A DNA stretch of 63,822 bases, counting the filler, from Candidatus Zhuqueibacterota bacterium (GTDB lineage: Bacteria > BS750m-G25), in the NCBI GenBank assembly GCA_016783505.1. It is 4 parts of 4 records of this genome, joined end to end, with 100 filler letters (N's around TTAATTAATTAA, not from the genome) between each part and the next. Parts side by side here need not be neighbours in the genome. Positions count along the whole stretch, not along the records: positions 49,030 to 63,822 come from JADHWK010000052.1; 3 more parts are not named here. One strand, given 5' to 3'. The notes under the pieces were generated by a model. It worked only from the letters and a program-made list of their open reading frames with translations, searched no databases and was not told the DNA's origin. How positions within the stretch are numbered: the first letter of the stretch is position 1; every line of letters begins with the position of its first letter. The position numbers were made by a program, and so were the translations under genes. Positions 1 through 63,822 of the stretch are shown piece after piece.

Positions 1-2
1 AT

Positions 3-290
3 ATCAGAAGCCAGGTGCATAAAAGCAAAAAAGAGGAAATAACCACCGTTATAGAGCAGGAGTTAATGAGAACGGATGTATATTTTGCCAATAAGCTTGT
101 GAGAATAAAGGGAGCAGGGGGGGATGTAGATGCCATAGAGATAAGGGGAAAGGCCCACTATGAGGGGACAGCAGGGTTTAAAGGGGATTTTCTCTGTTGG
201 TTCAGTAATGACGAAAGGGCTTTTCTCTTAAAGGCAAAGATAAAAATTTTCTTAGGATCAATTACGATAATGCTTAAGGAAAATGAATAG
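3..290 (+). CDS. 3' part of a hypothetical protein, possibly DUF3108-like (5' truncated by window edge)
   Basis: Frame is open from the window edge. The C-terminus (CWFSNDERAFLLKAKIKIFLGSITIML) resembles DUF3108-type endings. Confidence 0.45.
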   Translation: MRSQVHKSKKEEITTVIEQELMRTDVYFANKLVRIKGAGGDVDAIEIRGKAHYEGTAGFKGDFLCWFSNDERAFLLKAKIKIFLGSITIMLKENE

Positions 291-332
291 AAGAAAGTAA
301 TCAACTGAATACCAGGGGGAGGGGGATGGAGA

Positions 333-368
333 ATAGGGGTGACTTTCTTAAAAGTGCTCCTATTTTTT
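333..368 (+). terminator. Putative intrinsic terminator
   Basis: Imperfect stem AATAGGGG..ACTTT / AAAGT..CTCCTATT followed by a T-run, just after the stop at 290. Confidence 0.5.
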
Positions 369-380
369 ATTTATATCATT

Positions 381-408
381 AGTCTACATAATGTTAAGGT
401 GCACTTTT
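381..408. other. Degenerate dif-like site (XerD arm only)
   Basis: AGTCTACATAA (381-391) matches the XerD arm at 1758-1768 at 10/11 in the same orientation. The XerC-side arm is not conserved. Confidence 0.4.
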
Positions 409-567
409 GAAGCGGATAGGGGTAGGTTTCGACTTAACTAAAAAGATTTAAATGGTTATATAAGAAATGATATTAAACTAATTTACTAATATTAAAAGTA
501 ATCATTCGAACGCATGCATAAACAGTGCGCAAGCCAACCGATACTTCAAAGAATCCTGTGATTCCAT

Positions 568-837
568 TTATCCTTGTTTGTTATAGTGGGGATACTGGTT
601 GTGATTATTAAAATAGTCTTGAAGTAGCTGTTTTTCTAATTTACGTGCCCTGCTCCAATGTGTCACTTCAAACTCAATGCCATCGAACTTTTTATTATTA
701 TCGTGATCAGGAACACGGGTTCTTAGGTTTATTGCTTTTCCAATGTAAACAAGAATACTGCCTTGATAAAGAAAATAAACCCCTGATTCATTGGGTAGTT
801 GATTTATTTGAGAAGATGTTAGGAATTTTCTTTGCAC
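568..837 (-). CDS. Small GIY-YIG nuclease family protein
   Basis: GVY...YIG, NLRTR, conserved E (ARKLE) and C-terminal YN motifs. Confidence 0.85.
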   Translation of the reverse strand: MQRKFLTSSQINQLPNESGVYFLYQGSILVYIGKAINLRTRVPDHDNNKKFDGIEFEVTHWSRARKLEKQLLQDYFNNHNQYPHYNKQG

Positions 838-857
838 CCTTTAGCTCTATTAATTTA

Positions 858-1265
858 TTATTTTGTTAGCGGCATTATCTTTTTATTCAAATCTATCATC
901 CACATTTCCCCAATTTTTGGAATTTTAATTTTAACAGGTTCATATTTGCCATGTAGTTCATCAGGGTCTAAAAAGTTGTATGTAAAAAAAGCTCTGCTGT
1001 GAGCAGATAAATTTCCGTTTCCTGTAAGTTTAAGCGCCCCTTTTGCCTTTTCATCATTTGTGAAGTCGAAGGTAATGGCCTTATTAATATCAGAGTATCC
1101 TAGAATGACGTGACTATAATTTCTTAATTTTGCCAAGTGCATAAAACCTGCATTAAAAATAAAAGAACAGCTTTTTAACACCGTAACAAAAGATTTGGCA
1201 AGACTGGCACCTTTTCTGGTAAATATCTCAAGGTCATCCCAAGTTTTTTCTTTCTTTGTTTTCAT
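858..1265 (-). CDS. Hypothetical protein
   Basis: 135-aa ORF with a GAGG RBS, AT-rich, co-oriented with the GIY-YIG gene. Confidence 0.7.
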   Translation of the reverse strand: MKTKKEKTWDDLEIFTRKGASLAKSFVTVLKSCSFIFNAGFMHLAKLRNYSHVILGYSDINKAITFDFTNDEKAKGALKLTGNGNLSAHSRAFFTYNFLDPDELHGKYEPVKIKIPKIGEMWMIDLNKKIMPLTK

Positions 1266-1320
1266 AATAGATACCTCTTTAATAATAATTATGCTACAAA
1301 TTACAGATTAACACACAGAA

Positions 1321-1614
1321 TTAGTGAGTTATATGGGGGAAGAAGGTAAGGTATTTTTCACGTAAGGAATCCTTTGATACATGGGTGTAAACCTGTGTAC
1401 TGGATAGACTTTGGTGACCTAAGAACTCTTTAATTGGTAATAATGGGGCGCCGAAATCGAGTAAGTGGGTGGCGAAGGAATGACGTAACATGTAGGGGAA
1501 GGGGAGGATTTCAAGGCCGGCAGCCCGGGCGTAACGGTGAATGATGTCGTAGATGTTATTCCTGCAATAATGTATACGCCATAACGATTCAGGTATCTTA
1601 GCATAAGAACCCAC
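1321..1614 (-). pseudogene. C-terminal fragment of a XerC/XerD-type tyrosine recombinase
   Basis: LRHSFATHLL...LGHQSLSSTQVYTHV is present. The N-terminal domain and first catalytic Arg are missing, and the HxxR His reads Tyr. Confidence 0.8.
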
Positions 1615-1757
1615 AAATCATTTTAAAAAATAATACGAAAAAGTTGAAAAGTCAAGAGATTTCTTTGAGCTATTTTAAAAAACCTGTTGATAACGTAATT
1701 GTGTCTAATAATCCGCTTTTGAGTAGGGGAGACCCCGAAAAGTGAACAGTATATATT

Positions 1758-1785
1758 AGTTTACATAATATATCTTATGCGACAA
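1758..1785. other. dif chromosome dimer resolution site (XerC/XerD)
   Basis: AGTTTACATAA-TATATC-TTATGCGACAA fits the 11-6-11 layout of reverse-complemented E. coli dif (ATTTAACATAA-TATACA-TTATGCGCACC). It is intergenic, and genes at 3.2-16.9 kb point toward it. Confidence 0.8.
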
Positions 1786-2157
1786 ACAATAGTCTGGCTT
1801 ATACCGATGCATCGCCCCTGTCCCCCATAGTCTTAATTTATAGATTGCAACATCTTCATCTGTAAATGAGCTTATTTGGAATAAATTGAGTAGGCAACCC
1901 GTTTTCGGATCGGGATGAAAACTTCAAGTGAATATTCCTGTGCCTATTAGTGAGTTCCCCGAGGCCACCCTGTTCTTTAATGTTTTGCTTAAACACTGAA
2001 CGGGTCAACGTAACGTTGCAATTGGCTAGTTTCTTAAGGCGAAGAATAAATGATATTTATAAATTTTGTCTATAATTATAATATTTATATTTATAACAAA
2101 TTTTATATCTTAATAAGAAATTTTGGAAAATAGTTTAAAATATTTTACATTTTTTTC

Positions 2158-2186
2158 TTGACAATTATAATAATTATCATTATATT
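2158..2186 (+). promoter_or_regulatory. Sigma70-type promoter, probably giving a leaderless mRNA
   Basis: TTGACA-17 nt-TATATT, with 5 nt between the -10 and the ATG at 2192 and no SD. Confidence 0.65.
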
Positions 2187-2191
2187 ATAGC

Positions 2192-2719
2192 ATGAGTCAA
2201 AAGGCCATAGAAATTAACCGATTTCTCCAGGCGGAGCTGGAGAGGCAGCAAAGGGACGAAGTCACTGCGGTTGATGGAGCCAGGTGGCTGGAAAAAGCAG
2301 GAATTCTAAAGGACAGTGAACGGCTTCCTGGTCTTCCCCTCCGTAACTTCTTAAGGAGCGGTAAAATCGTGGGGGCCAAACAGGCCTATAATAAAAGATG
2401 GGCTATTTTCAAAACCCAATATGAACCCCAATTAACGATCAAAGAGTTATCAAAAAAACTAAACTTGGGCGAACAGGCCATTTATAAGAAGGTGCAGGGC
2501 GCCAAAATTCCTTACCATACATCCGGCGTTAAGGGGATCTATTTCCTGGAAAGCGAGATTGATAGATGGTTAAAAAACCAGGGGGAAAACAAGGTAGTCC
2601 TTCTTCAAGAGGAATTGACGATGATCAAGCATAGTTTTTCACAGATGGTGGAAAAATTACAGAAGATGATCGCTGAATTGGAAAAACAGACCAGAAAAAA
2701 CGTCCGATTTTCACATTGA
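2192..2719 (+). CDS. Helix-turn-helix (excisionase/HTH_17-like) DNA-binding protein
   Basis: LTIKELSKKLNLGEQAIYKKV..KIP...IYFLESEIDRWL followed by a coiled-coil tail. Confidence 0.75.
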   Translation: MSQKAIEINRFLQAELERQQRDEVTAVDGARWLEKAGILKDSERLPGLPLRNFLRSGKIVGAKQAYNKRWAIFKTQYEPQLTIKELSKKLNLGEQAIYKKVQGAKIPYHTSGVKGIYFLESEIDRWLKNQGENKVVLLQEELTMIKHSFSQMVEKLQKMIAELEKQTRKNVRFSH

Positions 2720-2732
2720 AGAGGAGGTTAAG

Positions 2733-3170
2733 ATGAGTCCACTGGAACGTATTTGTCCCCGGGATGCGAATCTAAAAAAGCAATTTCTCGGGTTCTTCCT
2801 TACCAAACCGATCTTCTACATTGAATACCTGCAGCGGCAGCATTTCAACTTCGGCTCCCCCCGCCCTATTTCACCCATAGGGGATAGTTTTCGCCGGATA
2901 AAGCGTGAATTTATTAAATCTTACTCACCCGACGGCTATACAGAGACGGGGTGCAAAAACTGGTTTGTGGAAAACTGTGATATGAAATATCAGTACTTCA
3001 AGAATTTTCTGTTCAACAGGCGGTTAAACCGGGGAATCGTCCCATCTTTCAAACTGTTCAACGGCTTCATCTGGGAAAAGTCCACTGGCAATCAGTTCTG
3101 GGATTGGGTATTTAGAGAGGGTGACCAATCCCTGACGGATGAGGAAGAAATTGCCCTTCTTCTACCGTAA
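2733..3170 (+). CDS. Hypothetical protein
   Basis: Strong AGGAGG RBS, operonic with the HTH gene, followed by a terminator. Confidence 0.7.
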   Translation: MSPLERICPRDANLKKQFLGFFLTKPIFYIEYLQRQHFNFGSPRPISPIGDSFRRIKREFIKSYSPDGYTETGCKNWFVENCDMKYQYFKNFLFNRRLNRGIVPSFKLFNGFIWEKSTGNQFWDWVFREGDQSLTDEEEIALLLP

Positions 3171-3189
3171 CCTCCCCCCTACCCTAAAT

Positions 3190-3226
3190 AAAAAGGCGGC
3201 CCTTGTACAAAGACCGCCTTTTTTTT
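3190..3226. terminator. Bidirectional intrinsic terminator
   Basis: AAAAAGGCGG...CCGCCTTTTTTTT between convergent genes. Confidence 0.85.
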
Positions 3227-3261
3227 GGTAACTGGCTCCACTTACAATATTCCTGTGAAAT

Positions 3262-3930
3262 TTATTCTACTGACCTTATACACTCCGGACTATCATTGCT
3301 GGGAGAATTTACCACCCTTGAAACTTTATAAACTTCCATTTCCTCTGATGGATATGGATCAAGAAGCTTGCTTAAAATAAATTCATCCTGAATATTTGGG
3401 TTGAGCCAGGTCTTTTCTTCCTCGGGGGAAAGAACCACCGGCATTCGATTATGTATAGATTTCAACAGTTCGTTAGGGGTGGTAGTAATAATAGTAAAGG
3501 AATTTATGTCTTCACCTTCAGGAGAATGCCAGCAGTCCCATAAACCGGCAAAGCCAAATGGTTCTCTGGATTTCAGTATAATTCTCATAGGGATTTTATA
3601 ACCGTCTATTTTTCTCCATTCGTAGAAACTGTCAGCCAATACCAGACACCTTCGCTGGCGAAAGGAACGTTTAAAACTTGGTTTCTCGGCCAGGGTTTCT
3701 GCTCGGGCATTGATCAAACGGTTACCGATCTCGGGATCTTTTGCCCAGTAAGGAATAAGCCCCCAGCGAAATAATTCCATATGATTCCCACCCTTATTGA
3801 CAATCACAGCGACGTTCTGTGTGGGGGCTATGTTGTAACGGGGCACATATTCAAAACCGATTTCCTCTTCAAATCCGAAGCGGTCTCGAAGCTTAGAAAG
3901 ATTAACGGTCAAGGTATATCTTCCACACAT
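3262..3930 (-). CDS. SOS response-associated peptidase (SRAP, YedK/HMCES family), abasic-site crosslinking protein
   Basis: N-terminal MCGRY, then RYNIAPTQ, WGLIP, INARAET, FYEW and HNRMP motifs. Confidence 0.95.
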   Translation of the reverse strand: MCGRYTLTVNLSKLRDRFGFEEEIGFEYVPRYNIAPTQNVAVIVNKGGNHMELFRWGLIPYWAKDPEIGNRLINARAETLAEKPSFKRSFRQRRCLVLADSFYEWRKIDGYKIPMRIILKSREPFGFAGLWDCWHSPEGEDINSFTIITTTPNELLKSIHNRMPVVLSPEEEKTWLNPNIQDEFILSKLLDPYPSEEMEVYKVSRVVNSPSNDSPECIRSVE

Positions 3931-3959
3931 CATCCCTCCCTAATTTTAAAATGATGGGT

Positions 3960-4865
3960 TTAAAACAAATCTTTCTGGACTGAATCGAATTCTTCTTCGG
4001 CAATTTCCTCTAGCATTGGAAAATATTCCAGCACGAACTTTGGTATATTCACTTTTTCTTTTAATAACTTAGCTTTCATTTGAAGGGCGCTACAGACGCA
4101 TTGACCATCTATGTTATTGTTAAAAATCACGTATGTTTCATTAGTATTCTGGTTGATATTACTCAGTAGTTTAGCAAAATAATCAAGAACATGATCAGGA
4201 TATAAGACGTTGAAAGGAGTATTTAACCCATAGCAATCGGCCCAGTAAGACGAATAATCCTGTCCCTGCAGTCGCATATATCCCACCTTGCTGGTAGTCC
4301 TGTCATTAGGGGGAATTGTTCCCTTAACAGTGGGATGATCTAACTGAACGTAGGCTACCTGGTGTTCCTCTAAATATTTATAAAAATCTGGACGATTCCA
4401 GCCTCTATTCTTTACTTCAACCGCTAAAGGGAACTCTGAAAACTGTTCAACAATATTTGTTAACCTTGTCCAAGCCTCGGGATCATATCGAAAAAAGGGG
4501 GAAAATTGGATCAATAAGGCTCCCAATTTACCAGCATCAACCAACGGTCCTAAAGAGTTTTTAACCTTTTCAACATCATCCATCGTATAAGGTTTCTTCA
4601 TCTCGTGAGTAAATAGACGGTGCAGTTTTGCAGTAAATTTAAAATATGGATTATGGGATACCCTGCGTATCCAACTTTTACATTGGCTGGGATTACCGGG
4701 ATTATAAAAGGTGGTATTAATCTCGATGGTGTCTAAGAATTGGGATAAATAAAAAAGACCATCGAAGTTCTTCGCTTTCGGATAAACCCTCCCCACCCAA
4801 TTGGGAGCGGACCAACCGGCTACTCCAAAACGAAGTTCACCATGCTTAGCAAACATGTCTGACAA
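3960..4865 (-). CDS. DUF72 (YecE-like) protein
   Basis: GVAGWS..W...YP, EINTTFY, FTAKL, LGALLIQF and FNN motifs; C-terminal QKDLF. Confidence 0.9.
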   Translation of the reverse strand: MSDMFAKHGELRFGVAGWSAPNWVGRVYPKAKNFDGLFYLSQFLDTIEINTTFYNPGNPSQCKSWIRRVSHNPYFKFTAKLHRLFTHEMKKPYTMDDVEKVKNSLGPLVDAGKLGALLIQFSPFFRYDPEAWTRLTNIVEQFSEFPLAVEVKNRGWNRPDFYKYLEEHQVAYVQLDHPTVKGTIPPNDRTTSKVGYMRLQGQDYSSYWADCYGLNTPFNVLYPDHVLDYFAKLLSNINQNTNETYVIFNNNIDGQCVCSALQMKAKLLKEKVNIPKFVLEYFPMLEEIAEEEFDSVQKDLF

Positions 4866-4950
4866 TGTCCTGTTTATTCAAACCGTATTCTGAATTTCAT
4901 TTCTAGTAGCCCACCGATTTATTGGTGGGTCTCATTTAAGGTTCAATCCA

Positions 4951-4979
4951 ATTTTACAACAATTTAATCTAAAATGCAA
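4951..4979 (-). promoter_or_regulatory. Possible internal promoter for DUF72-SRAP
   Basis: TTGCAT-17 nt-TAAAAT on the minus strand, just after the dnaE stop. Confidence 0.4.
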
Positions 4980-4987
4980 GCAAAAAA

Positions 4988-7900
4988 TCACTGATCCAAC
5001 AATTCGATTTTTTCAGCCACCAGGGAACAGGCCCCGTGATCCTCTTCAACCTTCCCTTCAATAAGATAAGGACCGCGTCCGTGGGTCAGATGGCCGTATT
5101 TTTGATAAATTCTGGGAAAAATGGTGACCTCATAGGTGCCGGTAAGGTCCTCCAAGGAGAGGAATTTCATAGGGGTGCGATCATTCCTGGTGGTTATTCG
5201 CTTGGCGGCAATCAGCCAGCCAGACATCTTCACCCTTTTATGCTTGAATTTAAGCATATCTTTTGCCGAAACAATCATTGATACTTTTACCCTAACAAAA
5301 TTCATCGGATGCTTGGTGACCGAAAAACCAAAAACATCCGATTCAACCCCGCATTTTTCTGAATCATTATATTCAGGAAGCCTGGGTATTTGTCTTAACA
5401 GGTCATCATAAACGGTATTAACGATGCTTGATTTCTTTTTATTATTCAATCTGTCAAATACAATTTCTGACTGCCACAGCATTTCCGGCCTGGTAGCACC
5501 AAAGTCGTTCAGGGCACCGCATTTTATCAGGATTTCCAGTTCCTTAAAGCCAACATCGGTTCTCCTGATCAGGTCTGACAGCGATGAAAAAGATCCATCA
5601 TTTCTTTCTTTCAGTATGGAATCAATGGACTTGCTGCTGAGATTTTTTATGGACATAAAGCCCATCCGAATGGTGTCATTCCTGCCGATGTATTCTTTTT
5701 CACTCTGATTAATGTCGGGCAACAACACCTTCACCCCCAACCGTTTCGCTTCCTCAATGTAAGCCCCGGGGCCGTAAAAACCCCCTTGATTGGAGAGGAC
5801 GGCGGCCATGAATTCCGCGGGATAATGGGCTTTTAGATAGGCGACCTGATAGGAAAGAACGGCGAAGGAGGCGCTGTGGGCCTTGCAAAAAGCGTAACGG
5901 GCAAAACTTTTGATCTGTCTCCAGATTTCTTGGATAATCCCTTCACTGATCCCCTGTCTTAAGCAATTGGCAATGAATTGGCCCTGCAGTTTTTCCATGG
6001 ATTCCCTGGACCTCATCTTTCCACTCATAGCCCTTCTCAAAAGATCTGCCTCCCCCAAGGACATCCCACCGATAAAGTGCGCCACTTTGATCACATCCTC
6101 CTGATATACCATCACCCCATAGGTTTCCTTCAGGAGCTCTTCCATCTTGGGATGCAGATATTCAATCTTAGTGGGATCCCGATGCCTTTCAACATACTGC
6201 TGCATCATTCCGCTCTCTGCTACACCGGGCCGAATCACCGATGAGGCGGCAACCAACCCTTCAAAGGTATCCGTCTTTAGCTTCTGCAACAGATTTCTCA
6301 TCCCTGGTGATTCGATGTAAAAACAGCCTATGGTGGCCCCGGTTCGAATCAGTTCTTTCGTCTCGGGGTCATTTGTCACCTCATCAAAATTAAATACGTC
6401 CGGCTTTTCACCCCGGTTCTTTTCTATGGCTACCAGGGAATCTTTTAAAACACCCAACGACCTTTGACTTAACAGGTCAATTTTTACCAACCCTAAATCC
6501 TCAATGGGATACATGTCCATTTGGGTGATGACGAAACCTTTTGTAGCCCGTTGGAGGGGGGTGTAATGGGTTATCGGCTCTGGGGCTATCACAATGCCGC
6601 CGCAGTGAATGGAAAGATGCCGGGGAAAACCCTTAATCTTTTTGGCAATGGCGATAATGCCCTTCCAGGGTTGGCGATCCAGCGGTAAATCCCGGCAATC
6701 CGGAACATCAGATAGATTTTCAAGGTCTTCAAAAAAGAAGTGGGGTATTCTGGAGGTGAACCGATTGATTTCATGTTCAGGAATCCCCAGGGTTTTGGCG
6801 ATCTCGTGAACCGCCATCCTGGGCTGAAAGGTGATGGTGGTACAGATCATGGCCACCTTATCATGCCCATACTTATCGTAAACATAATTTAAAATCTCAT
6901 CCCTTTCCTTCCAGGAAAAATCTAAGTCTATGTCCGGGGGAGACTTTCTTTCCGGGTTCAGGAAACGCTCAAAGTAAAGATTATACTTCAGGGGGTCTAT
7001 TACGGTCAGACCCAGGACATAGGAAACTATCGAATTGGCAGCCGATCCCCGGCCAATGTACAGAAATCCCCTTCGCCGGGCTTCCTTAACAATGTCATTC
7101 ACGATCAAAAAATATTTACTCAGACCCAGTTTCTTGATTACATCCATTTCATAATCCAACCGTTTGGTGGCCTCGTGCCTTAAGGGATGATAACGGGCCT
7201 TTCGCCCCTCAAAACATAATTTATAAAGAAAAGAATCAGCGTCTTTCCCCTCGGGCAGATCGCATTCAGGAAATTTAAAGGTCTCTAAATCAAGGTTGAG
7301 GTTACACTCATCAGCGATTCTCTGGGAGTTAGAAAGTGCTTCACCTAAGTCCTTGAACAACGTCTTCATTTCCTCAGTGGATTTAAAATAGTTATCGGGA
7401 ACCACCCGTGACCCCTCGTCAACTTTATAGACCGTGGTATTTTTTTGTATAGCTCTGAGTACCCGGTGAACCTTGTAATCGTTCTTATTCATCAGGTGCA
7501 CATCGTTGGTGGCCACCACGGGGATTTTAAATTGTTGGGCTAAACACATAAGCTGGCGACAGCGTTTTTTGGAACCGGGATGGTTAGTCAACACCAGTTC
7601 TCCATAGAGGGACAAAGTCCTGTTCTTTGATAAATGATTTAGAAGGGGTAAGGAGGGGGATAGAATAAAAATATCCTCCGAGGCGGTCATTAAAATAGAC
7701 ATCAGATTGAAATCTTTATTCAGGTGACGTTGGGTAATGATATGGCTAATTTCCGAATACCCGGACCTGTTTTTGGCCAGCAACACGACTTTTAATTCAG
7801 GGGTTTTCGGATCATCAACCTCGACCCCGATAATCGGTTTAATTCCGCTTTCCACCGCCTTTTTGTAGAAGGGGATGACCCCATAGAAGCCATTGGTATC

Positions 7901-8014
7901 CGTCAGGGCCACCGCATTCATATTGAATTCAGCGGCTTTTCTAATAAGATCCCCTACCGTTATGGTGGAATCGGTAAAACTATGATTGCTGTGACAATGA
8001 AGGTGAATAAACAT
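4988..8014 (-). CDS. dnaE2: DNA polymerase III alpha, error-prone DnaE2-like
   Basis: PHP domain (HLHCHS, TNDVH), GRGSAA, catalytic PDIDLD and YAFCKAHS. It ends after the OB fold at 1008 aa with no tau-binding extension and lies next to a Y-family polymerase. Confidence 0.85.
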   Translation of the reverse strand: MFIHLHCHSNHSFTDSTITVGDLIRKAAEFNMNAVALTDTNGFYGVIPFYKKAVESGIKPIIGVEVDDPKTPELKVVLLAKNRSGYSEISHIITQRHLNKDFNLMSILMTASEDIFILSPSLPLLNHLSKNRTLSLYGELVLTNHPGSKKRCRQLMCLAQQFKIPVVATNDVHLMNKNDYKVHRVLRAIQKNTTVYKVDEGSRVVPDNYFKSTEEMKTLFKDLGEALSNSQRIADECNLNLDLETFKFPECDLPEGKDADSFLYKLCFEGRKARYHPLRHEATKRLDYEMDVIKKLGLSKYFLIVNDIVKEARRRGFLYIGRGSAANSIVSYVLGLTVIDPLKYNLYFERFLNPERKSPPDIDLDFSWKERDEILNYVYDKYGHDKVAMICTTITFQPRMAVHEIAKTLGIPEHEINRFTSRIPHFFFEDLENLSDVPDCRDLPLDRQPWKGIIAIAKKIKGFPRHLSIHCGGIVIAPEPITHYTPLQRATKGFVITQMDMYPIEDLGLVKIDLLSQRSLGVLKDSLVAIEKNRGEKPDVFNFDEVTNDPETKELIRTGATIGCFYIESPGMRNLLQKLKTDTFEGLVAASSVIRPGVAESGMMQQYVERHRDPTKIEYLHPKMEELLKETYGVMVYQEDVIKVAHFIGGMSLGEADLLRRAMSGKMRSRESMEKLQGQFIANCLRQGISEGIIQEIWRQIKSFARYAFCKAHSASFAVLSYQVAYLKAHYPAEFMAAVLSNQGGFYGPGAYIEEAKRLGVKVLLPDINQSEKEYIGRNDTIRMGFMSIKNLSSKSIDSILKERNDGSFSSLSDLIRRTDVGFKELEILIKCGALNDFGATRPEMLWQSEIVFDRLNNKKKSSIVNTVYDDLLRQIPRLPEYNDSEKCGVESDVFGFSVTKHPMNFVRVKVSMIVSAKDMLKFKHKRVKMSGWLIAAKRITTRNDRTPMKFLSLEDLTGTYEVTIFPRIYQKYGHLTHGRGPYLIEGKVEEDHGACSLVAEKIELLDQ

Positions 8015-8061
8015 TGTCTGGCCTGGCCATTAAAATTTTAAGGGAAAAAACCTTAGTCTCA

Positions 8062-8192
8062 GATTCGGGAAAACACTGTCGTAACGATCTTGGGAAATGA
8101 CACTGAAATGATTGCTAATTGCTGATTGCTGATTGATGCTGGAGTATAGGTTTTAACAATCAACAATTTAGTGTTTTTCGGTGTTGAATTTT
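8062..8192. repeat. Dispersed ~110-130 bp hairpin repeat, copy 1
   Basis: Shares ATGACACTGAAATGATTG and GTGTTGAATTT blocks with 11085-11200 and, inverted, with 45526-45646. Confidence 0.75.
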
Positions 8193-9373
8193 GAAAGTGG
8201 CTGAATAACTACTCCAAAACCAATGGCATTATCCCCAAACCTTTTTCGAACCCTATCTATGCTTCCGTAAAGGTGCTTTTTTTTGAGCTGGGAATTTCTG
8301 GCAAATAGATTGAATTGGGAATCCATAACTTCCATTATCGGTGTGGACAACATCAACCGCCTTACCCGGACCCGGCGGGTAAATATTTTCTGGAGAGCTA
8401 TTTTAGCGGCTTTGAACAGCTCATGATCAAAATTTGTATAAGTCGCTATATTGACGGTAACCGCTCCCTCTTTCAGATCAGAATAGGTCAATCGCAGGGT
8501 AACCCTGTCTGTTTTAAGCCCGGCCGCCCTCAGTTCAAATCCCAGTTGTCCCGCTAATCTACATAGATGGAATTCCAAAATTTGAGGGTCGGCCGAGTCT
8601 TCCGGTAGGTCAGCCCGCTGAGTAATTTCTTTTGTAACCGATTTTTCAATTACCGGCTCATAATATATGCCATTGGCCCGTTGGTGCAGGTCCTCGCCAG
8701 TTTTCCCGAGGACTTTTACCAATAATGAAACCGGAAAATGGCCCAGTTCCCCGATCTTTTTTATCCCCATTTCGAACAATCTTGATCGGATGGCTAGGCT
8801 GATTCCTGGCAAATAGATCATAGAAAGAGGATGAATAAACTTCTTTTCCTCCCCCGGCAAGACCTGGACAAGACCATTCGTTTTTGCCTGAGAAGTAGCA
8901 ATTCTGGCGATTAATTTGTTTGTTCCCATGCCCAGGGATAAAGGCAAACCCGTCTCCCCGGTAATGGTTTTCTTAAGCTTCCAAGCCCAGTCATCGAAGG
9001 GATGATATATTCTCTCGCACCCTGAGAGATCAGCGTAATAATCATCAATGGAAGCGAGCTCAGTCACCGGGGAAACGTCATGAATAATATCGTATACTTT
9101 TCTTGAAAAATCCTGATACAGATCCCGATTCTCGGGGAGAAAAACCGCTTCAGGACAGGACCTCTGCGCCTGTGGCAACAGCATCCCGGACCTGATCCTA
9201 AATGTCCTGGCCTCATAGGAAACAGCACTGACTGTGGCCCGGTCGCTTAAATCCGAACAAACGACTACCGGCCTTCTTCTTAGCCTTTTATCCAAAACCC
9301 TTTCTACCTCGACGAAGAAGGCATCCAAATCAATGTGTAAAATAGTCTTATGGTTATTTGTTTTAAATTTCAT
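8168..9373 (-). CDS. dinB: Y-family DNA polymerase (DinB/Pol IV-like)
   Basis: HIDLDAFF, SYEAR, SIDD (canonical SIDE), NKLIA, little-finger domain and clamp-type motif QFNLF. Start chosen from the promoter position; 9382 is the alternative. Confidence 0.85.
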   Translation of the reverse strand: MKFKTNNHKTILHIDLDAFFVEVERVLDKRLRRRPVVVCSDLSDRATVSAVSYEARTFRIRSGMLLPQAQRSCPEAVFLPENRDLYQDFSRKVYDIIHDVSPVTELASIDDYYADLSGCERIYHPFDDWAWKLKKTITGETGLPLSLGMGTNKLIARIATSQAKTNGLVQVLPGEEKKFIHPLSMIYLPGISLAIRSRLFEMGIKKIGELGHFPVSLLVKVLGKTGEDLHQRANGIYYEPVIEKSVTKEITQRADLPEDSADPQILEFHLCRLAGQLGFELRAAGLKTDRVTLRLTYSDLKEGAVTVNIATYTNFDHELFKAAKIALQKIFTRRVRVRRLMLSTPIMEVMDSQFNLFARNSQLKKKHLYGSIDRVRKRFGDNAIGFGVVIQPLSKFNTEKH

Positions 9374-9382
9374 CTCAACCAT

Positions 9383-9448
9383 AATATACTGAACAAATGT
9401 TCAATTGTCAAGAGAAAAATGAAAAATATCTATACATTTGTTCAGTAT
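9383..9448 (-). promoter_or_regulatory. Promoter with two LexA-like GAAC-N4-GTTC boxes
   Basis: TTGACA (9411-9406)-17 nt-TATATT (9388-9383). GAAC-AAAT-GTTC at 9391-9402 lies in the spacer, and a second imperfect box sits at 9432-9443. Confidence 0.75.
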
Positions 9449-9491
9449 TAAACCTAAGAGTTTACTCCCCTTACCCTCCTTTAAGCAAAAT

Positions 9492-9521
9492 AAAAAAAGC
9501 CAAACATAATAGCTTGGCTTT
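9492..9521 (-). terminator. Putative intrinsic terminator of the dipeptidase gene
   Basis: AAAGCCAA...TTGGCTTT stem with an A-run on + (U-run on the minus transcript). Confidence 0.6.
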
Positions 9522-9569
9522 CCTTCTCGGTTAGATCTAATGTTTATCTTTACCCGATAAATTCCCTCG

Positions 9570-10943
9570 TTATGACTCCGCCAATTCCTGCAAGAAGTGG
9601 GCTGAGCTTAGGATACCGCGGTAGAAGTTGTCCAGGTCCATCTTTTCGTTAGGGGCGTGGGAGTTCTCGTCGGGAAGGCCGAAACCCATCAGGATACATG
9701 GTTTTCCCAAGATTTCATCAAAGGTGGCCACGATGGGAATGGATCCCCCCTCTCGGATGAAAACAGGACGCTTCTCAAACCCTTTCTCAAGAGCTCGGCC
9801 CGCCGCCTGGATACCGGGGTTGTCCAGGGGAGCTAAGAAGGGGTTCCCCCCGTGATGACGTTGAATGGTTATGGTCACCGTTGGGGGGCAGAGCTTTTTG
9901 ACGTGGGCCTCGAAGCCTTCAGCAATCTTGTCACTGTCCTGGTTTGGAACCAGTCGCATGCTGATCTTGGCCTTGGCTGATGCGGGGATGATCGTTTTCG
10001 CCCCCTCCCCCGTGAATCCCCCCATGATGCCGTTAACGTCCAGGGTGGGCCGCGCCCAAACCCTCTCCAGGGTGGTAAACCCCCTTTCTCCGGAAAGTGA
10101 GGGTACGCCCAATTCTTTCTGGTAGGCGGCCTCATCTAAGGGCAGGGAGGCAAATTCTTTCCGCTCTTGGTCTGTCAGCGGGATGACATCATCGTAAAAA
10201 CCAGGGATGGTAACCCGGCCGTTGTCATCCACGAGGGCGGATATTATTCGGGCCAGTACATTGGCCGGATTGGCCACCGCCCCCCCGAAGGAACCAGAAT
10301 GAAGATCCCGGCTGGGTCCCTTGACCTCAACCTCCATATATGCTAATCCCCGCAGCCCGTAGCAGAGTGAGGGCATCCCGCGACCGAACATGGGGGTATC
10401 AGAAATCAAGATGTAATCTGCTTTTAAACTCTCCCGATGGATCTTAATGAAACCCCTTAAGTTTTCACTTCCAATTTCCTCCTCCCCCTCAATCACTAGT
10501 TTGACATTCACGGGCAGGGAATGCTTTACCCGCAGATAGGCCTCGATGGCCTTGAAATGGGTGTAAAACTGCCCTTTGTCGTCCACCGATCCCCGGGCAT
10601 AGACCTGGCCCTCCCTGACGGTGGGCTCGAACGGGGGGCTTTCCCATTCCTCTATCGGGTCTTCGGGCTGTACGTCGTAATGGCCGTAGATTAAAACGGT
10701 GGGCTTGCCCTCGGCTCCCATCCATTCCCCGGTGACAATGGGATGGCCTTTGGTAGGATGAACACTAACCTTCTTAAGGCCCATTCCCTCCATCCCCTGC
10801 GCTAACGCCCGGGCGCACTGTTCCATATCAGCTTTATGGTCAGGATTGTTGCTCACACTAGGGATCCGTAAAAGTTCAAACAATTCCTGCTCAAACCTTC
10901 CCCGATTCTGAGCGATGAAATTCCGAATCTCTTGCATTTTCAC
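9570..10943 (-). CDS. M20 family dipeptidase (ArgE/DapE-related)
   Basis: YGHYDVQP, ARGSVDDKGQ, EGEEEIGS, DLHSG and HAPNE motifs. Confidence 0.92.
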   Translation of the reverse strand: MKMQEIRNFIAQNRGRFEQELFELLRIPSVSNNPDHKADMEQCARALAQGMEGMGLKKVSVHPTKGHPIVTGEWMGAEGKPTVLIYGHYDVQPEDPIEEWESPPFEPTVREGQVYARGSVDDKGQFYTHFKAIEAYLRVKHSLPVNVKLVIEGEEEIGSENLRGFIKIHRESLKADYILISDTPMFGRGMPSLCYGLRGLAYMEVEVKGPSRDLHSGSFGGAVANPANVLARIISALVDDNGRVTIPGFYDDVIPLTDQERKEFASLPLDEAAYQKELGVPSLSGERGFTTLERVWARPTLDVNGIMGGFTGEGAKTIIPASAKAKISMRLVPNQDSDKIAEGFEAHVKKLCPPTVTITIQRHHGGNPFLAPLDNPGIQAAGRALEKGFEKRPVFIREGGSIPIVATFDEILGKPCILMGFGLPDENSHAPNEKMDLDNFYRGILSSAHFLQELAES

Positions 10944-11084
10944 TCCTTTCGAATTACCCTCTTCCCGGTTTTAGTGGTACTCATTAATAAATCCTAAATT
11001 CTAATGTCGAAATTCGTCCAAATTTACGAAATATAGAGCCGAAGCCTCAACCAATAGCGACTCTCTTTAGTATCTATTATTCAA

Positions 11085-11200
11085 GATTCGGAAAACACTG
11101 AATGACACTGAAATGATTGTTTATTGCTGTTGGAGCCTAGATTTTAACAATTAGCAATCAACAATTCAGTGGTTTCTAGTGTTGAATTTCCGGGTTTGGG
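11085..11200. repeat. Dispersed ~110-130 bp hairpin repeat, copy 2
   Basis: Direct similarity to 8062-8192. Confidence 0.75.
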
Positions 11201-11232
11201 GTTATATTACTTTGGATTTTGTTTTTTGGTCA

Positions 11233-12096
11233 TTAAATTATTATCTGCACCGCCCCAGGGGCAATGGTGATCTCACTGGCGGCCATTCCCGCACCGGGAT
11301 CGCCATCAATTTGAAAAATCTCTAATGGACTCTGCTGTATATTGATCTTACGGGTCTGAAAATAGATTACATCGGACAGGAAGATATGTCTTTTTAAAAG
11401 AACGTTGGCCAAGTAATAGAGGTAACGGCCCAGGGTCCCTTTCTTGAAGATGATCACATCCAAAAACCCATCGTCCACCCGGGCCCGGGGGGCGAGCTGA
11501 AAACGCCCGGCGTAGTGCCGGATGTTGGCCACCACGACAAAACGGCCCCACTCAGAAAATCCGTTACCATTCACTAATATTTTAGGTGGATGAAAGTCGG
11601 GCAGCTTCTGAAGGGCGGTCAGGATGTAGGCCGTCTTGCCGATAAACTTTTTCAGGGTGAGGTTCACCCGGCAGACCACCAGGGCGTCCAGCCCAAACCC
11701 GGCCATCATGGAGAAATAACGGGAGCCGATTTTCCCCAGATCAAAGGGGCGCGGCTGCCCGTGGATGATGCGGTCCGCCGCCTTGATGGGGTTGGAAGGG
11801 ATGCCCAATTCCAGCGCTAGGACATTTCCTGTTCCAAAGGGAAGGATAGCTAAGGAGAGTTTGCTTCCGGCGAGACCGTTCAGGGCCTTATTGATGGTTC
11901 CGTCTCCCCCGGCCACAATAAAGACATCGTAACGGCCCACTGATTGCCGGGCCCACCGCTCGGTATCCCCCCCCTTTTTACTCTCTACCACATCGAGATC
12001 CCATCCGTTTTCCCTGAAAAGCCGGATAACCCTGGACAGGTATCGCCTTATCTTGGCCGGCCGGGAAACGGTGGTGTAGACCAGTTTGGCTTTCAT
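11233..12096 (-). CDS. Diacylglycerol/sphingosine kinase family lipid kinase (YegS/BmrU-like); candidate ceramide kinase
   Basis: GGDGT, PFGTGN.LA, GFGLDA and QIDGD motifs. The N-terminal NPxSG motif is degenerate. The substrate is inferred from context. Confidence 0.85.
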   Translation of the reverse strand: MKAKLVYTTVSRPAKIRRYLSRVIRLFRENGWDLDVVESKKGGDTERWARQSVGRYDVFIVAGGDGTINKALNGLAGSKLSLAILPFGTGNVLALELGIPSNPIKAADRIIHGQPRPFDLGKIGSRYFSMMAGFGLDALVVCRVNLTLKKFIGKTAYILTALQKLPDFHPPKILVNGNGFSEWGRFVVVANIRHYAGRFQLAPRARVDDGFLDVIIFKKGTLGRYLYYLANVLLKRHIFLSDVIYFQTRKINIQQSPLEIFQIDGDPGAGMAASEITIAPGAVQIII

Positions 12097-12100
12097 TTCA

Positions 12101-12686
12101 TTAGATGGACTCCACTTTGGAAGTGGAATCCATCTTTTCACACCCATATTTTTCGTCTATTTTTTGTATAGACATTTCGGTAAATTGTTTTAATTCTTCA
12201 ACAGATGCAAACATTCTTTTAACCAGCGTTTTGTTAGGTAAAGTCCCATTGCCGATCCCAATGTAATCTCGATAACTTGAAAATTCCCAATCTTCGGCTT
12301 CTTTCACCAAATTGCTCCTAACCGGATTTTGATGAATATAGGTCAATAATGTCACTATGTAAGAGTCATCATCAATATGTTTTGCTTTAGTGTGATGTTG
12401 AAACAAACTCCCATGCCTATCAAACTTTTTATTAATTGCTTTGGTATAAGAACTCAGCCAAACTCCTATTCTTGACTTAATCAATTCGATTTTTTCATAT
12501 GTTATGAAGACAAGAGAATGAAAATGGGTAGGCATTAGACAATATCCGATAGTATCAATTAAACTGTCAAAATAATATCGATACTTTCTTAAAAATATAG
12601 TAATAATTCTCTTTAGATTTAAACACAAGCTCATCATTGTTTGAACGATTGTAAAGATGGTAATATTGGTTTGGGTAAATAATCAT
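12101..12686 (-). pseudogene. Frameshifted REP-associated tyrosine transposase (RAYT, Y1 HUH)
   Basis: GGAGG RBS and ATG at 12686 give MIIYPNQYYHLYNRSNN...ENY. The frame shifts near 12595 into YCLMPTHFH...YIHQNPV...WEFSSY. Confidence 0.85.
12103..12134. repeat. REP-like hairpin at the RAYT 3' end
   Basis: GATGGACTCCACTT-TGG-AAGTGGAATCCATC; the first 16 nt are repeated exactly at 12706-12721. Confidence 0.75.
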
Positions 12687-12705
12687 ATACTCCTCCACCC
12701 TCAGC

Positions 12706-12737
12706 AGATGGACTCCACTTTATTAGCGGTGTCCATT
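12706..12737. repeat. REP-like hairpin upstream of the RAYT
   Basis: AGATGGACTCCACTTT followed by AGCGGTGTCCAT, an imperfect palindrome. Confidence 0.7.
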
Positions 12738-12748
12738 TCACATCACAT

Positions 12749-13738
12749 TCATTCCGCCTTCAGCCAGCCGTGTACCAGATACCATTCGGCGGTTTTCTTG
12801 ATCCCAATTCTGATGGAAAACTGGGGTGTGAACCCCAGTTGGTCCTGGGCCTTCTGGCTACTACACAACCAGAAGCGCTCCTTCATCTCTTTGATCTTCT
12901 GTTTGTTTAAAAGAACAGGCTGCCTGGTAAACCACGAATAGGCTTGGGCAAAAAAGGCTACCAACGGAGGGATAAAACGGGGGATAAAAAGTCGGGCAGG
13001 GTCCTTTTCCAGGGCGATGCTGATCTCAAGTCCCATCTGATCCCATGTATGGGGTTTGCCGTCAGTGAGGAAATAGGTCTCCCCCAGGGTGCGATCATCC
13101 TCTAAGATCATAATGAGAAAATTAATCAGATCGTCTATGTAAATCAAGTTAAAATATCGGGGTTCCTCGTCCAGCAAGGGAATGTAGCCCCGGTTGACGA
13201 ATTTGAAGAAGGCGAACACATCCCGTTCCCGGGGGCCGTAGACTATGCCCGGCCTGACAATGGTAGTCTTAGGCCCCAGGGAGGACGTAACCAATTCTTC
13301 TGCCTTAAGCTTGCTTTCTCCATACCAAGTAATAGGCCGGGGTTCTGAATCTTCGGTCAGGGAACTCTCCTTGTCACGGGCAGGACCAGCGGCCGATTGA
13401 CTGCTCAGAAAAACGAACCTCTTCAGGGTAGGATTTTCTTCCAGACAGATCTCAACTATGTTTTGGGTGCCGGAAACGTTGACCAGGTTATAGGTCTCAG
13501 AATTACGGGCTTTGGTTATGCCGGCAACGTGCATCATCGCATCTATCTCCCCCAGTTGACCCTTAAGAGTCTCCTTCCGGGTAATTTCCCCGTAGCGGAA
13601 CTCCAGAGCCAGGTGCTGGATCCAGCGGAGGTTGCTCTGTTCTCTCACCAGACAGACCACCTGATGACCAAGCCCTAACAGCCTCGCTGCCAGATGACTT
13701 CCCACAAAACCGTTGGCGCCGGTGACTAAAATCTTCAT
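12749..13738 (-). CDS. Extended-SDR NAD(P)-dependent epimerase/reductase; candidate ceramide or 3-keto-sphinganine reductase
   Basis: MKILVTGANGFVG Rossmann motif, YGESK (YxxxK) and RPGIVYGP. The specific role is inferred from the operon. Confidence 0.85.
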   Translation of the reverse strand: MKILVTGANGFVGSHLAARLLGLGHQVVCLVREQSNLRWIQHLALEFRYGEITRKETLKGQLGEIDAMMHVAGITKARNSETYNLVNVSGTQNIVEICLEENPTLKRFVFLSSQSAAGPARDKESSLTEDSEPRPITWYGESKLKAEELVTSSLGPKTTIVRPGIVYGPRERDVFAFFKFVNRGYIPLLDEEPRYFNLIYIDDLINFLIMILEDDRTLGETYFLTDGKPHTWDQMGLEISIALEKDPARLFIPRFIPPLVAFFAQAYSWFTRQPVLLNKQKIKEMKERFWLCSSQKAQDQLGFTPQFSIRIGIKKTAEWYLVHGWLKAE

Positions 13739-13864
13739 TGGGGAACCTTTAACACCAAGTCGTATCAAAAAGGGCGAAATTTTTCTCTTGCTGAAGAGTA
13801 GCGGAAGTCCCGAATCATAAGGAACTTCGGCCTTCAAAAAGGTTTCATATGCTATAGTTTACCT

Positions 13865-14266
13865 TTACTCATTGCGGAAAATGATTCTATTTAAAATAAA
13901 CTCTTTTATTTTCTTTGCTATTTTGAAGGCATCTTTTGCTTCCTCTAAAGATGGTTCAAACCAATCGTCAGGATAGCGAACCTCAATAGCGTAATCAGTA
14001 AGTTTATCTGCCTCCTCTTTCAACGCAGAGATTTCTCCGTCTTTCTCTTCGCATTTTGTGATTAATTCACCGATTTCATGGGTCTTGGTAAAGGGAATGT
14101 CGAGGAATACCAAGTATGCCTTCAGGTATTTTTCGACTGCTTGCTGACAATGAAAACAAACACTCTCCGTCACTGCGCTTGAAAATGACAATTCATGTTC
14201 GGCACTTAGCAGGTCCTTTTCTGCCTTATTAATCCAGTTATTTATCAGTTCCTTTTTTGTTTTCAT
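13865..14266 (-). CDS. HEPN domain protein (MNT-HEPN pair)
   Basis: CFHCQQAVEKYLKA, KTHEI and RYP motifs. Confidence 0.9.
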   Translation of the reverse strand: MKTKKELINNWINKAEKDLLSAEHELSFSSAVTESVCFHCQQAVEKYLKAYLVFLDIPFTKTHEIGELITKCEEKDGEISALKEEADKLTDYAIEVRYPDDWFEPSLEEAKDAFKIAKKIKEFILNRIIFRNE

Positions 14267-14573
14267 ATAAGACCTTTCCCTCTTTTACTATGCTTGTAAT
14301 AAATGCCTCTTTTACCCCTTTCCAATCGTCAATTTCTTCCTGGGTATAAACAATAATATCCTTGGGAATATCAGTAACCCCCCACAGATATTTTCTAATT
14401 TCTCTCGCCCTCTTGTATCTTGGTAGGTTGCTACTTTTTACGACTAATAAGTCTAAGTCACTGTCTTTAGTGGGACGACCATATTCGTAAGAACCAAAGA
14501 GAATGACCTTCGCTGGTTTAAACTTACTTACTATTCTTTTGAGAATTTCGTCTAGTTGTTGTTGTGTGATCAT
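14238..14573 (-). CDS. Minimal nucleotidyltransferase (MNT)
   Basis: LFGS...DSDLDL motif; overlaps the HEPN gene. Confidence 0.9.
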   Translation of the reverse strand: MITQQQLDEILKRIVSKFKPAKVILFGSYEYGRPTKDSDLDLLVVKSSNLPRYKRAREIRKYLWGVTDIPKDIIVYTQEEIDDWKGVKEAFITSIVKEGKVLYENKKGTDK

Positions 14574-14585
14574 TTAGCGACCAAC

Positions 14586-15713
14586 CTATTTAGAAGTCAA
14601 CGCATAATCGTAGATACGATAGGTCTTATAGATCCTGGCGCCCATCTTTTCCAGTGCTCGGACCATGGGAAGATTGTCCTCTAAAATCCAGGACATCTCC
14701 CCCCACCAGTATCCCTTGGCGGTTCCGTCCTTAAAGGTCTGATAGTAGAAAATGGAATCAATCCCCTTATGACGATGCTCCTCGATTACACCCATAATAA
14801 TGGTACGAGTCGAGTGAAATTTTTTAACATAGAAATGCCATAGCAGTTTGAAAATTCCTAAGGGGAAAAGCCGCCCGTTGAGCTTGATCAACGCTTCGTT
14901 GACGTTGGGAATGGTCAGGGAAAAACCGACTGGCTTCCCCCCAATCTCTGCAATCAAGGCCAGGTCGGGATCCAGAATCATCTTCATATCCTTGGCCAGT
15001 TTATCGAATTCGTTATCCGTCATGGGAATAGCCCCCCAGTTCTGGCTCCAGGCGGCGTTGTAGATGAGCTTGACCCGCTTGACCTCATTGTCAAAATCCT
15101 TCATTTTGATCTTGCGAACACTAACTCCTGTTCTTTTTTTGATCGCCTCGATAACTTTACCAAACCGTTCCGGGAAGGCTTTATCATCCATATAGTAAGC
15201 ATAGAGATTACGGGCTTTAACAAACCTGTAGCGGTCTATCAGCTCCAGATAATAACGAGGATTATAGGTCATCATCACCACCGGCGGCGAATCAAACCCA
15301 TTTACTAAAAGCCCGCATTCCTCGTTTACTGAAAAATTCATGGGTCCCCGCATGATCTCCATTCCCCGTTCTTTCAGCCAATCCCTGACCGTATCAAAGA
15401 GCTTCTCGGCCACTTGGTAGTCGTTGATGCATTCAAAAAACCCGAAAAACCCCGCCTTCTCGTTGTGCTCCTTGATATGGTTGTCATTTATAATAGCAGC
15501 AATGCGTCCCACCACCCCACCATCCCGTTTAGCCAGAAAAAGCTCAACCTCGGCGTGTTCATGAAAGGGGTGCTTTTTGGGGTTCAGCAAGTTTTTTATC
15601 TCGCTGATAAGGGGGGGAACCCAGTTGGGGTCGCCCTTATAAATCAGCCAAGGAAACTTGATAAACTGATTTAAATCCTTTTTGCTTTTCACACTAACAA
15701 TATTAATAGACAT
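14586..15713 (-). CDS. Double-GNAT N-acyltransferase, bacterial ceramide synthase (bCerS)-like
   Basis: DPNWVPPL, GRIAA, GFFGFFEC, YNPRYY, WGAIP and SWILEDN motifs; directly downstream of spt. Confidence 0.75.
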   Translation of the reverse strand: MSINIVSVKSKKDLNQFIKFPWLIYKGDPNWVPPLISEIKNLLNPKKHPFHEHAEVELFLAKRDGGVVGRIAAIINDNHIKEHNEKAGFFGFFECINDYQVAEKLFDTVRDWLKERGMEIMRGPMNFSVNEECGLLVNGFDSPPVVMMTYNPRYYLELIDRYRFVKARNLYAYYMDDKAFPERFGKVIEAIKKRTGVSVRKIKMKDFDNEVKRVKLIYNAAWSQNWGAIPMTDNEFDKLAKDMKMILDPDLALIAEIGGKPVGFSLTIPNVNEALIKLNGRLFPLGIFKLLWHFYVKKFHSTRTIIMGVIEEHRHKGIDSIFYYQTFKDGTAKGYWWGEMSWILEDNLPMVRALEKMGARIYKTYRIYDYALTSK

Positions 15714-15751
15714 GCTCCCTCCCTACAAAACCTTCCGTCGAAAGGTTAAAA

Positions 15752-16909
15752 TCAATCAATAACGCCCAGTTTCCGGCCCACTTTTTCTATCTTTTCCAGA
15801 GCAGTATCAATCTGATCAAAAGTGTGGGTGGACATCAAGCTAATGCGGATCAGCGTTTCTTTAGGGGGAACGGCCGGGGAGACCACCGGGTTGACGAACA
15901 CCCCCTCATCCTGAAGCATTCGGCACATCTTAAAGACCAAAAGATCATCCCCGATGATCACCGGAATGATGGGTGTCTCTGAGTTCCCTGTGTTAAAGCC
16001 CAGGCCCTTCAGCCCCAGGCGCATCCGTTCCGTATTTGCCCACAGTTTCTCCCTTCGTTCTGGTTCATTTATGATAATATCCAGGGCGGCGATTACAGTA
16101 GCAACTGAAGCTGGGGGGGGTGAAGCACTAAAGATTAACGCCCGGGAAAAGTGTTTCAAGTAGTGGATGACCGGTTCCGATGAGGCGATGAACCCCCCGA
16201 TGGCGGCCAATGACTTACTGAATGTCCCCATCACCAGGTCCACATCATTGTTAAGGTTGAAATGAGAGGCAGTGCCATTCCCCTTCCGGCCCAGAACACC
16301 GATGGCGTGGGCATCGTCTACCATAATTTGGGCTCCGTATTGCTTGGCCAGCCGAACAATATCGGGAAGTCTGGCAATATCTCCCTCCATACTGAAGATT
16401 CCGTCAGTGACGATCAACTTGGAGCGACCATCCAACCCTTTCAGCAGCCTTTCCAGATCCTCCATATTGTTGTGATTGTATTTTCTGTCCTTGGCAAAGG
16501 AAAGCCGGCAGCCGTCAACAATAGAGGCGTGGTTCATGCGATCGCTTAAGATGTACTCTCCTTTGGTCACCAGTGTGGAAAGAACCCCTTGATTGACCTG
16601 AAATCCGGTGGAATACAGAAGAACCTCTTCTTTATCCATAAAGTCGGCTAATTTTTCCTCCAGTTCCACGTGAATGTCCAGCGTCCCGTTAAGAAATCGT
16701 GATCCGGCGCATCCAGTGCCATACTTCTTAACGGCGTTGATGGCGGCCTCTTTGACCTTTGGATGGTTAGTTAAACCAAGATAGGAATTCGATCCCAGCA
16801 TGATGACTTTTTTCCCGTTCATCACCACCTCGGTATCCTGATCGGACTGGATTTCCCGGAAATAGGGATAAATTCCCTGGGCCATTACCTCCCGGGCGGC
16901 GGTGAAATT
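15752..16909 (-). CDS. spt: Serine palmitoyltransferase-like alpha-oxoamine synthase (5' truncated at contig end)
   Basis: [31 protein letters not shown] and PLP-lysine motif GTFSKS. Confidence 0.8.
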
Positions 16910-17009
16910 NNNNNNNNNNNNNNNNNNNNNNNNNNNNNNNNNNNNNNNNNNNNTTAATTAATTAANNNNNNNNNNNNNNNNNNNNNNNNNNNNNNNNNNN
17001 NNNNNNNNN
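16910..17009. other. Artificial contig linker
   Basis: N-run, TTAATTAATTAA, N-run. Confidence 0.98.
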
Positions 17010-18246
17010 TAGGGGTGATAATCTGACCCCTGATAAAGGGTTCCTCTATCCGAAAGTGATGACCGGGGTTGGGAAAGGCGGCCGGGCTGTCCACCGAAAG
17101 GGTTTTTCCGTCGGTTGTGGTGGCCCGATAGGCCACGGTGGGTACGGTGTTAATGATGGAAAGTCCGTATTCCCTCTCTAGCCGCTCCTGGACGATCTCC
17201 ATGTGAAGGAGGCCCAGAAACCCACACCGATAGCCGAAACCCAGGGCCACCGAGGTCTCGGGGACAAAGGTAAAAGAGCTATCGTTTAACCTTAAACGTT
17301 CCAGGGAATCCCGAAGTTCCGGATAATCATCGGAGTTGACGGGATAAAGCCCACTGAAGACCATGGGTTTGACCTCCCGGTAGCCGGGGAGGGGTTGGGC
17401 GGCCCGATTCCGGAACATGGTGATGGTATCCCCCACCTTCATATCCCGAACGTCCTTGGCCCCACAGATTAAGTAACCCACCCCACCGGCCTGCAGCCGG
17501 TCCTGTTTGATTCTCTTTAACTTCAATATACCAACTTCATGCGCTTCAAAGATCTTTCCTGATGACATAAAACAGATTTTATCGCCGATTTTCAGCTCAC
17601 CATCAAAGAGCCGGATGAAGGCTACCGCTCCCCGGTAGCTATCGTAGGTTGAGTCAAATATCAGAGCCCGCAAAGGTGCCCTGGAGTCACCCGAGGACGG
17701 AGGAATTTTTTGCACCACCGCCTCTAAGACCTTCTCCACTCCGGTTCCCAGCTTGGCACTAACCAGCAGAACCTCGTCACGGGAACAGCCGGTAAGCTCG
17801 GTCACCTGGGCCAGGGTCGCCTCAATCTGGGCCCCCGGCAGGTCAATCTTATTGATCACCGGGATAATTTTCAGGTCGCTCTCCAGGGCCAGGTAGAAAT
17901 TGCTGATGGTCTGGGCCTCCACCCCCTGGGCGGCGTCCACAACTAAAAGCGCCCCTTCGCAGGCGGCCAGACTGCGGGAGACCTCGTAGGAGAAATCCAC
18001 ATGCCCGGGGGTATCAATAAGATTCAGCACATAATCCTTCCCATCCCGGGCTCTGTAATTCATGGCAATTGCGTGGGCCTTGATAGTGATCCCCCGCTCC
18101 TGCTCCAGATCCATATCGTCCAGGATCTGTTTTTTCATTTCCTCGGGGGGAACGGTCCCCGTTAGCTCCAGCAGCCGATCTGCCAGGGTGGACTTGCCGT
18201 GATCAATGTGGGCGATGATGCAGAAGTTGCGGATGTATTCCGTCAT
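17010..18246 (-). CDS. lepA: Elongation factor 4 (3' truncated at contig end)
   Basis: IRNFCIIAHIDHGKSTLADR, ERGITIK and GFLGLLHMEIVQERLERE. Confidence 0.97.
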
Positions 18247-18514
18247 AGGGTTTACTAAAAATCTGAATACCCCCCATTTTCCAAGTTCATCCGTTGGAGT
18301 TAATCCGTACGGATTTCACCTGCCCGACAGCATGCGGGTAAAAGGCTGACGCTCCGATGGAGTCCGATACTTTGGACTCATACGGAGTTGTCGGACCTTA
18401 ACTCCTTAAAATTCAACAGTTGCTTTAATCCCGAATATTCGGGATTGAAGCATTACAAAAACTTTTGGGTTACACATAGTAGACATCCTTAGTTTTCTGC
18501 CCCCCTTTTTTAAG

Positions 18515-18604
18515 CTGAAGGTAAATGATTCTTTTCCCAAGATCGTTTCCCCCTGGCCGGGCAGGCAAGACCCTTCGGGCCGACAAGGTTCAACCTTGAA
18601 AGAA
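18515..18604. repeat. ~90-bp intergenic repeat, copy 1
   Basis: Nearly identical to 25428-25537, which has a 19-nt insertion. Confidence 0.85.
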
Positions 18605-18728
18605 CATACGGGAAAAATATACGGAAAAAATGGCAAATAAGCAACAGAAAAGGACGGGCTGAAAATCAAATAACGACGTCGTTTTTGCTGATTTTTTTAT
18701 AGATTTTTTTGTTTTTTCCTTTATTTTC

Positions 18729-18757
18729 TTGACTTCTTCCCTAAAATTTTGTATAAT
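18729..18757 (+). promoter_or_regulatory. Sigma70-type promoter
   Basis: TTGACT-17 nt-TATAAT upstream of the gene at 18873. Confidence 0.7.
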
Positions 18758-18872
18758 ATTATTAACAAAAATAATAACCTGAAACAATATCTTCCTGAGT
18801 GCTATACTGCCACCTACAGTATAATCATTTCTTGGGCTTATTATTGTCAATCATCTACTATGAGGTAATAAA

Positions 18873-20486
18873 ATGACAAATAAACATTTAATATTAGTTT
18901 CAATGTCTTTGGTTTTTCTAAATTCTTTCTTATTTGCTGAAGAATTATTATTTTGGGATGATTTTGAACAAGATATTCCCGGACAACCACCTACAAATTG
19001 GTCTCCATATGGTTTCCCTCCAGACACTATTGGTTATATTGAAATTATAGAAGAGTCAGAATCGAATAATGTTTTAAAAATTCATCCTAACTCAATGGCT
19101 ATGATTCAAAATTACGATTGCCAGTTTCAGTATACAATTCAAGTCAAATGGAAAGCGCCACTTGATACTATTGGCTATATGGCTGGAATAAGAATTCCAC
19201 ATGGAATAACATTTTACTATGGATTTTGGGTTGGTCCGGGACTTTATATTAGCGACCCTATACCTACTTGCCTTTTTGTTGAACATTACAGTTATGATAT
19301 TCAACCAGGTGAATGGTATTATATGAAATTAAATCTTCAAGAAGGCATTTCTTCTTTCAAAATGTGGCATTGCGATGAAGATGAACCCGATTTTATGGTA
19401 AGTTGGGTATATGGGGATATTACTTATGGTTTTTCACTTTTTTCTCTTGAAAGAGATGATCTATTTGATGATGTAACCATTTATGGAGAAATCTACGATG
19501 AATTTAACTTTATTGTCTCAGAAGAACATCTTTTTCCAGGATTAAGAGACAACATAGGTTTAGGTAATGATGGTGAATATATATGGTTTGGTGGAAAAAG
19601 GATGTATGGTACAAGTCCTATATTATACAAATATGATCCAGAAACGGAAGAAATTATAGATTCACTTGAGGTAATTGATGATTTTTATGTCAGAGGATTC
19701 ACTTATACTGAAGATCATCTTTGGGTTTTAGGCTTTCAAGATTCTATATTGTGTATTCTGCAAATTTCTCCTTTATCAGGAGAAATAATGGATACTTTGA
19801 TATGTTCTAATTATCCTTTTTACCAACATGGAGTCGATGGGCCTACCTATGATGGTGAATATTTCTATTATGAATACTTTGATGCGATATATAAATTTGA
19901 TCCACAAACAAATACGCTTGTGGACTCTTTTCAAATACCTGGAATAAGAATTAAATATTTTATCTACCATGAAGGGAATTTCTATATTCAATCTTTTTTT
20001 AATGATTTACTTTTTGTCCTTGACGCTGATGATGGGGAAATTACTGGAATAGGTCACTGTGATTATCCAAAAGGATATTGGCCTGTGGGAATAACTGTTT
20101 TAAATGACTATTACTGGATAGCTTCGGCTAATGTTTGGCCAGCAGACTTGGAAGGAGAACTAACCTTTTATATAACTGAATTAGTTACAAATAGTATTCC
20201 GGTACAAATTTATACCCTATTTCCAAAACAAATTGATATTGATAATTATCCCAATCCATTCAATCCAACGACGACTTTTAGATATGGTCTGCCAAAACCC
20301 TCGGATGTTACGTTAACGGTCTATAACCTTCTGGGTCAAAAGGTAGCTACCCTAGTGGAAAAATACCAAAATGCTGGATACTATGTGGTTCAATGGGATG
20401 CTACTGATTTAGCTTCTGGCATCTATTTCTACCAGATCACCGCCGGCAACCTTACCCAAACCAGGAAAATGCTGTTGCTCAAATAG
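18873..20486 (+). CDS. Secreted protein: lectin-like N-domain, beta-propeller-like region, C-terminal sorting-type Ig domain
   Basis: Signal peptide, acidic/aromatic beta-rich body, NYPNPFNP...SGIYFY...KMLLLK tail. Confidence 0.8.
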   Translation: MTNKHLILVSMSLVFLNSFLFAEELLFWDDFEQDIPGQPPTNWSPYGFPPDTIGYIEIIEESESNNVLKIHPNSMAMIQNYDCQFQYTIQVKWKAPLDTIGYMAGIRIPHGITFYYGFWVGPGLYISDPIPTCLFVEHYSYDIQPGEWYYMKLNLQEGISSFKMWHCDEDEPDFMVSWVYGDITYGFSLFSLERDDLFDDVTIYGEIYDEFNFIVSEEHLFPGLRDNIGLGNDGEYIWFGGKRMYGTSPILYKYDPETEEIIDSLEVIDDFYVRGFTYTEDHLWVLGFQDSILCILQISPLSGEIMDTLICSNYPFYQHGVDGPTYDGEYFYYEYFDAIYKFDPQTNTLVDSFQIPGIRIKYFIYHEGNFYIQSFFNDLLFVLDADDGEITGIGHCDYPKGYWPVGITVLNDYYWIASANVWPADLEGELTFYITELVTNSIPVQIYTLFPKQIDIDNYPNPFNPTTTFRYGLPKPSDVTLTVYNLLGQKVATLVEKYQNAGYYVVQWDATDLASGIYFYQITAGNLTQTRKMLLLK

Positions 20487-20501
20487 CCATTTCCCCATAC
20501 T

Positions 20502-20540
20502 AAAAAACCAGCACCGAAATGATGCTGGTTCTTTTATTTT
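20502..20540. terminator. Bidirectional intrinsic terminator
   Basis: AACCAGCA...TGCTGGTT stem with flanking A and T runs, between convergent genes. Confidence 0.7.
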
Positions 20541-20588
20541 CGTCGTCCTGTTGTTTCAAGGTTGTACCTTGAAACATCAAAACCTACC

Positions 20589-21857
20589 TTAATCAACCAT
20601 CTTCGGTACCCCCGCCGATCCATCCTCCAGAATGTAAGTTTTGTAATGCCTGGGTAAAAAATCGCCAGCAACCGCCATTGCTTCTTCAAAGGTGTTTGCC
20701 GGGATCAACCCCATTTTTTTCACTGTTACAAAGTCCAGTTCGCTAACTAAAATAATTTTCACCTTCTGCAGCTTATTTCGAAGGGAAAGGGCAGTATGCC
20801 CGTTTATTGAATAATGCTTTACTAGATTACACTTCATCGTTTCTAAGTCCGGGTATTCAAACCATTCCATAAACGTTGGCGAACCAATACCCTCGGCACA
20901 CTCCGCCAGGGCAATAATAAGCCCCCCCTCCCTGACGGCGTAAAAGGCATGCTGAATAGCTTTGTGCGACTGAATAAAGGTAGAATCTTTGGGGTAGCCC
21001 CCCGCACTGACCACCACCAGATCGGCTTTCTCCCGAATAGGAATAGTATACATCTTTTTGGCAATCTCACACCCCTTCAGGTGGGCCAGGACCACATCCC
21101 CGGCCACGGCGGCGGCGATACGCCCCCGGTCATTCAGAATAGTATTTAACAGAAATGCGGGTTTAAAAAAACGCAGGCTGTCCACGATGTCCTCATAGAC
21201 CGGGTTGCCATCCAGGATCCCATCCCCACACTGAGGACGGAAGTTACCGCTTTCATCCAAGGTTAACAGGTGATTCTTCTCAATGGACTGCCACCCGGCC
21301 ACCCCGGGCATCATTAGTTTTGGCCCGCCCCCAAAACCGGCAAAATAGTGGTAGAGGATCCCCCCCAGGGCCAGGATCTTGTCAACTTCAGCGATCCTCT
21401 TGTTGATCCAAACAGGAGTTCCCCGTTTCGTCATCCCAACCCATTCGAGCTCCTTCTCGTCTTTCCCATCGTGGGGACAAATCGGATAGCGGTTACCGAT
21501 GGACTTCCCTACCATCCCCAGGATCTCATCCTGAGTGGTGGGACGATGAGTCCCCGAAGCGATGATGATTAGTAAATCTGTTATTCCCTGGCTTTTTAAT
21601 TTTTCCAGAACTATTGGAAGGACTATGTCCCCTCCCCATTTTCGGGTATGATCGGGCACGATGACCCCCACTTTTTCGCCGGGCTGGACGAACCGCTCCA
21701 GGGGTGAGGAACCAATGGGGTTTTCCATCGCTTGACGGACTACTCTTTCTTCGGGTCCAGCGGCCGCAAATCCGGGAAGACTCAACCATTGTGACGACCT
21801 AACCACCCCTGCTGTCAGCCCAACCACTCCCCGTCCATATTTTAACGTAGTACCCAT
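20589..21857 (-). CDS. LarA-superfamily nickel-pincer racemase/epimerase
   Basis: PDHTR, ASGTHR, HYFAGFGGGPK, GGYPKD and QSHKA motifs. Confidence 0.88.
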   Translation of the reverse strand: MGTTLKYGRGVVGLTAGVVRSSQWLSLPGFAAAGPEERVVRQAMENPIGSSPLERFVQPGEKVGVIVPDHTRKWGGDIVLPIVLEKLKSQGITDLLIIIASGTHRPTTQDEILGMVGKSIGNRYPICPHDGKDEKELEWVGMTKRGTPVWINKRIAEVDKILALGGILYHYFAGFGGGPKLMMPGVAGWQSIEKNHLLTLDESGNFRPQCGDGILDGNPVYEDIVDSLRFFKPAFLLNTILNDRGRIAAAVAGDVVLAHLKGCEIAKKMYTIPIREKADLVVVSAGGYPKDSTFIQSHKAIQHAFYAVREGGLIIALAECAEGIGSPTFMEWFEYPDLETMKCNLVKHYSINGHTALSLRNKLQKVKIILVSELDFVTVKKMGLIPANTFEEAMAVAGDFLPRHYKTYILEDGSAGVPKMVD

Positions 21858-21899
21858 AAACCTTTACTCAACATATTTCCGCCAAATCTGAAAAAAAAC

Positions 21900-22006
21900 G
21901 TCATTCTGAATGAAGTCCCGAATTCTCGGGACGGAATGAAGAATCTCATATGATAGAGAATAAAACAAGATTCTTCCCCCGGATATTCGGGATCGGAGTT
22001 ACATGA
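21900..22006. repeat. Degenerate GTCATTCTGA..GAAGAATCT / AGATTCTTC palindromic repeat with nested TCCCG..CGGGA hairpins
   Basis: GAAGAATCT pairs with AGATTCTTC, and each arm carries a CCCG-N-CGGG palindrome. Confidence 0.55.
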
Positions 22007-22257
22007 TCGGCATAAAGTTACATTATGTCCGGCGAAAGCGAATGCGCTAGAAGATCATGAAATCAAGCTTGTCCCGTCCCGAAGGGATCTCTTTATGCAG
22101 AGGAACCCACATGGGAAAAACTGACTTAGGCATTTCTTTTTTGTGAAAAGATAACACATAATTGTCAGATTGTCAATTATTTTTTAATTTTAACTTGATT
22201 ATTTTTGTTTTTATGTATATATTTTACATCAACATTGAATTATTACCCTATTTATCC

Positions 22258-23940
22258 ATGAAAAGAATCATTTTAATTCTCATTACCTTGGCATTATGCA
22301 CCCTATCCTGGGGTCAGTCGGCCAATGTCCCCTTACAGCACTGGGTGTATCCCTACCTCGACCGCATGAAAACCAGGGGGATTGGGTGGAAAAATATTAC
22401 AAATACCAGGCCCTATTCAAGGTTGGATGTGGCGGAAATCCTTCAAGAAATCCATAGGCAACGAGAAGGGTTGACCGGGGTGGAAAGCGGCCAGTTGGAT
22501 GATTTGATAGAGGAATTTTACCTGGAGTGGGCACAGATCAGCCCGCTCCCTGGGGATTACACCCCTCAGTGGCATCTGTTGCGGGCTACGAATAAAGAAT
22601 ATACTTTTCAACTGGACCCAGTGTGGGGGGCGAAATATTTTTACTTCAAGCAGCCAGGCAAAGCAAACAGCATTAATTATTATCGTTGGACCAACGGATT
22701 TAAATTCTACGGGTCCCTGAAAAAATCCCTGGGGTACTACCTCGAAGCCCGCAACTCATTGGTGCACGGAGACTACGAATATTGGGTGAACGATTCTTTA
22801 GAGAGAAAAGACTGGGGGGTTGGATGGACCAACGAATCGGATATTAAGCGAGAGATCTACCACGACGAGGTGGAATCCTACCTCACCTTTAAGCTCCCCT
22901 GGTTCCGGGTCGAGTTCGGAAAGGACAAGATCTCCTGGGGACCGGGATATTACGGCAACCTGCTCTTTTCCCAAAATCCCACCTCTTTTGTCCTATTGAA
23001 ACTGGAGGCCAGATTCGGCCGTCTAACTTACTGCGGCGTAAACGGGGCTCTGAGAACAGATCTGGTTGACTCCAGCCGGGTCTACTTCTATGCCCGGTCA
23101 ACCCCAAAATATCACCATCGGAAGAAGAACATCGCCGCCCATCGGTTTGAATTTTTACTCTCCCAGTGGCTCCGGATAGGATTCAGCGAAATCCTGATCT
23201 ACGTGGATCGGGGGATCGAGCCCGGATACACCATCCCCCTCATGATCCTATGGTCCCAGGAACATTATCTAGGGGACTTTGATAACTCGGTTATCGCCTT
23301 TGACTACGACCTAAGCCTGCTAAAATCCACGAATATTTATGGGTGTCTTCTCATTGATGACATGACCTTAGGAAAACTGGGCACTGGATGGTTTGGCAAC
23401 AAATTCGGATATCTGAATGGCCTTTTATGGGTGGATCCGTTGGGAATCCAGAATACGGATTTACGAATGGAATACACCCGATTAAAACCTTACGTCTACA
23501 CCCATGTTTCGGGGGCGGGCAATTATGCCCATTACAACCGGAATCTGGGCCACTGGCTGCCGCCCAATTCGGACAATCTCTATACCGAATTTAATCTTTG
23601 GCCCCATCATCATCTCCGGCTACGGGCTTCCATTGATCTGGAGCGTCATGGTCAGAATTACTACTCACAGGGGGACACCGTTAATGTGGGGGGAGATGTA
23701 GACTTCCCCCATCGGCCTGAAGATTCTAAAACGGTCTATTTTCTGGACGGCGTAGTGGAAAGAAGGCAGAAATTTGGCCTTTCTCTGATGTATCGGCTGG
23801 ATTACGGAATTCTACAGGATTTTTTCATTAACGTCAGCTACAAATACCTAATATTCGAGAATCAAATTGTTGACCAATCGAATAACACCACCGAAAGCAA
23901 ATATCACCAATTTACCCTCTCACTGGACTACAAATTTTGA
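22258..23940 (+). CDS. Capsule assembly Wzi-like outer-membrane beta-barrel protein
   Basis: Signal peptide, TRPYSR, GKDKISWGPG, AHRFE, LGHWLPPNSD and a terminal aromatic residue (DYKF). Confidence 0.7.
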   Translation: MKRIILILITLALCTLSWGQSANVPLQHWVYPYLDRMKTRGIGWKNITNTRPYSRLDVAEILQEIHRQREGLTGVESGQLDDLIEEFYLEWAQISPLPGDYTPQWHLLRATNKEYTFQLDPVWGAKYFYFKQPGKANSINYYRWTNGFKFYGSLKKSLGYYLEARNSLVHGDYEYWVNDSLERKDWGVGWTNESDIKREIYHDEVESYLTFKLPWFRVEFGKDKISWGPGYYGNLLFSQNPTSFVLLKLEARFGRLTYCGVNGALRTDLVDSSRVYFYARSTPKYHHRKKNIAAHRFEFLLSQWLRIGFSEILIYVDRGIEPGYTIPLMILWSQEHYLGDFDNSVIAFDYDLSLLKSTNIYGCLLIDDMTLGKLGTGWFGNKFGYLNGLLWVDPLGIQNTDLRMEYTRLKPYVYTHVSGAGNYAHYNRNLGHWLPPNSDNLYTEFNLWPHHHLRLRASIDLERHGQNYYSQGDTVNVGGDVDFPHRPEDSKTVYFLDGVVERRQKFGLSLMYRLDYGILQDFFINVSYKYLIFENQIVDQSNNTTESKYHQFTLSLDYKF

Positions 23941-24033
23941 TCGAAAACTATCACAATATACTCAGACAATCTGTCGTCAAGATTTTAATCAGCTAAATTA
24001 TTATCTCTAATCTTGTATATTTTCTGACACCCC

Positions 24034-25119
24034 ATGCTTATACTACTCATTGGATTTTCACTGACTTATTATACTTTGATCATTTTACTCTATGTGGGAT
24101 TGACTCGTTTGAAAAACCCCCAGGTACAGCATATCACCTTTGTTTCCATCGTCATTGCCGCCAAGGATGAGGGAAGAATCGTCCAACATTGTCTGAATTC
24201 CATTTCAAGGTTAGATTACCCTGGGGATAGATATGAGGTCATCCTCGTTGATGACCATTCTTCCGACAACACCGCAGACATCATGGCTCAATATGCAAAG
24301 GATCATGCCGGCTGGAAAATTCTTTCCCCCAAAAAAGGTGATACGTTTCCCCCAGGTAAAAAACCCGCTTTGGAAAAGGGCATTGCCGCCAGTCAAGGGG
24401 AGCTAATCTTCACCACCGACGCCGATTGCGTGGTTCCTCCCCGATGGCTGAAGGGTATGGTCAACTATTTTAACGATGAAGTGGGCATGGTTCTGGGTTT
24501 TTCTACCATGGTGGAAGGGAACGGTTTTCGCCAGCGGTTTTTTGAATTCGAGGACCTGGTATCCGCCATCACCGCGGCCGGGGGGACGGGTCTGGGCTAC
24601 CCTCCCTTCTGTGTTGGCCGAAATCTGGCCTATCGCCGGGAAGCCTTTTACCAGGTGGGCGGATTTTCAAAAATAACCCACGTCGCCTCCGGGGATGACC
24701 TGTTGCTGATGCAGTTGATACGGGACAAGACCCATTGGAAAATCGCTTATTGCCATAATCCAGAGACCTTTGTACGCACTTTTAAGCGGGACGGATTAGC
24801 TACCCTGATCCATCAAAAGCGGCGGCGCTATGGAAAACCGCTTCACTACACCATACCTACGTTCTTACTAGCGTCGTTTATTCTCATCTATCACCTGGAT
24901 TTAATTACTATTCCCTTTTTGTTCCCCGGGTTAATTCTACCGTGGATTTCGGCAATAATAATAAAATGGGCGCTGGAATTTTCCCTTTTCCGAAGGGGGG
25001 CACTGGCCTTCAAACAACCCCATCTGACCGCTTATTTTCCCCTGATGATGGTTTTATACCCTTTCTACGTCATCCTCTTCAGCCTCTGGGGAAGCCTGGC
25101 GAAATACCGATGGAAATAA
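24034..25119 (+). CDS. GT2 membrane glycosyltransferase (paralog 1)
   Basis: VSIVIAAKDE, DDHS, TDAD and GDD; the QxxRW position reads QKRRR. Confidence 0.9.
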   Translation: MLILLIGFSLTYYTLIILLYVGLTRLKNPQVQHITFVSIVIAAKDEGRIVQHCLNSISRLDYPGDRYEVILVDDHSSDNTADIMAQYAKDHAGWKILSPKKGDTFPPGKKPALEKGIAASQGELIFTTDADCVVPPRWLKGMVNYFNDEVGMVLGFSTMVEGNGFRQRFFEFEDLVSAITAAGGTGLGYPPFCVGRNLAYRREAFYQVGGFSKITHVASGDDLLLMQLIRDKTHWKIAYCHNPETFVRTFKRDGLATLIHQKRRRYGKPLHYTIPTFLLASFILIYHLDLITIPFLFPGLILPWISAIIIKWALEFSLFRRGALAFKQPHLTAYFPLMMVLYPFYVILFSLWGSLAKYRWK

Positions 25120-25185
25120 GATGAGTCAACAACAGTTGCTTCATGGTTGCACCTTGAAGCATTACTGGCACTTTTCAGTCAGGCG

Positions 25186-25385
25186 GGCCTGTAGCAGAAC
25201 TATCGCAATTGATAATTTAGGGGTTATGGTTAGAACCGCTCTAAAGAGCGGTTCTGGTTAACTGGTTATTAAAGAAAGCTTTAACCAGAACCTTATCCCG
25301 ATGCTTCGGGATAGGTTCCGCCACTTGCTGGGTAGGCGAGATCTTCAAACGGAAAATCAAAAAATTTTTAGTTGTGCCACAGGCC
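25186..25385. mobile_element. MITE (200 bp), 16-bp imperfect TIRs, 6-bp TSD CAGGCG
   Basis: GGCCTGTAGCAGAACT...AGTTGTGCCACAGGCC, flanked by CAGGCG at 25180-25185 and 25386-25391. Confidence 0.8.
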
Positions 25386-25427
25386 CAGGCGCCTGACTGA
25401 AAGGTTATACCATAACTCATGTTAAAC

Positions 25428-25537
25428 CTGAAGGTAAAATAATTCTTTTCCCAAGATCGTTTCCCCCTGGGAGCGTAGCCTCTTACGGACCGGGCAGGCA
25501 AGACCCTTCGGGCCGACAAGGTTCAACCTTGAAAGAA
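25428..25537. repeat. ~90-bp intergenic repeat, copy 2 (+19 nt)
   Basis: Direct repeat of 18515-18604. Confidence 0.85.
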
Positions 25538-25675
25538 AAATGGAGGGAAGGTTTGAAGGTTGGGTTTCCACTTATCCATTATGCCCTTGTCAACTTTGGG
25601 AACCCCGGGGTATCAATAGCTAACCCAAGCCCCAATAACTCAATAACTTAATAACTTAATGACTCAATAATTTTA

Positions 25676-26710
25676 ATGGCTATGTTCAGGGAAGAATTTC
25701 TATTTATCAAAAAGGCCTTTAAGCCAAAAAAGTTTTGGAATGTTACTAAACTGGCAGCGGGGTATCTCGTTTCCAGGGTTTTTCATCGCCCCTTTGTTTG
25801 GGGGTATCCCCCCGCTGTGATGATTGAACCCACTAATCTGTGCAACTTAAGATGCCCCCTATGTCCCTCGGGAAACGGAACGTTGAAGCGGGAAAAAGGA
25901 TATTTAGCTTTTGACCTATACCGACAGATCATTGATGAGATTAAGGATTATGCCTATATGGTCATCCTCTGGAATCAGGGAGAATCCTTCCTGCATAAGG
26001 ATTTCCTGAAGATGGCCCATTATGCCTCCGATGTCGGACTTTATACCTATGTCAGCACCAACGGTCATTTTCTTACACCCCCGGAGCCCATCGTACGATC
26101 CGGAATAGACACCCTGTTGATTTCCGTAGATGGCGCCACCCAAAAGACCTATCAGAAATATCGTATTGGGGGAGATCTGGATAAAGTCTTTTCAGATCTG
26201 GACAGCCTCGTCGAAATCAAGAGAAAGATAGGCAGTCGCACCCCCTATACGATTTTGCAATTTATTATCATGAAACACAACCAACATGAAATCCAGGATA
26301 TAAAAATATTAGCAAAAGAATTGAGGGTTGATAAACTCATATTAAAATCCGCCCAGATTTACTGTCAGGAAGACATTGGCGCCTTTCTCCCCCGTAATTC
26401 TAAATTCAGGCGTTACCGGGTGGAGGGAACAAACTTTCAGTTAAAGGCAAAACTAAAGAAGACCTGTTGGACCCTGTGGCAGCAGCCAGTGATCAACTGC
26501 GATGGGGTGGTGACCCCCTGCTGTTTTGACAAGGATGCCTTCTATCCCATGGGTAGGATGACCAAGGGAAATACCTTAGGGACCATCTGGAAGGATAAGC
26601 CCTTCCAAAATTTCAGAGCCGCCATCCTGACCAAAGGCCGCATCCTCCCAATTTGCAAGAACTGCGGCGAGGGTCTGAAGCTTCAGATTAAACAGATCGA
26701 ACTGGTTTAA
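25676..26710 (+). CDS. Radical SAM / SPASM(twitch) domain protein
   Basis: CNLRCPLC (CxxxCxxC) and a C-terminal C...PCC...GTIW...CKNC domain. Confidence 0.92.
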   Translation: MAMFREEFLFIKKAFKPKKFWNVTKLAAGYLVSRVFHRPFVWGYPPAVMIEPTNLCNLRCPLCPSGNGTLKREKGYLAFDLYRQIIDEIKDYAYMVILWNQGESFLHKDFLKMAHYASDVGLYTYVSTNGHFLTPPEPIVRSGIDTLLISVDGATQKTYQKYRIGGDLDKVFSDLDSLVEIKRKIGSRTPYTILQFIIMKHNQHEIQDIKILAKELRVDKLILKSAQIYCQEDIGAFLPRNSKFRRYRVEGTNFQLKAKLKKTCWTLWQQPVINCDGVVTPCCFDKDAFYPMGRMTKGNTLGTIWKDKPFQNFRAAILTKGRILPICKNCGEGLKLQIKQIELV

Positions 26711-27645
26711 TGAGCCGAAAAAAAATCTTCACGATCATCAAACTGATCATTACCGTCCTCGCCCTTATCATCATTATCCGGGTCGTAAAGGTAGATATAA
26801 TTCTCTCCGCTATCGGGAACGCCCATTTTGGGTATTTTCTGGCGGCGGCCGGGCTTTTGCCCCTCAACGTTGCCTTGCAGTATTTTAGATGGAGATTTCT
26901 ATTAAGGCTAATCGCCCCCACGATTAAGAACCACGAAGTCTTTGGCTCCTTAATGGTCGGATATACCTTTGGGATAATGACCCCGGGTCGGTTGGGGGAA
27001 TACGGCCGGGTGTTTTATCTCCGCAACTGCAGTCGTCTCCAGGCATTCGGCCTCTCGGTTCTCGACAAGATTTACTCCATGATCGTCACCCTATGCATCG
27101 GAATGATCGGGCTTTTTCTCATACCTAATTTCATTTTAGACAAAAATCTTTATGTGGTAGTTTCTGTCCTGCTTTTTATCTTAACTGTTATTTTTATTCT
27201 CCTTTTCTTTGCCTTAAACCCCAACATCCCCCGGAGCTTATTGTATAGTATCAATATTATTCTTCCCCGCCGGGAGAAAATCAAGAAACTAATTGGCAGT
27301 CTGGATCATTTTCATTACCGGCAAGCCAGGATCTTACTCTCTTTCTGTTTGGCTTTTTACGTCACCTTTACCCTCCAGTTCTTTCTGCTGACCCGGGCCT
27401 TCGAAAATGTGGGCCTTTTCCCGGGTTTTATCTCCATCGCTTCTACCATGGTGATTTTAATATTGCCCATTTCCTTAGCCAATCTGGGTATCCGGGAATT
27501 AGCAGCCGTTTTTTTCTTTCACCAATTTGGGATTCAAAGCTATACGGCCTTCAACGCCGCCTTTATTTTATTCGTGATCAACATCCTCATCCCCAGCATC
27601 ATCGGAATACTGTTGATTCCCAAAATACCCGTTAATAAAGAATAA
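26710..27645 (+). CDS. Lysylphosphatidylglycerol-synthase-TM (flippase-like, UPF0104) membrane protein
   Basis: RWRFLL, TPGRLGEYGR and PISLANLGIRE motifs, with multiple TM helices. Confidence 0.85.
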   Translation: MSRKKIFTIIKLIITVLALIIIIRVVKVDIILSAIGNAHFGYFLAAAGLLPLNVALQYFRWRFLLRLIAPTIKNHEVFGSLMVGYTFGIMTPGRLGEYGRVFYLRNCSRLQAFGLSVLDKIYSMIVTLCIGMIGLFLIPNFILDKNLYVVVSVLLFILTVIFILLFFALNPNIPRSLLYSINIILPRREKIKKLIGSLDHFHYRQARILLSFCLAFYVTFTLQFFLLTRAFENVGLFPGFISIASTMVILILPISLANLGIRELAAVFFFHQFGIQSYTAFNAAFILFVINILIPSIIGILLIPKIPVNKE

Positions 27646-27685
27646 TCGTCCTGTTTGGCTACTATATCTTATTTTTCTTGAACTT

Positions 27686-28462
27686 ATGGATACAATTAAA
27701 ACTCCATTTTTTGATCAGTATGGGGATGAAATAATATTTCAAGACAATTTCGATCTCATCAGGAAACTCTCCCATATTGATTGCTCTGTTCCCAAAAGGA
27801 CTCATGGGCGTAGGTCATGGCACCGGGAAAGGTACTGTCTTAAATTTTATCTTATGCGACTTTTTCAGAATAACCTTTTGAATTTTCCATTTCCATTGAA
27901 AATTAGAAAGCACGAAGCCCCTGATTTCCTTATTTTAAGTAGCGATGGAAAAATGATGGGGTTGGAAGTGACAGAAGCATCAACGGAGGATCATCAGCGT
28001 GTAATGACAGAATTAGAAAAGAGCCCACAAGGGACAATGTTGATGACCCTTGATTTATTCAACCTTGAAAAGTCTCCATTACCCAAAGGGGAATATAAAA
28101 AGGCATTATGGAAGCCTGGCGAAAAGTCGATTGGAAAAGTATGGGGAAATTCAGAGGTAAAAAGAGTATGGATCGATATTATTTTAAGCACAATTATCGA
28201 AAAAACTAAAAGCTTAAATAAACTAAACTTTAAAACTGCCGACAGATACGAGCTTTTAGTTTATGACAATAGCCATGTTGCAGAAATGCTCAATAGTAGA
28301 TACGCATTACCTTTGCTTAGAAAAGCTATTGGTGAAAAGCTTAATCTGGCATCTTATGATAGAAATTTTCACTCCATATCAGTGATTCATATTGAAGGGT
28401 TATTATACGACGTCGCAAATAAAGGGCTTGTTTTGAAAGCAGAGACAGACAATACTGCATAG
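27686..28462 (+). CDS. Hypothetical protein, possible PD-(D/E)xK-like nuclease fold
   Basis: EAPDF...GLEVT motif; AT-richer than its neighbours. Confidence 0.6.
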   Translation: MDTIKTPFFDQYGDEIIFQDNFDLIRKLSHIDCSVPKRTHGRRSWHRERYCLKFYLMRLFQNNLLNFPFPLKIRKHEAPDFLILSSDGKMMGLEVTEASTEDHQRVMTELEKSPQGTMLMTLDLFNLEKSPLPKGEYKKALWKPGEKSIGKVWGNSEVKRVWIDIILSTIIEKTKSLNKLNFKTADRYELLVYDNSHVAEMLNSRYALPLLRKAIGEKLNLASYDRNFHSISVIHIEGLLYDVANKGLVLKAETDNTA

Positions 28463-28593
28463 GTCACAGGCTAAAAAATAAATATCTAAATGCTACGCAC
28501 TTTTATTTGTCCGGGAACGTTATCAGTCTATTTCATTGGTCAGGCGACCGACTGATTTTAGCGTATGAGGATGTAAACAGATTAGAGGCAATA

Positions 28594-29760
28594 ATGATCC
28601 TATCTGATTTCTTATCCTTGATACTACTGGCCTGTTTCACCGTTTACGGGGTGTTTTTATTGTTGTTTCTTATTGGATTGGGAAGGCTGACTTCCCCCAA
28701 GGAGAATGTAACTATCCCTCCCTTCATCTCGGTCGTCATCGCCGCCAGGAATGAAGAGGATAACATCGCCACTACCCTCAAATCCCTGACCCGTCAGGAT
28801 TATCCCCGGGACAGAATGGAATGGATCGTGGTGGACGACCGCTCCACCGACCAAACGGCCGCCATCGTCGAGGGGTTTCAGCCCACCATGCCCTGGCTGA
28901 AACTTCTCCGGGTGACCCAATGCCCCCCCCAGGTTTCCCCCAAAAAGCACGCCCTGGAGCATGGTATCCAGAATGCAAAAGGGGAAATCATTGTGGCCAC
29001 CGACGCCAACTGTCAATTTGACCCCGGGTGGCTCTCCCATCTTTTGGCCTATTTTCAATCCGACGTGGGTGCCGTGACTGGATTGACCGAGTTTTACTGG
29101 GAAGGAAATAGGGTACCTCTATGGCAAAAAATACAGGCTCTCGACTTCTTATCCTACTCCTTCTGCGGCGCCGGGGCTGTTGGCTTGGGGATGGCCTTCA
29201 ACGCCAACGGCCATAACCTGGCATACCGCAGAAAAGTGTTTGAAGAAGTGGACGGATACCAGGGCCTTCACCGAAATGTCTCCGGGGATGATATCCTGCT
29301 TATACAGAAAATTGATCGCCAGACCGGGTGGAAAATAGTCTATGCCGTTGATCCGGAAACAGTGGTAAAAACAAAACCCGTGTCCAATCTAAAGGAGCTC
29401 TTTCAGCAGCGCTTCCGATGGGGATCCAACGGCCCCTACTACCGACCCTTAGTGCGTTTTTTCCTTACCTTCACCTTTCTTTTCTACTGCATGTTATTCC
29501 TTAGTCCCTTATTCATTTTGTTAGGGTGGTTGAATTGGAAAATTTTCATAATAGGCCTGTTGGGCAAAATCATATTTGATTATCTGGTGGTCTCAACAGG
29601 CTTGAAGAGGTTTCAAATATCCGGAATGAAGAAATACTTCTGGCCCACCCAATTAGTCCAGACACCCATGATCCTGCTGTTCGGAATCGGTGGATTTTTC
29701 TTCAAATTTACCTGGAAGGGACAGCGCCTTGCTGCTACTCGTGACGTTCCAACTAAGTAA
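28594..29760 (+). CDS. GT2 membrane glycosyltransferase (paralog 2)
   Basis: SVVIAARNEE, DDRS, TDAN, GDD and QRFRW. Confidence 0.9.
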   Translation: MILSDFLSLILLACFTVYGVFLLLFLIGLGRLTSPKENVTIPPFISVVIAARNEEDNIATTLKSLTRQDYPRDRMEWIVVDDRSTDQTAAIVEGFQPTMPWLKLLRVTQCPPQVSPKKHALEHGIQNAKGEIIVATDANCQFDPGWLSHLLAYFQSDVGAVTGLTEFYWEGNRVPLWQKIQALDFLSYSFCGAGAVGLGMAFNANGHNLAYRRKVFEEVDGYQGLHRNVSGDDILLIQKIDRQTGWKIVYAVDPETVVKTKPVSNLKELFQQRFRWGSNGPYYRPLVRFFLTFTFLFYCMLFLSPLFILLGWLNWKIFIIGLLGKIIFDYLVVSTGLKRFQISGMKKYFWPTQLVQTPMILLFGIGGFFFKFTWKGQRLAATRDVPTK

Positions 29761-29927
29761 TGCTAAAAATCAATTAAAGCAATAAAAACCTGAACTCAAC
29801 GGCGAGTTGAAATTCTTAAGAAACCCCCGATTTTAATCGTGGGAACCAAATACAAAAATACAAAAGAATAGATGCAACCGATCAGTCTGGCGCCTGACAG
29901 ATTCATCGGTTTTCGGTCAGGCGCCCG

Positions 29928-30098
29928 GGCCTGTGGCACAACTCTGAAACCGCTGGTTTCCTCTTTGCGTGACAATAAATTATCACGCTATCTCAACGAA
30001 AGTCCCGAAACTTCGGGACTAATAACAGTTATGTTTCAACATACTTTCTTAGAGTTAGCATAGGGATTTATTCCTATGCGATAGTTCTGCAACAGGCC
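29928..30098. mobile_element. MITE (171 bp), same ends as 25186-25385 in inverted orientation, 6-bp TSD CGCCCG
   Basis: GGCCTGTGGCACAACT...AGTTCTGCAACAGGCC, flanked by CGCCCG at 29922-29927 and 30099-30104. Confidence 0.8.
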
Positions 30099-30145
30099 CG
30101 CCCGACTGATTCGTGGGTTGCTAAAAAAGTTTACCTGGACGTTGA

Positions 30146-31249
30146 ATGATACTGTTATCATTTATAGTATTACTTTATATAATCTGCTCATTTGTTGTTT
30201 ATTTTGGGAATAAACGCTCAATAAACCCTGAAAATTCTTGGCGGCCTAGTGTTTCGATTATTATCTGCGCCCGGGATGAGGAAGCCGTTATCGGGGATTG
30301 TTTAGAAGCTTTGGCCGGTCAGGATTACCCTATTGGAGAGCTCGAAATCATCATCGTTGATGATGGTTCTCGGGACCACACCCCGGAAATCGCCCGATCC
30401 CATCAGAAAAAATCCCATAACATCAAGGTCGTTTCCACAAAAGGCTTCCGAAGTAAACTCAAAGGAAAGTTCCGGGCATTGGAATTGGGATTGGCCCAGT
30501 GTTCCGGTAAGATTATCCTTCAAACCGACGCCGATTGCAGGCCCGGTCCATCTTGGGTGCAAGGGATGGTGGGCCATTTCACGGAAGAGATAGGTATGGT
30601 CGGAGGCTTCATCGTATTAGAAGATCCACGAATTCCTTCCCTGTGGACAAAAGTCCAAGCACTGGACTGGATCTACCTGCTTTCGGTCGGGGCCGGGACG
30701 GCAGGATGGGGTCACCCCTTGAGTCTGATTGCTAAAAATATGGCCTTCCGTCGGGAAGTTTATGAAACCATAGGGGGCTATGGAAACATCGGTATCAATC
30801 TTACAGAGGACATCGCCCTGGTAAAGGCCATCTCCTCTCTAACTTCATGGAAAATAGGATTTTCCCATCACCCGGATACGGCGATCCTTTCCCAGCCCCC
30901 CTCAAGCCTGAGAGAATATTTTCAACAGCGGAAACGCTGGACGGTTGGTGGACGATGGGTAGACATCAAAGGCATCCTAATAATGCTTATTGCCTTTCTA
31001 TCCCACATTCTTGTTCCCATATCCTTTTTCTTCAATTTCCTCCTGGGGTTCATTCTTCTGGCCATTCTTCTTTTCGCTGACTCCCTGATCCTATGGCCCA
31101 ACTTAAGGAAAATCAATCGCACCGATCTCTTCCGCTTCTTTCCATTTTTTGAAATCTATTATTTTTTTTATACAATCTTTTTCGGTTTTGTCTTCCTCCT
31201 CTCCCGTAAAATCTTCTGGAAGGGTCGGGAATACCCTGTGTCGAAGTGA
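30146..31249 (+). CDS. GT2 membrane glycosyltransferase (paralog 3)
   Basis: SIIICARDEE, DDGS, TDAD, TED and QRKRW. Confidence 0.9.
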   Translation: MILLSFIVLLYIICSFVVYFGNKRSINPENSWRPSVSIIICARDEEAVIGDCLEALAGQDYPIGELEIIIVDDGSRDHTPEIARSHQKKSHNIKVVSTKGFRSKLKGKFRALELGLAQCSGKIILQTDADCRPGPSWVQGMVGHFTEEIGMVGGFIVLEDPRIPSLWTKVQALDWIYLLSVGAGTAGWGHPLSLIAKNMAFRREVYETIGGYGNIGINLTEDIALVKAISSLTSWKIGFSHHPDTAILSQPPSSLREYFQQRKRWTVGGRWVDIKGILIMLIAFLSHILVPISFFFNFLLGFILLAILLFADSLILWPNLRKINRTDLFRFFPFFEIYYFFYTIFFGFVFLLSRKIFWKGREYPVSK

Positions 31250-31421
31250 TTTAGAAACCAACTTTTTCAAAAAAAGTTGGTTTCTTGTCCACACTCTGGA
31301 GGACTGGATCATTTGATCATTTGATAATTGTTTTATCCATCTATCCATCCATTCATCATCTAATGTTCTTAGGATATTATTACCACAATCTTTTTATTAA
31401 TTTCCGGGACGTTAAATCGTC

Positions 31422-32992
31422 ATGACCAATGAGCTCCCCCATATCCTTCCCTTGTTCGCCCTCTACGCCGAAATTCACTATCTTTTTAGATTTTACCCTT
31501 TTTCCCTTTATTTTAAAAAGCAGCCGGAGGTCCTGGCCGATGCCCCCCACCGGATCGAACCCGGAACTCCTATTCCTATCCTCTGCCTCATAAAGGACTC
31601 CCATCGCTATCCCATTCACATCAAATCCATTACCATTAAAATAATCTATCCTGACGGGGGAACCGAAGAAAACCGTATTTATCTTAAGTTGGACATTTAT
31701 CAACCCTACTGGTGGAAAATTTTGTTCCACCAACCCCCCGCAGGTTTTTATGGAAAATTAAAAATTGATGTCACCTTTGAAATAAAAATAAAGGGTAAGA
31801 CTCACATCTTTAAAAACGACAACTACCGGGGAACATCCCACCTCCCTTTAGAGGTGTTTGTCGCCCCGGATCCCCTTCCCAGAGAACCGGGTTGGGTCTA
31901 CGGAGACTTGCATTACCATTCGAATTATACCGAAGACCACGTGGAGTTTGGGGCTCCCATCGGGGCCACGAAAATTCTGGCCGGGGCCATGGGGTTGAAT
32001 TTCTTCGCCGTCACCGATCATTCTTACGACCTGGATGATCGGGTGGACAATTACCTGAAAAACGACCCCACCCTTCCGAAATGGAGGAAGCTGTCAGAAG
32101 AGATCCACCGGGAGAACCAAAACGGAGGAGAGAGGAATAAGGTTATCGTTATCCAGGGTGAGGAGGCCACCGTCGGTGATAAGGGAAACAGAAATCTCCA
32201 TCTATTAGTGCTCAATAACAAAAAATATATTCCCGGTTCCGGGGACAGCGCCGAGAAATGGTTTCTGACCAGACCCACGCTATCGTTACAACAGGCATTA
32301 GATGGGCTTGAAGATGGGGCGTTAGCCTTCGCTGCCCATCCCGAGATCGAGCCCCCCTTTCTGCAGAAATTACTGGTGCGCCGGGTCAAATGGACGGCCC
32401 AAAACTATGCCCATCCAAACCTGACCGGACTTCAGGTCTTAAGTGGAAGGATGGATAAAGCCTTCTGGCGGGGGATAAAACGGTGGGTCCGTTTACTTTT
32501 GCGGGGAGAAAAATGTTATATCGTCGCCGGCAACGATGCCCACGGCAACTTCAACCGCTTCCGGCAGATCAAACTGCCCATGGTAAAGATGTGGGAACAT
32601 CAGGATTTTCTGTTCGGCAAGATGCGCACCGGTGTTTTTATGGGAGAGAATCTAAATCACGAAAATCTGATGTCTGCCATAAAAAAAGGCCGGCTGATTA
32701 TTACCAGCGGCCCGTTTTTGAATCTAACCGTTCGCAACCAAAGGGGCATGCAGGCCCCTATTGGGAACACCATCCCCGGGAAAGAGTTTTCCGTTCAGCT
32801 ATCAGCCCGCTCGACAGAAGAATTCGGCCGCATTGTAGAAGTAAAGGTCCTGTTGGGCGATCTTAAGACAAAAAGGGAATCCATCCTTAAAATCCTTACC
32901 GGTCCTCCGGACTATAGAGCCGAATGGAATTTTCCCTTGAGAAGTCAATCCCCTGCTTATATCAGGGCGGAACTCAGAACAGAATGTGACGG
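31422..32992 (+). CDS. PHP-domain (CehA/McbA-like) metallohydrolase (3' truncated at contig end)
   Basis: GDLHYHS, TDH, GEE, AAHP and GNDAH motifs. Confidence 0.8.
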
Positions 32993-33092
32993 NNNNNNNN
33001 NNNNNNNNNNNNNNNNNNNNNNNNNNNNNNNNNNNNTTAATTAATTAANNNNNNNNNNNNNNNNNNNNNNNNNNNNNNNNNNNNNNNNNNNN
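32993..33092. other. Artificial contig linker
   Basis: N-run, TTAATTAATTAA, N-run. Confidence 0.98.
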
Positions 33093-33299
33093 TTCACAAC
33101 TTAAAGGTTCAGTGAACGTAAGGATGAACGCAACCGACAGACGGGAGACGAAACGAGCAGTCCAACCGATAGATCCCGTCCCGAAGTTTCGGGATCGGGA
33201 CAACCCGTTAATTTCTTGTAGCTAATTCTTAGAATTTCCGAGACGTTGAGTTATAACCTTTTTTGTGACGAGTATCAAAACAACATAAAGTAGTTTGAA

Positions 33300-34601
33300 A
33301 TGAATTCTTTAGTTAGACATTTGGCGTTCCTTAAAATTCTAATCATGGGCGGGCTTTTGATCCCGGGAATGACATTGTCTTTTGAAAGCCCCCTCGTAGT
33401 GTTGCCCTTTCAAAACAGGACCGACCAGCGCGACCTGGACTGGCTGGGCTGGGTGTTGGCTGAACGGGTTAGCGACTATATGGGCAGGCTTTCCCCATAT
33501 GAACCGGTGGGACAGGATACGCTGAAAAGGGTGCTTCGAGAATGGGGATATGAGGAGTTCGGGCTGGCGGATCTGGTGCCGGTGATTCGGGTGGGGGACC
33601 GCTTCGGGGCCAAAAAATTGGTACTGACCAACATAAAATCCGATAAGGATGGCCTGCTTTTAGAATCCCACCTCATTGACGTGCTGGAAGCCCGCTGGGT
33701 GGATACCGTGTTGGTCTCCGGTGCCGAGGCCGATCTGTTTTACCTGGGAAAGAGATTAACCCTTGGTATCCTGGCCAAGATGGGGGCCCCGGTGGATTCT
33801 GCTGATCGCGAGGGCTTTTTGCAGGAGCAAATCACGGATTACATGGTTCAGAAATTATATTATCAGGCAAGAGAGGCCGCCGCCCAATACGATTATGATA
33901 GAGCTCTGGATAATCTGGAAGAGGCCTTGGATGTCAACCCCGACTTTTCCCAGGCCAGGAAGGACTACATCGTCTACTGGGAGCTGGCCTCCAGTAAACG
34001 GGTTTTTGATGAGATAATCAGTAAGACTCGCATCAGAGAAGATATGGGCCAGGAATTAGGAATTTTGGCCCACCAGATTATCTTCGGTGGCATTCGAGTC
34101 CACGTGGACAGTCTGAAGTCGGTGGCGCTTTGGGGGTATTCTGATAGCCTCTATGCTATGCAGGTTTTCCTGACCATGACTTTTCCCGATACCCTTAAGG
34201 AACATCTAAACCAGCAAATGGAGAAGTTGAGGGGCGGGAAGAGGGCTGACGGGAGCTACCGCATTGCGGACGATGATGGGCTGAATGTTCTCTTCTGCCG
34301 GCTTTTGAGCGTGCTTCAGCTCAAGGTCGTTTTGGTGGATTCCATGGGGGAAGTGGTTCGGGAGGCCTTTTTTAACCGCCAGAATTGTCAGCCTTACTTC
34401 CATCCGGGGATCATCCTGCCCCTGGGTCCCGATGATAAGGACCTGGGCTGGGCTCAGATGATGCCCATCTGCCCCGATTTTGATGTCTTCAGGATTTTGG
34501 AAAAACCCGTCCAATTCAGGGTAGAATTCGATAGGTTTGGACCCGATGAGGTAGGTAGAATTGAGCGATGCCTGCCCGCCATCGTGGCCCGTAAAGATTG
34601 A
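33300..34601 (+). CDS. Exported protein with a TolB-N/FlgO-like domain and a TPR
   Basis: Signal peptide, VVLPFQN...LDWLG, and a TPR-like YDRALDNLEEALDVNPDFSQA segment. Confidence 0.65.
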   Translation: MNSLVRHLAFLKILIMGGLLIPGMTLSFESPLVVLPFQNRTDQRDLDWLGWVLAERVSDYMGRLSPYEPVGQDTLKRVLREWGYEEFGLADLVPVIRVGDRFGAKKLVLTNIKSDKDGLLLESHLIDVLEARWVDTVLVSGAEADLFYLGKRLTLGILAKMGAPVDSADREGFLQEQITDYMVQKLYYQAREAAAQYDYDRALDNLEEALDVNPDFSQARKDYIVYWELASSKRVFDEIISKTRIREDMGQELGILAHQIIFGGIRVHVDSLKSVALWGYSDSLYAMQVFLTMTFPDTLKEHLNQQMEKLRGGKRADGSYRIADDDGLNVLFCRLLSVLQLKVVLVDSMGEVVREAFFNRQNCQPYFHPGIILPLGPDDKDLGWAQMMPICPDFDVFRILEKPVQFRVEFDRFGPDEVGRIERCLPAIVARKD

Positions 34602-34721
34602 GCAGTTATCCGAAATTTTGCATCTAAGCTTACTGGGACAACACGCGAAAGCTATCGATTATTAGTTCAAAGATGCCCGCTACATGGTGCGCCTGGGAGG
34701 CTGAGTGTAAGGAGGTGCAGT

Positions 34722-37415
34722 GTGAGACAGGAAAATGTGGTGGAGATCCTAAAGAAGAATGAAAATTATTGCAGTTCTGAGGTCGTGGAAAAAGCTGAAG
34801 CCCTTTTGAATAAATATGCGTCCCAGCCTGCGTTGCTCGAAATACTAGCTGCAGAATTGGAATATTTAGCAGAGCGAAAGTGTTCAGTCTCGGATTTCTC
34901 AGATTTAATAGATGTATATTCCAAACATTACGCGTTCTTTCGCAACATAAATACCCCACTTTCTAAAATCATGGTACAAGAAATAGGTAAGTGTGTGGTT
35001 GGTTTTTCTTCATTGGGTTCGCCATTGGGTGCGATACCTTCTGAGATGCTGGCTTATGTCTACTCAGAATTCTACGATCAGTTTCTAAAGACGCTAGACC
35101 CTGAATTGACTGTCTTATTTGCTAAAAGTGTTGGTTTCATGTCCCAATACATGCCAATCAAGGTTTTACATCCGGACGTAGTAAAAAACTTAATGCAGTT
35201 CTATCAGGACAATTGCGATTTCTTCAAAAAAGCTGATGTCAAGTACTGGGTCCTTCTGATAAACCTGTCAGGCAATATCATCTCTTTCACAGGTGAGACT
35301 AAGAATGTTGAGACGTTTTTCAATTTTTATAAAAAGAATCGGAACTCCTTTGGAAAGTTGGACTCCAGTATCGGCAAGGAAATAATAATGGCAGTCGGGG
35401 GCGTACTCAGTTCTGAATCAGATCCCACCGCTACGCGCAAGGTTGCCATTAGACTCGGAAAGATGTTGTTAAGCAATGCACTCACCTTACAGAATATCGA
35501 CAAGGGGGTGGCAAAAGCATTGATAAGACAGACTTCGCCTGATGAAGAAGAGACGTTCAGAGAAGACCTTACCAAAATACTCTTAACCCTATGCTGTGAG
35601 GCGTCCTCTTCTTTGGCTCAACTGAAAGGCGATGTTCTCTCGGCAACTATTTCTGAAATCAAGCAAACGATTTGCAGAACAGGAACCGAAGAAGCCGCAA
35701 GCGCACTTTTAAAGATCTATGTGGCGACTGCCGGGTTCCTCGCATCCCTAGAGCCAGAAATTGCCGAAGAGTTGGTCCGTTTAGCAGAATACTTGTTTCG
35801 CGACACAGCTAATCAGCCAGGAATTATCAAACATATGGAGATTCTTGCTGAATACGCTTGGCTTTATAGCGACCTGGGAATTCATATATCGAAAAATATA
35901 CTTGAGTTCACCAGCATCGAATTTACCGTTGACGGCAATGAAAAACATACTAGAAGACTTATGGAGTTCTACTCACGACACGGAAAACATTTTAAAGATG
36001 TTAATGCCGACATCGTTGAAGATCTTGTCGAACACTGCAATTCCTTTCTAATTGATGAAGACAATCAGGAACTAGCGGAGTTTATACTCAAGCTATGCGC
36101 AGGCGAGTACGAGGATGGACAAAAGTTCAATAGATCGTTAGCCAAAGAGATAGAGGCAAGAGTGGAAGAAGCGGCCAAGCAAGGCCTGCCGGAGACTGCC
36201 TTGGAGAAAACATTGATAGCGAGATTAAAACAACTGCCTAAAAAATGGGAGCCTAAAATACCGCCGAAAGGGCTAACAGTAGCAGCTTATGTGGCTTCTA
36301 AGAAGGACGTTGGTGGCCAGGACGTGCAGCCAGGTGATGCTTTTATGTCAGCGTCTACCCTAGCATTGGCAAATCAATGTCTCTTTAGCGGGCTTAAGCA
36401 AAACGCACCGTGGACTTGTGCCTATTCCATTGTTTGTCTTTCGTCTTTGGTTGAGGCTCTCGTCTCACAAAATCGCATAATTTACATTTACGATGAGCCG
36501 CTTTTCTCTGAACGGCTCCCAATGAAGAGATGGGTCTGGGGTCTCCCAGACAAAGAGCGTCGGCTTCTTGCGCGCATCGAGTCACTCTTAAAAACGCCAG
36601 CATTAAGGCGAAGAGGAGAATTCCTTAATTTTCTGAAAGGTTATGGACTCTTTCGAAAGCTTGCTGAAGAAGCTGCCACCTATCTCAAACTTTCTTCCGT
36701 TCCTTTCGATAAAAAATGGACAGAAGATTATTTAGAGAAGCTGGCTCTCCATACCGCTGACACCCTTGAATTTTGCAGGTTTAAGAATTTTCTATACTTA
36801 CCTAATCCCGTGGAGTCTACGTTTTCTACATATCATTTAGTGAACGAAAATTTGCGCGGCGCATCGGCAGCGCGAATTGCGATCATGTTAATAGAAAGTG
36901 CCAGAGAGCGACAAGCAGTTAAAGCAAACCAAAGAAAGCAAGCTAAAGTATTTGATACCCGCCTTCCAATGATTTTTGCTGCAGTACTAAAAGAAGCCGA
37001 TAAGCCTGAGGACATTATTCCTATCGCTTTACAAATGCGCGCGACCAAGGAAGCCAAGGTGTTCAGAGAGTGGGTCGTTTCTGTGGATAATGATAGGTCT
37101 TTGGGAAACTTTAATAAAGAACTCGACGAGGTCCAAAATTTAGCTGACAGCTTGGCAAGTCGCGTAAAGGAGAGACCGAGGCGTATATCACTTCAGTTTG
37201 GCATCTCTGTCATCCCGCCTGCGCCGTCAATCGGGGTTTCCGTCGATGGTCCAGAATTAAGAGGGGCGCTGTTGACGAAACGGAAGAAGCATCTTACCTT
37301 CCTTCATTCTATATTTGATGTGAGCATGTCCATAGCAAACTTAAGTAGAGAGATAAACAGAGTGTTCAAAATTAGGACAGATACAATGAAAGAGGTCATC
37401 GAACATATGTGGTAG
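34722..37415 (+). CDS. Large hypothetical protein with N-terminal alpha-helical repeats
   Basis: AAGGAGG RBS and GTG start, 897 aa, roughly 40-45-aa periodic helical repeats in the N-terminal half, codon usage unlike its neighbours. Confidence 0.8.
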   Translation: MRQENVVEILKKNENYCSSEVVEKAEALLNKYASQPALLEILAAELEYLAERKCSVSDFSDLIDVYSKHYAFFRNINTPLSKIMVQEIGKCVVGFSSLGSPLGAIPSEMLAYVYSEFYDQFLKTLDPELTVLFAKSVGFMSQYMPIKVLHPDVVKNLMQFYQDNCDFFKKADVKYWVLLINLSGNIISFTGETKNVETFFNFYKKNRNSFGKLDSSIGKEIIMAVGGVLSSESDPTATRKVAIRLGKMLLSNALTLQNIDKGVAKALIRQTSPDEEETFREDLTKILLTLCCEASSSLAQLKGDVLSATISEIKQTICRTGTEEAASALLKIYVATAGFLASLEPEIAEELVRLAEYLFRDTANQPGIIKHMEILAEYAWLYSDLGIHISKNILEFTSIEFTVDGNEKHTRRLMEFYSRHGKHFKDVNADIVEDLVEHCNSFLIDEDNQELAEFILKLCAGEYEDGQKFNRSLAKEIEARVEEAAKQGLPETALEKTLIARLKQLPKKWEPKIPPKGLTVAAYVASKKDVGGQDVQPGDAFMSASTLALANQCLFSGLKQNAPWTCAYSIVCLSSLVEALVSQNRIIYIYDEPLFSERLPMKRWVWGLPDKERRLLARIESLLKTPALRRRGEFLNFLKGYGLFRKLAEEAATYLKLSSVPFDKKWTEDYLEKLALHTADTLEFCRFKNFLYLPNPVESTFSTYHLVNENLRGASAARIAIMLIESARERQAVKANQRKQAKVFDTRLPMIFAAVLKEADKPEDIIPIALQMRATKEAKVFREWVVSVDNDRSLGNFNKELDEVQNLADSLASRVKERPRRISLQFGISVIPPAPSIGVSVDGPELRGALLTKRKKHLTFLHSIFDVSMSIANLSREINRVFKIRTDTMKEVIEHMW

Positions 37416-37558
37416 TAAAGTTGCCAATCCTCGATAATATACTTGTCCAGGTAAGGTTTCACAACTATGAGGGGCCAACATAACGACACAGTGAAACCAG
37501 TAAAGTTTTCGATCCAGCCGCAGCTTTAATTAAATGTCACAAGAGAGGGACCCATAAC

Positions 37559-37645
37559 TTCGGATAACATCGGCTTTCTGGTTCGCTATGCTCTCCAAAA
37601 TTGGTTTGCGGCTAACTTCAGAAAGCTGAGAACGATATATGCCAT
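37559..37645 (+). other. Degenerate integron attC-like site
   Basis: TTCGGATAAC, stem TCGGCTTTCTG/CAGAAAGCTGA, TTCGCTATGCTC, end ACG-ATATATGCC. The start is the exact reverse complement of GTTATCCGAA at 34605-34614. Confidence 0.55.
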
Positions 37646-37686
37646 ATTTGAGCGAATAAAGCTATAGAAGAAAGGAGGAGGATAGC

Positions 37687-37929
37687 ATGTTAACAGAATA
37701 CATCAATGCTGCAATGAAAAAAGCTAAGTATGAAATTCTTTCTGACGACAACACGTTTTATGGGGAGATTCCCGGCTTTGACGGCGTCTATGCCAATGCT
37801 GGTACCCTTGAAGCATGTCGGGATGAATTGGAGGAAGTTTTAGAAGAATGGATTTTCTTTAGGATATCTCGCAACCTACCATTGCCAACAGTTGAAGGAA
37901 TTGAACTGACAATTAAGGAAGCGGTTTGA
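37687..37929 (+). CDS. hicB: HicB-family antitoxin
   Basis: YGEIPGFDGVYANAGTLEACRDELEEVLEEW..LP partial RNase H fold. Confidence 0.85.
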   Translation: MLTEYINAAMKKAKYEILSDDNTFYGEIPGFDGVYANAGTLEACRDELEEVLEEWIFFRISRNLPLPTVEGIELTIKEAV

Positions 37930-38147
37930 TGCCTCGTTTTAGGCCTATAAAAAGAAGAGAGTTGATACATTATTTGAGAGTTTTAGGCTTCGAGGGCCCT
38001 TATTCTGGAAGGAAGCACCAATTCATGATTAAGGGTGAAATTGTTTTACGACTTCCCAATCCCCATCAGAGTGATATTAGTAAAGAATTGCTTTCCAGAA
38101 TTATTAGGCAAGCAAAGATTGATAAAAAGATATGGGAAGAGCTATAG
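37929..38147 (+). CDS. hicA: HicA-family toxin
   Basis: LGF...GRKHQFM...LPNPH...LLSRIIRQA; translationally coupled to hicB. Confidence 0.85.
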   Translation: MPRFRPIKRRELIHYLRVLGFEGPYSGRKHQFMIKGEIVLRLPNPHQSDISKELLSRIIRQAKIDKKIWEEL

Positions 38148-38409
38148 GTTATTACCCACTTCACCTACTTGATCAAGGAATACGAGGAACTATCAAAATC
38201 CCCGAAGAAAAACCTGCATTTACCAAACTTCGTGATGCGCCATAGAATTTGTTTGGGGAGTGACAACAGACTAGGGGAACGCATTTTCCTTGCGATCGGT
38301 CAGGCGCCCGATTGAAAAGTACGCCACAAAACCAAAATTTCGGGATTACTCCTCTTATTCCCACTTTTATACAGCAGATCATTGCCGCTGGCGAATTGAT
38401 GAAAGGTCA

Positions 38410-39216
38410 ATGGATCGCATGGATAAAGAACGCCTCAAGAAACTCGCTGGAAACCCAAAGTTCATTCCGGGTATTTATAATTCCTGTGATCGGTGGTGTG
38501 AACGTTGTCCGTTCACCTCACGCTGCCTGAATTTCGCAGTCGGTGAAGAACAATTTAATGATCCAAAATCCCGTGACATAAATAACAAGGCTTTCTGGGC
38601 AAAGCTGTCGGAAACGTTTCGGCTAACGCTTGAAATGTTGAAAGAAATGGCGGAGGAGGAGGGCATTGATCTGGATTCCATTGATCTTGAGAAAGGAGTG
38701 GAGGAAGAGAGGCGCAGAAGAGTAACTGCCAAGAACCACGAATGTTCCCGTGCGGCGAAGGTCTATGGGGAAATGGTGGATAACTGGTTCGATTCAGCAA
38801 AAGGACTATTTGAAAAAAAAGGTGATGAGCTAAGCTTAAAAGTACGGCTCGAGATACCGGATGTCAACCCAATTGGTGAAGCCGCCAGCCTCAAAGATGC
38901 AGTGGAAATCATCCGCTGGTATCAGCATCAGATTTACGTCAAACTTATGAGGGCAATTCGAGGGAGCTTGCAAGAAAGACCGGAGATTCTGGATGAATTT
39001 CCCAGGGACTCGGATGGTTCAGCAAAGGTGGCGTTGATTGCTATGGATCGTTCGATTGCTGCCTGGGGAGAAATCGGTAACCATTTCCCTGAACGAGAGG
39101 ATGACATCCTCGATCTGCTTGTGCATCTTGACCGGCTACGCAGGAAAACCGAGAAAGTTTTCCCTGCGGCAAGGGCATTTGTCCGACCGGGATTCGACGA
39201 AGTAGAACACGGATGA
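38410..39216 (+). CDS. Hypothetical protein with an N-terminal Cys cluster
   Basis: YNSCDRWCERCPFTSRC, DSDGSAKVA and terminal FVRPGFDE. Confidence 0.75.
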   Translation: MDRMDKERLKKLAGNPKFIPGIYNSCDRWCERCPFTSRCLNFAVGEEQFNDPKSRDINNKAFWAKLSETFRLTLEMLKEMAEEEGIDLDSIDLEKGVEEERRRRVTAKNHECSRAAKVYGEMVDNWFDSAKGLFEKKGDELSLKVRLEIPDVNPIGEAASLKDAVEIIRWYQHQIYVKLMRAIRGSLQERPEILDEFPRDSDGSAKVALIAMDRSIAAWGEIGNHFPEREDDILDLLVHLDRLRRKTEKVFPAARAFVRPGFDEVEHG

Positions 39217-39400
39217 CACGCCTGCCTGCCGCAGGCAGGGATAAGGCGGATTCACACGGATTGATAACATTAAATGTTTTATTATTCTGATAAAGCGGTT
39301 AAGCCGTTTTAATGGACTTTAAGGGTTAGTGGGAAAAATCCCAAATCTGGGGTAATGGAATCTGTGGCGCCTGTAGAGCGTTTATCAACAAATCAGAATC

Positions 39401-41050
39401 ATGAAAACTAACGGCTTAGAAAAGGAATTCCGACGGTGGGAAGATGGAGTGAAAGCCCATCTTAAAAATTTTCCGGAGAGTAAAACCAGTTTTAAGACCG
39501 ACGCTGGCATTCCCCTCGAAAGGATTTATTTGCCCCCGGCGGATGATGATTACTTGGATAAACTGGGTTTTCCCGGTCAGTATCCTTTTACCCGGGGGGT
39601 GCAGTCCACCATGTATCGGGGAAGGCTGTGGACTATGAGACAGTACGCAGGCTTCGGGTCGGCTGTCCAGACCAACCGCCGCTATCGGTACCTGCTTGCC
39701 CAGGGTCAGACTGGACTCTCGGTAGCCTTCGATCTGCCTACACAGATGGGCTACGATTCGGACCATCCTTTAGCTGAGGGGGAGGTGGGGAGGACCGGGG
39801 TGGCGGTTGATTCGCTGGCCGATATGGAAATTTTATTCCGGGGAATTAATCTGGAAAGGATTAGCACCTCGATGACCATAAATGCCCCCGCCGCCATTTT
39901 ACTGGCAATGATAATAGCCTTGGCCAAAAAGCAAGGGGTAAAGCTTTCTTTTCTGCGGGGCACGGTGCAGAACGACATCCTGAAGGAATACATCGCCCGG
40001 GGGACTTACATTTTCCCCCCGGGACCCTCGATACGGTTAACGGTGGACATCATGGCCTTTTGCCTGGAAAATCTGCCTCTGTGGAACACCCTGTCCATCT
40101 CCGGTTATCATATTCGCGAGGCGGGCGCCGATGCAGTTCAGGAGATGGCCTTCACCCTGGCGAACGGGATCGAATACGTCCGATCAGCCCTCGCTAGGGG
40201 TCTGTCGGTGGATTCCTTCGCCCCCAGGTTGAGCTTCTTTTTTAATGTGCACAACGACCTTTTTGAGGAGGTGGCCAAGTTTCGGGCCGCCCGTCGGGTA
40301 TGGGCCCGTATCATGAAGAAGCAATTCGGGGCTCAGGATCCCCGCTCGATGATGTTGCGCTTTCATACCCAGACCGCCGGCTGCACCCTTACCGCGCAGC
40401 AGCCCGAAAACAACATCGTCCGGGTGACCATCCAGGCCCTGGCGGCGGTTCTGGGGGGCACCCAGTCTTTACACACCAATTCCTGGGACGAGGCTTTGGC
40501 TTTACCGTCGGAGAAGGCGGCCAGAACCGCCCTCCGCACCCAGCAGATCATCGCCCACGAAAGCGGGATCGCCAATACAGCCGACCCCCTGGGGGGAGCC
40601 TACTTTGTAGAGAACCTGACCGATGAAATCGAAAACATGATTCTGGAATATTTAGAACGCATCGAAGCGATGGGGGGGGCCATTAAAGCGGTTGAAAAGG
40701 GATTCTTTCAGCAGGAGATCGCCCGCAGCGCCTATCAATATCAGAAGGCCGTTGAGTCGGGGGAAAAGGTGATCGTAGGGGTGAACCGATTTCAAGAACC
40801 AGAGTGCGGGAAGGCCCCTGTCCTTTCGGTTAATCCCGCTATCGAAATAGAACAGAAAAAGAGGCTTCAACAGCTTAAAAAAGGGCGGAATACCGAAAAG
40901 GTCCATGCGGCCTTGGCTGAGCTCGAAGGGGCTGCCAGAGGGGAGGAAAACCTGATGCCGGCGATCTTAGAATGTGTGGAAAGTTACGCAACCCTGGGGG
41001 AAATCACCATGGCTTTAAAGACTGTATTCGGGGAATATCGGGGATCTTAA
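39401..41050 (+). CDS. Methylmalonyl-CoA mutase family, substrate-binding (large) subunit
   Basis: [15 protein letters not shown] (Tyr), [12 protein letters not shown] (Arg) and SGYHIRE; no fused B12-binding domain. Confidence 0.93.
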
Positions 41051-41241
41051 TGAAGCCTATGTTAAAAAACCGACCATTCTTACTTACTCTTACTATTACC
41101 ACCTGATTATCACAAAAGAACCCTAAATTTTTCTTAGACCAGTACCGATTAGGATAGCTGAGGACGGAGCAGATAAAGCAGCTGTCCTCCGCTGTTGGAT
41201 CATTGCTCCTCGAGGGGACTTTTTATTTTTCAATTTTTTCT

Positions 41242-41277
41242 TTGAAAACTACACATTTTTTGTTATATTAATGTGTA
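41242..41277 (+). promoter_or_regulatory. TA-operon promoter with a palindromic operator
   Basis: TTGAAA-16 nt-TATATT with a TG extension; inverted repeat TACACATT (41250-41257) / AATGTGTA (41270-41277) straddles the -10. Confidence 0.6.
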
Positions 41278-41308
41278 TTATAAAGAGGTTAAAAAGAGGG
41301 AGTTTGAG

Positions 41309-41548
41309 ATGATCAGGATAAATGCAACTTTTGATGAGGATTTCTTGAAGCGGGTGGATCAGGAGGCTCAAAGAGAAAAGACCAGCAGAAGTGGGTTTAT
41401 TCGCAAGGCCATTGAAGAGTACTTGCGTATGAAACAAAGGGAAGATCAAATCCGAAGGGCTATGTCTATCCAGGATTCCATTAGAAAGAAGAGCGGGTTA
41501 AGAAATGCTTTCCAACAGATCCGGGCTAATCGAAACCGAAGATGCTGA
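41309..41548 (+). CDS. Ribbon-helix-helix (CopG-like) antitoxin
   Basis: RINATFDEDFLKRVD...SRSGFIRKAIEEYL. Confidence 0.85.
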   Translation: MIRINATFDEDFLKRVDQEAQREKTSRSGFIRKAIEEYLRMKQREDQIRRAMSIQDSIRKKSGLRNAFQQIRANRNRRC

Positions 41549-42002
41549 GGTATATATTTTAGATTCCTCAGTAGTTATAAAATGGTTTTCTGCTGAGGAT
41601 GAACCTTACCTGAAGGAAGCCCTCCTTCTTCGCAGAGGGTTTTTAGAGCAACGGTGGTGTCTGGCCATCCCCGACCTGGTCTTATATGAAGTGGCCAATG
41701 TTTTACATATCAAAACACCGTTGACTGTCCGGGATGTTGAGAATGCACTCGCCAGTTTAGAATTGATGGGATTGGAGGTCATTTTTCCTGAGCTTTCGTT
41801 ATTGTGTAGAGCGGTCTTTTTTGCTGAAGAATGGGGGCTTTCAGTGTATGATGCCGTTTTTGTGGCCCTCGCCGAAGGTACGGGTTTCCCCTTGATTACA
41901 GCTGACGCGGAATGTCTAAGAAAACTTGAGGGTCATAGACTTCCTGAGAATTTACAGGTTTATCTATTACAAGATCTTGGCCTTACAGAATCAATATTAT
42001 AG
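41505..42002 (+). CDS. vapC: VapC-family PIN domain toxin
   Basis: ILDSSVVIKW, YEVAN, YDAVFVALA and LITAD. Confidence 0.88.
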   Translation: MLSNRSGLIETEDAEVYILDSSVVIKWFSAEDEPYLKEALLLRRGFLEQRWCLAIPDLVLYEVANVLHIKTPLTVRDVENALASLELMGLEVIFPELSLLCRAVFFAEEWGLSVYDAVFVALAEGTGFPLITADAECLRKLEGHRLPENLQVYLLQDLGLTESIL

Positions 42003-42010
42003 GGGACAGA

Positions 42011-42874
42011 ATGCCCGGCCAGCTCAACGAAGAGGAAATTTTAAGGGGGTTGAAGACCAGGTTTATGGCACGGAGCCTGAAAATTTTCAATAATATTAAA
42101 TCCACCAACGACCATGCCCGTTTACTGGCGGAAAACGGTGCCCCTGAGGGCACGGTGATCCTGGCCGACTGGCAGTCGAAAGGTAAGGGGCGGATGGGTC
42201 GAAGCTGGGAGTCGGCGGCTGGGAAAGGAGTCTGGTTTTCCATCATCCTGAGGCCCAACCTCTCTGTTGACAGGGCACCCCTGCTAAACCTGATGGGAGC
42301 CCTGGCCGTTTATCGAACGATCCTCGGATTGGGGGATTCGTGGTCTTCCACTAATCCCAAACTTTCTTTGAAATGGCCAAATGATGTGCTCCTGGATGGG
42401 AAGAAGGTATGCGGCATTCTATCCGAATTGGGTACTGATGAGGACCGAGTCCAGTATGTAGTGGTGGGTGTGGGTCTCAACATCAACCATGCCCCCGAGG
42501 ATTTTTCCCCTGCTATCCGGCATCAGGCCACTTCACTGAAATTGGGGTGGGAAAGCAAAGAGGAGCTGCCCAGGAATTCCATCTTTTCTGCCGTTATTAA
42601 CCAATTTGAGAAGGATTACCTTGTAAACTTAAAGGATAACTTTAAGATTACGGTGGACGACTGGATGGCTGAAACGGGTATGATCGGGAGGGTTGTCCGA
42701 CTCAGACAGGGGCGAAGAACATTCGAAGGGTATGTCAAGGACCTGGGAAGCGGGGGTGAACTGATCCTTCAGACAGAAGGGGGTGGTCTAGTTTCAGTGA
42801 CTTCCGGGGAGGTGGACTTATTAGGGGTTAATGCAGTCAACCGAAGTTTAAATCACCTTAACTTAGTGCCTTAG
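42011..42874 (+). CDS. birA: Biotin-protein ligase
   Basis: STND, QSKGKGRMGRSW, KWPND and KVCGIL; no N-terminal HTH. Confidence 0.95.
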   Translation: MPGQLNEEEILRGLKTRFMARSLKIFNNIKSTNDHARLLAENGAPEGTVILADWQSKGKGRMGRSWESAAGKGVWFSIILRPNLSVDRAPLLNLMGALAVYRTILGLGDSWSSTNPKLSLKWPNDVLLDGKKVCGILSELGTDEDRVQYVVVGVGLNINHAPEDFSPAIRHQATSLKLGWESKEELPRNSIFSAVINQFEKDYLVNLKDNFKITVDDWMAETGMIGRVVRLRQGRRTFEGYVKDLGSGGELILQTEGGGLVSVTSGEVDLLGVNAVNRSLNHLNLVP

Positions 42875-43082
42875 TTCCCAAAAATTCGGTGACCTAAATT
42901 TGATATAACAAATGCCAGCACTCGGACGTCTAACCCTGATCCGGCGACTGCCGGGGAAGGGTCTCAACCCCTCAGAGATTCTTCATCCGTTAATTAAGAT
43001 TTGACAAAGTCTATGATCTTGTCTTAATTGACTTTGGACTTTTTATTATATGCTTATCAATTTATAAAATATCCGGGTTGCT

Positions 43083-43850
43083 ATGTTACTGGTAATGGAC
43101 ATCGGTAATACCAACGTTGTGTTGGGGATTTATGATGGGGACGAGCTTAAGGCCCACTGGCGGCTCTCGGCGTCGGTCAGCCGTACGGTTGATGAAAGCT
43201 GGATCATGGTGCGCATGTTCTGCCAAAATAGCGGGATTCAGGCAAAAGAGATCACCGGAGTGGCCTTAGCCTCAGTAGTGCCTAATCTGACCCCGGTGTT
43301 CGTTGAGATGGTGAACGCCTATTTAGGCGTCAAGGTTATTGAGGTGACCGCCGATGTTTGTCCATATTTAGTCATACATTACGATAACCCCCATTTGGTA
43401 GGGGCCGATCGCCTCTGCAACGCCGTGGCCGGCTACGTCAAATTTGGGGGTCCCCTGATAATCGTTGATTTTGGAACCGCCACCACCTTCGATGTAATCG
43501 AAAAAAAAGGGGATTATTTAGGGGGGGTCATCGCCCCCGGGGTGGAGACCTCGGCCCTGGACCTTCACCAAAGAGCCGCCAGGCTGCCCAAGGTGGAATT
43601 TGCCTACCCCCCGAAGGTCATCGGAACCAGTACCGAGGGAAGCATAAAGGCGGGTATCCTGTACGGGGCGGTGGACCTGGTGGACGGCATGGTTCATAGA
43701 ATCTGGGACGAACTGGGAGGAAAAACCCAGGTGGTGGCCACCGGGGGCTTCGCCCCCCTGATCGCAGAAAGATCCGCTACCATTGGTTCCATAGAACCCT
43801 TTTTAGTTTTAGAGGGCCTAAGGATTATTTACATGCGTGCCAATAGATGA
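43083..43850 (+). CDS. coaX: Type III pantothenate kinase
   Basis: DIGNT, GADR, DFGTATT and ATGG. Confidence 0.95.
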   Translation: MLLVMDIGNTNVVLGIYDGDELKAHWRLSASVSRTVDESWIMVRMFCQNSGIQAKEITGVALASVVPNLTPVFVEMVNAYLGVKVIEVTADVCPYLVIHYDNPHLVGADRLCNAVAGYVKFGGPLIIVDFGTATTFDVIEKKGDYLGGVIAPGVETSALDLHQRAARLPKVEFAYPPKVIGTSTEGSIKAGILYGAVDLVDGMVHRIWDELGGKTQVVATGGFAPLIAERSATIGSIEPFLVLEGLRIIYMRANR

Positions 43851-43991
43851 GAAGGCAAAAGTCAAAAGATGACCCGACCTACGTTTCTGACTGTGTTATC
43901 AAAATCTTAACTTTATAAAATTCATAGTGTTCCAGCGACATCGTTACAAACGGCGTCGAATCAATTGAAACTTTTGGACAAAAATCAATAA

Positions 43992-45524
43992 ATGAGTGTT
44001 AAAAATTACTTTCTGTCCATAATTTGCTTCCCGTTGCTTTTTACCTGGATTTGGGCCCAACCCCGGATTGATGTCGTCTATCCCCGGGATGAAGATGGCG
44101 ATGGACACATTTACATGCGAGAGATAGACTCCACCTTCATTTTCGGATCGGTATTTCCATCTAAATCCAAACTTGAAATCAACGGACTCTCTGTTGACAT
44201 ATATAAAAATGGAGCTTTTTTGGCTTTCGTTACGGTTCCTCGTAAAGGGCCTTTCGATCTCTGTTGTGTTGCCTCCCTGAATGGGGCTGCCGACACGGTG
44301 TGGGTATCCATTGAGCGTCTTCAGCCGGAACCTGAGGTTATGTCGGATAGTTTACTGGATTCCCTTACTATTATGGGGTTTGATTCTCTGCTGGTTGATT
44401 CGGTGTTCCCCGGGGTTGTATTTCCCCGGCTGGCGGAGTTTATCCGGCCATACAACGTGGTGCAGACCCATCCAGAGGGGGTTTACTATTTTTTTCCTTT
44501 AAAGGGAACCAGGGCTCTGGTTTGGGAAGCTAAGGAGGACTTTTATCGGCTGGAGCTTTCCCCGACTGAGGAGGGTTGGGCCCACGGGCATTACTTAAGC
44601 CTTCGTGACTCTTTAGAAGAAATTCCAGTTAATTTCGTTGATGACATCCTCGTCAAGGATCTTTGTGATCGTACCCGCATTACATTTCTCGTTGAGGAAA
44701 AACCCCTCTTTCGGGTAGATCAAGACCCTGAGCTTAAGACACTAACCCTCACCTTTTATCGTACCAGAGCCGCCACGAACATCATCACCTATGATTTTCA
44801 AAACCCCCAGGTTAGCCGGATTAAGTGGGAGCAGCCCGGCCAGGATGTCTACCGATTAGTGATTAAATTGAACCACCGCCAGCCCTGGGGCTACCGTACC
44901 GAATACCAAAACGGCAGGTTCATCCTTGATCTGCGAAAACCTCCCATTATCCACCGTCATGTTCTTGAGGGGAGGAAGATTTGCATTGACCCCGGACACG
45001 GGGGCGAGGAAGATGGGGCTATCGGTCCCACCCGGCTTTTGGAAAAGGATATAAATTTGGCCGTGAGTCTGTCTTTAAGGAAAATGCTGGAAAGAAGGGG
45101 TGCCCAGGTGGTGTTAACCCGGGAGGGGGACCGGGACATGGGTCTTTATGAGAGGGTTGCGTTTGCCGACTCGGCGGGTGCTGACCTTTTAATCTCCATC
45201 CATCACAACGCCCTGCCAGATGGGATCAATCCCTTCATCAATCACGGCAGCGGCACCTATTATTATCAGCCCCAGAGCCTGCCCCTGGCTCGGGCCATTC
45301 ACAAGAATCTCTTAAAAACTTTAAAACTGAATGATTACGGTCTGTATTACGATAACCTGGCCCTATGTCGGCCCACCTGGCCCCCGGCGGTGCTGGTGGA
45401 AGCGGCCTTCATGATGTATCCCCCCGAGGAAGAATTATTAAAAAAGAAGCGATTTCAGAAAAGGATCGCCAGGGCGGTTTACAGAGGGATTGTCGAATTT
45501 CTAAATGAGTGTCGGGAAGAATAA
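43992..45524 (+). CDS. N-acetylmuramoyl-L-alanine amidase (Amidase_3)
   Basis: Signal peptide, IDPGHGG, EKDIN, SIHHN and VLVE. Confidence 0.92.
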   Translation: MSVKNYFLSIICFPLLFTWIWAQPRIDVVYPRDEDGDGHIYMREIDSTFIFGSVFPSKSKLEINGLSVDIYKNGAFLAFVTVPRKGPFDLCCVASLNGAADTVWVSIERLQPEPEVMSDSLLDSLTIMGFDSLLVDSVFPGVVFPRLAEFIRPYNVVQTHPEGVYYFFPLKGTRALVWEAKEDFYRLELSPTEEGWAHGHYLSLRDSLEEIPVNFVDDILVKDLCDRTRITFLVEEKPLFRVDQDPELKTLTLTFYRTRAATNIITYDFQNPQVSRIKWEQPGQDVYRLVIKLNHRQPWGYRTEYQNGRFILDLRKPPIIHRHVLEGRKICIDPGHGGEEDGAIGPTRLLEKDINLAVSLSLRKMLERRGAQVVLTREGDRDMGLYERVAFADSAGADLLISIHHNALPDGINPFINHGSGTYYYQPQSLPLARAIHKNLLKTLKLNDYGLYYDNLALCRPTWPPAVLVEAAFMMYPPEEELLKKKRFQKRIARAVYRGIVEFLNECREE

Positions 45525-45525
45525 T

Positions 45526-45646
45526 CCCAAATCCGGAAATTCAACACTGAATTTTTGATTGCTAATTGCCAATTATTAAAACGTAGGCTCCAGTATCAAT
45601 GAGCAATCATCAATCATTTTAGTGACAATCTGTGAAATCTGTGGTT
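45526..45646. repeat. Dispersed ~110-130 bp hairpin repeat, copy 3 (inverted)
   Basis: CCCAAATCCGGAAATTCAACACTG...GATTGCTAATTG...TAGGCTCCA...CAATCATTT matches the reverse complement of 11085-11200. Confidence 0.7.
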
Positions 45647-45682
45647 GAGGATTTCATAACGGTCCTCATTAAACTTTTACGA

Positions 45683-46372
45683 ATGAAATTACATCACCTT
45701 CATTCCTGGGATGTTTCCCCTAGCGGGGCGGTGACCCTTCAAAACGAGTTAAGGGGAAAAGTTCTTTTAACCGAGGGGTTGAAAGAAGTCCAATTTATTG
45801 CAGGGGCTGATGTAAGCTATTCAAAGGGTGATGACCTTCTTTGGGCCGGGGTTTTGGTGTTCACCTGGCCCGGGTTGATCCTAGTAGAAGAACAAGTGGT
45901 TCAGGGAAAGGCTTCTTTCACTTATATTCCCGGTTTGCTTACCTTCCGTGAAGGTCCCGTTCTACTGAGGGCGTTTGAAAAGCTGAAAACCGATTCTGAT
46001 CTGATTCTGTTCGACGGTCAGGGGATGGCTCATCCCCGGGGGATGGGGATTGCCTCCCATCTGGGGCTGTGGCTGGGCCGACCCACGCTGGGATGTGCCA
46101 AGAGCCGGCTGGTGGGCAAGCATGATGAAGTGGGGATAAAAGCGGGGAGCTTTTCCTATCTGGAACACAAAGGCCGGGTTGTGGGGGCCGCTCTGAGGAC
46201 CAAGGATCGGGTTAACCCCGTCTATGTCTCACCGGGATATGGGCTATCACTTGAAGAAGCTATTGAGTGGACATTGAAAACCTGTCGAGGGTATCGGCTT
46301 CCGGAACCCACTCGACAGGCTCACTTGGCCGTCAACAGGATCCGCCTGCAGGAAAGCAAGTCTAAAGAATAA
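45683..46372 (+). CDS. nfi: Endonuclease V
   Basis: GADVSY, YIPGLLTFRE, DGQGMAHPRGMGIASH and YRLPEPTR. Confidence 0.96.
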   Translation: MKLHHLHSWDVSPSGAVTLQNELRGKVLLTEGLKEVQFIAGADVSYSKGDDLLWAGVLVFTWPGLILVEEQVVQGKASFTYIPGLLTFREGPVLLRAFEKLKTDSDLILFDGQGMAHPRGMGIASHLGLWLGRPTLGCAKSRLVGKHDEVGIKAGSFSYLEHKGRVVGAALRTKDRVNPVYVSPGYGLSLEEAIEWTLKTCRGYRLPEPTRQAHLAVNRIRLQESKSKE

Positions 46373-46382
46373 CAAACTGAAC

Positions 46383-46460
46383 TAAGGGATAAAAAGGCTT
46401 AAAAGGGCTTCAAAAGGCTAAAAGGGCATAGAAGGCATAAAAGGCTTATAGGGATGAAAG
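46383..46460. repeat. Degenerate 9-10-nt tandem repeat (AAAAGGCTT-like)
   Basis: About 8 imperfect units between nfi and the HDAC gene. Confidence 0.6.
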
Positions 46461-46677
46461 CACTTTTGCTTGAACATTACAGACATGCAGTCCGAAAACC
46501 CATGATGTATGGGTACGAGTGGCATAGAGCGAATAGGTCTAAATAAATTCCCATACTAATCGAAATGGGAATTCCGATAAATCGTGATGAATCATCCCGT
46601 CCAAGTTCTAATCCAATTGATTGGATTTGTAGAGAACCTTAGGATAGTAATTGATTACTATCCATGCATCTGATACT

Positions 46678-47619
46678 ATGACAGGGCTTGTCTATCACCC
46701 CGATTATTTGAAACATGATCCCGGTCCCGGTCATCCCGAGAGACCCGAACGGCTGACGGCTATCCGGGATCATCTGGAAAAGCAGGCACTTTTGAAAAAA
46801 CTGGTCTTAATTAACCCGGAACCAGCGGCATTGGAATGGGTGGAGAGGGTCCATACCACCGCCCATATCCATTTTGTCAGGGATGTGGCGGGACGTGGGG
46901 GTGGGCTGCTGGATTTCGGGGATACACCAGTTTCACGGGAGTCTTACCGTGCCGGTCTGCTGGCCGTCGGTGGGGTTATCGGCGCCATAGATGCTGTGTT
47001 GGGGGGGAAGGTCCATAATGTCTTCTGCGCCTTAAGACCCCCCGGTCATCACGCCGAACGGGACCGAGCGATGGGATTTTGTCTGTTCAACAATATCGCC
47101 ATCGGGGCCCGATACGTCCAACAGCACTATGGATTGAAAAAGGTTTTCATCGTGGATTGGGACCTCCATCACGGCAACGGCACCCAGCATATTTTCTACC
47201 AAGATCCCACCGTGTTCTACTTTAGTCTCCATCAGTTCCCTTATTACCCGGGGACGGGGGCCGCTTCCGAAACCGGTAAAGGGGAGGGTGAGGGTTTTAC
47301 CTTCAACGTCCCCATGCTTGCCGGGCAGGGAGACGAGGAATATCTTGGTATATTACGGAAAGATTTTCGTCAACTGGTGGAAAAGTTCAAGCCGGATTTT
47401 ATACTTATTTCTGCCGGCTTCGATGCCCACCGGGATGACCCCTTGGGGGGGATCAATCTGTCCACTAACGGCTTCCGGGAGATAACCCGGATCGTCAAGG
47501 AGGCCGCCGGCCAGCTCTGTCAAGGGAGGCTGGTTTCTACGTTGGAAGGGGGATATAACCTAACTGCCCTGGCAGAGAGCGTGGCTGCCCATGTGGGGGA
47601 ATTGCATCAGACCGTTTAA
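46678..47619 (+). CDS. Histone deacetylase family amidohydrolase
   Basis: HPERPER, RPPGHHA, GFCLFNN, DLHHGNGTQ and LEGGY. Confidence 0.95.
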   Translation: MTGLVYHPDYLKHDPGPGHPERPERLTAIRDHLEKQALLKKLVLINPEPAALEWVERVHTTAHIHFVRDVAGRGGGLLDFGDTPVSRESYRAGLLAVGGVIGAIDAVLGGKVHNVFCALRPPGHHAERDRAMGFCLFNNIAIGARYVQQHYGLKKVFIVDWDLHHGNGTQHIFYQDPTVFYFSLHQFPYYPGTGAASETGKGEGEGFTFNVPMLAGQGDEEYLGILRKDFRQLVEKFKPDFILISAGFDAHRDDPLGGINLSTNGFREITRIVKEAAGQLCQGRLVSTLEGGYNLTALAESVAAHVGELHQTV

Positions 47620-47691
47620 ATGCAAAGTGTGAAGTTTGAAGTGGAAAAAGTTAATAGAATGAATAACTTAAATCAAATGGGAGCGAGAAAA

Positions 47692-48453
47692 ATGTTTAGA
47701 TTTGCAGTAATAATAGGACAGCTAGTTTTGATCGTTGGTATTCTTAATTGCACTCAATACCAGGAGAAAAAGTTATCGGAAGGGGAAATGAAAGAGAAAG
47801 GTGAGAAATACGCCAAGCGGCGGGCAGAGATGGTTGCCCACCAGATCAAGGCCCGGGGGGTCAAAGACAAGCTGGTGCTTCAGGCTATGGGGAAGGTCCC
47901 CCGGGAGAAGTTCGTCCCCCTGGCCCTGAAGCCCATGGCCTATTTTGACCAGCCCCTGCCTATCGGGGAGGGCCAGACCATCTCCCAACCATACATCGTG
48001 GCTTTAATGACTGAACTTATGGGGTTAAAGGGGGGGGAGAAGGTGCTGGAGATCGGCACCGGGTCGGGATACCAGGCGGCCATTTTAGCCGAGATCGCCG
48101 CCGAGGTTTATAGCATTGAAATCGTCAAGCCCTTGGCCGACAAGTCCCGGACGAGGCTGGAAAATATGGGATACCGGAACGTCACCGTTCGCTGCGGGGA
48201 CGGTTACCAGGGGTGGCCGGAGCAAGCCCCCTTTGATGCCACAATTGTCACCGCGGCCCCAGAACATATCCCACAGCCGCTGGTGGATCAGCTCAAGGTA
48301 GGGGGGAGGCTGGTCATTCCCGTGGGGGATTGGTATCAGGAACTAGTTCTGATTACCAAGGGAAAGAAAGGGATAACCAAGAAAAAAATCATCCCCGTGA
48401 GGTTCGTCCCTATGACCGGCGAGGCCCAGGAAAGAGAGAAAGAAAAGGAGTGA
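47692..48453 (+). CDS. pcm: Protein-L-isoaspartate O-methyltransferase with an N-terminal lipoprotein-like signal
   Basis: [26 protein letters not shown] and VRFVPM. Confidence 0.93.
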
Positions 48454-48628
48454 ATATTCGGATATCCGAAGTAGAGTTTTTTGGATTGCTTTCCCGAAAC
48501 TTCGGGATTGAAACAATGCAGTGACATCCCGAATAATCGGGACAGGCTGGTCACTGCACTCCAAATTTTACTTAAGGAAAAATCCACATTTTCAATATAA
48601 ATCCTAAAAATGATACGGATGATCAGCC

Positions 48629-48901
48629 ATGGATTTAAAGACCTTTTTTGTTACCTTCGGCATGATCTTTTTAGCCGAGCTAGGTGATAAGACCCAACTG
48701 GCGGTCTTGTCTCTGACCGCAGATACCCGAAAACCAGTGGCTATCTTTTTGGGTGCCATGATCGCCTTTGCTGCCATTACCCTGCTGGCAGTGATCTTCG
48801 GAGAGGCGCTGGCCAAATTCGTCCCCGAATTTTATCTTAAAAAGGCGGTGGCTTTGATTTTCATCGGCGTCGGGATCATTATTTTTCTGGGGAAATATTG
48901 A
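48629..48901 (+). CDS. TMEM165/GDT1 (UPF0016) family membrane protein, single repeat
   Basis: FLAELGDKTQL motif, 3 TM helices. Confidence 0.92.
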   Translation: MDLKTFFVTFGMIFLAELGDKTQLAVLSLTADTRKPVAIFLGAMIAFAAITLLAVIFGEALAKFVPEFYLKKAVALIFIGVGIIIFLGKY

Positions 48902-48929
48902 TCAATACCAGAGAACAGCCTAAGCTGAC

Positions 48930-49029
48930 NNNNNNNNNNNNNNNNNNNNNNNNNNNNNNNNNNNNNNNNNNNNTTAATTAATTAANNNNNNNNNNNNNNN
49001 NNNNNNNNNNNNNNNNNNNNNNNNNNNNN
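48930..49029. other. Artificial contig linker
   Basis: N-run, TTAATTAATTAA, N-run. Confidence 0.98.
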
Positions 49030-49030
49030 T

Positions 49031-49144
49031 ATTGACTTCGATAAGGGGCTTCTTTCCGTACTCACCCCCCTACCGGAAGAGGCCGCAGTAGGTGCTATCG
49101 CCCTCAGTGACTTAAGGATTACCCGGGAAGGAAAACAACTTTAA
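49031..49144 (+). CDS. 3' end of a gene truncated at contig start, possibly a Clp1-like polynucleotide kinase
   Basis: Open frame IDFDKGLLSVLTPLPEEAAVGAIALSDLRITREGKQL*. The family call is a weak resemblance only. Confidence 0.35.
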   Translation: MDFDKGLLSVLTPLPEEAAVGAIALSDLRITREGKQL

Positions 49145-49241
49145 ATCTCACCAATCCCCTCGAAAATTCTAAAAATAGACACAGCAGATGGGGAAGACAT
49201 TTATCCAACTATCCAATTATCCAACCTTTTACAAACAAGCC

Positions 49242-49748
49242 TTATTCAAATCTCCAGGCAAGTCGCCTGACCAGCAGGGGAACCAGGACAAGCTGGCTAA
49301 CTAATCCCGGAAGTCCTATGAGCACCATCCCCTTTATGTAGATCAGGATGGGAATTTCGATGCCCAGAAAAGCCCCGAAGAGGGCCACCATCAGGCCCAG
49401 AACAACCCGTCCGGCCAGCATGGCCAGGGGCAGGGTAAGCCAGATCGTTACTCCCCTGTCCTTCCCCAGAAACCCGCACACAACCCCGTAGGTAGCCATT
49501 TCGGGCACCATCAGCACCGCCGTAGGGATAAACGGGGGCATGCCCGTAAGCAAAGCCCCTAATAAAGGACTGAATAATCCCACCAGCAATCCCCCAGACC
49601 AGCCGAGTAAAAAACCCGCCAGAAAAACGGGTAAATGCATGGGAAGAAAAATGCGACCTACCTGGGGGCCAAGGAGATGGAAGAGAAAGGCCAGGATCAC
49701 CCCAAGGGAGGTGAAGGCAGCCAACATGGCCAAAAACCGAGTGCTCAT
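49242..49748 (-). CDS. ECF transporter S-component
   Basis: FLPMHLPVFLAG, GMPP and E..TYG motifs; hydrophobic throughout. Confidence 0.85.
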   Translation of the reverse strand: MSTRFLAMLAAFTSLGVILAFLFHLLGPQVGRIFLPMHLPVFLAGFLLGWSGGLLVGLFSPLLGALLTGMPPFIPTAVLMVPEMATYGVVCGFLGKDRGVTIWLTLPLAMLAGRVVLGLMVALFGAFLGIEIPILIYIKGMVLIGLPGLVSQLVLVPLLVRRLAWRFE

Positions 49749-49790
49749 CGTAATTCGAGGAAAGATTTGGGATAGACGATCAATGGGATA

Positions 49791-51761
49791 TTATTTCAGC
49801 AGGGTCATCTTTCCTGCTTTGATAAAATTATTAATTTCAATAACATAGAAGTATATTCCTGAAGGTTGATAATCGGAATCCCAAACTTCTTGGTATATTC
49901 CCCTTCTTTTAAACCCATTTACCAGAACAGAAACTTCTTGACCCAGTGAATTATAAATTGTGATACGGACCCGGCAATGCTTCGGAATTCCAAAAGGAAT
50001 GATGGTTGAAGAGTTAAAGGGATTGGGGTAATTCTGACTCAGCCAGAACGCTGAGGCCTTATCTTTTTTTTTCTCCCGGACGGTTTCTTCTCCCCCGGCT
50101 TCATAAAACCGGGCCTTAAATTCCTGAATATACAGGTTAGCGATGTTGGAGTCGTGGATGATCAAAGTGTTTTCGTCGTTCTCGTTTTCTGCCGCCGATG
50201 TCCAGTTGTGAGAACCGGTGATGAGGATGGGATCGGAATCCGGATGCTCCCCGTCAATGATCATGTATTTATGGTGCAGCAGGCCATTCCCAATACCATC
50301 AACGAAGACCTCTGCCGGGGGATTCCAAGGGTTCCCCCCTCCCTGGCCCGAAAGGTCCCAGTATTCACTATATTGTCCCCAATAGGGATCTAAGGCTTGC
50401 GAAGAATCAAAAACTGCCTGCACCCGGAAATCTGGATAGCTATCATCGTCATCCCATTTGACCTTCATGCCATCAGAGATTCCCTGTCGGGTAAAGGTAT
50501 ATATGCAAAAGAAGATCTCATAATCAGCGGTGGCAATTGCATCAAGGATACGTTGGGTAACGTCATCGGTGGGGGACATGTATTGTTCGATCAGAATGCT
50601 GTCCACAGTGAAGGAATGAGGGGTGTTATCCGACTTTCGACTGCCGAAGCGGGAATCGGCGGGATCGGGGCTGAGCGTTGAGGAACCCCACATCTCCTCA
50701 AACTCCTGGGTATAGGCGGCGGCCAGGGTGCTGCTCCGGAATTCAACGACGTTATTGGCGTCGTATAAATTACCCCCATAGCTAAAATTAAAGGAACCGG
50801 TGAGCACCCAATCATCCTCTGGATCATCCCCCAGGCGGTGATCCACCACCAGAAACTTGTTGTGCATAATGCCGCCCCCAGTATTCTGTCCAAAGCTATC
50901 GTCTATCACGGGAATACCGGCATTCTCTAAGGCTTGTACCTCGGCATTGCCCCTTTTGGTATCATCAGTAATAAACCGCACTTCGACCCCCCGGTTGAGG
51001 GCGGCGATCAGGGCATCCCGCACATCCCATAGGGTGAGATTGTAGACGCAGCAATCAACGGAATACTGGGCAGAGTCAATCCGGGCGGCGACCTTTTCCC
51101 CTAAGTCTACACCCCCATCGGCCTCCTGAGTGGTGGCGAAATCTGCCTCCACGCTTTTACTGAAATAGACCCTGATAATTCTCACCCCTCCCAGTCCCTG
51201 TGGGGTGGGAACGGATAAATCCTGAAAGTCAACAGAACAGTCATCGGTGTCCTCCCCGTGGGGGTTGCGTTCGATGGAATGTCCCTCGGGAACCCCGGGA
51301 TGGGCGATAACCCCGGAGAAGCTCCCGTTTTCATAGGTAACCACGTCCACGTACTGGGCATGATCCTCCTGGCCTAACAGAATTTCATCCCCACCGTTGT
51401 TCAGGGCAAAGGTCATCTCGACGTCAGGGGTAAAACCAAAGGCCTGGGCGAAAGCGGTGCTGTTCTTGGCCACCAATAGATAACCCTGAGCGGGAATCAC
51501 CGTTCCCGGGGGAAACTGTCCATAGCCCTCGTAACCCGTAGTGTCTTCCTCATCCCCAAAATACCATCCGCTGAGGTTCACATCGTCCTCGGTGGGGTTG
51601 TAAAGCTCCACAAATTCGGCCTCATCAGAACCGGCTACATCGTAGTAGACCTCATTGATAACGACATGGTCGGCGATGTCCCCCAGAATTTCATGGTGAA
51701 GACAAAAAAGCAGGGAAAGGATTGTCAGGAATCTCATTATGTGATTCTTTTTCATAATCAT
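49791..51761 (-). CDS. Secreted lamin-tail-domain + phospholipase D (2x HKD) protein with a C-terminal sorting-type domain
   Basis: VVINEV..EFVELYN, HNKFLVVD and HHKYMIID, GSFN/GSHN, NYPNPFN...KMTLLK tail. Confidence 0.88.
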   Translation of the reverse strand: MIMKKNHIMRFLTILSLLFCLHHEILGDIADHVVINEVYYDVAGSDEAEFVELYNPTEDDVNLSGWYFGDEEDTTGYEGYGQFPPGTVIPAQGYLLVAKNSTAFAQAFGFTPDVEMTFALNNGGDEILLGQEDHAQYVDVVTYENGSFSGVIAHPGVPEGHSIERNPHGEDTDDCSVDFQDLSVPTPQGLGGVRIIRVYFSKSVEADFATTQEADGGVDLGEKVAARIDSAQYSVDCCVYNLTLWDVRDALIAALNRGVEVRFITDDTKRGNAEVQALENAGIPVIDDSFGQNTGGGIMHNKFLVVDHRLGDDPEDDWVLTGSFNFSYGGNLYDANNVVEFRSSTLAAAYTQEFEEMWGSSTLSPDPADSRFGSRKSDNTPHSFTVDSILIEQYMSPTDDVTQRILDAIATADYEIFFCIYTFTRQGISDGMKVKWDDDDSYPDFRVQAVFDSSQALDPYWGQYSEYWDLSGQGGGNPWNPPAEVFVDGIGNGLLHHKYMIIDGEHPDSDPILITGSHNWTSAAENENDENTLIIHDSNIANLYIQEFKARFYEAGGEETVREKKKDKASAFWLSQNYPNPFNSSTIIPFGIPKHCRVRITIYNSLGQEVSVLVNGFKRRGIYQEVWDSDYQPSGIYFYVIEINNFIKAGKMTLLK

Positions 51762-51801
51762 AAACCTCTAAAGAGGTAACTCCGAGTAACAATAAACTGA
51801 G

Positions 51802-52314
51802 TTACCCCGAAGTTTCGGGGTTTGTTTTTTTAACCCTTTTTATTATCTGAGTGCGAACCACCCAGGCATTGGTATACCCCAGTTCAAAGGCCTCTTCCTT
51901 AAGCCGCTCGGCATCCCGCCAGCTCTCACAGTCTCCCAGCCTCACCTTATAGTTTGGGACATCGTATTCGAGATAGACTCCGGTTAGTTCCTGAAAGGTT
52001 GCTGACGCTTCAGCCTCCACTTCCCGGGCTGCATCCCCATCGGGGGAGGAGAAGATCTGAACCCGAAACCCGGGCACTAATCTTTCTTCATAACCAACCT
52101 CCACCGTATCCTGGGGTTGTTCCTCAGCCTTCTTTTCCATAATTCCCTCAAAGATATCGTCATCGAGAAGCAGGGGATCAATGGGCTGATGGACCTTAGG
52201 TGAAGGGGGTTCCTGCACCAACAGTGAATCCTCCCTAGCTTCCTGACCAAAATTAGTGCCCGGAGGGAGAAAAACCAGGGTAATGATGAAAACAAGCAGG
52301 TATATACGATTCAT
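51802..52314 (-). CDS. SPOR domain protein
   Basis: Signal peptide, GFRVQI, YKVRLGD and GYTNAWVV. Confidence 0.85.
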   Translation of the reverse strand: MNRIYLLVFIITLVFLPPGTNFGQEAREDSLLVQEPPSPKVHQPIDPLLLDDDIFEGIMEKKAEEQPQDTVEVGYEERLVPGFRVQIFSSPDGDAAREVEAEASATFQELTGVYLEYDVPNYKVRLGDCESWRDAERLKEEAFELGYTNAWVVRTQIIKRVKKTNPETSG

Positions 52315-52514
52315 ACTTTGTAAAAATAAAGGATTTTAGGGATAAAGTCAAGAGAAAAAACAAGGGGTTGACCAATTCTTACCCCCGGATTTTTCCCCAA
52401 TGCCTGGGAAAATTTTTCTTATTTGGTTAACGTTCTCTAAAATTCTTAATTTTTTTGTTGATTTTTTCCTTATATATTGTTAAATTCTTAACAAATTGAT
52501 TTGTGGAGAAAGGA

Positions 52515-52922
52515 ATGAGAGCAGAGATATCTACAAAGAATATCAGGAGTGAATTCGTTCAAAGGGTGGAGGAATTAAGCGGGCAGGATCTCCTTGCCTG
52601 CTATCAATGCGGTAAGTGCTCTGCTGGATGTCCCATAGTGGAAGAGATGGATATTATACCCAACCAGGCCATCCGATTGGCCCAACTTGGATTAGAAGAT
52701 GAGGTCTTAAACTCAAAAACGATATGGCTCTGCGCTTCCTGTTTTATGTGTTTTTCACGCTGTCCCAAAGGAGTAGATTTTTCAAAAATAGCCGAGGCCC
52801 TGCGGATGATAGCCATGGGGACGGAGATCGAACATTATGGTCCCCAGCAGGTGCCATGGGAGATCGCTGCTGAAGCCCCCCAGCAAGCCCTGGTAAGCGC
52901 CTTCCGAAAATTCAGTCTTTAG
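52515..52922 (+). CDS. hdrC: Heterodisulfide reductase subunit C
   Basis: CYQCGKCSAGCP and WLCASCFMCFSRCP. Confidence 0.92.
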   Translation: MRAEISTKNIRSEFVQRVEELSGQDLLACYQCGKCSAGCPIVEEMDIIPNQAIRLAQLGLEDEVLNSKTIWLCASCFMCFSRCPKGVDFSKIAEALRMIAMGTEIEHYGPQQVPWEIAAEAPQQALVSAFRKFSL

Positions 52923-52925
52923 GAG

Positions 52926-53855
52926 ATGACAATGAAATTATGTTACTACCCGGGATGCACCTTAAAGGATAAAACCACCAATCTCGATCAAACGACTATA
53001 GCCGCTGCCGATGAGCTAGGCATTGAATTGGTTGAGCTCCCCAACTGGACGTGCTGTGGGGCCACTTATCCCCTGACCGAGGAAAAAATCGCCAATCTGG
53101 TACCCCAGATCAGGATTCTGTATAATGTGATGGTGGAAGGGGATAATCGGGTAACCACAACCTGCGCCTTCTGTTACAGCACCCTGAAGCGCGCCAACCG
53201 GGCAATTCTAAATGACCCCATTAAGAGAAAACGCATCAACGCTTATCTGAAGGATGACAAGCGGATACCGGAGTACGATAAGGAAACCGTCTATAATTTT
53301 AAGGATTACAATGGCGAGGTAAAGGTCGTTCACTTTTTAGAAGTCTTGAGGGACGATGTGGGGTTTGAAAACCTTTCTCTGAAGCTAAAAAAGAATCTTG
53401 AGGGACTGAAGGTGGCCCCTTATTACGGTTGCAAACTATTGCGTCCCCCCGAAGAGATGGAGTTTGATGACCCGGAGAATCCCCGGATTATGGAGGATTT
53501 TCTTGAAAGCCTCGGATGTGAAGTTATAGATTATCCCTTTAAAACCGATTGTTGCGGATCCTACCTATCCCTCTCGGCGCCCGATGCTGCCACTCGTGCC
53601 TCCCATTTGATATTGAACTCAGCAGTAAAAAATGGAGCCGATCTAGTCGCCTTAACCTGTCCCCTCTGCTATTACAATCTGGACAGGAGACAGGAGGATA
53701 TCGGTAACCGGTTTATGGACTTCAGCCCGATACCCGTCTTATTCTTTACCCAGCTCCTAGCTATTGCCCTGGGAGTTGAAGATGAAATTCTAGGTTTAGA
53801 TCAACATTATATTGATCCATCCCCGTTATTAAGGGAGAAGAAACTGGTAACTTAG
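52926..53855 (+). CDS. hdrB: Heterodisulfide reductase subunit B
   Basis: Two CCG domains: YYPGC..CCGA..CAFC and YYGC..CCGS..CPLC. Confidence 0.93.
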   Translation: MTMKLCYYPGCTLKDKTTNLDQTTIAAADELGIELVELPNWTCCGATYPLTEEKIANLVPQIRILYNVMVEGDNRVTTTCAFCYSTLKRANRAILNDPIKRKRINAYLKDDKRIPEYDKETVYNFKDYNGEVKVVHFLEVLRDDVGFENLSLKLKKNLEGLKVAPYYGCKLLRPPEEMEFDDPENPRIMEDFLESLGCEVIDYPFKTDCCGSYLSLSAPDAATRASHLILNSAVKNGADLVALTCPLCYYNLDRRQEDIGNRFMDFSPIPVLFFTQLLAIALGVEDEILGLDQHYIDPSPLLREKKLVT

Positions 53856-53912
53856 CTCGCCCAAATACAGATCGGTTCTTAGTAAATCCGGAACATCAAA
53901 TCAGGAACTGCT

Positions 53913-55205
53913 ATGAAGAGAATAGGTATCTTTGTTTGTCATTGTGGAATAAACATCGCTGGTGTCATTGATGTCAAAAGGGCTGCCGAGGAATTGAGTA
54001 GCTATCCGGGGGTAGAATTTTCTACCGATTATATCTACATGTGTTCCGAACCCGGTCAAATCCTGGTTAGGGATACGATCAGGGAGAAGAAACTTGATGG
54101 GGTGGTAGTCGCCGCCTGTTCCCCAACCTTACACGAGCTTACCTTTCGCACCGCCTCGAGGCTGGCCGGTCTGAATCCATATCAATGTGAAATAGCCAAT
54201 ATCAGGGAGCAGTGTAGCTGGGTTCATGCGGATAAGGAAAAGGCTTTCCAAAAGGCCCTAAAGATCATTAAGAGTACCATTGAGAAAGTTAAATATAATG
54301 AATCATTAGAGCCCATCAGCGTTCCTGTCAACCGACGAGCCCTGGTCATTGGGGGGGGGATCGCCGGGATTCAGGCGGCCCTGGATATCGCCAACAGCGG
54401 CTATGAAACCCTGCTGGTGGAAAGGCAACCCTCCATTGGGGGGCACATGATTCAGCTCTCCGAGACTTTCCCAACCCTGGACTGTTCCCAGTGCATCCTT
54501 ACCCCGAAGATGGTGGAGGCAGGACAGCATCCAAAGATAAAATTATTCACCTACTCCGAAATAGAAGAAATTGGGGGTTATATTGGTAATTTTAAGGTAA
54601 AGATTAGGAAAAAGGCCAGATCCATTGATGAAGAAGCATGCACGGGTTGTGGAGAGTGCATGGTAGCCTGTCCGGTGAGGAACGAGCCTCAAATTCAGCC
54701 TATCCCCAAATACAGTGAACAGATTGAGCCCGGGGAACTTAAAATACTTGACAGAATTATGGCAGCCTATGCACCCACTAATCCTGGCGTCCCGGGCAAG
54801 GAGATGCTTATTCAGATATTGCAAGATGTCAATCTCGAATATCACTATTTGCCAGACTATACCTTGAAGTATATCTCTGAGAGGCTACAGCTCCCGCTTT
54901 CAGTCGTCTATCACGTAGCCACTTTCTACACAGCCTTCAGCCTGAAACCGAGGGGTGAGCATCTAATCAGGGTTTGCATGGGTACTGCGTGTCATGCACG
55001 TGGGTCACCGAGGGTTCTGGAAGAGTTGGAGAGGCAGTTAGAAATACCCCGAGGCGAGACAACACCCGATCTCCAGTTCACTCTGGAAACGGTCAACTGT
55101 CTCGGCTGCTGTGCCCTTGGACCTGTTGTAATGGTTGATAGTAATTATCACTCCATCACTGCTAATAAGGTAGGAGGGTTACTTAAAAAATATAGTAAAT
55201 CATAA
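53913..55205 (+). CDS. HdrA N-terminal half fused to a NuoE/HydC-like [2Fe-2S] domain
   Basis: CHCGINI, ACSP, NIREQCSW, GGGIAG, TFPTLDC and CTGCGECMVACP, then VATFY..CMGTAC..CLGCC. Confidence 0.9.
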   Translation: MKRIGIFVCHCGINIAGVIDVKRAAEELSSYPGVEFSTDYIYMCSEPGQILVRDTIREKKLDGVVVAACSPTLHELTFRTASRLAGLNPYQCEIANIREQCSWVHADKEKAFQKALKIIKSTIEKVKYNESLEPISVPVNRRALVIGGGIAGIQAALDIANSGYETLLVERQPSIGGHMIQLSETFPTLDCSQCILTPKMVEAGQHPKIKLFTYSEIEEIGGYIGNFKVKIRKKARSIDEEACTGCGECMVACPVRNEPQIQPIPKYSEQIEPGELKILDRIMAAYAPTNPGVPGKEMLIQILQDVNLEYHYLPDYTLKYISERLQLPLSVVYHVATFYTAFSLKPRGEHLIRVCMGTACHARGSPRVLEELERQLEIPRGETTPDLQFTLETVNCLGCCALGPVVMVDSNYHSITANKVGGLLKKYSKS

Positions 55206-55266
55206 TAGGTGCTAAAAAATTTGCTTCGTCAGACAAAAATTCCTTTTATGAAAACCGGGAGTAGAG

Positions 55267-57132
55267 ATGTCAAGACTTAATAGCATAAAAGAGCTAGATA
55301 AATTGAGCAAGGAGATTCTTAGCGGCAAGGACCCCAAGAGGAAGTGTATTACTGTCTGTGGTGGTACAGGTTGTATTGCATATGGAAGCCCGAATGTTGT
55401 GGACGCTTTTAAGAAAGAATTGAAGCAACAAAAGCTTGAAGATAAGGTGGACATCCTGGTAACTGGTTGTCACGGATTCTGCGAAAGAGGTCCTTTAGTT
55501 GTAATTCGTCCTGAAGGAATCTTCTACCAAAGAATAAAGCCCGAGAATATTCATGAGATTATCAAAGATACGGTAATTGATGGCAAGATTCTCGATCATC
55601 TTCTCTATACTGATCCCATAACTGGCGAGAAAATTGTTTACGAGCATGAAGTACCGTTTTACAAGAAGCAAGTACGACTTGTCTTTGGCAACAACGGATT
55701 TATCGAACCCACGAGTATCACTGACTATATTGGGATCGGTGGGTATAGCGCCCTTGCAAAAGTGCTCTCAGGTATGACCCCTGAGAAAGTAATTGATATT
55801 GTAAAAAAATCTGGACTCAGAGGACGGGGAGGGGGCGGTTTCCCAACAGGTGTCAAATGGGAGTCATGTCGAAAAGCAGAGGGCGATGTTAGATATGTCC
55901 TATGCAATGCCGACGAGGGAGATCCTGGGGCCTATATGGATAGAAGTGTATTAGAGGGAAATCCTCACTCTGTTTTAGAAGGAATGATTATAGGAGCGTA
56001 TGCTATTGGCTCACATGAAGGATATATCTATGTCCGACAGGAGTATCCATTAGCCGTAAAACACTTTGGAATTGCACTGGAGAAGACTCGTGAATATGGA
56101 CTCCTGGGAAAGAATATATTGGGTTCAGGTTTTGATTTCGATATTACGATAAATAGGGGCGGTGGTGCCTTTGTCTGTGGTGAATCAACAGCTCTTATGG
56201 CATCTATTGAGGGGAATCCAGGCGAACCGAGAGCGAAGCATGTCCATACTGTTGAAAAAGGACTATGGGATAGGCCGAGTAACCTTAATAATGTAGAGAC
56301 CTGGGCCAATGTGCCACTTATCATTAATAAAGGTTGGGAGTGGTATTCCAAAATTGGAACAGAAAAGAGCAAGGGAACAAAAATATTTTCTCTTGTGGGT
56401 AAAGTTAATAATACTGGGTTAGTAGAAATTCCGATGGGCATGACCTTGCGAGAAGTCGTGTATGACATAGGAGGAGGAATAAGAGGAGGGAAGAACTTTA
56501 AGGCAGTTCAAACTGGCGGCCCATCTGGAGGCGTAATACCCGAGAGTCTTCTTGACCTTCCAGTTGACTTTGAACGCCTCACAGAAGCTGGGAGTATGAT
56601 GGGCTCAGGTGGAATGATAGTGATGGATGATAGTAACTGTATGGTGGATATTGCCAAATACTTTATCAATTTTCTAAAGGATGAATCCTGCGGCAAATGT
56701 ACCCCTTGCCGCCAAGGGCTAATACAAATGCACCAAATTCTAACGGATATTTGTCAAGGCCAAGGCGTAATAGAGGATTTGGCACTCCTTGATAAGCTGT
56801 GTTGGATTGTCAGTGAAACTTCCCTGTGTCAACTGGGTGCCACTGCTCCAAATCCAGTATTAACTACTATAAGATATTTCAGGGATGAATACCAGGCCCA
56901 CATCATTGACCGGAAATGTCCGGGCGGGGTCTGTAAGGAGTTGATTCATTATTTTGTGGATGAAGAGAGATGCGTTAGCTTAGGTCACGGATGTGGAGCA
57001 TGCCGGAGGAGTTGTCCCCAGCAAGCTATCAGTGGGGAGAAGAACCAACTCCACCGTATTGACCAAAACAAATGTAACAAATGTGGAATTTGTTTGGATA
57101 CTTGCAAATTTGAAGCGATTATTCTGGAATAG
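55267..57132 (+). CDS. NuoF/HydB(BfuB)-like FMN/NAD(H)-binding subunit, long form
   Basis: N-terminal thioredoxin-like CGGTGC..CHGFC, GLRGRGGGGF, NADEGDPGAYMD, CGKCTPC, and C-terminal 2x[4Fe-4S]. Confidence 0.93.
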   Translation: MSRLNSIKELDKLSKEILSGKDPKRKCITVCGGTGCIAYGSPNVVDAFKKELKQQKLEDKVDILVTGCHGFCERGPLVVIRPEGIFYQRIKPENIHEIIKDTVIDGKILDHLLYTDPITGEKIVYEHEVPFYKKQVRLVFGNNGFIEPTSITDYIGIGGYSALAKVLSGMTPEKVIDIVKKSGLRGRGGGGFPTGVKWESCRKAEGDVRYVLCNADEGDPGAYMDRSVLEGNPHSVLEGMIIGAYAIGSHEGYIYVRQEYPLAVKHFGIALEKTREYGLLGKNILGSGFDFDITINRGGGAFVCGESTALMASIEGNPGEPRAKHVHTVEKGLWDRPSNLNNVETWANVPLIINKGWEWYSKIGTEKSKGTKIFSLVGKVNNTGLVEIPMGMTLREVVYDIGGGIRGGKNFKAVQTGGPSGGVIPESLLDLPVDFERLTEAGSMMGSGGMIVMDDSNCMVDIAKYFINFLKDESCGKCTPCRQGLIQMHQILTDICQGQGVIEDLALLDKLCWIVSETSLCQLGATAPNPVLTTIRYFRDEYQAHIIDRKCPGGVCKELIHYFVDEERCVSLGHGCGACRRSCPQQAISGEKNQLHRIDQNKCNKCGICLDTCKFEAIILE

Positions 57133-57149
57133 GAGAAAGGGGAATTCAA

Positions 57150-58919
57150 GTGGGAACGTTCGTCATTGATGGGCAGGAGGTCCAGGCTGATCCGAACAAA
57201 ACGGTATTAGAAATTGCTCAAGAGCTTGGCCTAAATATCCCAACGCTCTGTTACCATAAATCACTCTCTCCATACGGAGCCTGTCGGATCTGCACAGTTG
57301 AGATCATCTGGGGAAAAAGATCACGTCTCATCACTGCTTGTACCTACCCCGCTTGGGAGGGGATGGAGGTTAAGACAAATTCAGAGAAGGTGATAAGAGC
57401 CCGGAAGTTGTTATTGGAACTGAAGCTTGCCGAAGCGCCGGGTTCACCGGAGATCAAGAAACTGGCACATGAATATGGTGTTGAAAAGACGGAATTCAAG
57501 GTTGTCGGAGATGAGGATAACAGATGCATCATGTGCGGCTTGTGTGTGCGCATCTGTGAAGATGTTATGGGTATAGGTGCAATTGGGTTTAAAAATCGTG
57601 GAGATCGTCGGGAAATTACCCCCCCACTTGAGGAGTATTCCGATGTTTGTTCTACCTGTGGAGCCTGCGTTTATGTTTGTCCCACTGGAGCGATTAAACT
57701 CGAAGAGTTCACTGACAGAAAACCGATTCCAATCCCCTCTGAATTCGACGCGGGATTAACCTCAAGACCATGTATTTACACGCCATTCCCCCAAGCTGTG
57801 CCAAATAAGCCGGTCATAGATAGGGAAAACTGCATGTTCTTTAAAACGGGGGACTGTAGAATCTGCGAATCGGTGTGTCAGCCTCAGGCAATAAAGTATG
57901 ATCAAGAGGATATAATCATTGAGGAGGAGGTGGGGGCCGTGGTGGTGGCCACCGGTTTTGATCTTTATCCTATGATAAAGCTGGGCGAATACGGGGGTGG
58001 AAAGATCAAAAATGTCATTGACGGATTGGCCTTTGAGAGGATGCTCTCAGCTTCAGGACCCACTCAAGGCGAGGTCAGAAGGCCTTCTGACGGGGTGGTT
58101 CCCAAGGAGGTGGTATTCATCCAGTGCGCTGGTTCCCGGGATCCGGAGCAGAACCTGCCCTATTGTTCCAAGATCTGTTGTATGTACACCACCAAACACG
58201 CCATGCTCTACAAACATCGGGTCCCTGATGGTCAGCCCTACGTATTCTACATTGACATGCGAACCGGGGGGAAGGGGTATGAGGAGTTCTACCAGCGGGC
58301 CATTGATGAGGATGATGTGGTTTTCCTCAGGGGCAAGGTGTCCAAGATATACGAGGAGGATGGTAAAGTAGTCGTCTGGGGGGCGGATACCCTGACCGGG
58401 AAAAAAGTAGAGATCAGGGCCGATATGGCAGTTTTGGCCATGGGGATCGTCCCTAGTGAAGGCACCGATGAACTTGTTAGAAAATTAAAGATCGGCTGCG
58501 GCGATGGAGGATTTTTAACGGAAGCCCATCCCAAACTGCGCCCGGTGGAAAGCATGTCCGCCGGTTTCTTCCTGGCCGGTTGCGCCCAGGCACCCAAAGA
58601 CATCCCCGAGGTAGTGGCCCAGGCCAGCGGAGCCGCCAGCAAGGTAGCCGCTCTCTTTTCGCAGGAAAGGCTATATCACGAACCTATTGTGGCGGTAGTT
58701 GATGAGGACATCTGCAGCGGTTGTAAGATTTGTATTCCTATGTGTCCTTACGAAGCCAGAGAATTTGATGAGGAGAAAAAGATAGTTAGTGTCAAGGAGG
58801 TGCTGTGTGAGGGATGCGGAGCCTGTGTGGCGGCCTGTCCCTCTGGAGCCACCCAGCAGAGAAACTTGCGGGATGATCAGATATTCAAGATGATAGAAGC
58901 CGGGGTGGAGGTGACCTGA
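57150..58919 (+). CDS. NuoG/HydA-like N-terminal Fe-S domains fused to the HdrA C-terminal half
   Basis: PTLC..GACRIC..TAC, CIMCGLCVRIC and CSTCGACVYVCP, then EFDAGL..PFPQAVP, ATGF, FERML, CAGSRD, CSKICCMYTTK, PKDIP and a terminal 2x[4Fe-4S]. Confidence 0.9.
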   Translation: MGTFVIDGQEVQADPNKTVLEIAQELGLNIPTLCYHKSLSPYGACRICTVEIIWGKRSRLITACTYPAWEGMEVKTNSEKVIRARKLLLELKLAEAPGSPEIKKLAHEYGVEKTEFKVVGDEDNRCIMCGLCVRICEDVMGIGAIGFKNRGDRREITPPLEEYSDVCSTCGACVYVCPTGAIKLEEFTDRKPIPIPSEFDAGLTSRPCIYTPFPQAVPNKPVIDRENCMFFKTGDCRICESVCQPQAIKYDQEDIIIEEEVGAVVVATGFDLYPMIKLGEYGGGKIKNVIDGLAFERMLSASGPTQGEVRRPSDGVVPKEVVFIQCAGSRDPEQNLPYCSKICCMYTTKHAMLYKHRVPDGQPYVFYIDMRTGGKGYEEFYQRAIDEDDVVFLRGKVSKIYEEDGKVVVWGADTLTGKKVEIRADMAVLAMGIVPSEGTDELVRKLKIGCGDGGFLTEAHPKLRPVESMSAGFFLAGCAQAPKDIPEVVAQASGAASKVAALFSQERLYHEPIVAVVDEDICSGCKICIPMCPYEAREFDEEKKIVSVKEVLCEGCGACVAACPSGATQQRNLRDDQIFKMIEAGVEVT

Positions 58920-59052
58920 TAATATTGATCTTTAGGATCTGAAGGACTGGATCGGACAATTGAAGAAGGAAAGTCGGAAAGTCATGTTCCGAGACTTGGG
59001 GATCGGTATATTTCCGACTTTCTACTTATATTAGTTTAGAATTAAATACGCA

Positions 59053-60984
59053 ATGAGACTCACATTACGGACAAAGTTAATCATTAGTTTTTTAGTCGTC
59101 GTCCTTATCACCGGTTTTTTTGCCACCTGGGTGGGGGTGCGCTTGATTGGATCTGGGATTATACGGCAAGCCCAGGATAAGGTGAGGGTTGATCTCAATT
59201 CTGCAAGACATATATACCAAGATAAATTAGAAGAAGTAAAGTATGTTGTCCGTTTCAATGTTAATAGATTTTTTATAAGGGATGTTCTTTTAGGTGGTGA
59301 TATAGAATTTTTGCAAGATGAGTTGAGAAGGATTAGAGAAAGAGAAGCATTAGATGTTCTTACGGCTACCGATAAAAATGGAATTGTTGTTTTTAGAGCC
59401 AAGAACCCTGCGGTCTATGGGGATAGCCAAGCTGGGGATGAAGTGGTAAACTTTACCCTTTCTAATAGGGAAGTTGTGGCATCAACGGTGATCGTTAGCC
59501 GGGAGGAATTATTAAAAGAAGGGAACGATCTTGCTGAGAGAGCCCATATAAAGTTAATCCCCACACCCAGGGCCAAGCCGAGGCCGGAAGGTGTGGAGAC
59601 TTCCGGAATGATGATCAAGGCGGCGGCCCCTGTTTTCGACTATGGTGGTAATTTGTTAGGGGTTTTATACGGGGGTAAATTGCTCAACAGGGATTATGAA
59701 ATTGTGGATGAAGTGAAGGAAACAGTCTATCAGGGTCAGACCTATAAAGGAAAGGACATGGGGACGGCGACTATTTTTCAGGGGGACCTGCGAATTTCCA
59801 CAAACGTCAAAAGGAAGGATGGCAGTAGGGCTATCGGAACCCGGGTATCCGAGGAAGTCAATAATCAAGTATTAGTTAAGGGATTGCCGTGGATCGAGAG
59901 GGCGTTTGTGGTCAACGATTGGTACATCACTGCATATGAACCGATAAGGAATATCCGAGGAAACATTATTGGAATCCTATACGTAGGAATTCTTGAAGGG
60001 AAATTCGTGGATATGAGAAGGAGGACGATGTGGATGTTTTTAGGTATAACCTTTGCTGGTATAATGGTTGCTACGATTGCTTCATACTTTCTGGCCAACG
60101 GGGTATTGAAGCCCATCAAGCATTTAGTTTGGGCCTCTAAACAAATTGCCGGGGGGGATTTGACCTACAGGGTAAAGCTCAAAACAAAGGGTGAAATTGG
60201 CGAGTTGGGTGAAGCATTTAATTTCATGGCCTCATCCCTTAAGGATAGGGATGAGCAGTTAAAGGAGAGGGCTAAACAGACCATAATGAAGTCCGAAAGG
60301 TTAGCCACCCTGGGGAAGTTGGCGGCGGGGGTGGCTCACGAGATTAATAATCCAATTAGTGGCATTTTAACCTATATTAAGTTGCTTTCTAAGAAATTAG
60401 AGAAAGGAGAGGATACTTCTGAATTTAAGCGTTACTTAACAATAATGGAGCGGGAAACAGCGCGAGTTGGCCGGACAGTTAAGAATTTGCTCGATTTCTC
60501 CCGAAAACAGGAACCTGATATAACCTCCATTGACATTAATGAGGTAATAGAACAGAGTCTTCTCCTCCTAAATAAATCATTTACGATAGGAAATATAGAT
60601 GTTAAGCGTGAAAGTATGGGTCATATACCAAAGATATTGGGTGACTTCGGTCAGCTCCAACAAGTTTTTATAAATCTCGTTCTTAATTCTATGCAGGCCA
60701 TGAAAGAGGGTGGAAGGCTCCAAATAAAAATCCGATCCGAAGAAAGTTCAGGAAGATTGTGTTTTGTTAGAATAGAGGTTTCTGATAATGGTTGTGGTAT
60801 ACCAAAGCGCAATATACCCAAGATTTTTGATCCGTTCTTTACAACAAAGGGTGGGAAAGATGGTATTGGTTTAGGACTTGGACTTTCTATTGTTCAAAGC
60901 ATTATTAATGCACATAACGGGCATATCCATGTAGAAAGTAAAGTAAAAGAGGGAACCACTTTTACTGTTTGGTTACCTATTTGA
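59053..60984 (+). CDS. Membrane sensor histidine kinase (Cache + HAMP + HisKA/HATPase, NtrB-like)
   Basis: Two TM helices, GVAHEINNP, DNGCGI, FDPFFTTK and GLGL. Confidence 0.93.
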   Translation: MRLTLRTKLIISFLVVVLITGFFATWVGVRLIGSGIIRQAQDKVRVDLNSARHIYQDKLEEVKYVVRFNVNRFFIRDVLLGGDIEFLQDELRRIREREALDVLTATDKNGIVVFRAKNPAVYGDSQAGDEVVNFTLSNREVVASTVIVSREELLKEGNDLAERAHIKLIPTPRAKPRPEGVETSGMMIKAAAPVFDYGGNLLGVLYGGKLLNRDYEIVDEVKETVYQGQTYKGKDMGTATIFQGDLRISTNVKRKDGSRAIGTRVSEEVNNQVLVKGLPWIERAFVVNDWYITAYEPIRNIRGNIIGILYVGILEGKFVDMRRRTMWMFLGITFAGIMVATIASYFLANGVLKPIKHLVWASKQIAGGDLTYRVKLKTKGEIGELGEAFNFMASSLKDRDEQLKERAKQTIMKSERLATLGKLAAGVAHEINNPISGILTYIKLLSKKLEKGEDTSEFKRYLTIMERETARVGRTVKNLLDFSRKQEPDITSIDINEVIEQSLLLLNKSFTIGNIDVKRESMGHIPKILGDFGQLQQVFINLVLNSMQAMKEGGRLQIKIRSEESSGRLCFVRIEVSDNGCGIPKRNIPKIFDPFFTTKGGKDGIGLGLGLSIVQSIINAHNGHIHVESKVKEGTTFTVWLPI

Positions 60985-61526
60985 TGGAAAAGAATCCTAT
61001 TTATGTTATATCAATCGGTGAGATTGAGCAAACGATTTTAGATTTTTTGTCGCGGAGAATAGAGTTGAGATTTAATTGTCCTTCCATTATCTTAGAGAGT
61101 ATAGAAAAACCTCATTATGCTTTTGATAATAAGAGAAATCAATTTTTTTCAAGCAGGATTCTAAAGGAATTAATACATATTATCCCCCTTGATGCATTAA
61201 AAATATTGGGGATTACTTGGGTTGATTTGTATATTCCTGTTTTAACCTTTGTTTTTGGACAAGCTCAGCTTGGTGGGAAAGCGGCTTTAATCTCACTTCA
61301 CCGTTTATCCCCGAAATATTACGGTTCAACAGCGAATAACTCTCTACTTCTGGAGAGAGCCGCTAAGGAAATAGTCCACGAGCTTGGCCATACATTTAGG
61401 TTAACCCATTGTCGGGATAAAATGTGTGTAATGCATTTTTCTGCTTCTATAAGAAATATAGATGTAAAAGGGGATATTTTTTGTGACAGTTGCTTAAAGA
61501 TATTAGAATCGAGGAAAAAGAAATGA
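60984..61526 (+). CDS. Archaemetzincin-family Zn metalloprotease
   Basis: FVFGQA, HELGHTFRLTHC...CVM...FCDSC; overlaps both neighbours. Confidence 0.88.
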   Translation: MEKNPIYVISIGEIEQTILDFLSRRIELRFNCPSIILESIEKPHYAFDNKRNQFFSSRILKELIHIIPLDALKILGITWVDLYIPVLTFVFGQAQLGGKAALISLHRLSPKYYGSTANNSLLLERAAKEIVHELGHTFRLTHCRDKMCVMHFSASIRNIDVKGDIFCDSCLKILESRKKK

Positions 61527-62884
61527 GAATTAGAGAGACAACCCGTATTTTGGTAGTTGACGATGAATTGATTATGAGGGAATCATTGTCTGATTGGTTA
61601 AGAGAAGATGGGTATGGAGTAGAAGCAGTAGATAATGGATACAAGGCTTTGGAGAAAGTCAAAAAGGAGCGTTGGGATATATTGCTTGTTGATTTAAAAA
61701 TGCCTGGAATAGATGGCATTGAGGTAATGCAAAGGGTGAAGAAAATAAATAAGGGTCTCCCCGTTGTCATAATAACTGCATATGCAACTGTTGACACTGC
61801 AGTTAAAGCGATCAAGGAGGGAGCTTATGATTATATTGTTAAGCCATTTAATCCTGAGGAAATAGGACTTATCATTAGGAATATAATTGCACATCAAAAC
61901 TTAATCAAAGAGAATATATACCTACGCCAGGAACTAAAAAAAAGATACGAGTTTAAAGACATTATCGGCAAGAGCCATAAGATGCAGGATGTTCTTGAAA
62001 TGATTAAGACTGTTGCAAAAAGCAACACAACCGTATTGATTGAGGGAGAAAGCGGTACTGGTAAGGAACTCGTTGCGAGGGCAATACACTCATTGAGTTT
62101 AAGAAATAAGGAACCATTCGTTGCTGTATCCTGTGCTGCCTTGCCTGAAACTTTGTTAGAATCAGAATTGTTTGGATATGAAAAGGGTGCTTTTACAGGA
62201 GCAGTAGCAACAAGAATAGGAAATTTTGAGCTTGCGGATAATGGAACACTATTTTTGGATGAGGTTGGCGATACTAGTCTAAAGACGCAAGCAGATTTGT
62301 TGAGAGTTTTGGAGGAAAAAGAGTTCAGAAGGGTTGGTGGCACAAAATTAATTGAAGTTGATGTAAGAATTATTTCAGCTACTAATAGAAATTTAAAAAA
62401 ATTAATAAATGAAGATAAATTTAGGGAAGATTTATACTATAGGTTGAATGTTGTTTCTATTCATGTTCCTCCATTAAGAGAAAGAAAGGAAGACATACCT
62501 CTATTTGCTGAACACTTTTTAAAGAAGTATTCAATTGAAAATAAAAAAGATGTAGAATGGATAGAAGAAGATGCTTTAAGCCTACTAATGAAATATGATT
62601 GGCCTGGTAATGTAAGGGAACTTGAGAATGTGATAGAAAGAGCAGTTGTATTGGTAAAGCGAAATTTTATTGGCGTAGATGAGCTGCCGACATTTGTAAA
62701 AATAGCGGAAAAAGAAGAGTTTAAACCTTCGCTAAACAGGCCATTAAAGGAAATTGAGCGCGAGTATATATTTTGGGTTCTTAAAGCTAATCAATGGAAG
62801 ATAAAGAAAGTCGCCACTATCTTAGGGATAGATCGTACCACTCTCTATAATAAAGTAAAAAAATATAATCTCAAACAGAATTAA
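61523..62884 (+). CDS. Sigma54-dependent response regulator (NtrC/AtoC family)
   Basis: REC domain, GESGTGKE, GAFTGA, WPGNVREL and a Fis-type HTH. Confidence 0.95.
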   Translation: MRIRETTRILVVDDELIMRESLSDWLREDGYGVEAVDNGYKALEKVKKERWDILLVDLKMPGIDGIEVMQRVKKINKGLPVVIITAYATVDTAVKAIKEGAYDYIVKPFNPEEIGLIIRNIIAHQNLIKENIYLRQELKKRYEFKDIIGKSHKMQDVLEMIKTVAKSNTTVLIEGESGTGKELVARAIHSLSLRNKEPFVAVSCAALPETLLESELFGYEKGAFTGAVATRIGNFELADNGTLFLDEVGDTSLKTQADLLRVLEEKEFRRVGGTKLIEVDVRIISATNRNLKKLINEDKFREDLYYRLNVVSIHVPPLRERKEDIPLFAEHFLKKYSIENKKDVEWIEEDALSLLMKYDWPGNVRELENVIERAVVLVKRNFIGVDELPTFVKIAEKEEFKPSLNRPLKEIEREYIFWVLKANQWKIKKVATILGIDRTTLYNKVKKYNLKQN

Positions 62885-62941
62885 TCTACCATAAAGTTGA
62901 ATATTTCAACTCAAAGTAGAAATTTTCTACTTCTTAATTCC

Positions 62942-63787
62942 TTAAACCAAAAGAAAATCCTTTATTAAACTTTCCCATTCTTCTTTATCTAACTTATCGG
63001 TCGTACGGATTAGAGTTCCACCATCTACTACAGTGACACCGATATCTCTTTCAATCCTGTAACGCAACCTATCCACATCCCCCTCAAACCATACTTTTGC
63101 TTCTTCCCCAAATAAGAGATTTTTAAGACTATTCTGTAAATTCGATGGTTCCATTGTAATCACCCATCTCATATAAGGATCTTCATTCAAAAGGGATACA
63201 TCATCTTTGAGCTTCTCATTCGTATACCTAATTCTACCATCAATTGGAGAACATAGCCTTACATTCCTTTCTCCGCATTTAAGCCCAAAAAGAGGACTTT
63301 CCTTATGGATTCTTATGCCTTTCTCTGGCAAATCTATTCCAGTTACCTTACCCAATAGCTTATGAGCAAGATCATCTATTCCTAACCTAATAGTGCCATC
63401 TTTCCTGGTTTCAATCCAGATGTGCTTAGGATGATAGAAAAATTTCTCAACCAAAGCAAACCCTTCTATAAAACTCACCTTTCGCTCAGTCCGTGAAGCT
63501 GCGATACATATCGGTTCATAAGGGCATGCATTGCATGCGTAGATACGACAAATTTTCCAAAAGCCTGGTGGGAAATATCTATGCTCCCCCCTTGCTTTAT
63601 ATTTTTTCATTTCCATATCTCCTCCCTTGTTTGCCTTTGCAATAGCCTTGTACTCTAGACAATCATTATGTTTTTCACTTAAGCATAAACTGAGCTTATC
63701 TGAGCTACTCGAAGGAATCATCTTCTTCACTGGATAAGCTTCACAATATCTTACCAAAACCTCTTCTAAAAATGGACACTGCATCAT
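62942..63787 (-). CDS. GcvH-like protein with a Cys-rich N-terminus, lacking the lipoyl lysine
   Basis: HIWI...RLGIDD...SPIDG...N...LLNEDPY..W H-protein fold; the VESVKA position reads LKCGER. Confidence 0.8.
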   Translation of the reverse strand: MMQCPFLEEVLVRYCEAYPVKKMIPSSSSDKLSLCLSEKHNDCLEYKAIAKANKGGDMEMKKYKARGEHRYFPPGFWKICRIYACNACPYEPICIAASRTERKVSFIEGFALVEKFFYHPKHIWIETRKDGTIRLGIDDLAHKLLGKVTGIDLPEKGIRIHKESPLFGLKCGERNVRLCSPIDGRIRYTNEKLKDDVSLLNEDPYMRWVITMEPSNLQNSLKNLLFGEEAKVWFEGDVDRLRYRIERDIGVTVVDGGTLIRTTDKLDKEEWESLIKDFLLV

Positions 63788-63822
63788 TACCTCCTTTCAT
63801 AAAAAATATGGCAGGATACCCC

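Follow-up and report, generated by a model that had tools for sequence, protein, structure and literature searches.

The window analyzed here, a stretch of 63,822 nucleotides from the genome of Candidatus Zhuqueibacterota bacterium BS750m-G25, contains five same-strand genes on one contig that encode HdrC, HdrB, the N-terminal half of HdrA fused to a NuoE/HydC-type domain, a NuoF/HydB protein, and the N-terminal part of NuoG/HydA fused to the C-terminal half of HdrA. With a probability of roughly one half, we read these genes as encoding one soluble Fe-S flavoprotein complex, with an NADH/ferredoxin module of the HydABC/Bfu type set into HdrA and connected through it to the disulfide site of HdrBC. 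Directly observed are the anatomy of the locus, its retained cofactor ligands, the operator sequence and the fact that the architecture is conserved.

Gene order and anatomy of the locus

Four contigs, with runs of N between them, make up the window; the five genes lie wholly in the last of these (49030-63822), so that genes before 49030 are not their neighbors. The source assembly is a metagenome-assembled genome, 60% complete, of 2,512,417 bases. The ORFs, all on the plus strand (52503/52515-52922, 52926-53855, 53913-55205, 55267-57132 and 57150-58919), are separated by gaps of 3, 57, 61 and 17 nt, which is an operon-like spacing. The features are as follows.

52479..52496, no strand assigned: exact Rex-type operator palindrome TTGTTAAATTCTTAACAA, predicted from its exact match to TTGTTAANNNNTTAACAA
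52515..52922, plus strand: hdrC, 2 x [4Fe-4S] ferredoxin-like subunit, 135 aa from the ATG (Pfam Fer4_8/Fer4_17; HdrC chain 8rvv_C, E 1.2e-18)
52926..53855, plus strand: hdrB, 309 aa, two CCG domains (Pfam CCG, two stretches; HdrB chain 8rvu_b 1-284, E 1.3e-38)
53913..54680, plus strand: HdrA N-half, protein 3 residues 1-256 (5odc_A 5-259, E 1.2e-93, over protein 3 residues 3-256)
54681..55205, plus strand: linker of ~35-40 aa and NuoE/HydC/BfuC-type [2Fe-2S] domain (protein 3 residues 296-430), in frame behind the HdrA N-half (Pfam 2Fe-2S_thioredx, E 6.1e-44)
55267..57132, plus strand: long NuoF/HydB/BfuB, 621 aa (Pfam 2Fe-2S_thioredx at 22-101, Complex1_51K, SLBB, NADH_4Fe-4S, and Fer4_21 at 563-618)
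57150..57722, plus strand: NuoG/HydA/BfuA N-terminal Fe-S part, protein 5 residues 1-191 (Pfam Fer2_4, Fer4_Nqo3, Fer4; 9mqx_A 7-192, E 8.5e-42, over residues 4-191)
57723..58919, plus strand: HdrA C-half, protein 5 residues 192-589, in-frame fusion to the BfuA part (8rvu_a 265-653, E 1.5e-116, over protein 5 residues 192-586)

The ORFs, the Pfam matches and the alignments with structure chains bear out the gene order given in an earlier note on this DNA. The same holds for its claim that mvhD, hydrogenase and formate dehydrogenase genes are absent: none was found with Pfam on the 14.8-kb contig of the locus, and neither were flx or etf genes, nor, in a search limited to this contig (C68), the domains of the tungsten AOR-type BamB/BamC and of the MvhD-like adaptor BamF. 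All five proteins score below the NCBIfam curated cut-offs (e.g., 167 vs 345 bits for HdrB).

HdrC contains eight Cys in two CxxCxxCxxxC motifs. Its ORF opens at GTG 52503, and the ATG at 52515, which is preceded by GGAGAAAGGA and was already taken as the start in the earlier note, is the likely start. HdrB aligns over its full length with methanogen HdrB and keeps both CCG motifs (Cys pairs at 43/44 and 209/210); its CCG domains are the predicted site of the non-cubane clusters and of the disulfide, and HdrABC of the locus would be a putative reductase of CoM-S-S-CoB or another disulfide. Neither a match to the DsrC family nor another thiol/disulfide carrier gene of known type was identified in the 60%-complete genome.

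The N-half of HdrA comprises the N-terminal cluster domain, the FAD motif GxGxxG (GGGIAG at 147 of protein 3), C194 (the equivalent of Cys197) and, from the inserted ferredoxin domain, its first Cys motif (CTGCGECMVACP at 243). The second Cys motif of this domain is found in the C-half, which completes the FAD/TrxR domain, including its [4Fe-4S] cluster and the lysine of CCMYTTK, and also carries the 2 x [4Fe-4S] ferredoxin domain of the C-terminus. HdrA breaks at ~259/265, between the two Cys motifs of the inserted domain, with the junctions at 54680 and 57722 of the window, and its pieces abut (about 1-259 and about 260-650), with loss or overlap of at most a few residues. Instead of the typical single polypeptide of about 650 aa there are two chains, over which the cluster Cys of HdrA, all present and invariant, are distributed; the alignments with 5odc_A and 8rvu_a show the thioredoxin-reductase-like core that binds FAD, GxGxxG and the lysine included. 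Both the break after the first inserted-ferredoxin motif with resumption at EFDAGL...PFPQAVP and the retention of FAD and Fe-S motifs, FERML and CCMYTTK included, had been noted from the sequence; the alignments agree, and every quoted motif is in place (EFDAGL at 198, PFPQAVP at 212, FERML at 295 and CCMYTTK at 343-349 of protein 5; GAYM at 221 of protein 4).

All Cys ligands, GxGxxG and the CCMYTTK lysine are invariant in the aligned relatives, 16 of 16 for protein 3 (C9, C11, C44, C69, C191, C194, C243, C246, C249, C253) and 20 of 20 for protein 5 (C228/236/239/243, C326/339/343/344, K349, C522-532, C553-563). The lysine, K349, presumably faces N5 of the flavin. Because the halves of the inserted ferredoxin domain sit on different chains, its clusters would form only when the chains associate. 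AlphaFold models of the single chains, as soft evidence, are confident for the N-terminal, NuoE and NuoG-N domains, and pLDDT falls below 50 exactly at the split parts (176-196 and 232-262 of protein 3; 194-221 of protein 5). Across the family, a median of 4 residues (range 2-23) separates the BfuA and HdrA C-half segments as delimited by BLAST, so that the last cluster domain of BfuA would be forced to lie beside the inserted ferredoxin domain.

The module spliced into this break has the components of BfuABC/HydABC enzymes. Protein 3 residues 296-428 match HydC/NuoE chains (8a6t_C, E 2.7e-40; 7t2r_C, E about 1e-40), and the BfuC domain carries its [2Fe-2S] ligands C355, C360, C396 and C400, invariant in 16/16 aligned members. 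BfuB shows the four-domain layout, namely an N-terminal thioredoxin-like [2Fe-2S] domain, the FMN/NADH site, a [4Fe-4S] domain and a C-terminal 2 x [4Fe-4S] ferredoxin domain, and its entire length aligns with HydB chains of bifurcating enzymes (7t2r_B 6-594, E 9.5e-242; also 9mqx_B, 8a6t_B and 9n5u_B), which upholds its previous assignment to the long, bifurcating type on the basis of the thioredoxin-like cluster, GAYM and the terminal ferredoxin. The BfuA part contains the first [2Fe-2S] motif and two [4Fe-4S] motifs (C34/45/48/64, C126/129/132/136 and C167/170/173/177, invariant in 20/20) without a catalytic domain. By analogy, this module may couple NAD(H), ferredoxin and a third substrate.

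The operator palindrome lies 19-36 nt upstream of the hdrC ATG and is the only exact match in the assembly to TTGTTAANNNNTTAACAA, the Rex box consensus of Ravcheev et al. 2012 as quoted in PMC5367854. A rex gene (Put_DNA-bind_N + CoA_binding) with a 2-mismatch Rex box 22 nt upstream heads the paralogous locus on another contig (C61). Both sequence hallmarks of a Rex regulon, an operator match in the promoter and a rex gene in the genome, are present, and the predicted site suggests control by NADH through Rex. It counts against the proposed reading that the box is a single site, with similar boxes (at most one mismatch) in only 3 of the 86 fetched loci, just one of them directly upstream of hdrC.

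Related systems and possible electron paths

No description of a split-and-fused HdrA was found in the literature searched, whose coverage did not extend to the key 2021 review; the earlier note knew of no such form either. Among the closest known systems is the class II benzoyl-CoA reductase Bam[(BC)2DEFGHI]2 of Geobacter metallireducens, denoted 'Bam-Bfu' by Schut et al. 2022 (PMC9304861), for which cryo-EM data are available (bioRxiv 10.64898/2026.04.10.717634). It resembles the locus in uniting a HydBC/Bfu-type NADH and ferredoxin module (BamGHI), the HdrA-type BamE and the HdrBC-like BamD in one complex, where confurcation is followed by bifurcation. Unlike in the locus, these subunits are encoded by separate genes and joined via the MvhD-like adaptor BamF; electrons enter BamE, a fused double HdrA, by its C-terminal ferredoxin-like domain, and the low-potential electrons go to the tungsten enzyme BamBC, the high-potential ones to ETF. 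In contrast, the locus has one HdrA in two pieces, each joined covalently to a Bfu subunit at the inserted ferredoxin, and there is neither an adaptor nor a catalytic third enzyme. As a precedent, this reductase lends support to the earlier note's idea of an Hdr enzyme that is covalently wired, linked to NAD(H) and ferredoxin, and possibly equipped with two sites of bifurcation.

In the HdrL/HdrA-NfnB type, represented by HdrA9-11 of ANME-1 (Chadwick et al. 2022, PMC9012536; HdrL is also mentioned in PMC12142623), the inserted ferredoxin of HdrA likewise has a flavoprotein module, one that oxidises NAD(P)H, lodged at the position of the break, and two bifurcation sites have already been suggested (PMC9012536). 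Two loci with such a GltD/NfnB insert were found: in L038 the N-part of HdrA extends to 271 and the C-part continues from 773, in L052 these limits are 260 and 756, and Fer4_20 and Pyr_redox_2 lie in between in both. Whereas this type has a single GltD/NfnB-like domain within one polypeptide, the locus has a three-subunit Bfu module, a split gene and a free BfuB between the pieces. A second, diverged copy of the split locus in the same genome (34-56% identity), where NuoF is fused with a GltD-like domain, combines the two designs.

The other relatives share single modules. HdrA, HdrB and HdrC are homologous to those of MvhAGD-HdrABC from hydrogenotrophic methanogens (5ODC, 8RVU), with all cluster ligands kept, but hydrogenase and MvhD are missing, HdrA is in two chains, and the Bfu module occupies the ferredoxin exit domain. 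As in the BfuABC/HydABC family (PMC9304861; 7T2R, 8A6T, 9MQX, 9N5U), BfuB and BfuC are full length, and BfuA resembles the 'type 2' BfuA of that work, with one [2Fe-2S], two [4Fe-4S] and no further clusters; here, however, the partner for the third substrate would be HdrABC rather than hydrogenase, formate dehydrogenase, Nfn, Wor or Por, and BfuC is fused as well as BfuA. The Hdr-linked split type is absent from the main text of PMC9304861. Finally, FlxABCD-HdrABC of sulfate reducers, proposed to carry out NADH-dependent reduction of ferredoxin and disulfide (Ramos et al. 2015, as cited in PMC6037941 and PMC10327494), consists of separate FlxA-D proteins with an MvhD-like FlxD, whereas in the locus a NuoEFG/Bfu-type NADH module is fused into HdrA.

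From this anatomy we infer assembly as one complex, an electron path and its direction, bifurcation or confurcation at both flavin sites, and a substrate. The two HdrA chains would together restore a single FAD/thioredoxin-reductase fold and a common inserted 2 x [4Fe-4S] ferredoxin domain, with the hydrogenase-free HydABC/Bfu module spliced at the break, BfuC behind the first half, BfuB free and BfuA before the second half. Electrons would run from NADH/FMN with the BfuB ferredoxin site through the BfuA clusters and the inserted-ferredoxin clusters of HdrA to the HdrA FAD, and on via HdrC to the non-cubane clusters of HdrB, linking NAD(H) and ferredoxin to the reduction of a disulfide or an equivalent HdrB substrate. 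In this organism, the complex would most likely act as an NADH-oxidising sink under Rex control.

The counterpoint to this reading is that the canonical input port of HdrA is without a partner in the locus and the cassette sits on what is the low-potential exit in Mvh-Hdr, the inserted ferredoxin domain (PMC9012536). Moreover, mvhD follows the split hdrA in two of three related loci (L001 and L003, along with Fe-S genes) and in the second copy of this genome, so the cassette coexists with MvhD in the family; among the split loci compared, only this one lacks mvhD, and the five-gene locus is a minimal form in this respect. For these reasons electron flow may be opposite to the proposed path. 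The earlier suggestion of an NADH module taking the place of MvhD/Flx as the entry point of electrons thus fits the absence of mvhD here and conflicts with the position of the cassette and with the relatives that keep mvhD. In addition, given the potentials of NADH (about -280 mV) and the heterodisulfide (-140 mV; PMC9304861), electron transfer from NADH to disulfide is already exergonic, so that added reduced ferredoxin looks wasteful unless a second low-potential output exists.

An alternative that deserves attention, although it is on balance unlikely, is that the Bfu-like module is an NADH dehydrogenase input only and the HdrA FAD the sole bifurcating center. NAD(P)H-oxidising modules recur at this site, in L038/L052 and in HdrA-NfnB of ANME-1 (PMC9012536), an Flx-Hdr enzyme that depends on NADH is the model accepted for sulfate reducers (as cited in PMC6037941 and PMC10327494), the lack of mvhD leaves the C-terminal ferredoxin domain free, and the Rex box fits an NADH-consuming enzyme. 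Yet BfuB keeps the N-terminal [2Fe-2S] and C-terminal 2 x [4Fe-4S] domains, marks of bifurcating members that would be superfluous in a plain input (equivalent domains serve ferredoxin in BamH, according to bioRxiv 10.64898/2026.04.10.717634), and the roles of the HdrA ports would have to be swapped relative to Mvh-Hdr.

Distinctly less probable is an arrangement that preserves the port roles, in which MvhD would feed the HdrA FAD from a donor encoded elsewhere (hydrogenase, Flx-like or other), the FAD would bifurcate to HdrBC and the Bfu module, and the latter would split electrons between NAD+ and ferredoxin, resulting in two bifurcations in series. The mvhD genes behind split hdrA in the relatives and the second copy, the exit role of the inserted ferredoxin domain, and the fact that Bfu enzymes pass mid-potential electrons, received at BfuA, on to NAD+ and ferredoxin (PMC9304861) are in its favor, as are free mvhD genes on two other contigs of the genome (C83 and C1). 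However, no mvhD or donor gene lies within the 14.8-kb contig, the mvhD on C83 adjoins a fumarate-reductase-like flavoprotein and belongs to a different system, and the Rex box points to a consumer, not a producer, of NADH.

There is also a slim chance that the HdrBC-like pair hands high-potential electrons to another carrier without reducing a disulfide, as BamD does to an electron-transferring flavoprotein according to bioRxiv 10.64898/2026.04.10.717634. The lack of identified carrier genes, DsrC included, in the 60%-complete genome would fit such a role, but both CCG motifs and the full-length alignment with methanogen HdrB are retained, and there is no etf gene on the contig.

Distribution and evolution of the split architecture

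Contigs from two other studies bridge both junctions, across which (near 54680 and 57730) the earlier note had proposed to map reads: a 5816-bp contig of an independent assembly (X2) spans 54354-59000 with 11 differences, and contigs of another (X5) span 54549-54882 and 57334-57912. A search for the two fused architectures and for synteny, also proposed there, returned the HdrA-N + NuoE fusion in 120 of 120 and the NuoG-N (Fer2_4) + HdrA-C fusion in 113 of 120 of the matches listed, that is, in at least 120 and at least 113 proteins, and more than 100 clusters at 90% identity are common to each fusion. These relatives come from both bacteria and archaea, and the three-gene order is conserved in metagenome-assembled genomes labelled bacterium, Spirochaetales and Thermoplasmata. 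The split architecture is widespread, occurring in many uncultured bacterial and archaeal lineages; one-chain HdrA is present in 77 of 80 loci of a species-genome scan. In a metagenome-assembled genome that is 60% complete, one might suspect an assembly error, or an hdrA gene in decay after an operon had inserted into it, but this explanation is refuted by the junction-spanning contigs and the more than 100 clusters per fusion, and stops and frameshifts are lacking and all ligands are invariant.

On the HdrA C-half, a single origin of the split forms is rejected (AU p 1.7e-63). Two split proteins (P0131 and P0139) are 90% identical in the HdrA C-half and 51% identical in the fused BfuA part, and L038 and L052 are sisters of split forms in the trees. 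There is evidence, from sequence comparison, that the Bfu cassette has probably been exchanged among hdrA lineages. We also consider, as a doubtful extension, that the loop between the Cys motifs of the inserted ferredoxin might be an evolutionary 'socket' for NAD(P)H modules (the Bfu cassette, GltD/NfnB domains, or both) exchanged between hdrA lineages. The five-gene form would then be a minimal self-contained two-stage engine, in which Bfu-type confurcation of NADH and reduced ferredoxin, followed by disulfide-driven HdrA-type bifurcation, would deliver electrons well below the potential of ferredoxin to some acceptor, without a hydrogenase, adaptor or tungsten enzyme. The AU result and the identity contrast between P0131 and P0139 are compatible with such a socket.

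Implications

Anaerobes can live close to the thermodynamic limit thanks to flavin-based electron bifurcation. To our knowledge, the coupling of two unrelated devices of this kind, HydBC/Bfu-type and HdrA-type, in one complex was first shown in 2026, for the 1-MDa benzoyl-CoA reductase. In the locus, this pairing is encoded by five genes and involves far fewer parts, and its covalent fusions fix which subunits touch. The family of split HdrA sits under generic names in uncultured lineages; it would offer a tractable system for the coupling of two bifurcation sites, for the distinction between input and output ports of HdrA and for the substrate of bacterial HdrBC, and the apparent exchange of a cassette at one fixed site bears on the modular evolution of redox enzymes.

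Layout of the split hdrA operon and support for its junctions

The window joins four contigs of one MAG (C62, C64, C65 and C68; 89 contigs, 2.51 Mb and 60% completeness for the whole assembly) with N runs at 16910-17009, 32993-33092 and 48930-49029, so that genes to the left of 49030 are not neighbors of the hdr operon; the entire finding lies inside the last contig, C68 (window 49030-63822). There, five open reading frames on the plus strand follow one another with intergenic gaps of 3, 57, 61 and 17 nt.

Genes of the split hdrA operon (window coordinates)
52503/52515-52922, plus strand: hdrC, matching methanogen HdrC (E 1.2e-18, solved-structure search)
52926-53855, plus strand: hdrB, matching methanogen HdrB (E 1.3e-38, solved-structure search)
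53913-55205, plus strand: protein 3 (430 aa), HdrA N-half + HydC/NuoE
55267-57132, plus strand: protein 4 (621 aa), bifurcating-type HydB
57150-58919, plus strand: protein 5 (589 aa), NuoG/HydA N-terminal Fe-S part + HdrA C-half

Pfam and solved-structure searches bear out the anatomy that the earlier note had read from the sequence, namely the gene order, the two HdrA halves and the NuoE, NuoF and NuoG parts, and all the motifs quoted there are found in the locus proteins. Residues 3-256 of protein 3 align with HdrA (5odc_A 5-259, E 1.2e-93) in these searches and residues 296-428 with the HydC/NuoE chain 8a6t_C (E 2.7e-40). Protein 4 aligns over its full length with bifurcating HydB (7t2r_B 6-594, E 9.5e-242; also 9mqx_B, 8a6t_B and 9n5u_B), including the N-terminal thioredoxin-like [2Fe-2S] domain and the C-terminal 2 x [4Fe-4S] domain. 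In protein 5, residues 4-191 correspond to the NuoG/HydA N-terminal Fe-S part (9mqx_A 7-192, E 8.5e-42) and residues 192-586 to HdrA (8rvu_a 265-653, E 1.5e-116). HdrA is broken between the two Cys motifs of its inserted ferredoxin domain: the HdrA part of protein 3 terminates in CTGCGECMVACP, and the next motif, C-x7-C-x2-C-x3-C, is found in protein 5, with the junctions at window positions 54680 and 57722. The metal ligands are all invariant (16/16 and 20/20 aligned members), as are GxGxxG and the lysine of CCMYTTK. None of the five locus proteins reaches a curated NCBIfam cut-off, and the split HdrA/Bfu family (Bfu being the NuoEFG/HydABC-like cassette) is known under generic names only.

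The split-fused architecture is real and not an artefact, both junctions being bridged by independent contigs assembled in other studies. In a run of one other study, a 5816-bp contig spans 54354-59000 and shows 11 differences. Both junctions are also crossed by contigs of a third study, at 54549-54882 and 57334-57912, and the first one by a contig of a fourth. In the run from which the genome may derive, the stretch is covered in full with 0 differences, and a junction-peptide search of metagenome contigs gave a near-identical 1255-bp fragment as its sole match.

Upstream on the same contig, window 49791-51761 encodes a PLD-like protein that carries both a lamin-tail and a type IX secretion sorting domain.

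Distribution and variants of the architecture

Each of the two fusions proved common among database relatives. Of the 7998 relatives scored for protein 3, the best 120 (373-488 aa; 55-79% identity, the window's own protein excepted) all combine the HdrA N-half with NuoE. For protein 5, 113 of the 120 best-scoring relatives have the HdrA C-half together with the NuoG N-part, the rest being 4 fragments and 3 ordinary HdrA proteins. Both counts include the protein of the window itself and entries nearly identical to it. Source names of the relatives include WOR-3, TA06, NC10, Cloacimonadota, [Eubacterium] cellulosolvens, Methanomassiliicoccales and Thermoplasmata. In a collection with one genome per species, where the present genome is the sole member of its phylum, the identical three-gene order was found in 3 of the best 80 loci (the best ones listed, hence no census), the MAGs in question being labelled bacterium, Spirochaetales and Thermoplasmata; HdrA is a single chain in the remaining 77. 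In a further set of 100 bacterial genomes, each from a different family and related to the present one at the 'same domain' level only, the 589-aa form was found in none and a tandem form of roughly 1070 aa in two.

Such tandem proteins (~1061-1138 aa; P0243-P0362, G056:C92:327-3548 and G001:C33:4555-7695) comprise three parts: the NuoG N-part, an HdrA C-half that lacks the C-terminal ferredoxin domain, and another unit resembling HdrA. In this they are reminiscent of BamE with its fused double HdrA. Apparently, they represent a large related family, with source names from Thermoplasmata, WOR-3, Chloroflexota, Deltaproteobacteria, Poribacteria and Stahlbacteria. In a search for longer forms, a NuoF domain was present in none of the 120 long proteins listed, so a single-chain version of the whole system is not seen among them.

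The same genome carries a second, old copy on contig C61 (4790-17152), with 34-56% identity part by part. It begins with rex, hdrC, hdrB, a free HdrA N-half (284 aa, ending 24 residues past the equivalent Cys motif) and five regulator-type genes (DRTGG, CBS-HATPase, DRTGG, PHP, HATPase), and continues with nuoE, a gene for a small [2Fe-2S] protein, a 1013-aa fusion of NuoF with a GltD-like domain, the fusion of the NuoG N-part (BfuA) with the HdrA C-half, and mvhD, which only begins before the contig ends. Given the free N-half and the fused BfuA-HdrA C-half, the fusion of the N-half to NuoE is optional, and that of BfuA to the C-half is kept. The hypD and hypE genes are located upstream of this copy. 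In two related loci (L001 and L003), the split hdrA is likewise followed by mvhD, together with two Fe-S protein genes; the window locus has no mvhD, and a sensor kinase follows the split hdrA instead. Two other loci (L038 and L052) encode a one-chain HdrA with a 500-aa GltD/NfnB-like insert between the equivalent two boundaries, the HdrA-NfnB/HdrL type reported for ANME-1 in the available text of PMC9012536. In a Spirochaetales MAG (L002, 4010-10898), an ordinary one-chain hdrA lies directly upstream of the split hdrA/Bfu genes, and its C-half clusters in the tree with the split forms of L002, L003, P0222 and P0237.

A third 'split' hdrA in the genome (contig C1, 74305-76857, minus strand) was rejected: it consists of two reading frames parted by one in-frame TGA and is not interrupted by a cassette. 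The gene is an HdrA-MvhD fusion with the TGA at the Cys197 position (DCSI-TGA-ILGPKM), possibly encoding selenocysteine, and it adjoins a gene for a 955-aa double HdrA and another mvhD.

Relation to known systems and exchange of the cassette

Two elements of this system are already known. That one complex can house two bifurcation modules is known from class II benzoyl-CoA reductase (BCRII) in which, as far as the available part of the preprint describes it, a HydBC-type module confurcates NADH and reduced ferredoxin, and the HdrA-type module is fed via BamI, a C-terminal ferredoxin-like domain and the MvhD-like BamF (bioRxiv 10.64898/2026.04.10.717634). An NAD(P)H module at the equivalent site of HdrA is known from HdrA-NfnB. 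Compared with that account of BCRII, the Bfu-HdrA link described here is at the other HdrA port and is covalent. The nearest published layout, in the available text of PMC4046663, is that of Desulfotignum phosphitoxidans, where nuoEFG, mvhD and hdrA are co-located yet remain separate genes. We found no account of hdrA being split by a three-subunit Bfu cassette to which both of its halves are fused in the literature covered, which excludes the review of Appel et al. (2021) and the large supplementary table of PMC9304861.

In trees of about 190-400 columns, built partly with quick methods, split and one-chain forms of the HdrA C-half are interleaved. The FastTree tree has 144 rows and includes, of the split forms, each of the 7 from the loci and the genome and roughly one in two of those from the database. 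On it, the split label requires 15 changes, and well-supported branches force 12 of these; with IQ-TREE on 43 hand-picked rows, 11 changes are required and 7 forced. Constraining the 22 split rows to a single group, named only once the tree was known, cost 494 log-likelihood units (AU p 1.7e-63). The two forms with the GltD insert are sisters of split forms (IQ-TREE support 98-100). The tree of the fused NuoG N-part conflicts with that of HdrA, and mosaic identities are found: P0131 and P0139 share 90.4% identity in the HdrA C-half and 51.3% in the NuoG part, and P0131 and L001 share 73.8% in the NuoG part and 63.4% in HdrA. Together, these results indicate that the Bfu cassette has been exchanged between hdrA backgrounds at one fixed site.

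Proposed complex, electron path and regulation

Given that the 2 x [4Fe-4S] ferredoxin fold requires both Cys motifs, proteins 3 and 5 would have to associate to form the inserted ferredoxin domain and to complete the FAD fold. Single-chain models, in which the flanking domains are confident and the split parts poor, are soft evidence that fits such an association. The link between the last cluster motif of BfuA and the HdrA C-half is very short (median BLAST-defined gap 4 residues), which would place the Bfu wire next to the inserted ferredoxin domain. Electrons would pass from FMN through the clusters of BfuB (the NuoF/HydB subunit) and BfuA to those of the inserted ferredoxin, and on to FAD, HdrC and HdrB. 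We assign a probability of about 0.5 to one soluble complex with such a continuous wire. In a locus that lacks mvhD, NAD(H), ferredoxin and disulfide are the sole possible substrates, so that disulfide reduction linked to NADH and ferredoxin is favored; the direction of flow, from NADH and ferredoxin to the disulfide, is proposed more tentatively than the complex itself.

Against this reading, the reduction of disulfide by NADH is exergonic alone by the potentials quoted in the available text of PMC9304861. Alternatively, the Bfu module might do no more than feed in electrons from NADH, and bifurcation would be confined to HdrA; we consider this unlikely, protein 4 being of the bifurcating HydB type, although it is the strongest of the alternatives. 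Also against the favored reading, the canonical input port of HdrA is without a partner in the locus, and mvhD is kept in relatives. That the port roles are preserved, with the Bfu module accepting the low-potential electrons of HdrA, is less probable still. An acceptor of HdrBC other than a disulfide is improbable.

A candidate for the substrate is encoded near the end of the contig.

Genes downstream of the operon (window coordinates)
59053-62884, plus strand: Cache/HAMP sensor histidine kinase, peptidase M54 (archaemetzincin-like) and sigma-54-dependent response regulator, directly downstream of the operon
62942-63787, minus strand: 281-aa protein with a Cys-rich N-terminal region of 110 residues and a GcvH-like domain

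The GcvH-like protein has a Glu aligned at the lipoyl-lysine and a hairpin flanked by two Cys (GLKCGERNVRLCSP), and from these features could be a protein dithiol substrate of Hdr; against this, the gene is 4 kb off and convergent, and none was seen near L001-L003. Neither DsrC nor an [FeFe] hydrogenase was detected in the genome, absences which, at 60% completeness, mean 'not found'. Elsewhere, the genome encodes a four-subunit NAD(P)-linked [NiFe] hydrogenase of the sulfhydrogenase type with HycI (contig C27, 1114-6101), and mvhD with an Fe-S protein and a fumarate-reductase-like flavoprotein (contig C83, 4111-7211).

With regard to regulation, searches of the window for the sigma-54 promoter consensus and of contig C68 against Rfam gave no match, and scans for sigma-70 promoters and terminators gave results at chance level. 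An exact Rex operator, TTGTTAAATTCTTAACAA, is located 19-36 nt 5' of the hdrC ATG, the unique exact match in 2.5 Mb (consensus as quoted in the available text of PMC5367854). The second copy is headed by rex itself, with a 2-mismatch box 22 nt upstream of that gene. The operator points to putative control of the operon by the NADH/NAD+ ratio, and hence to NADH consumption by the encoded system.
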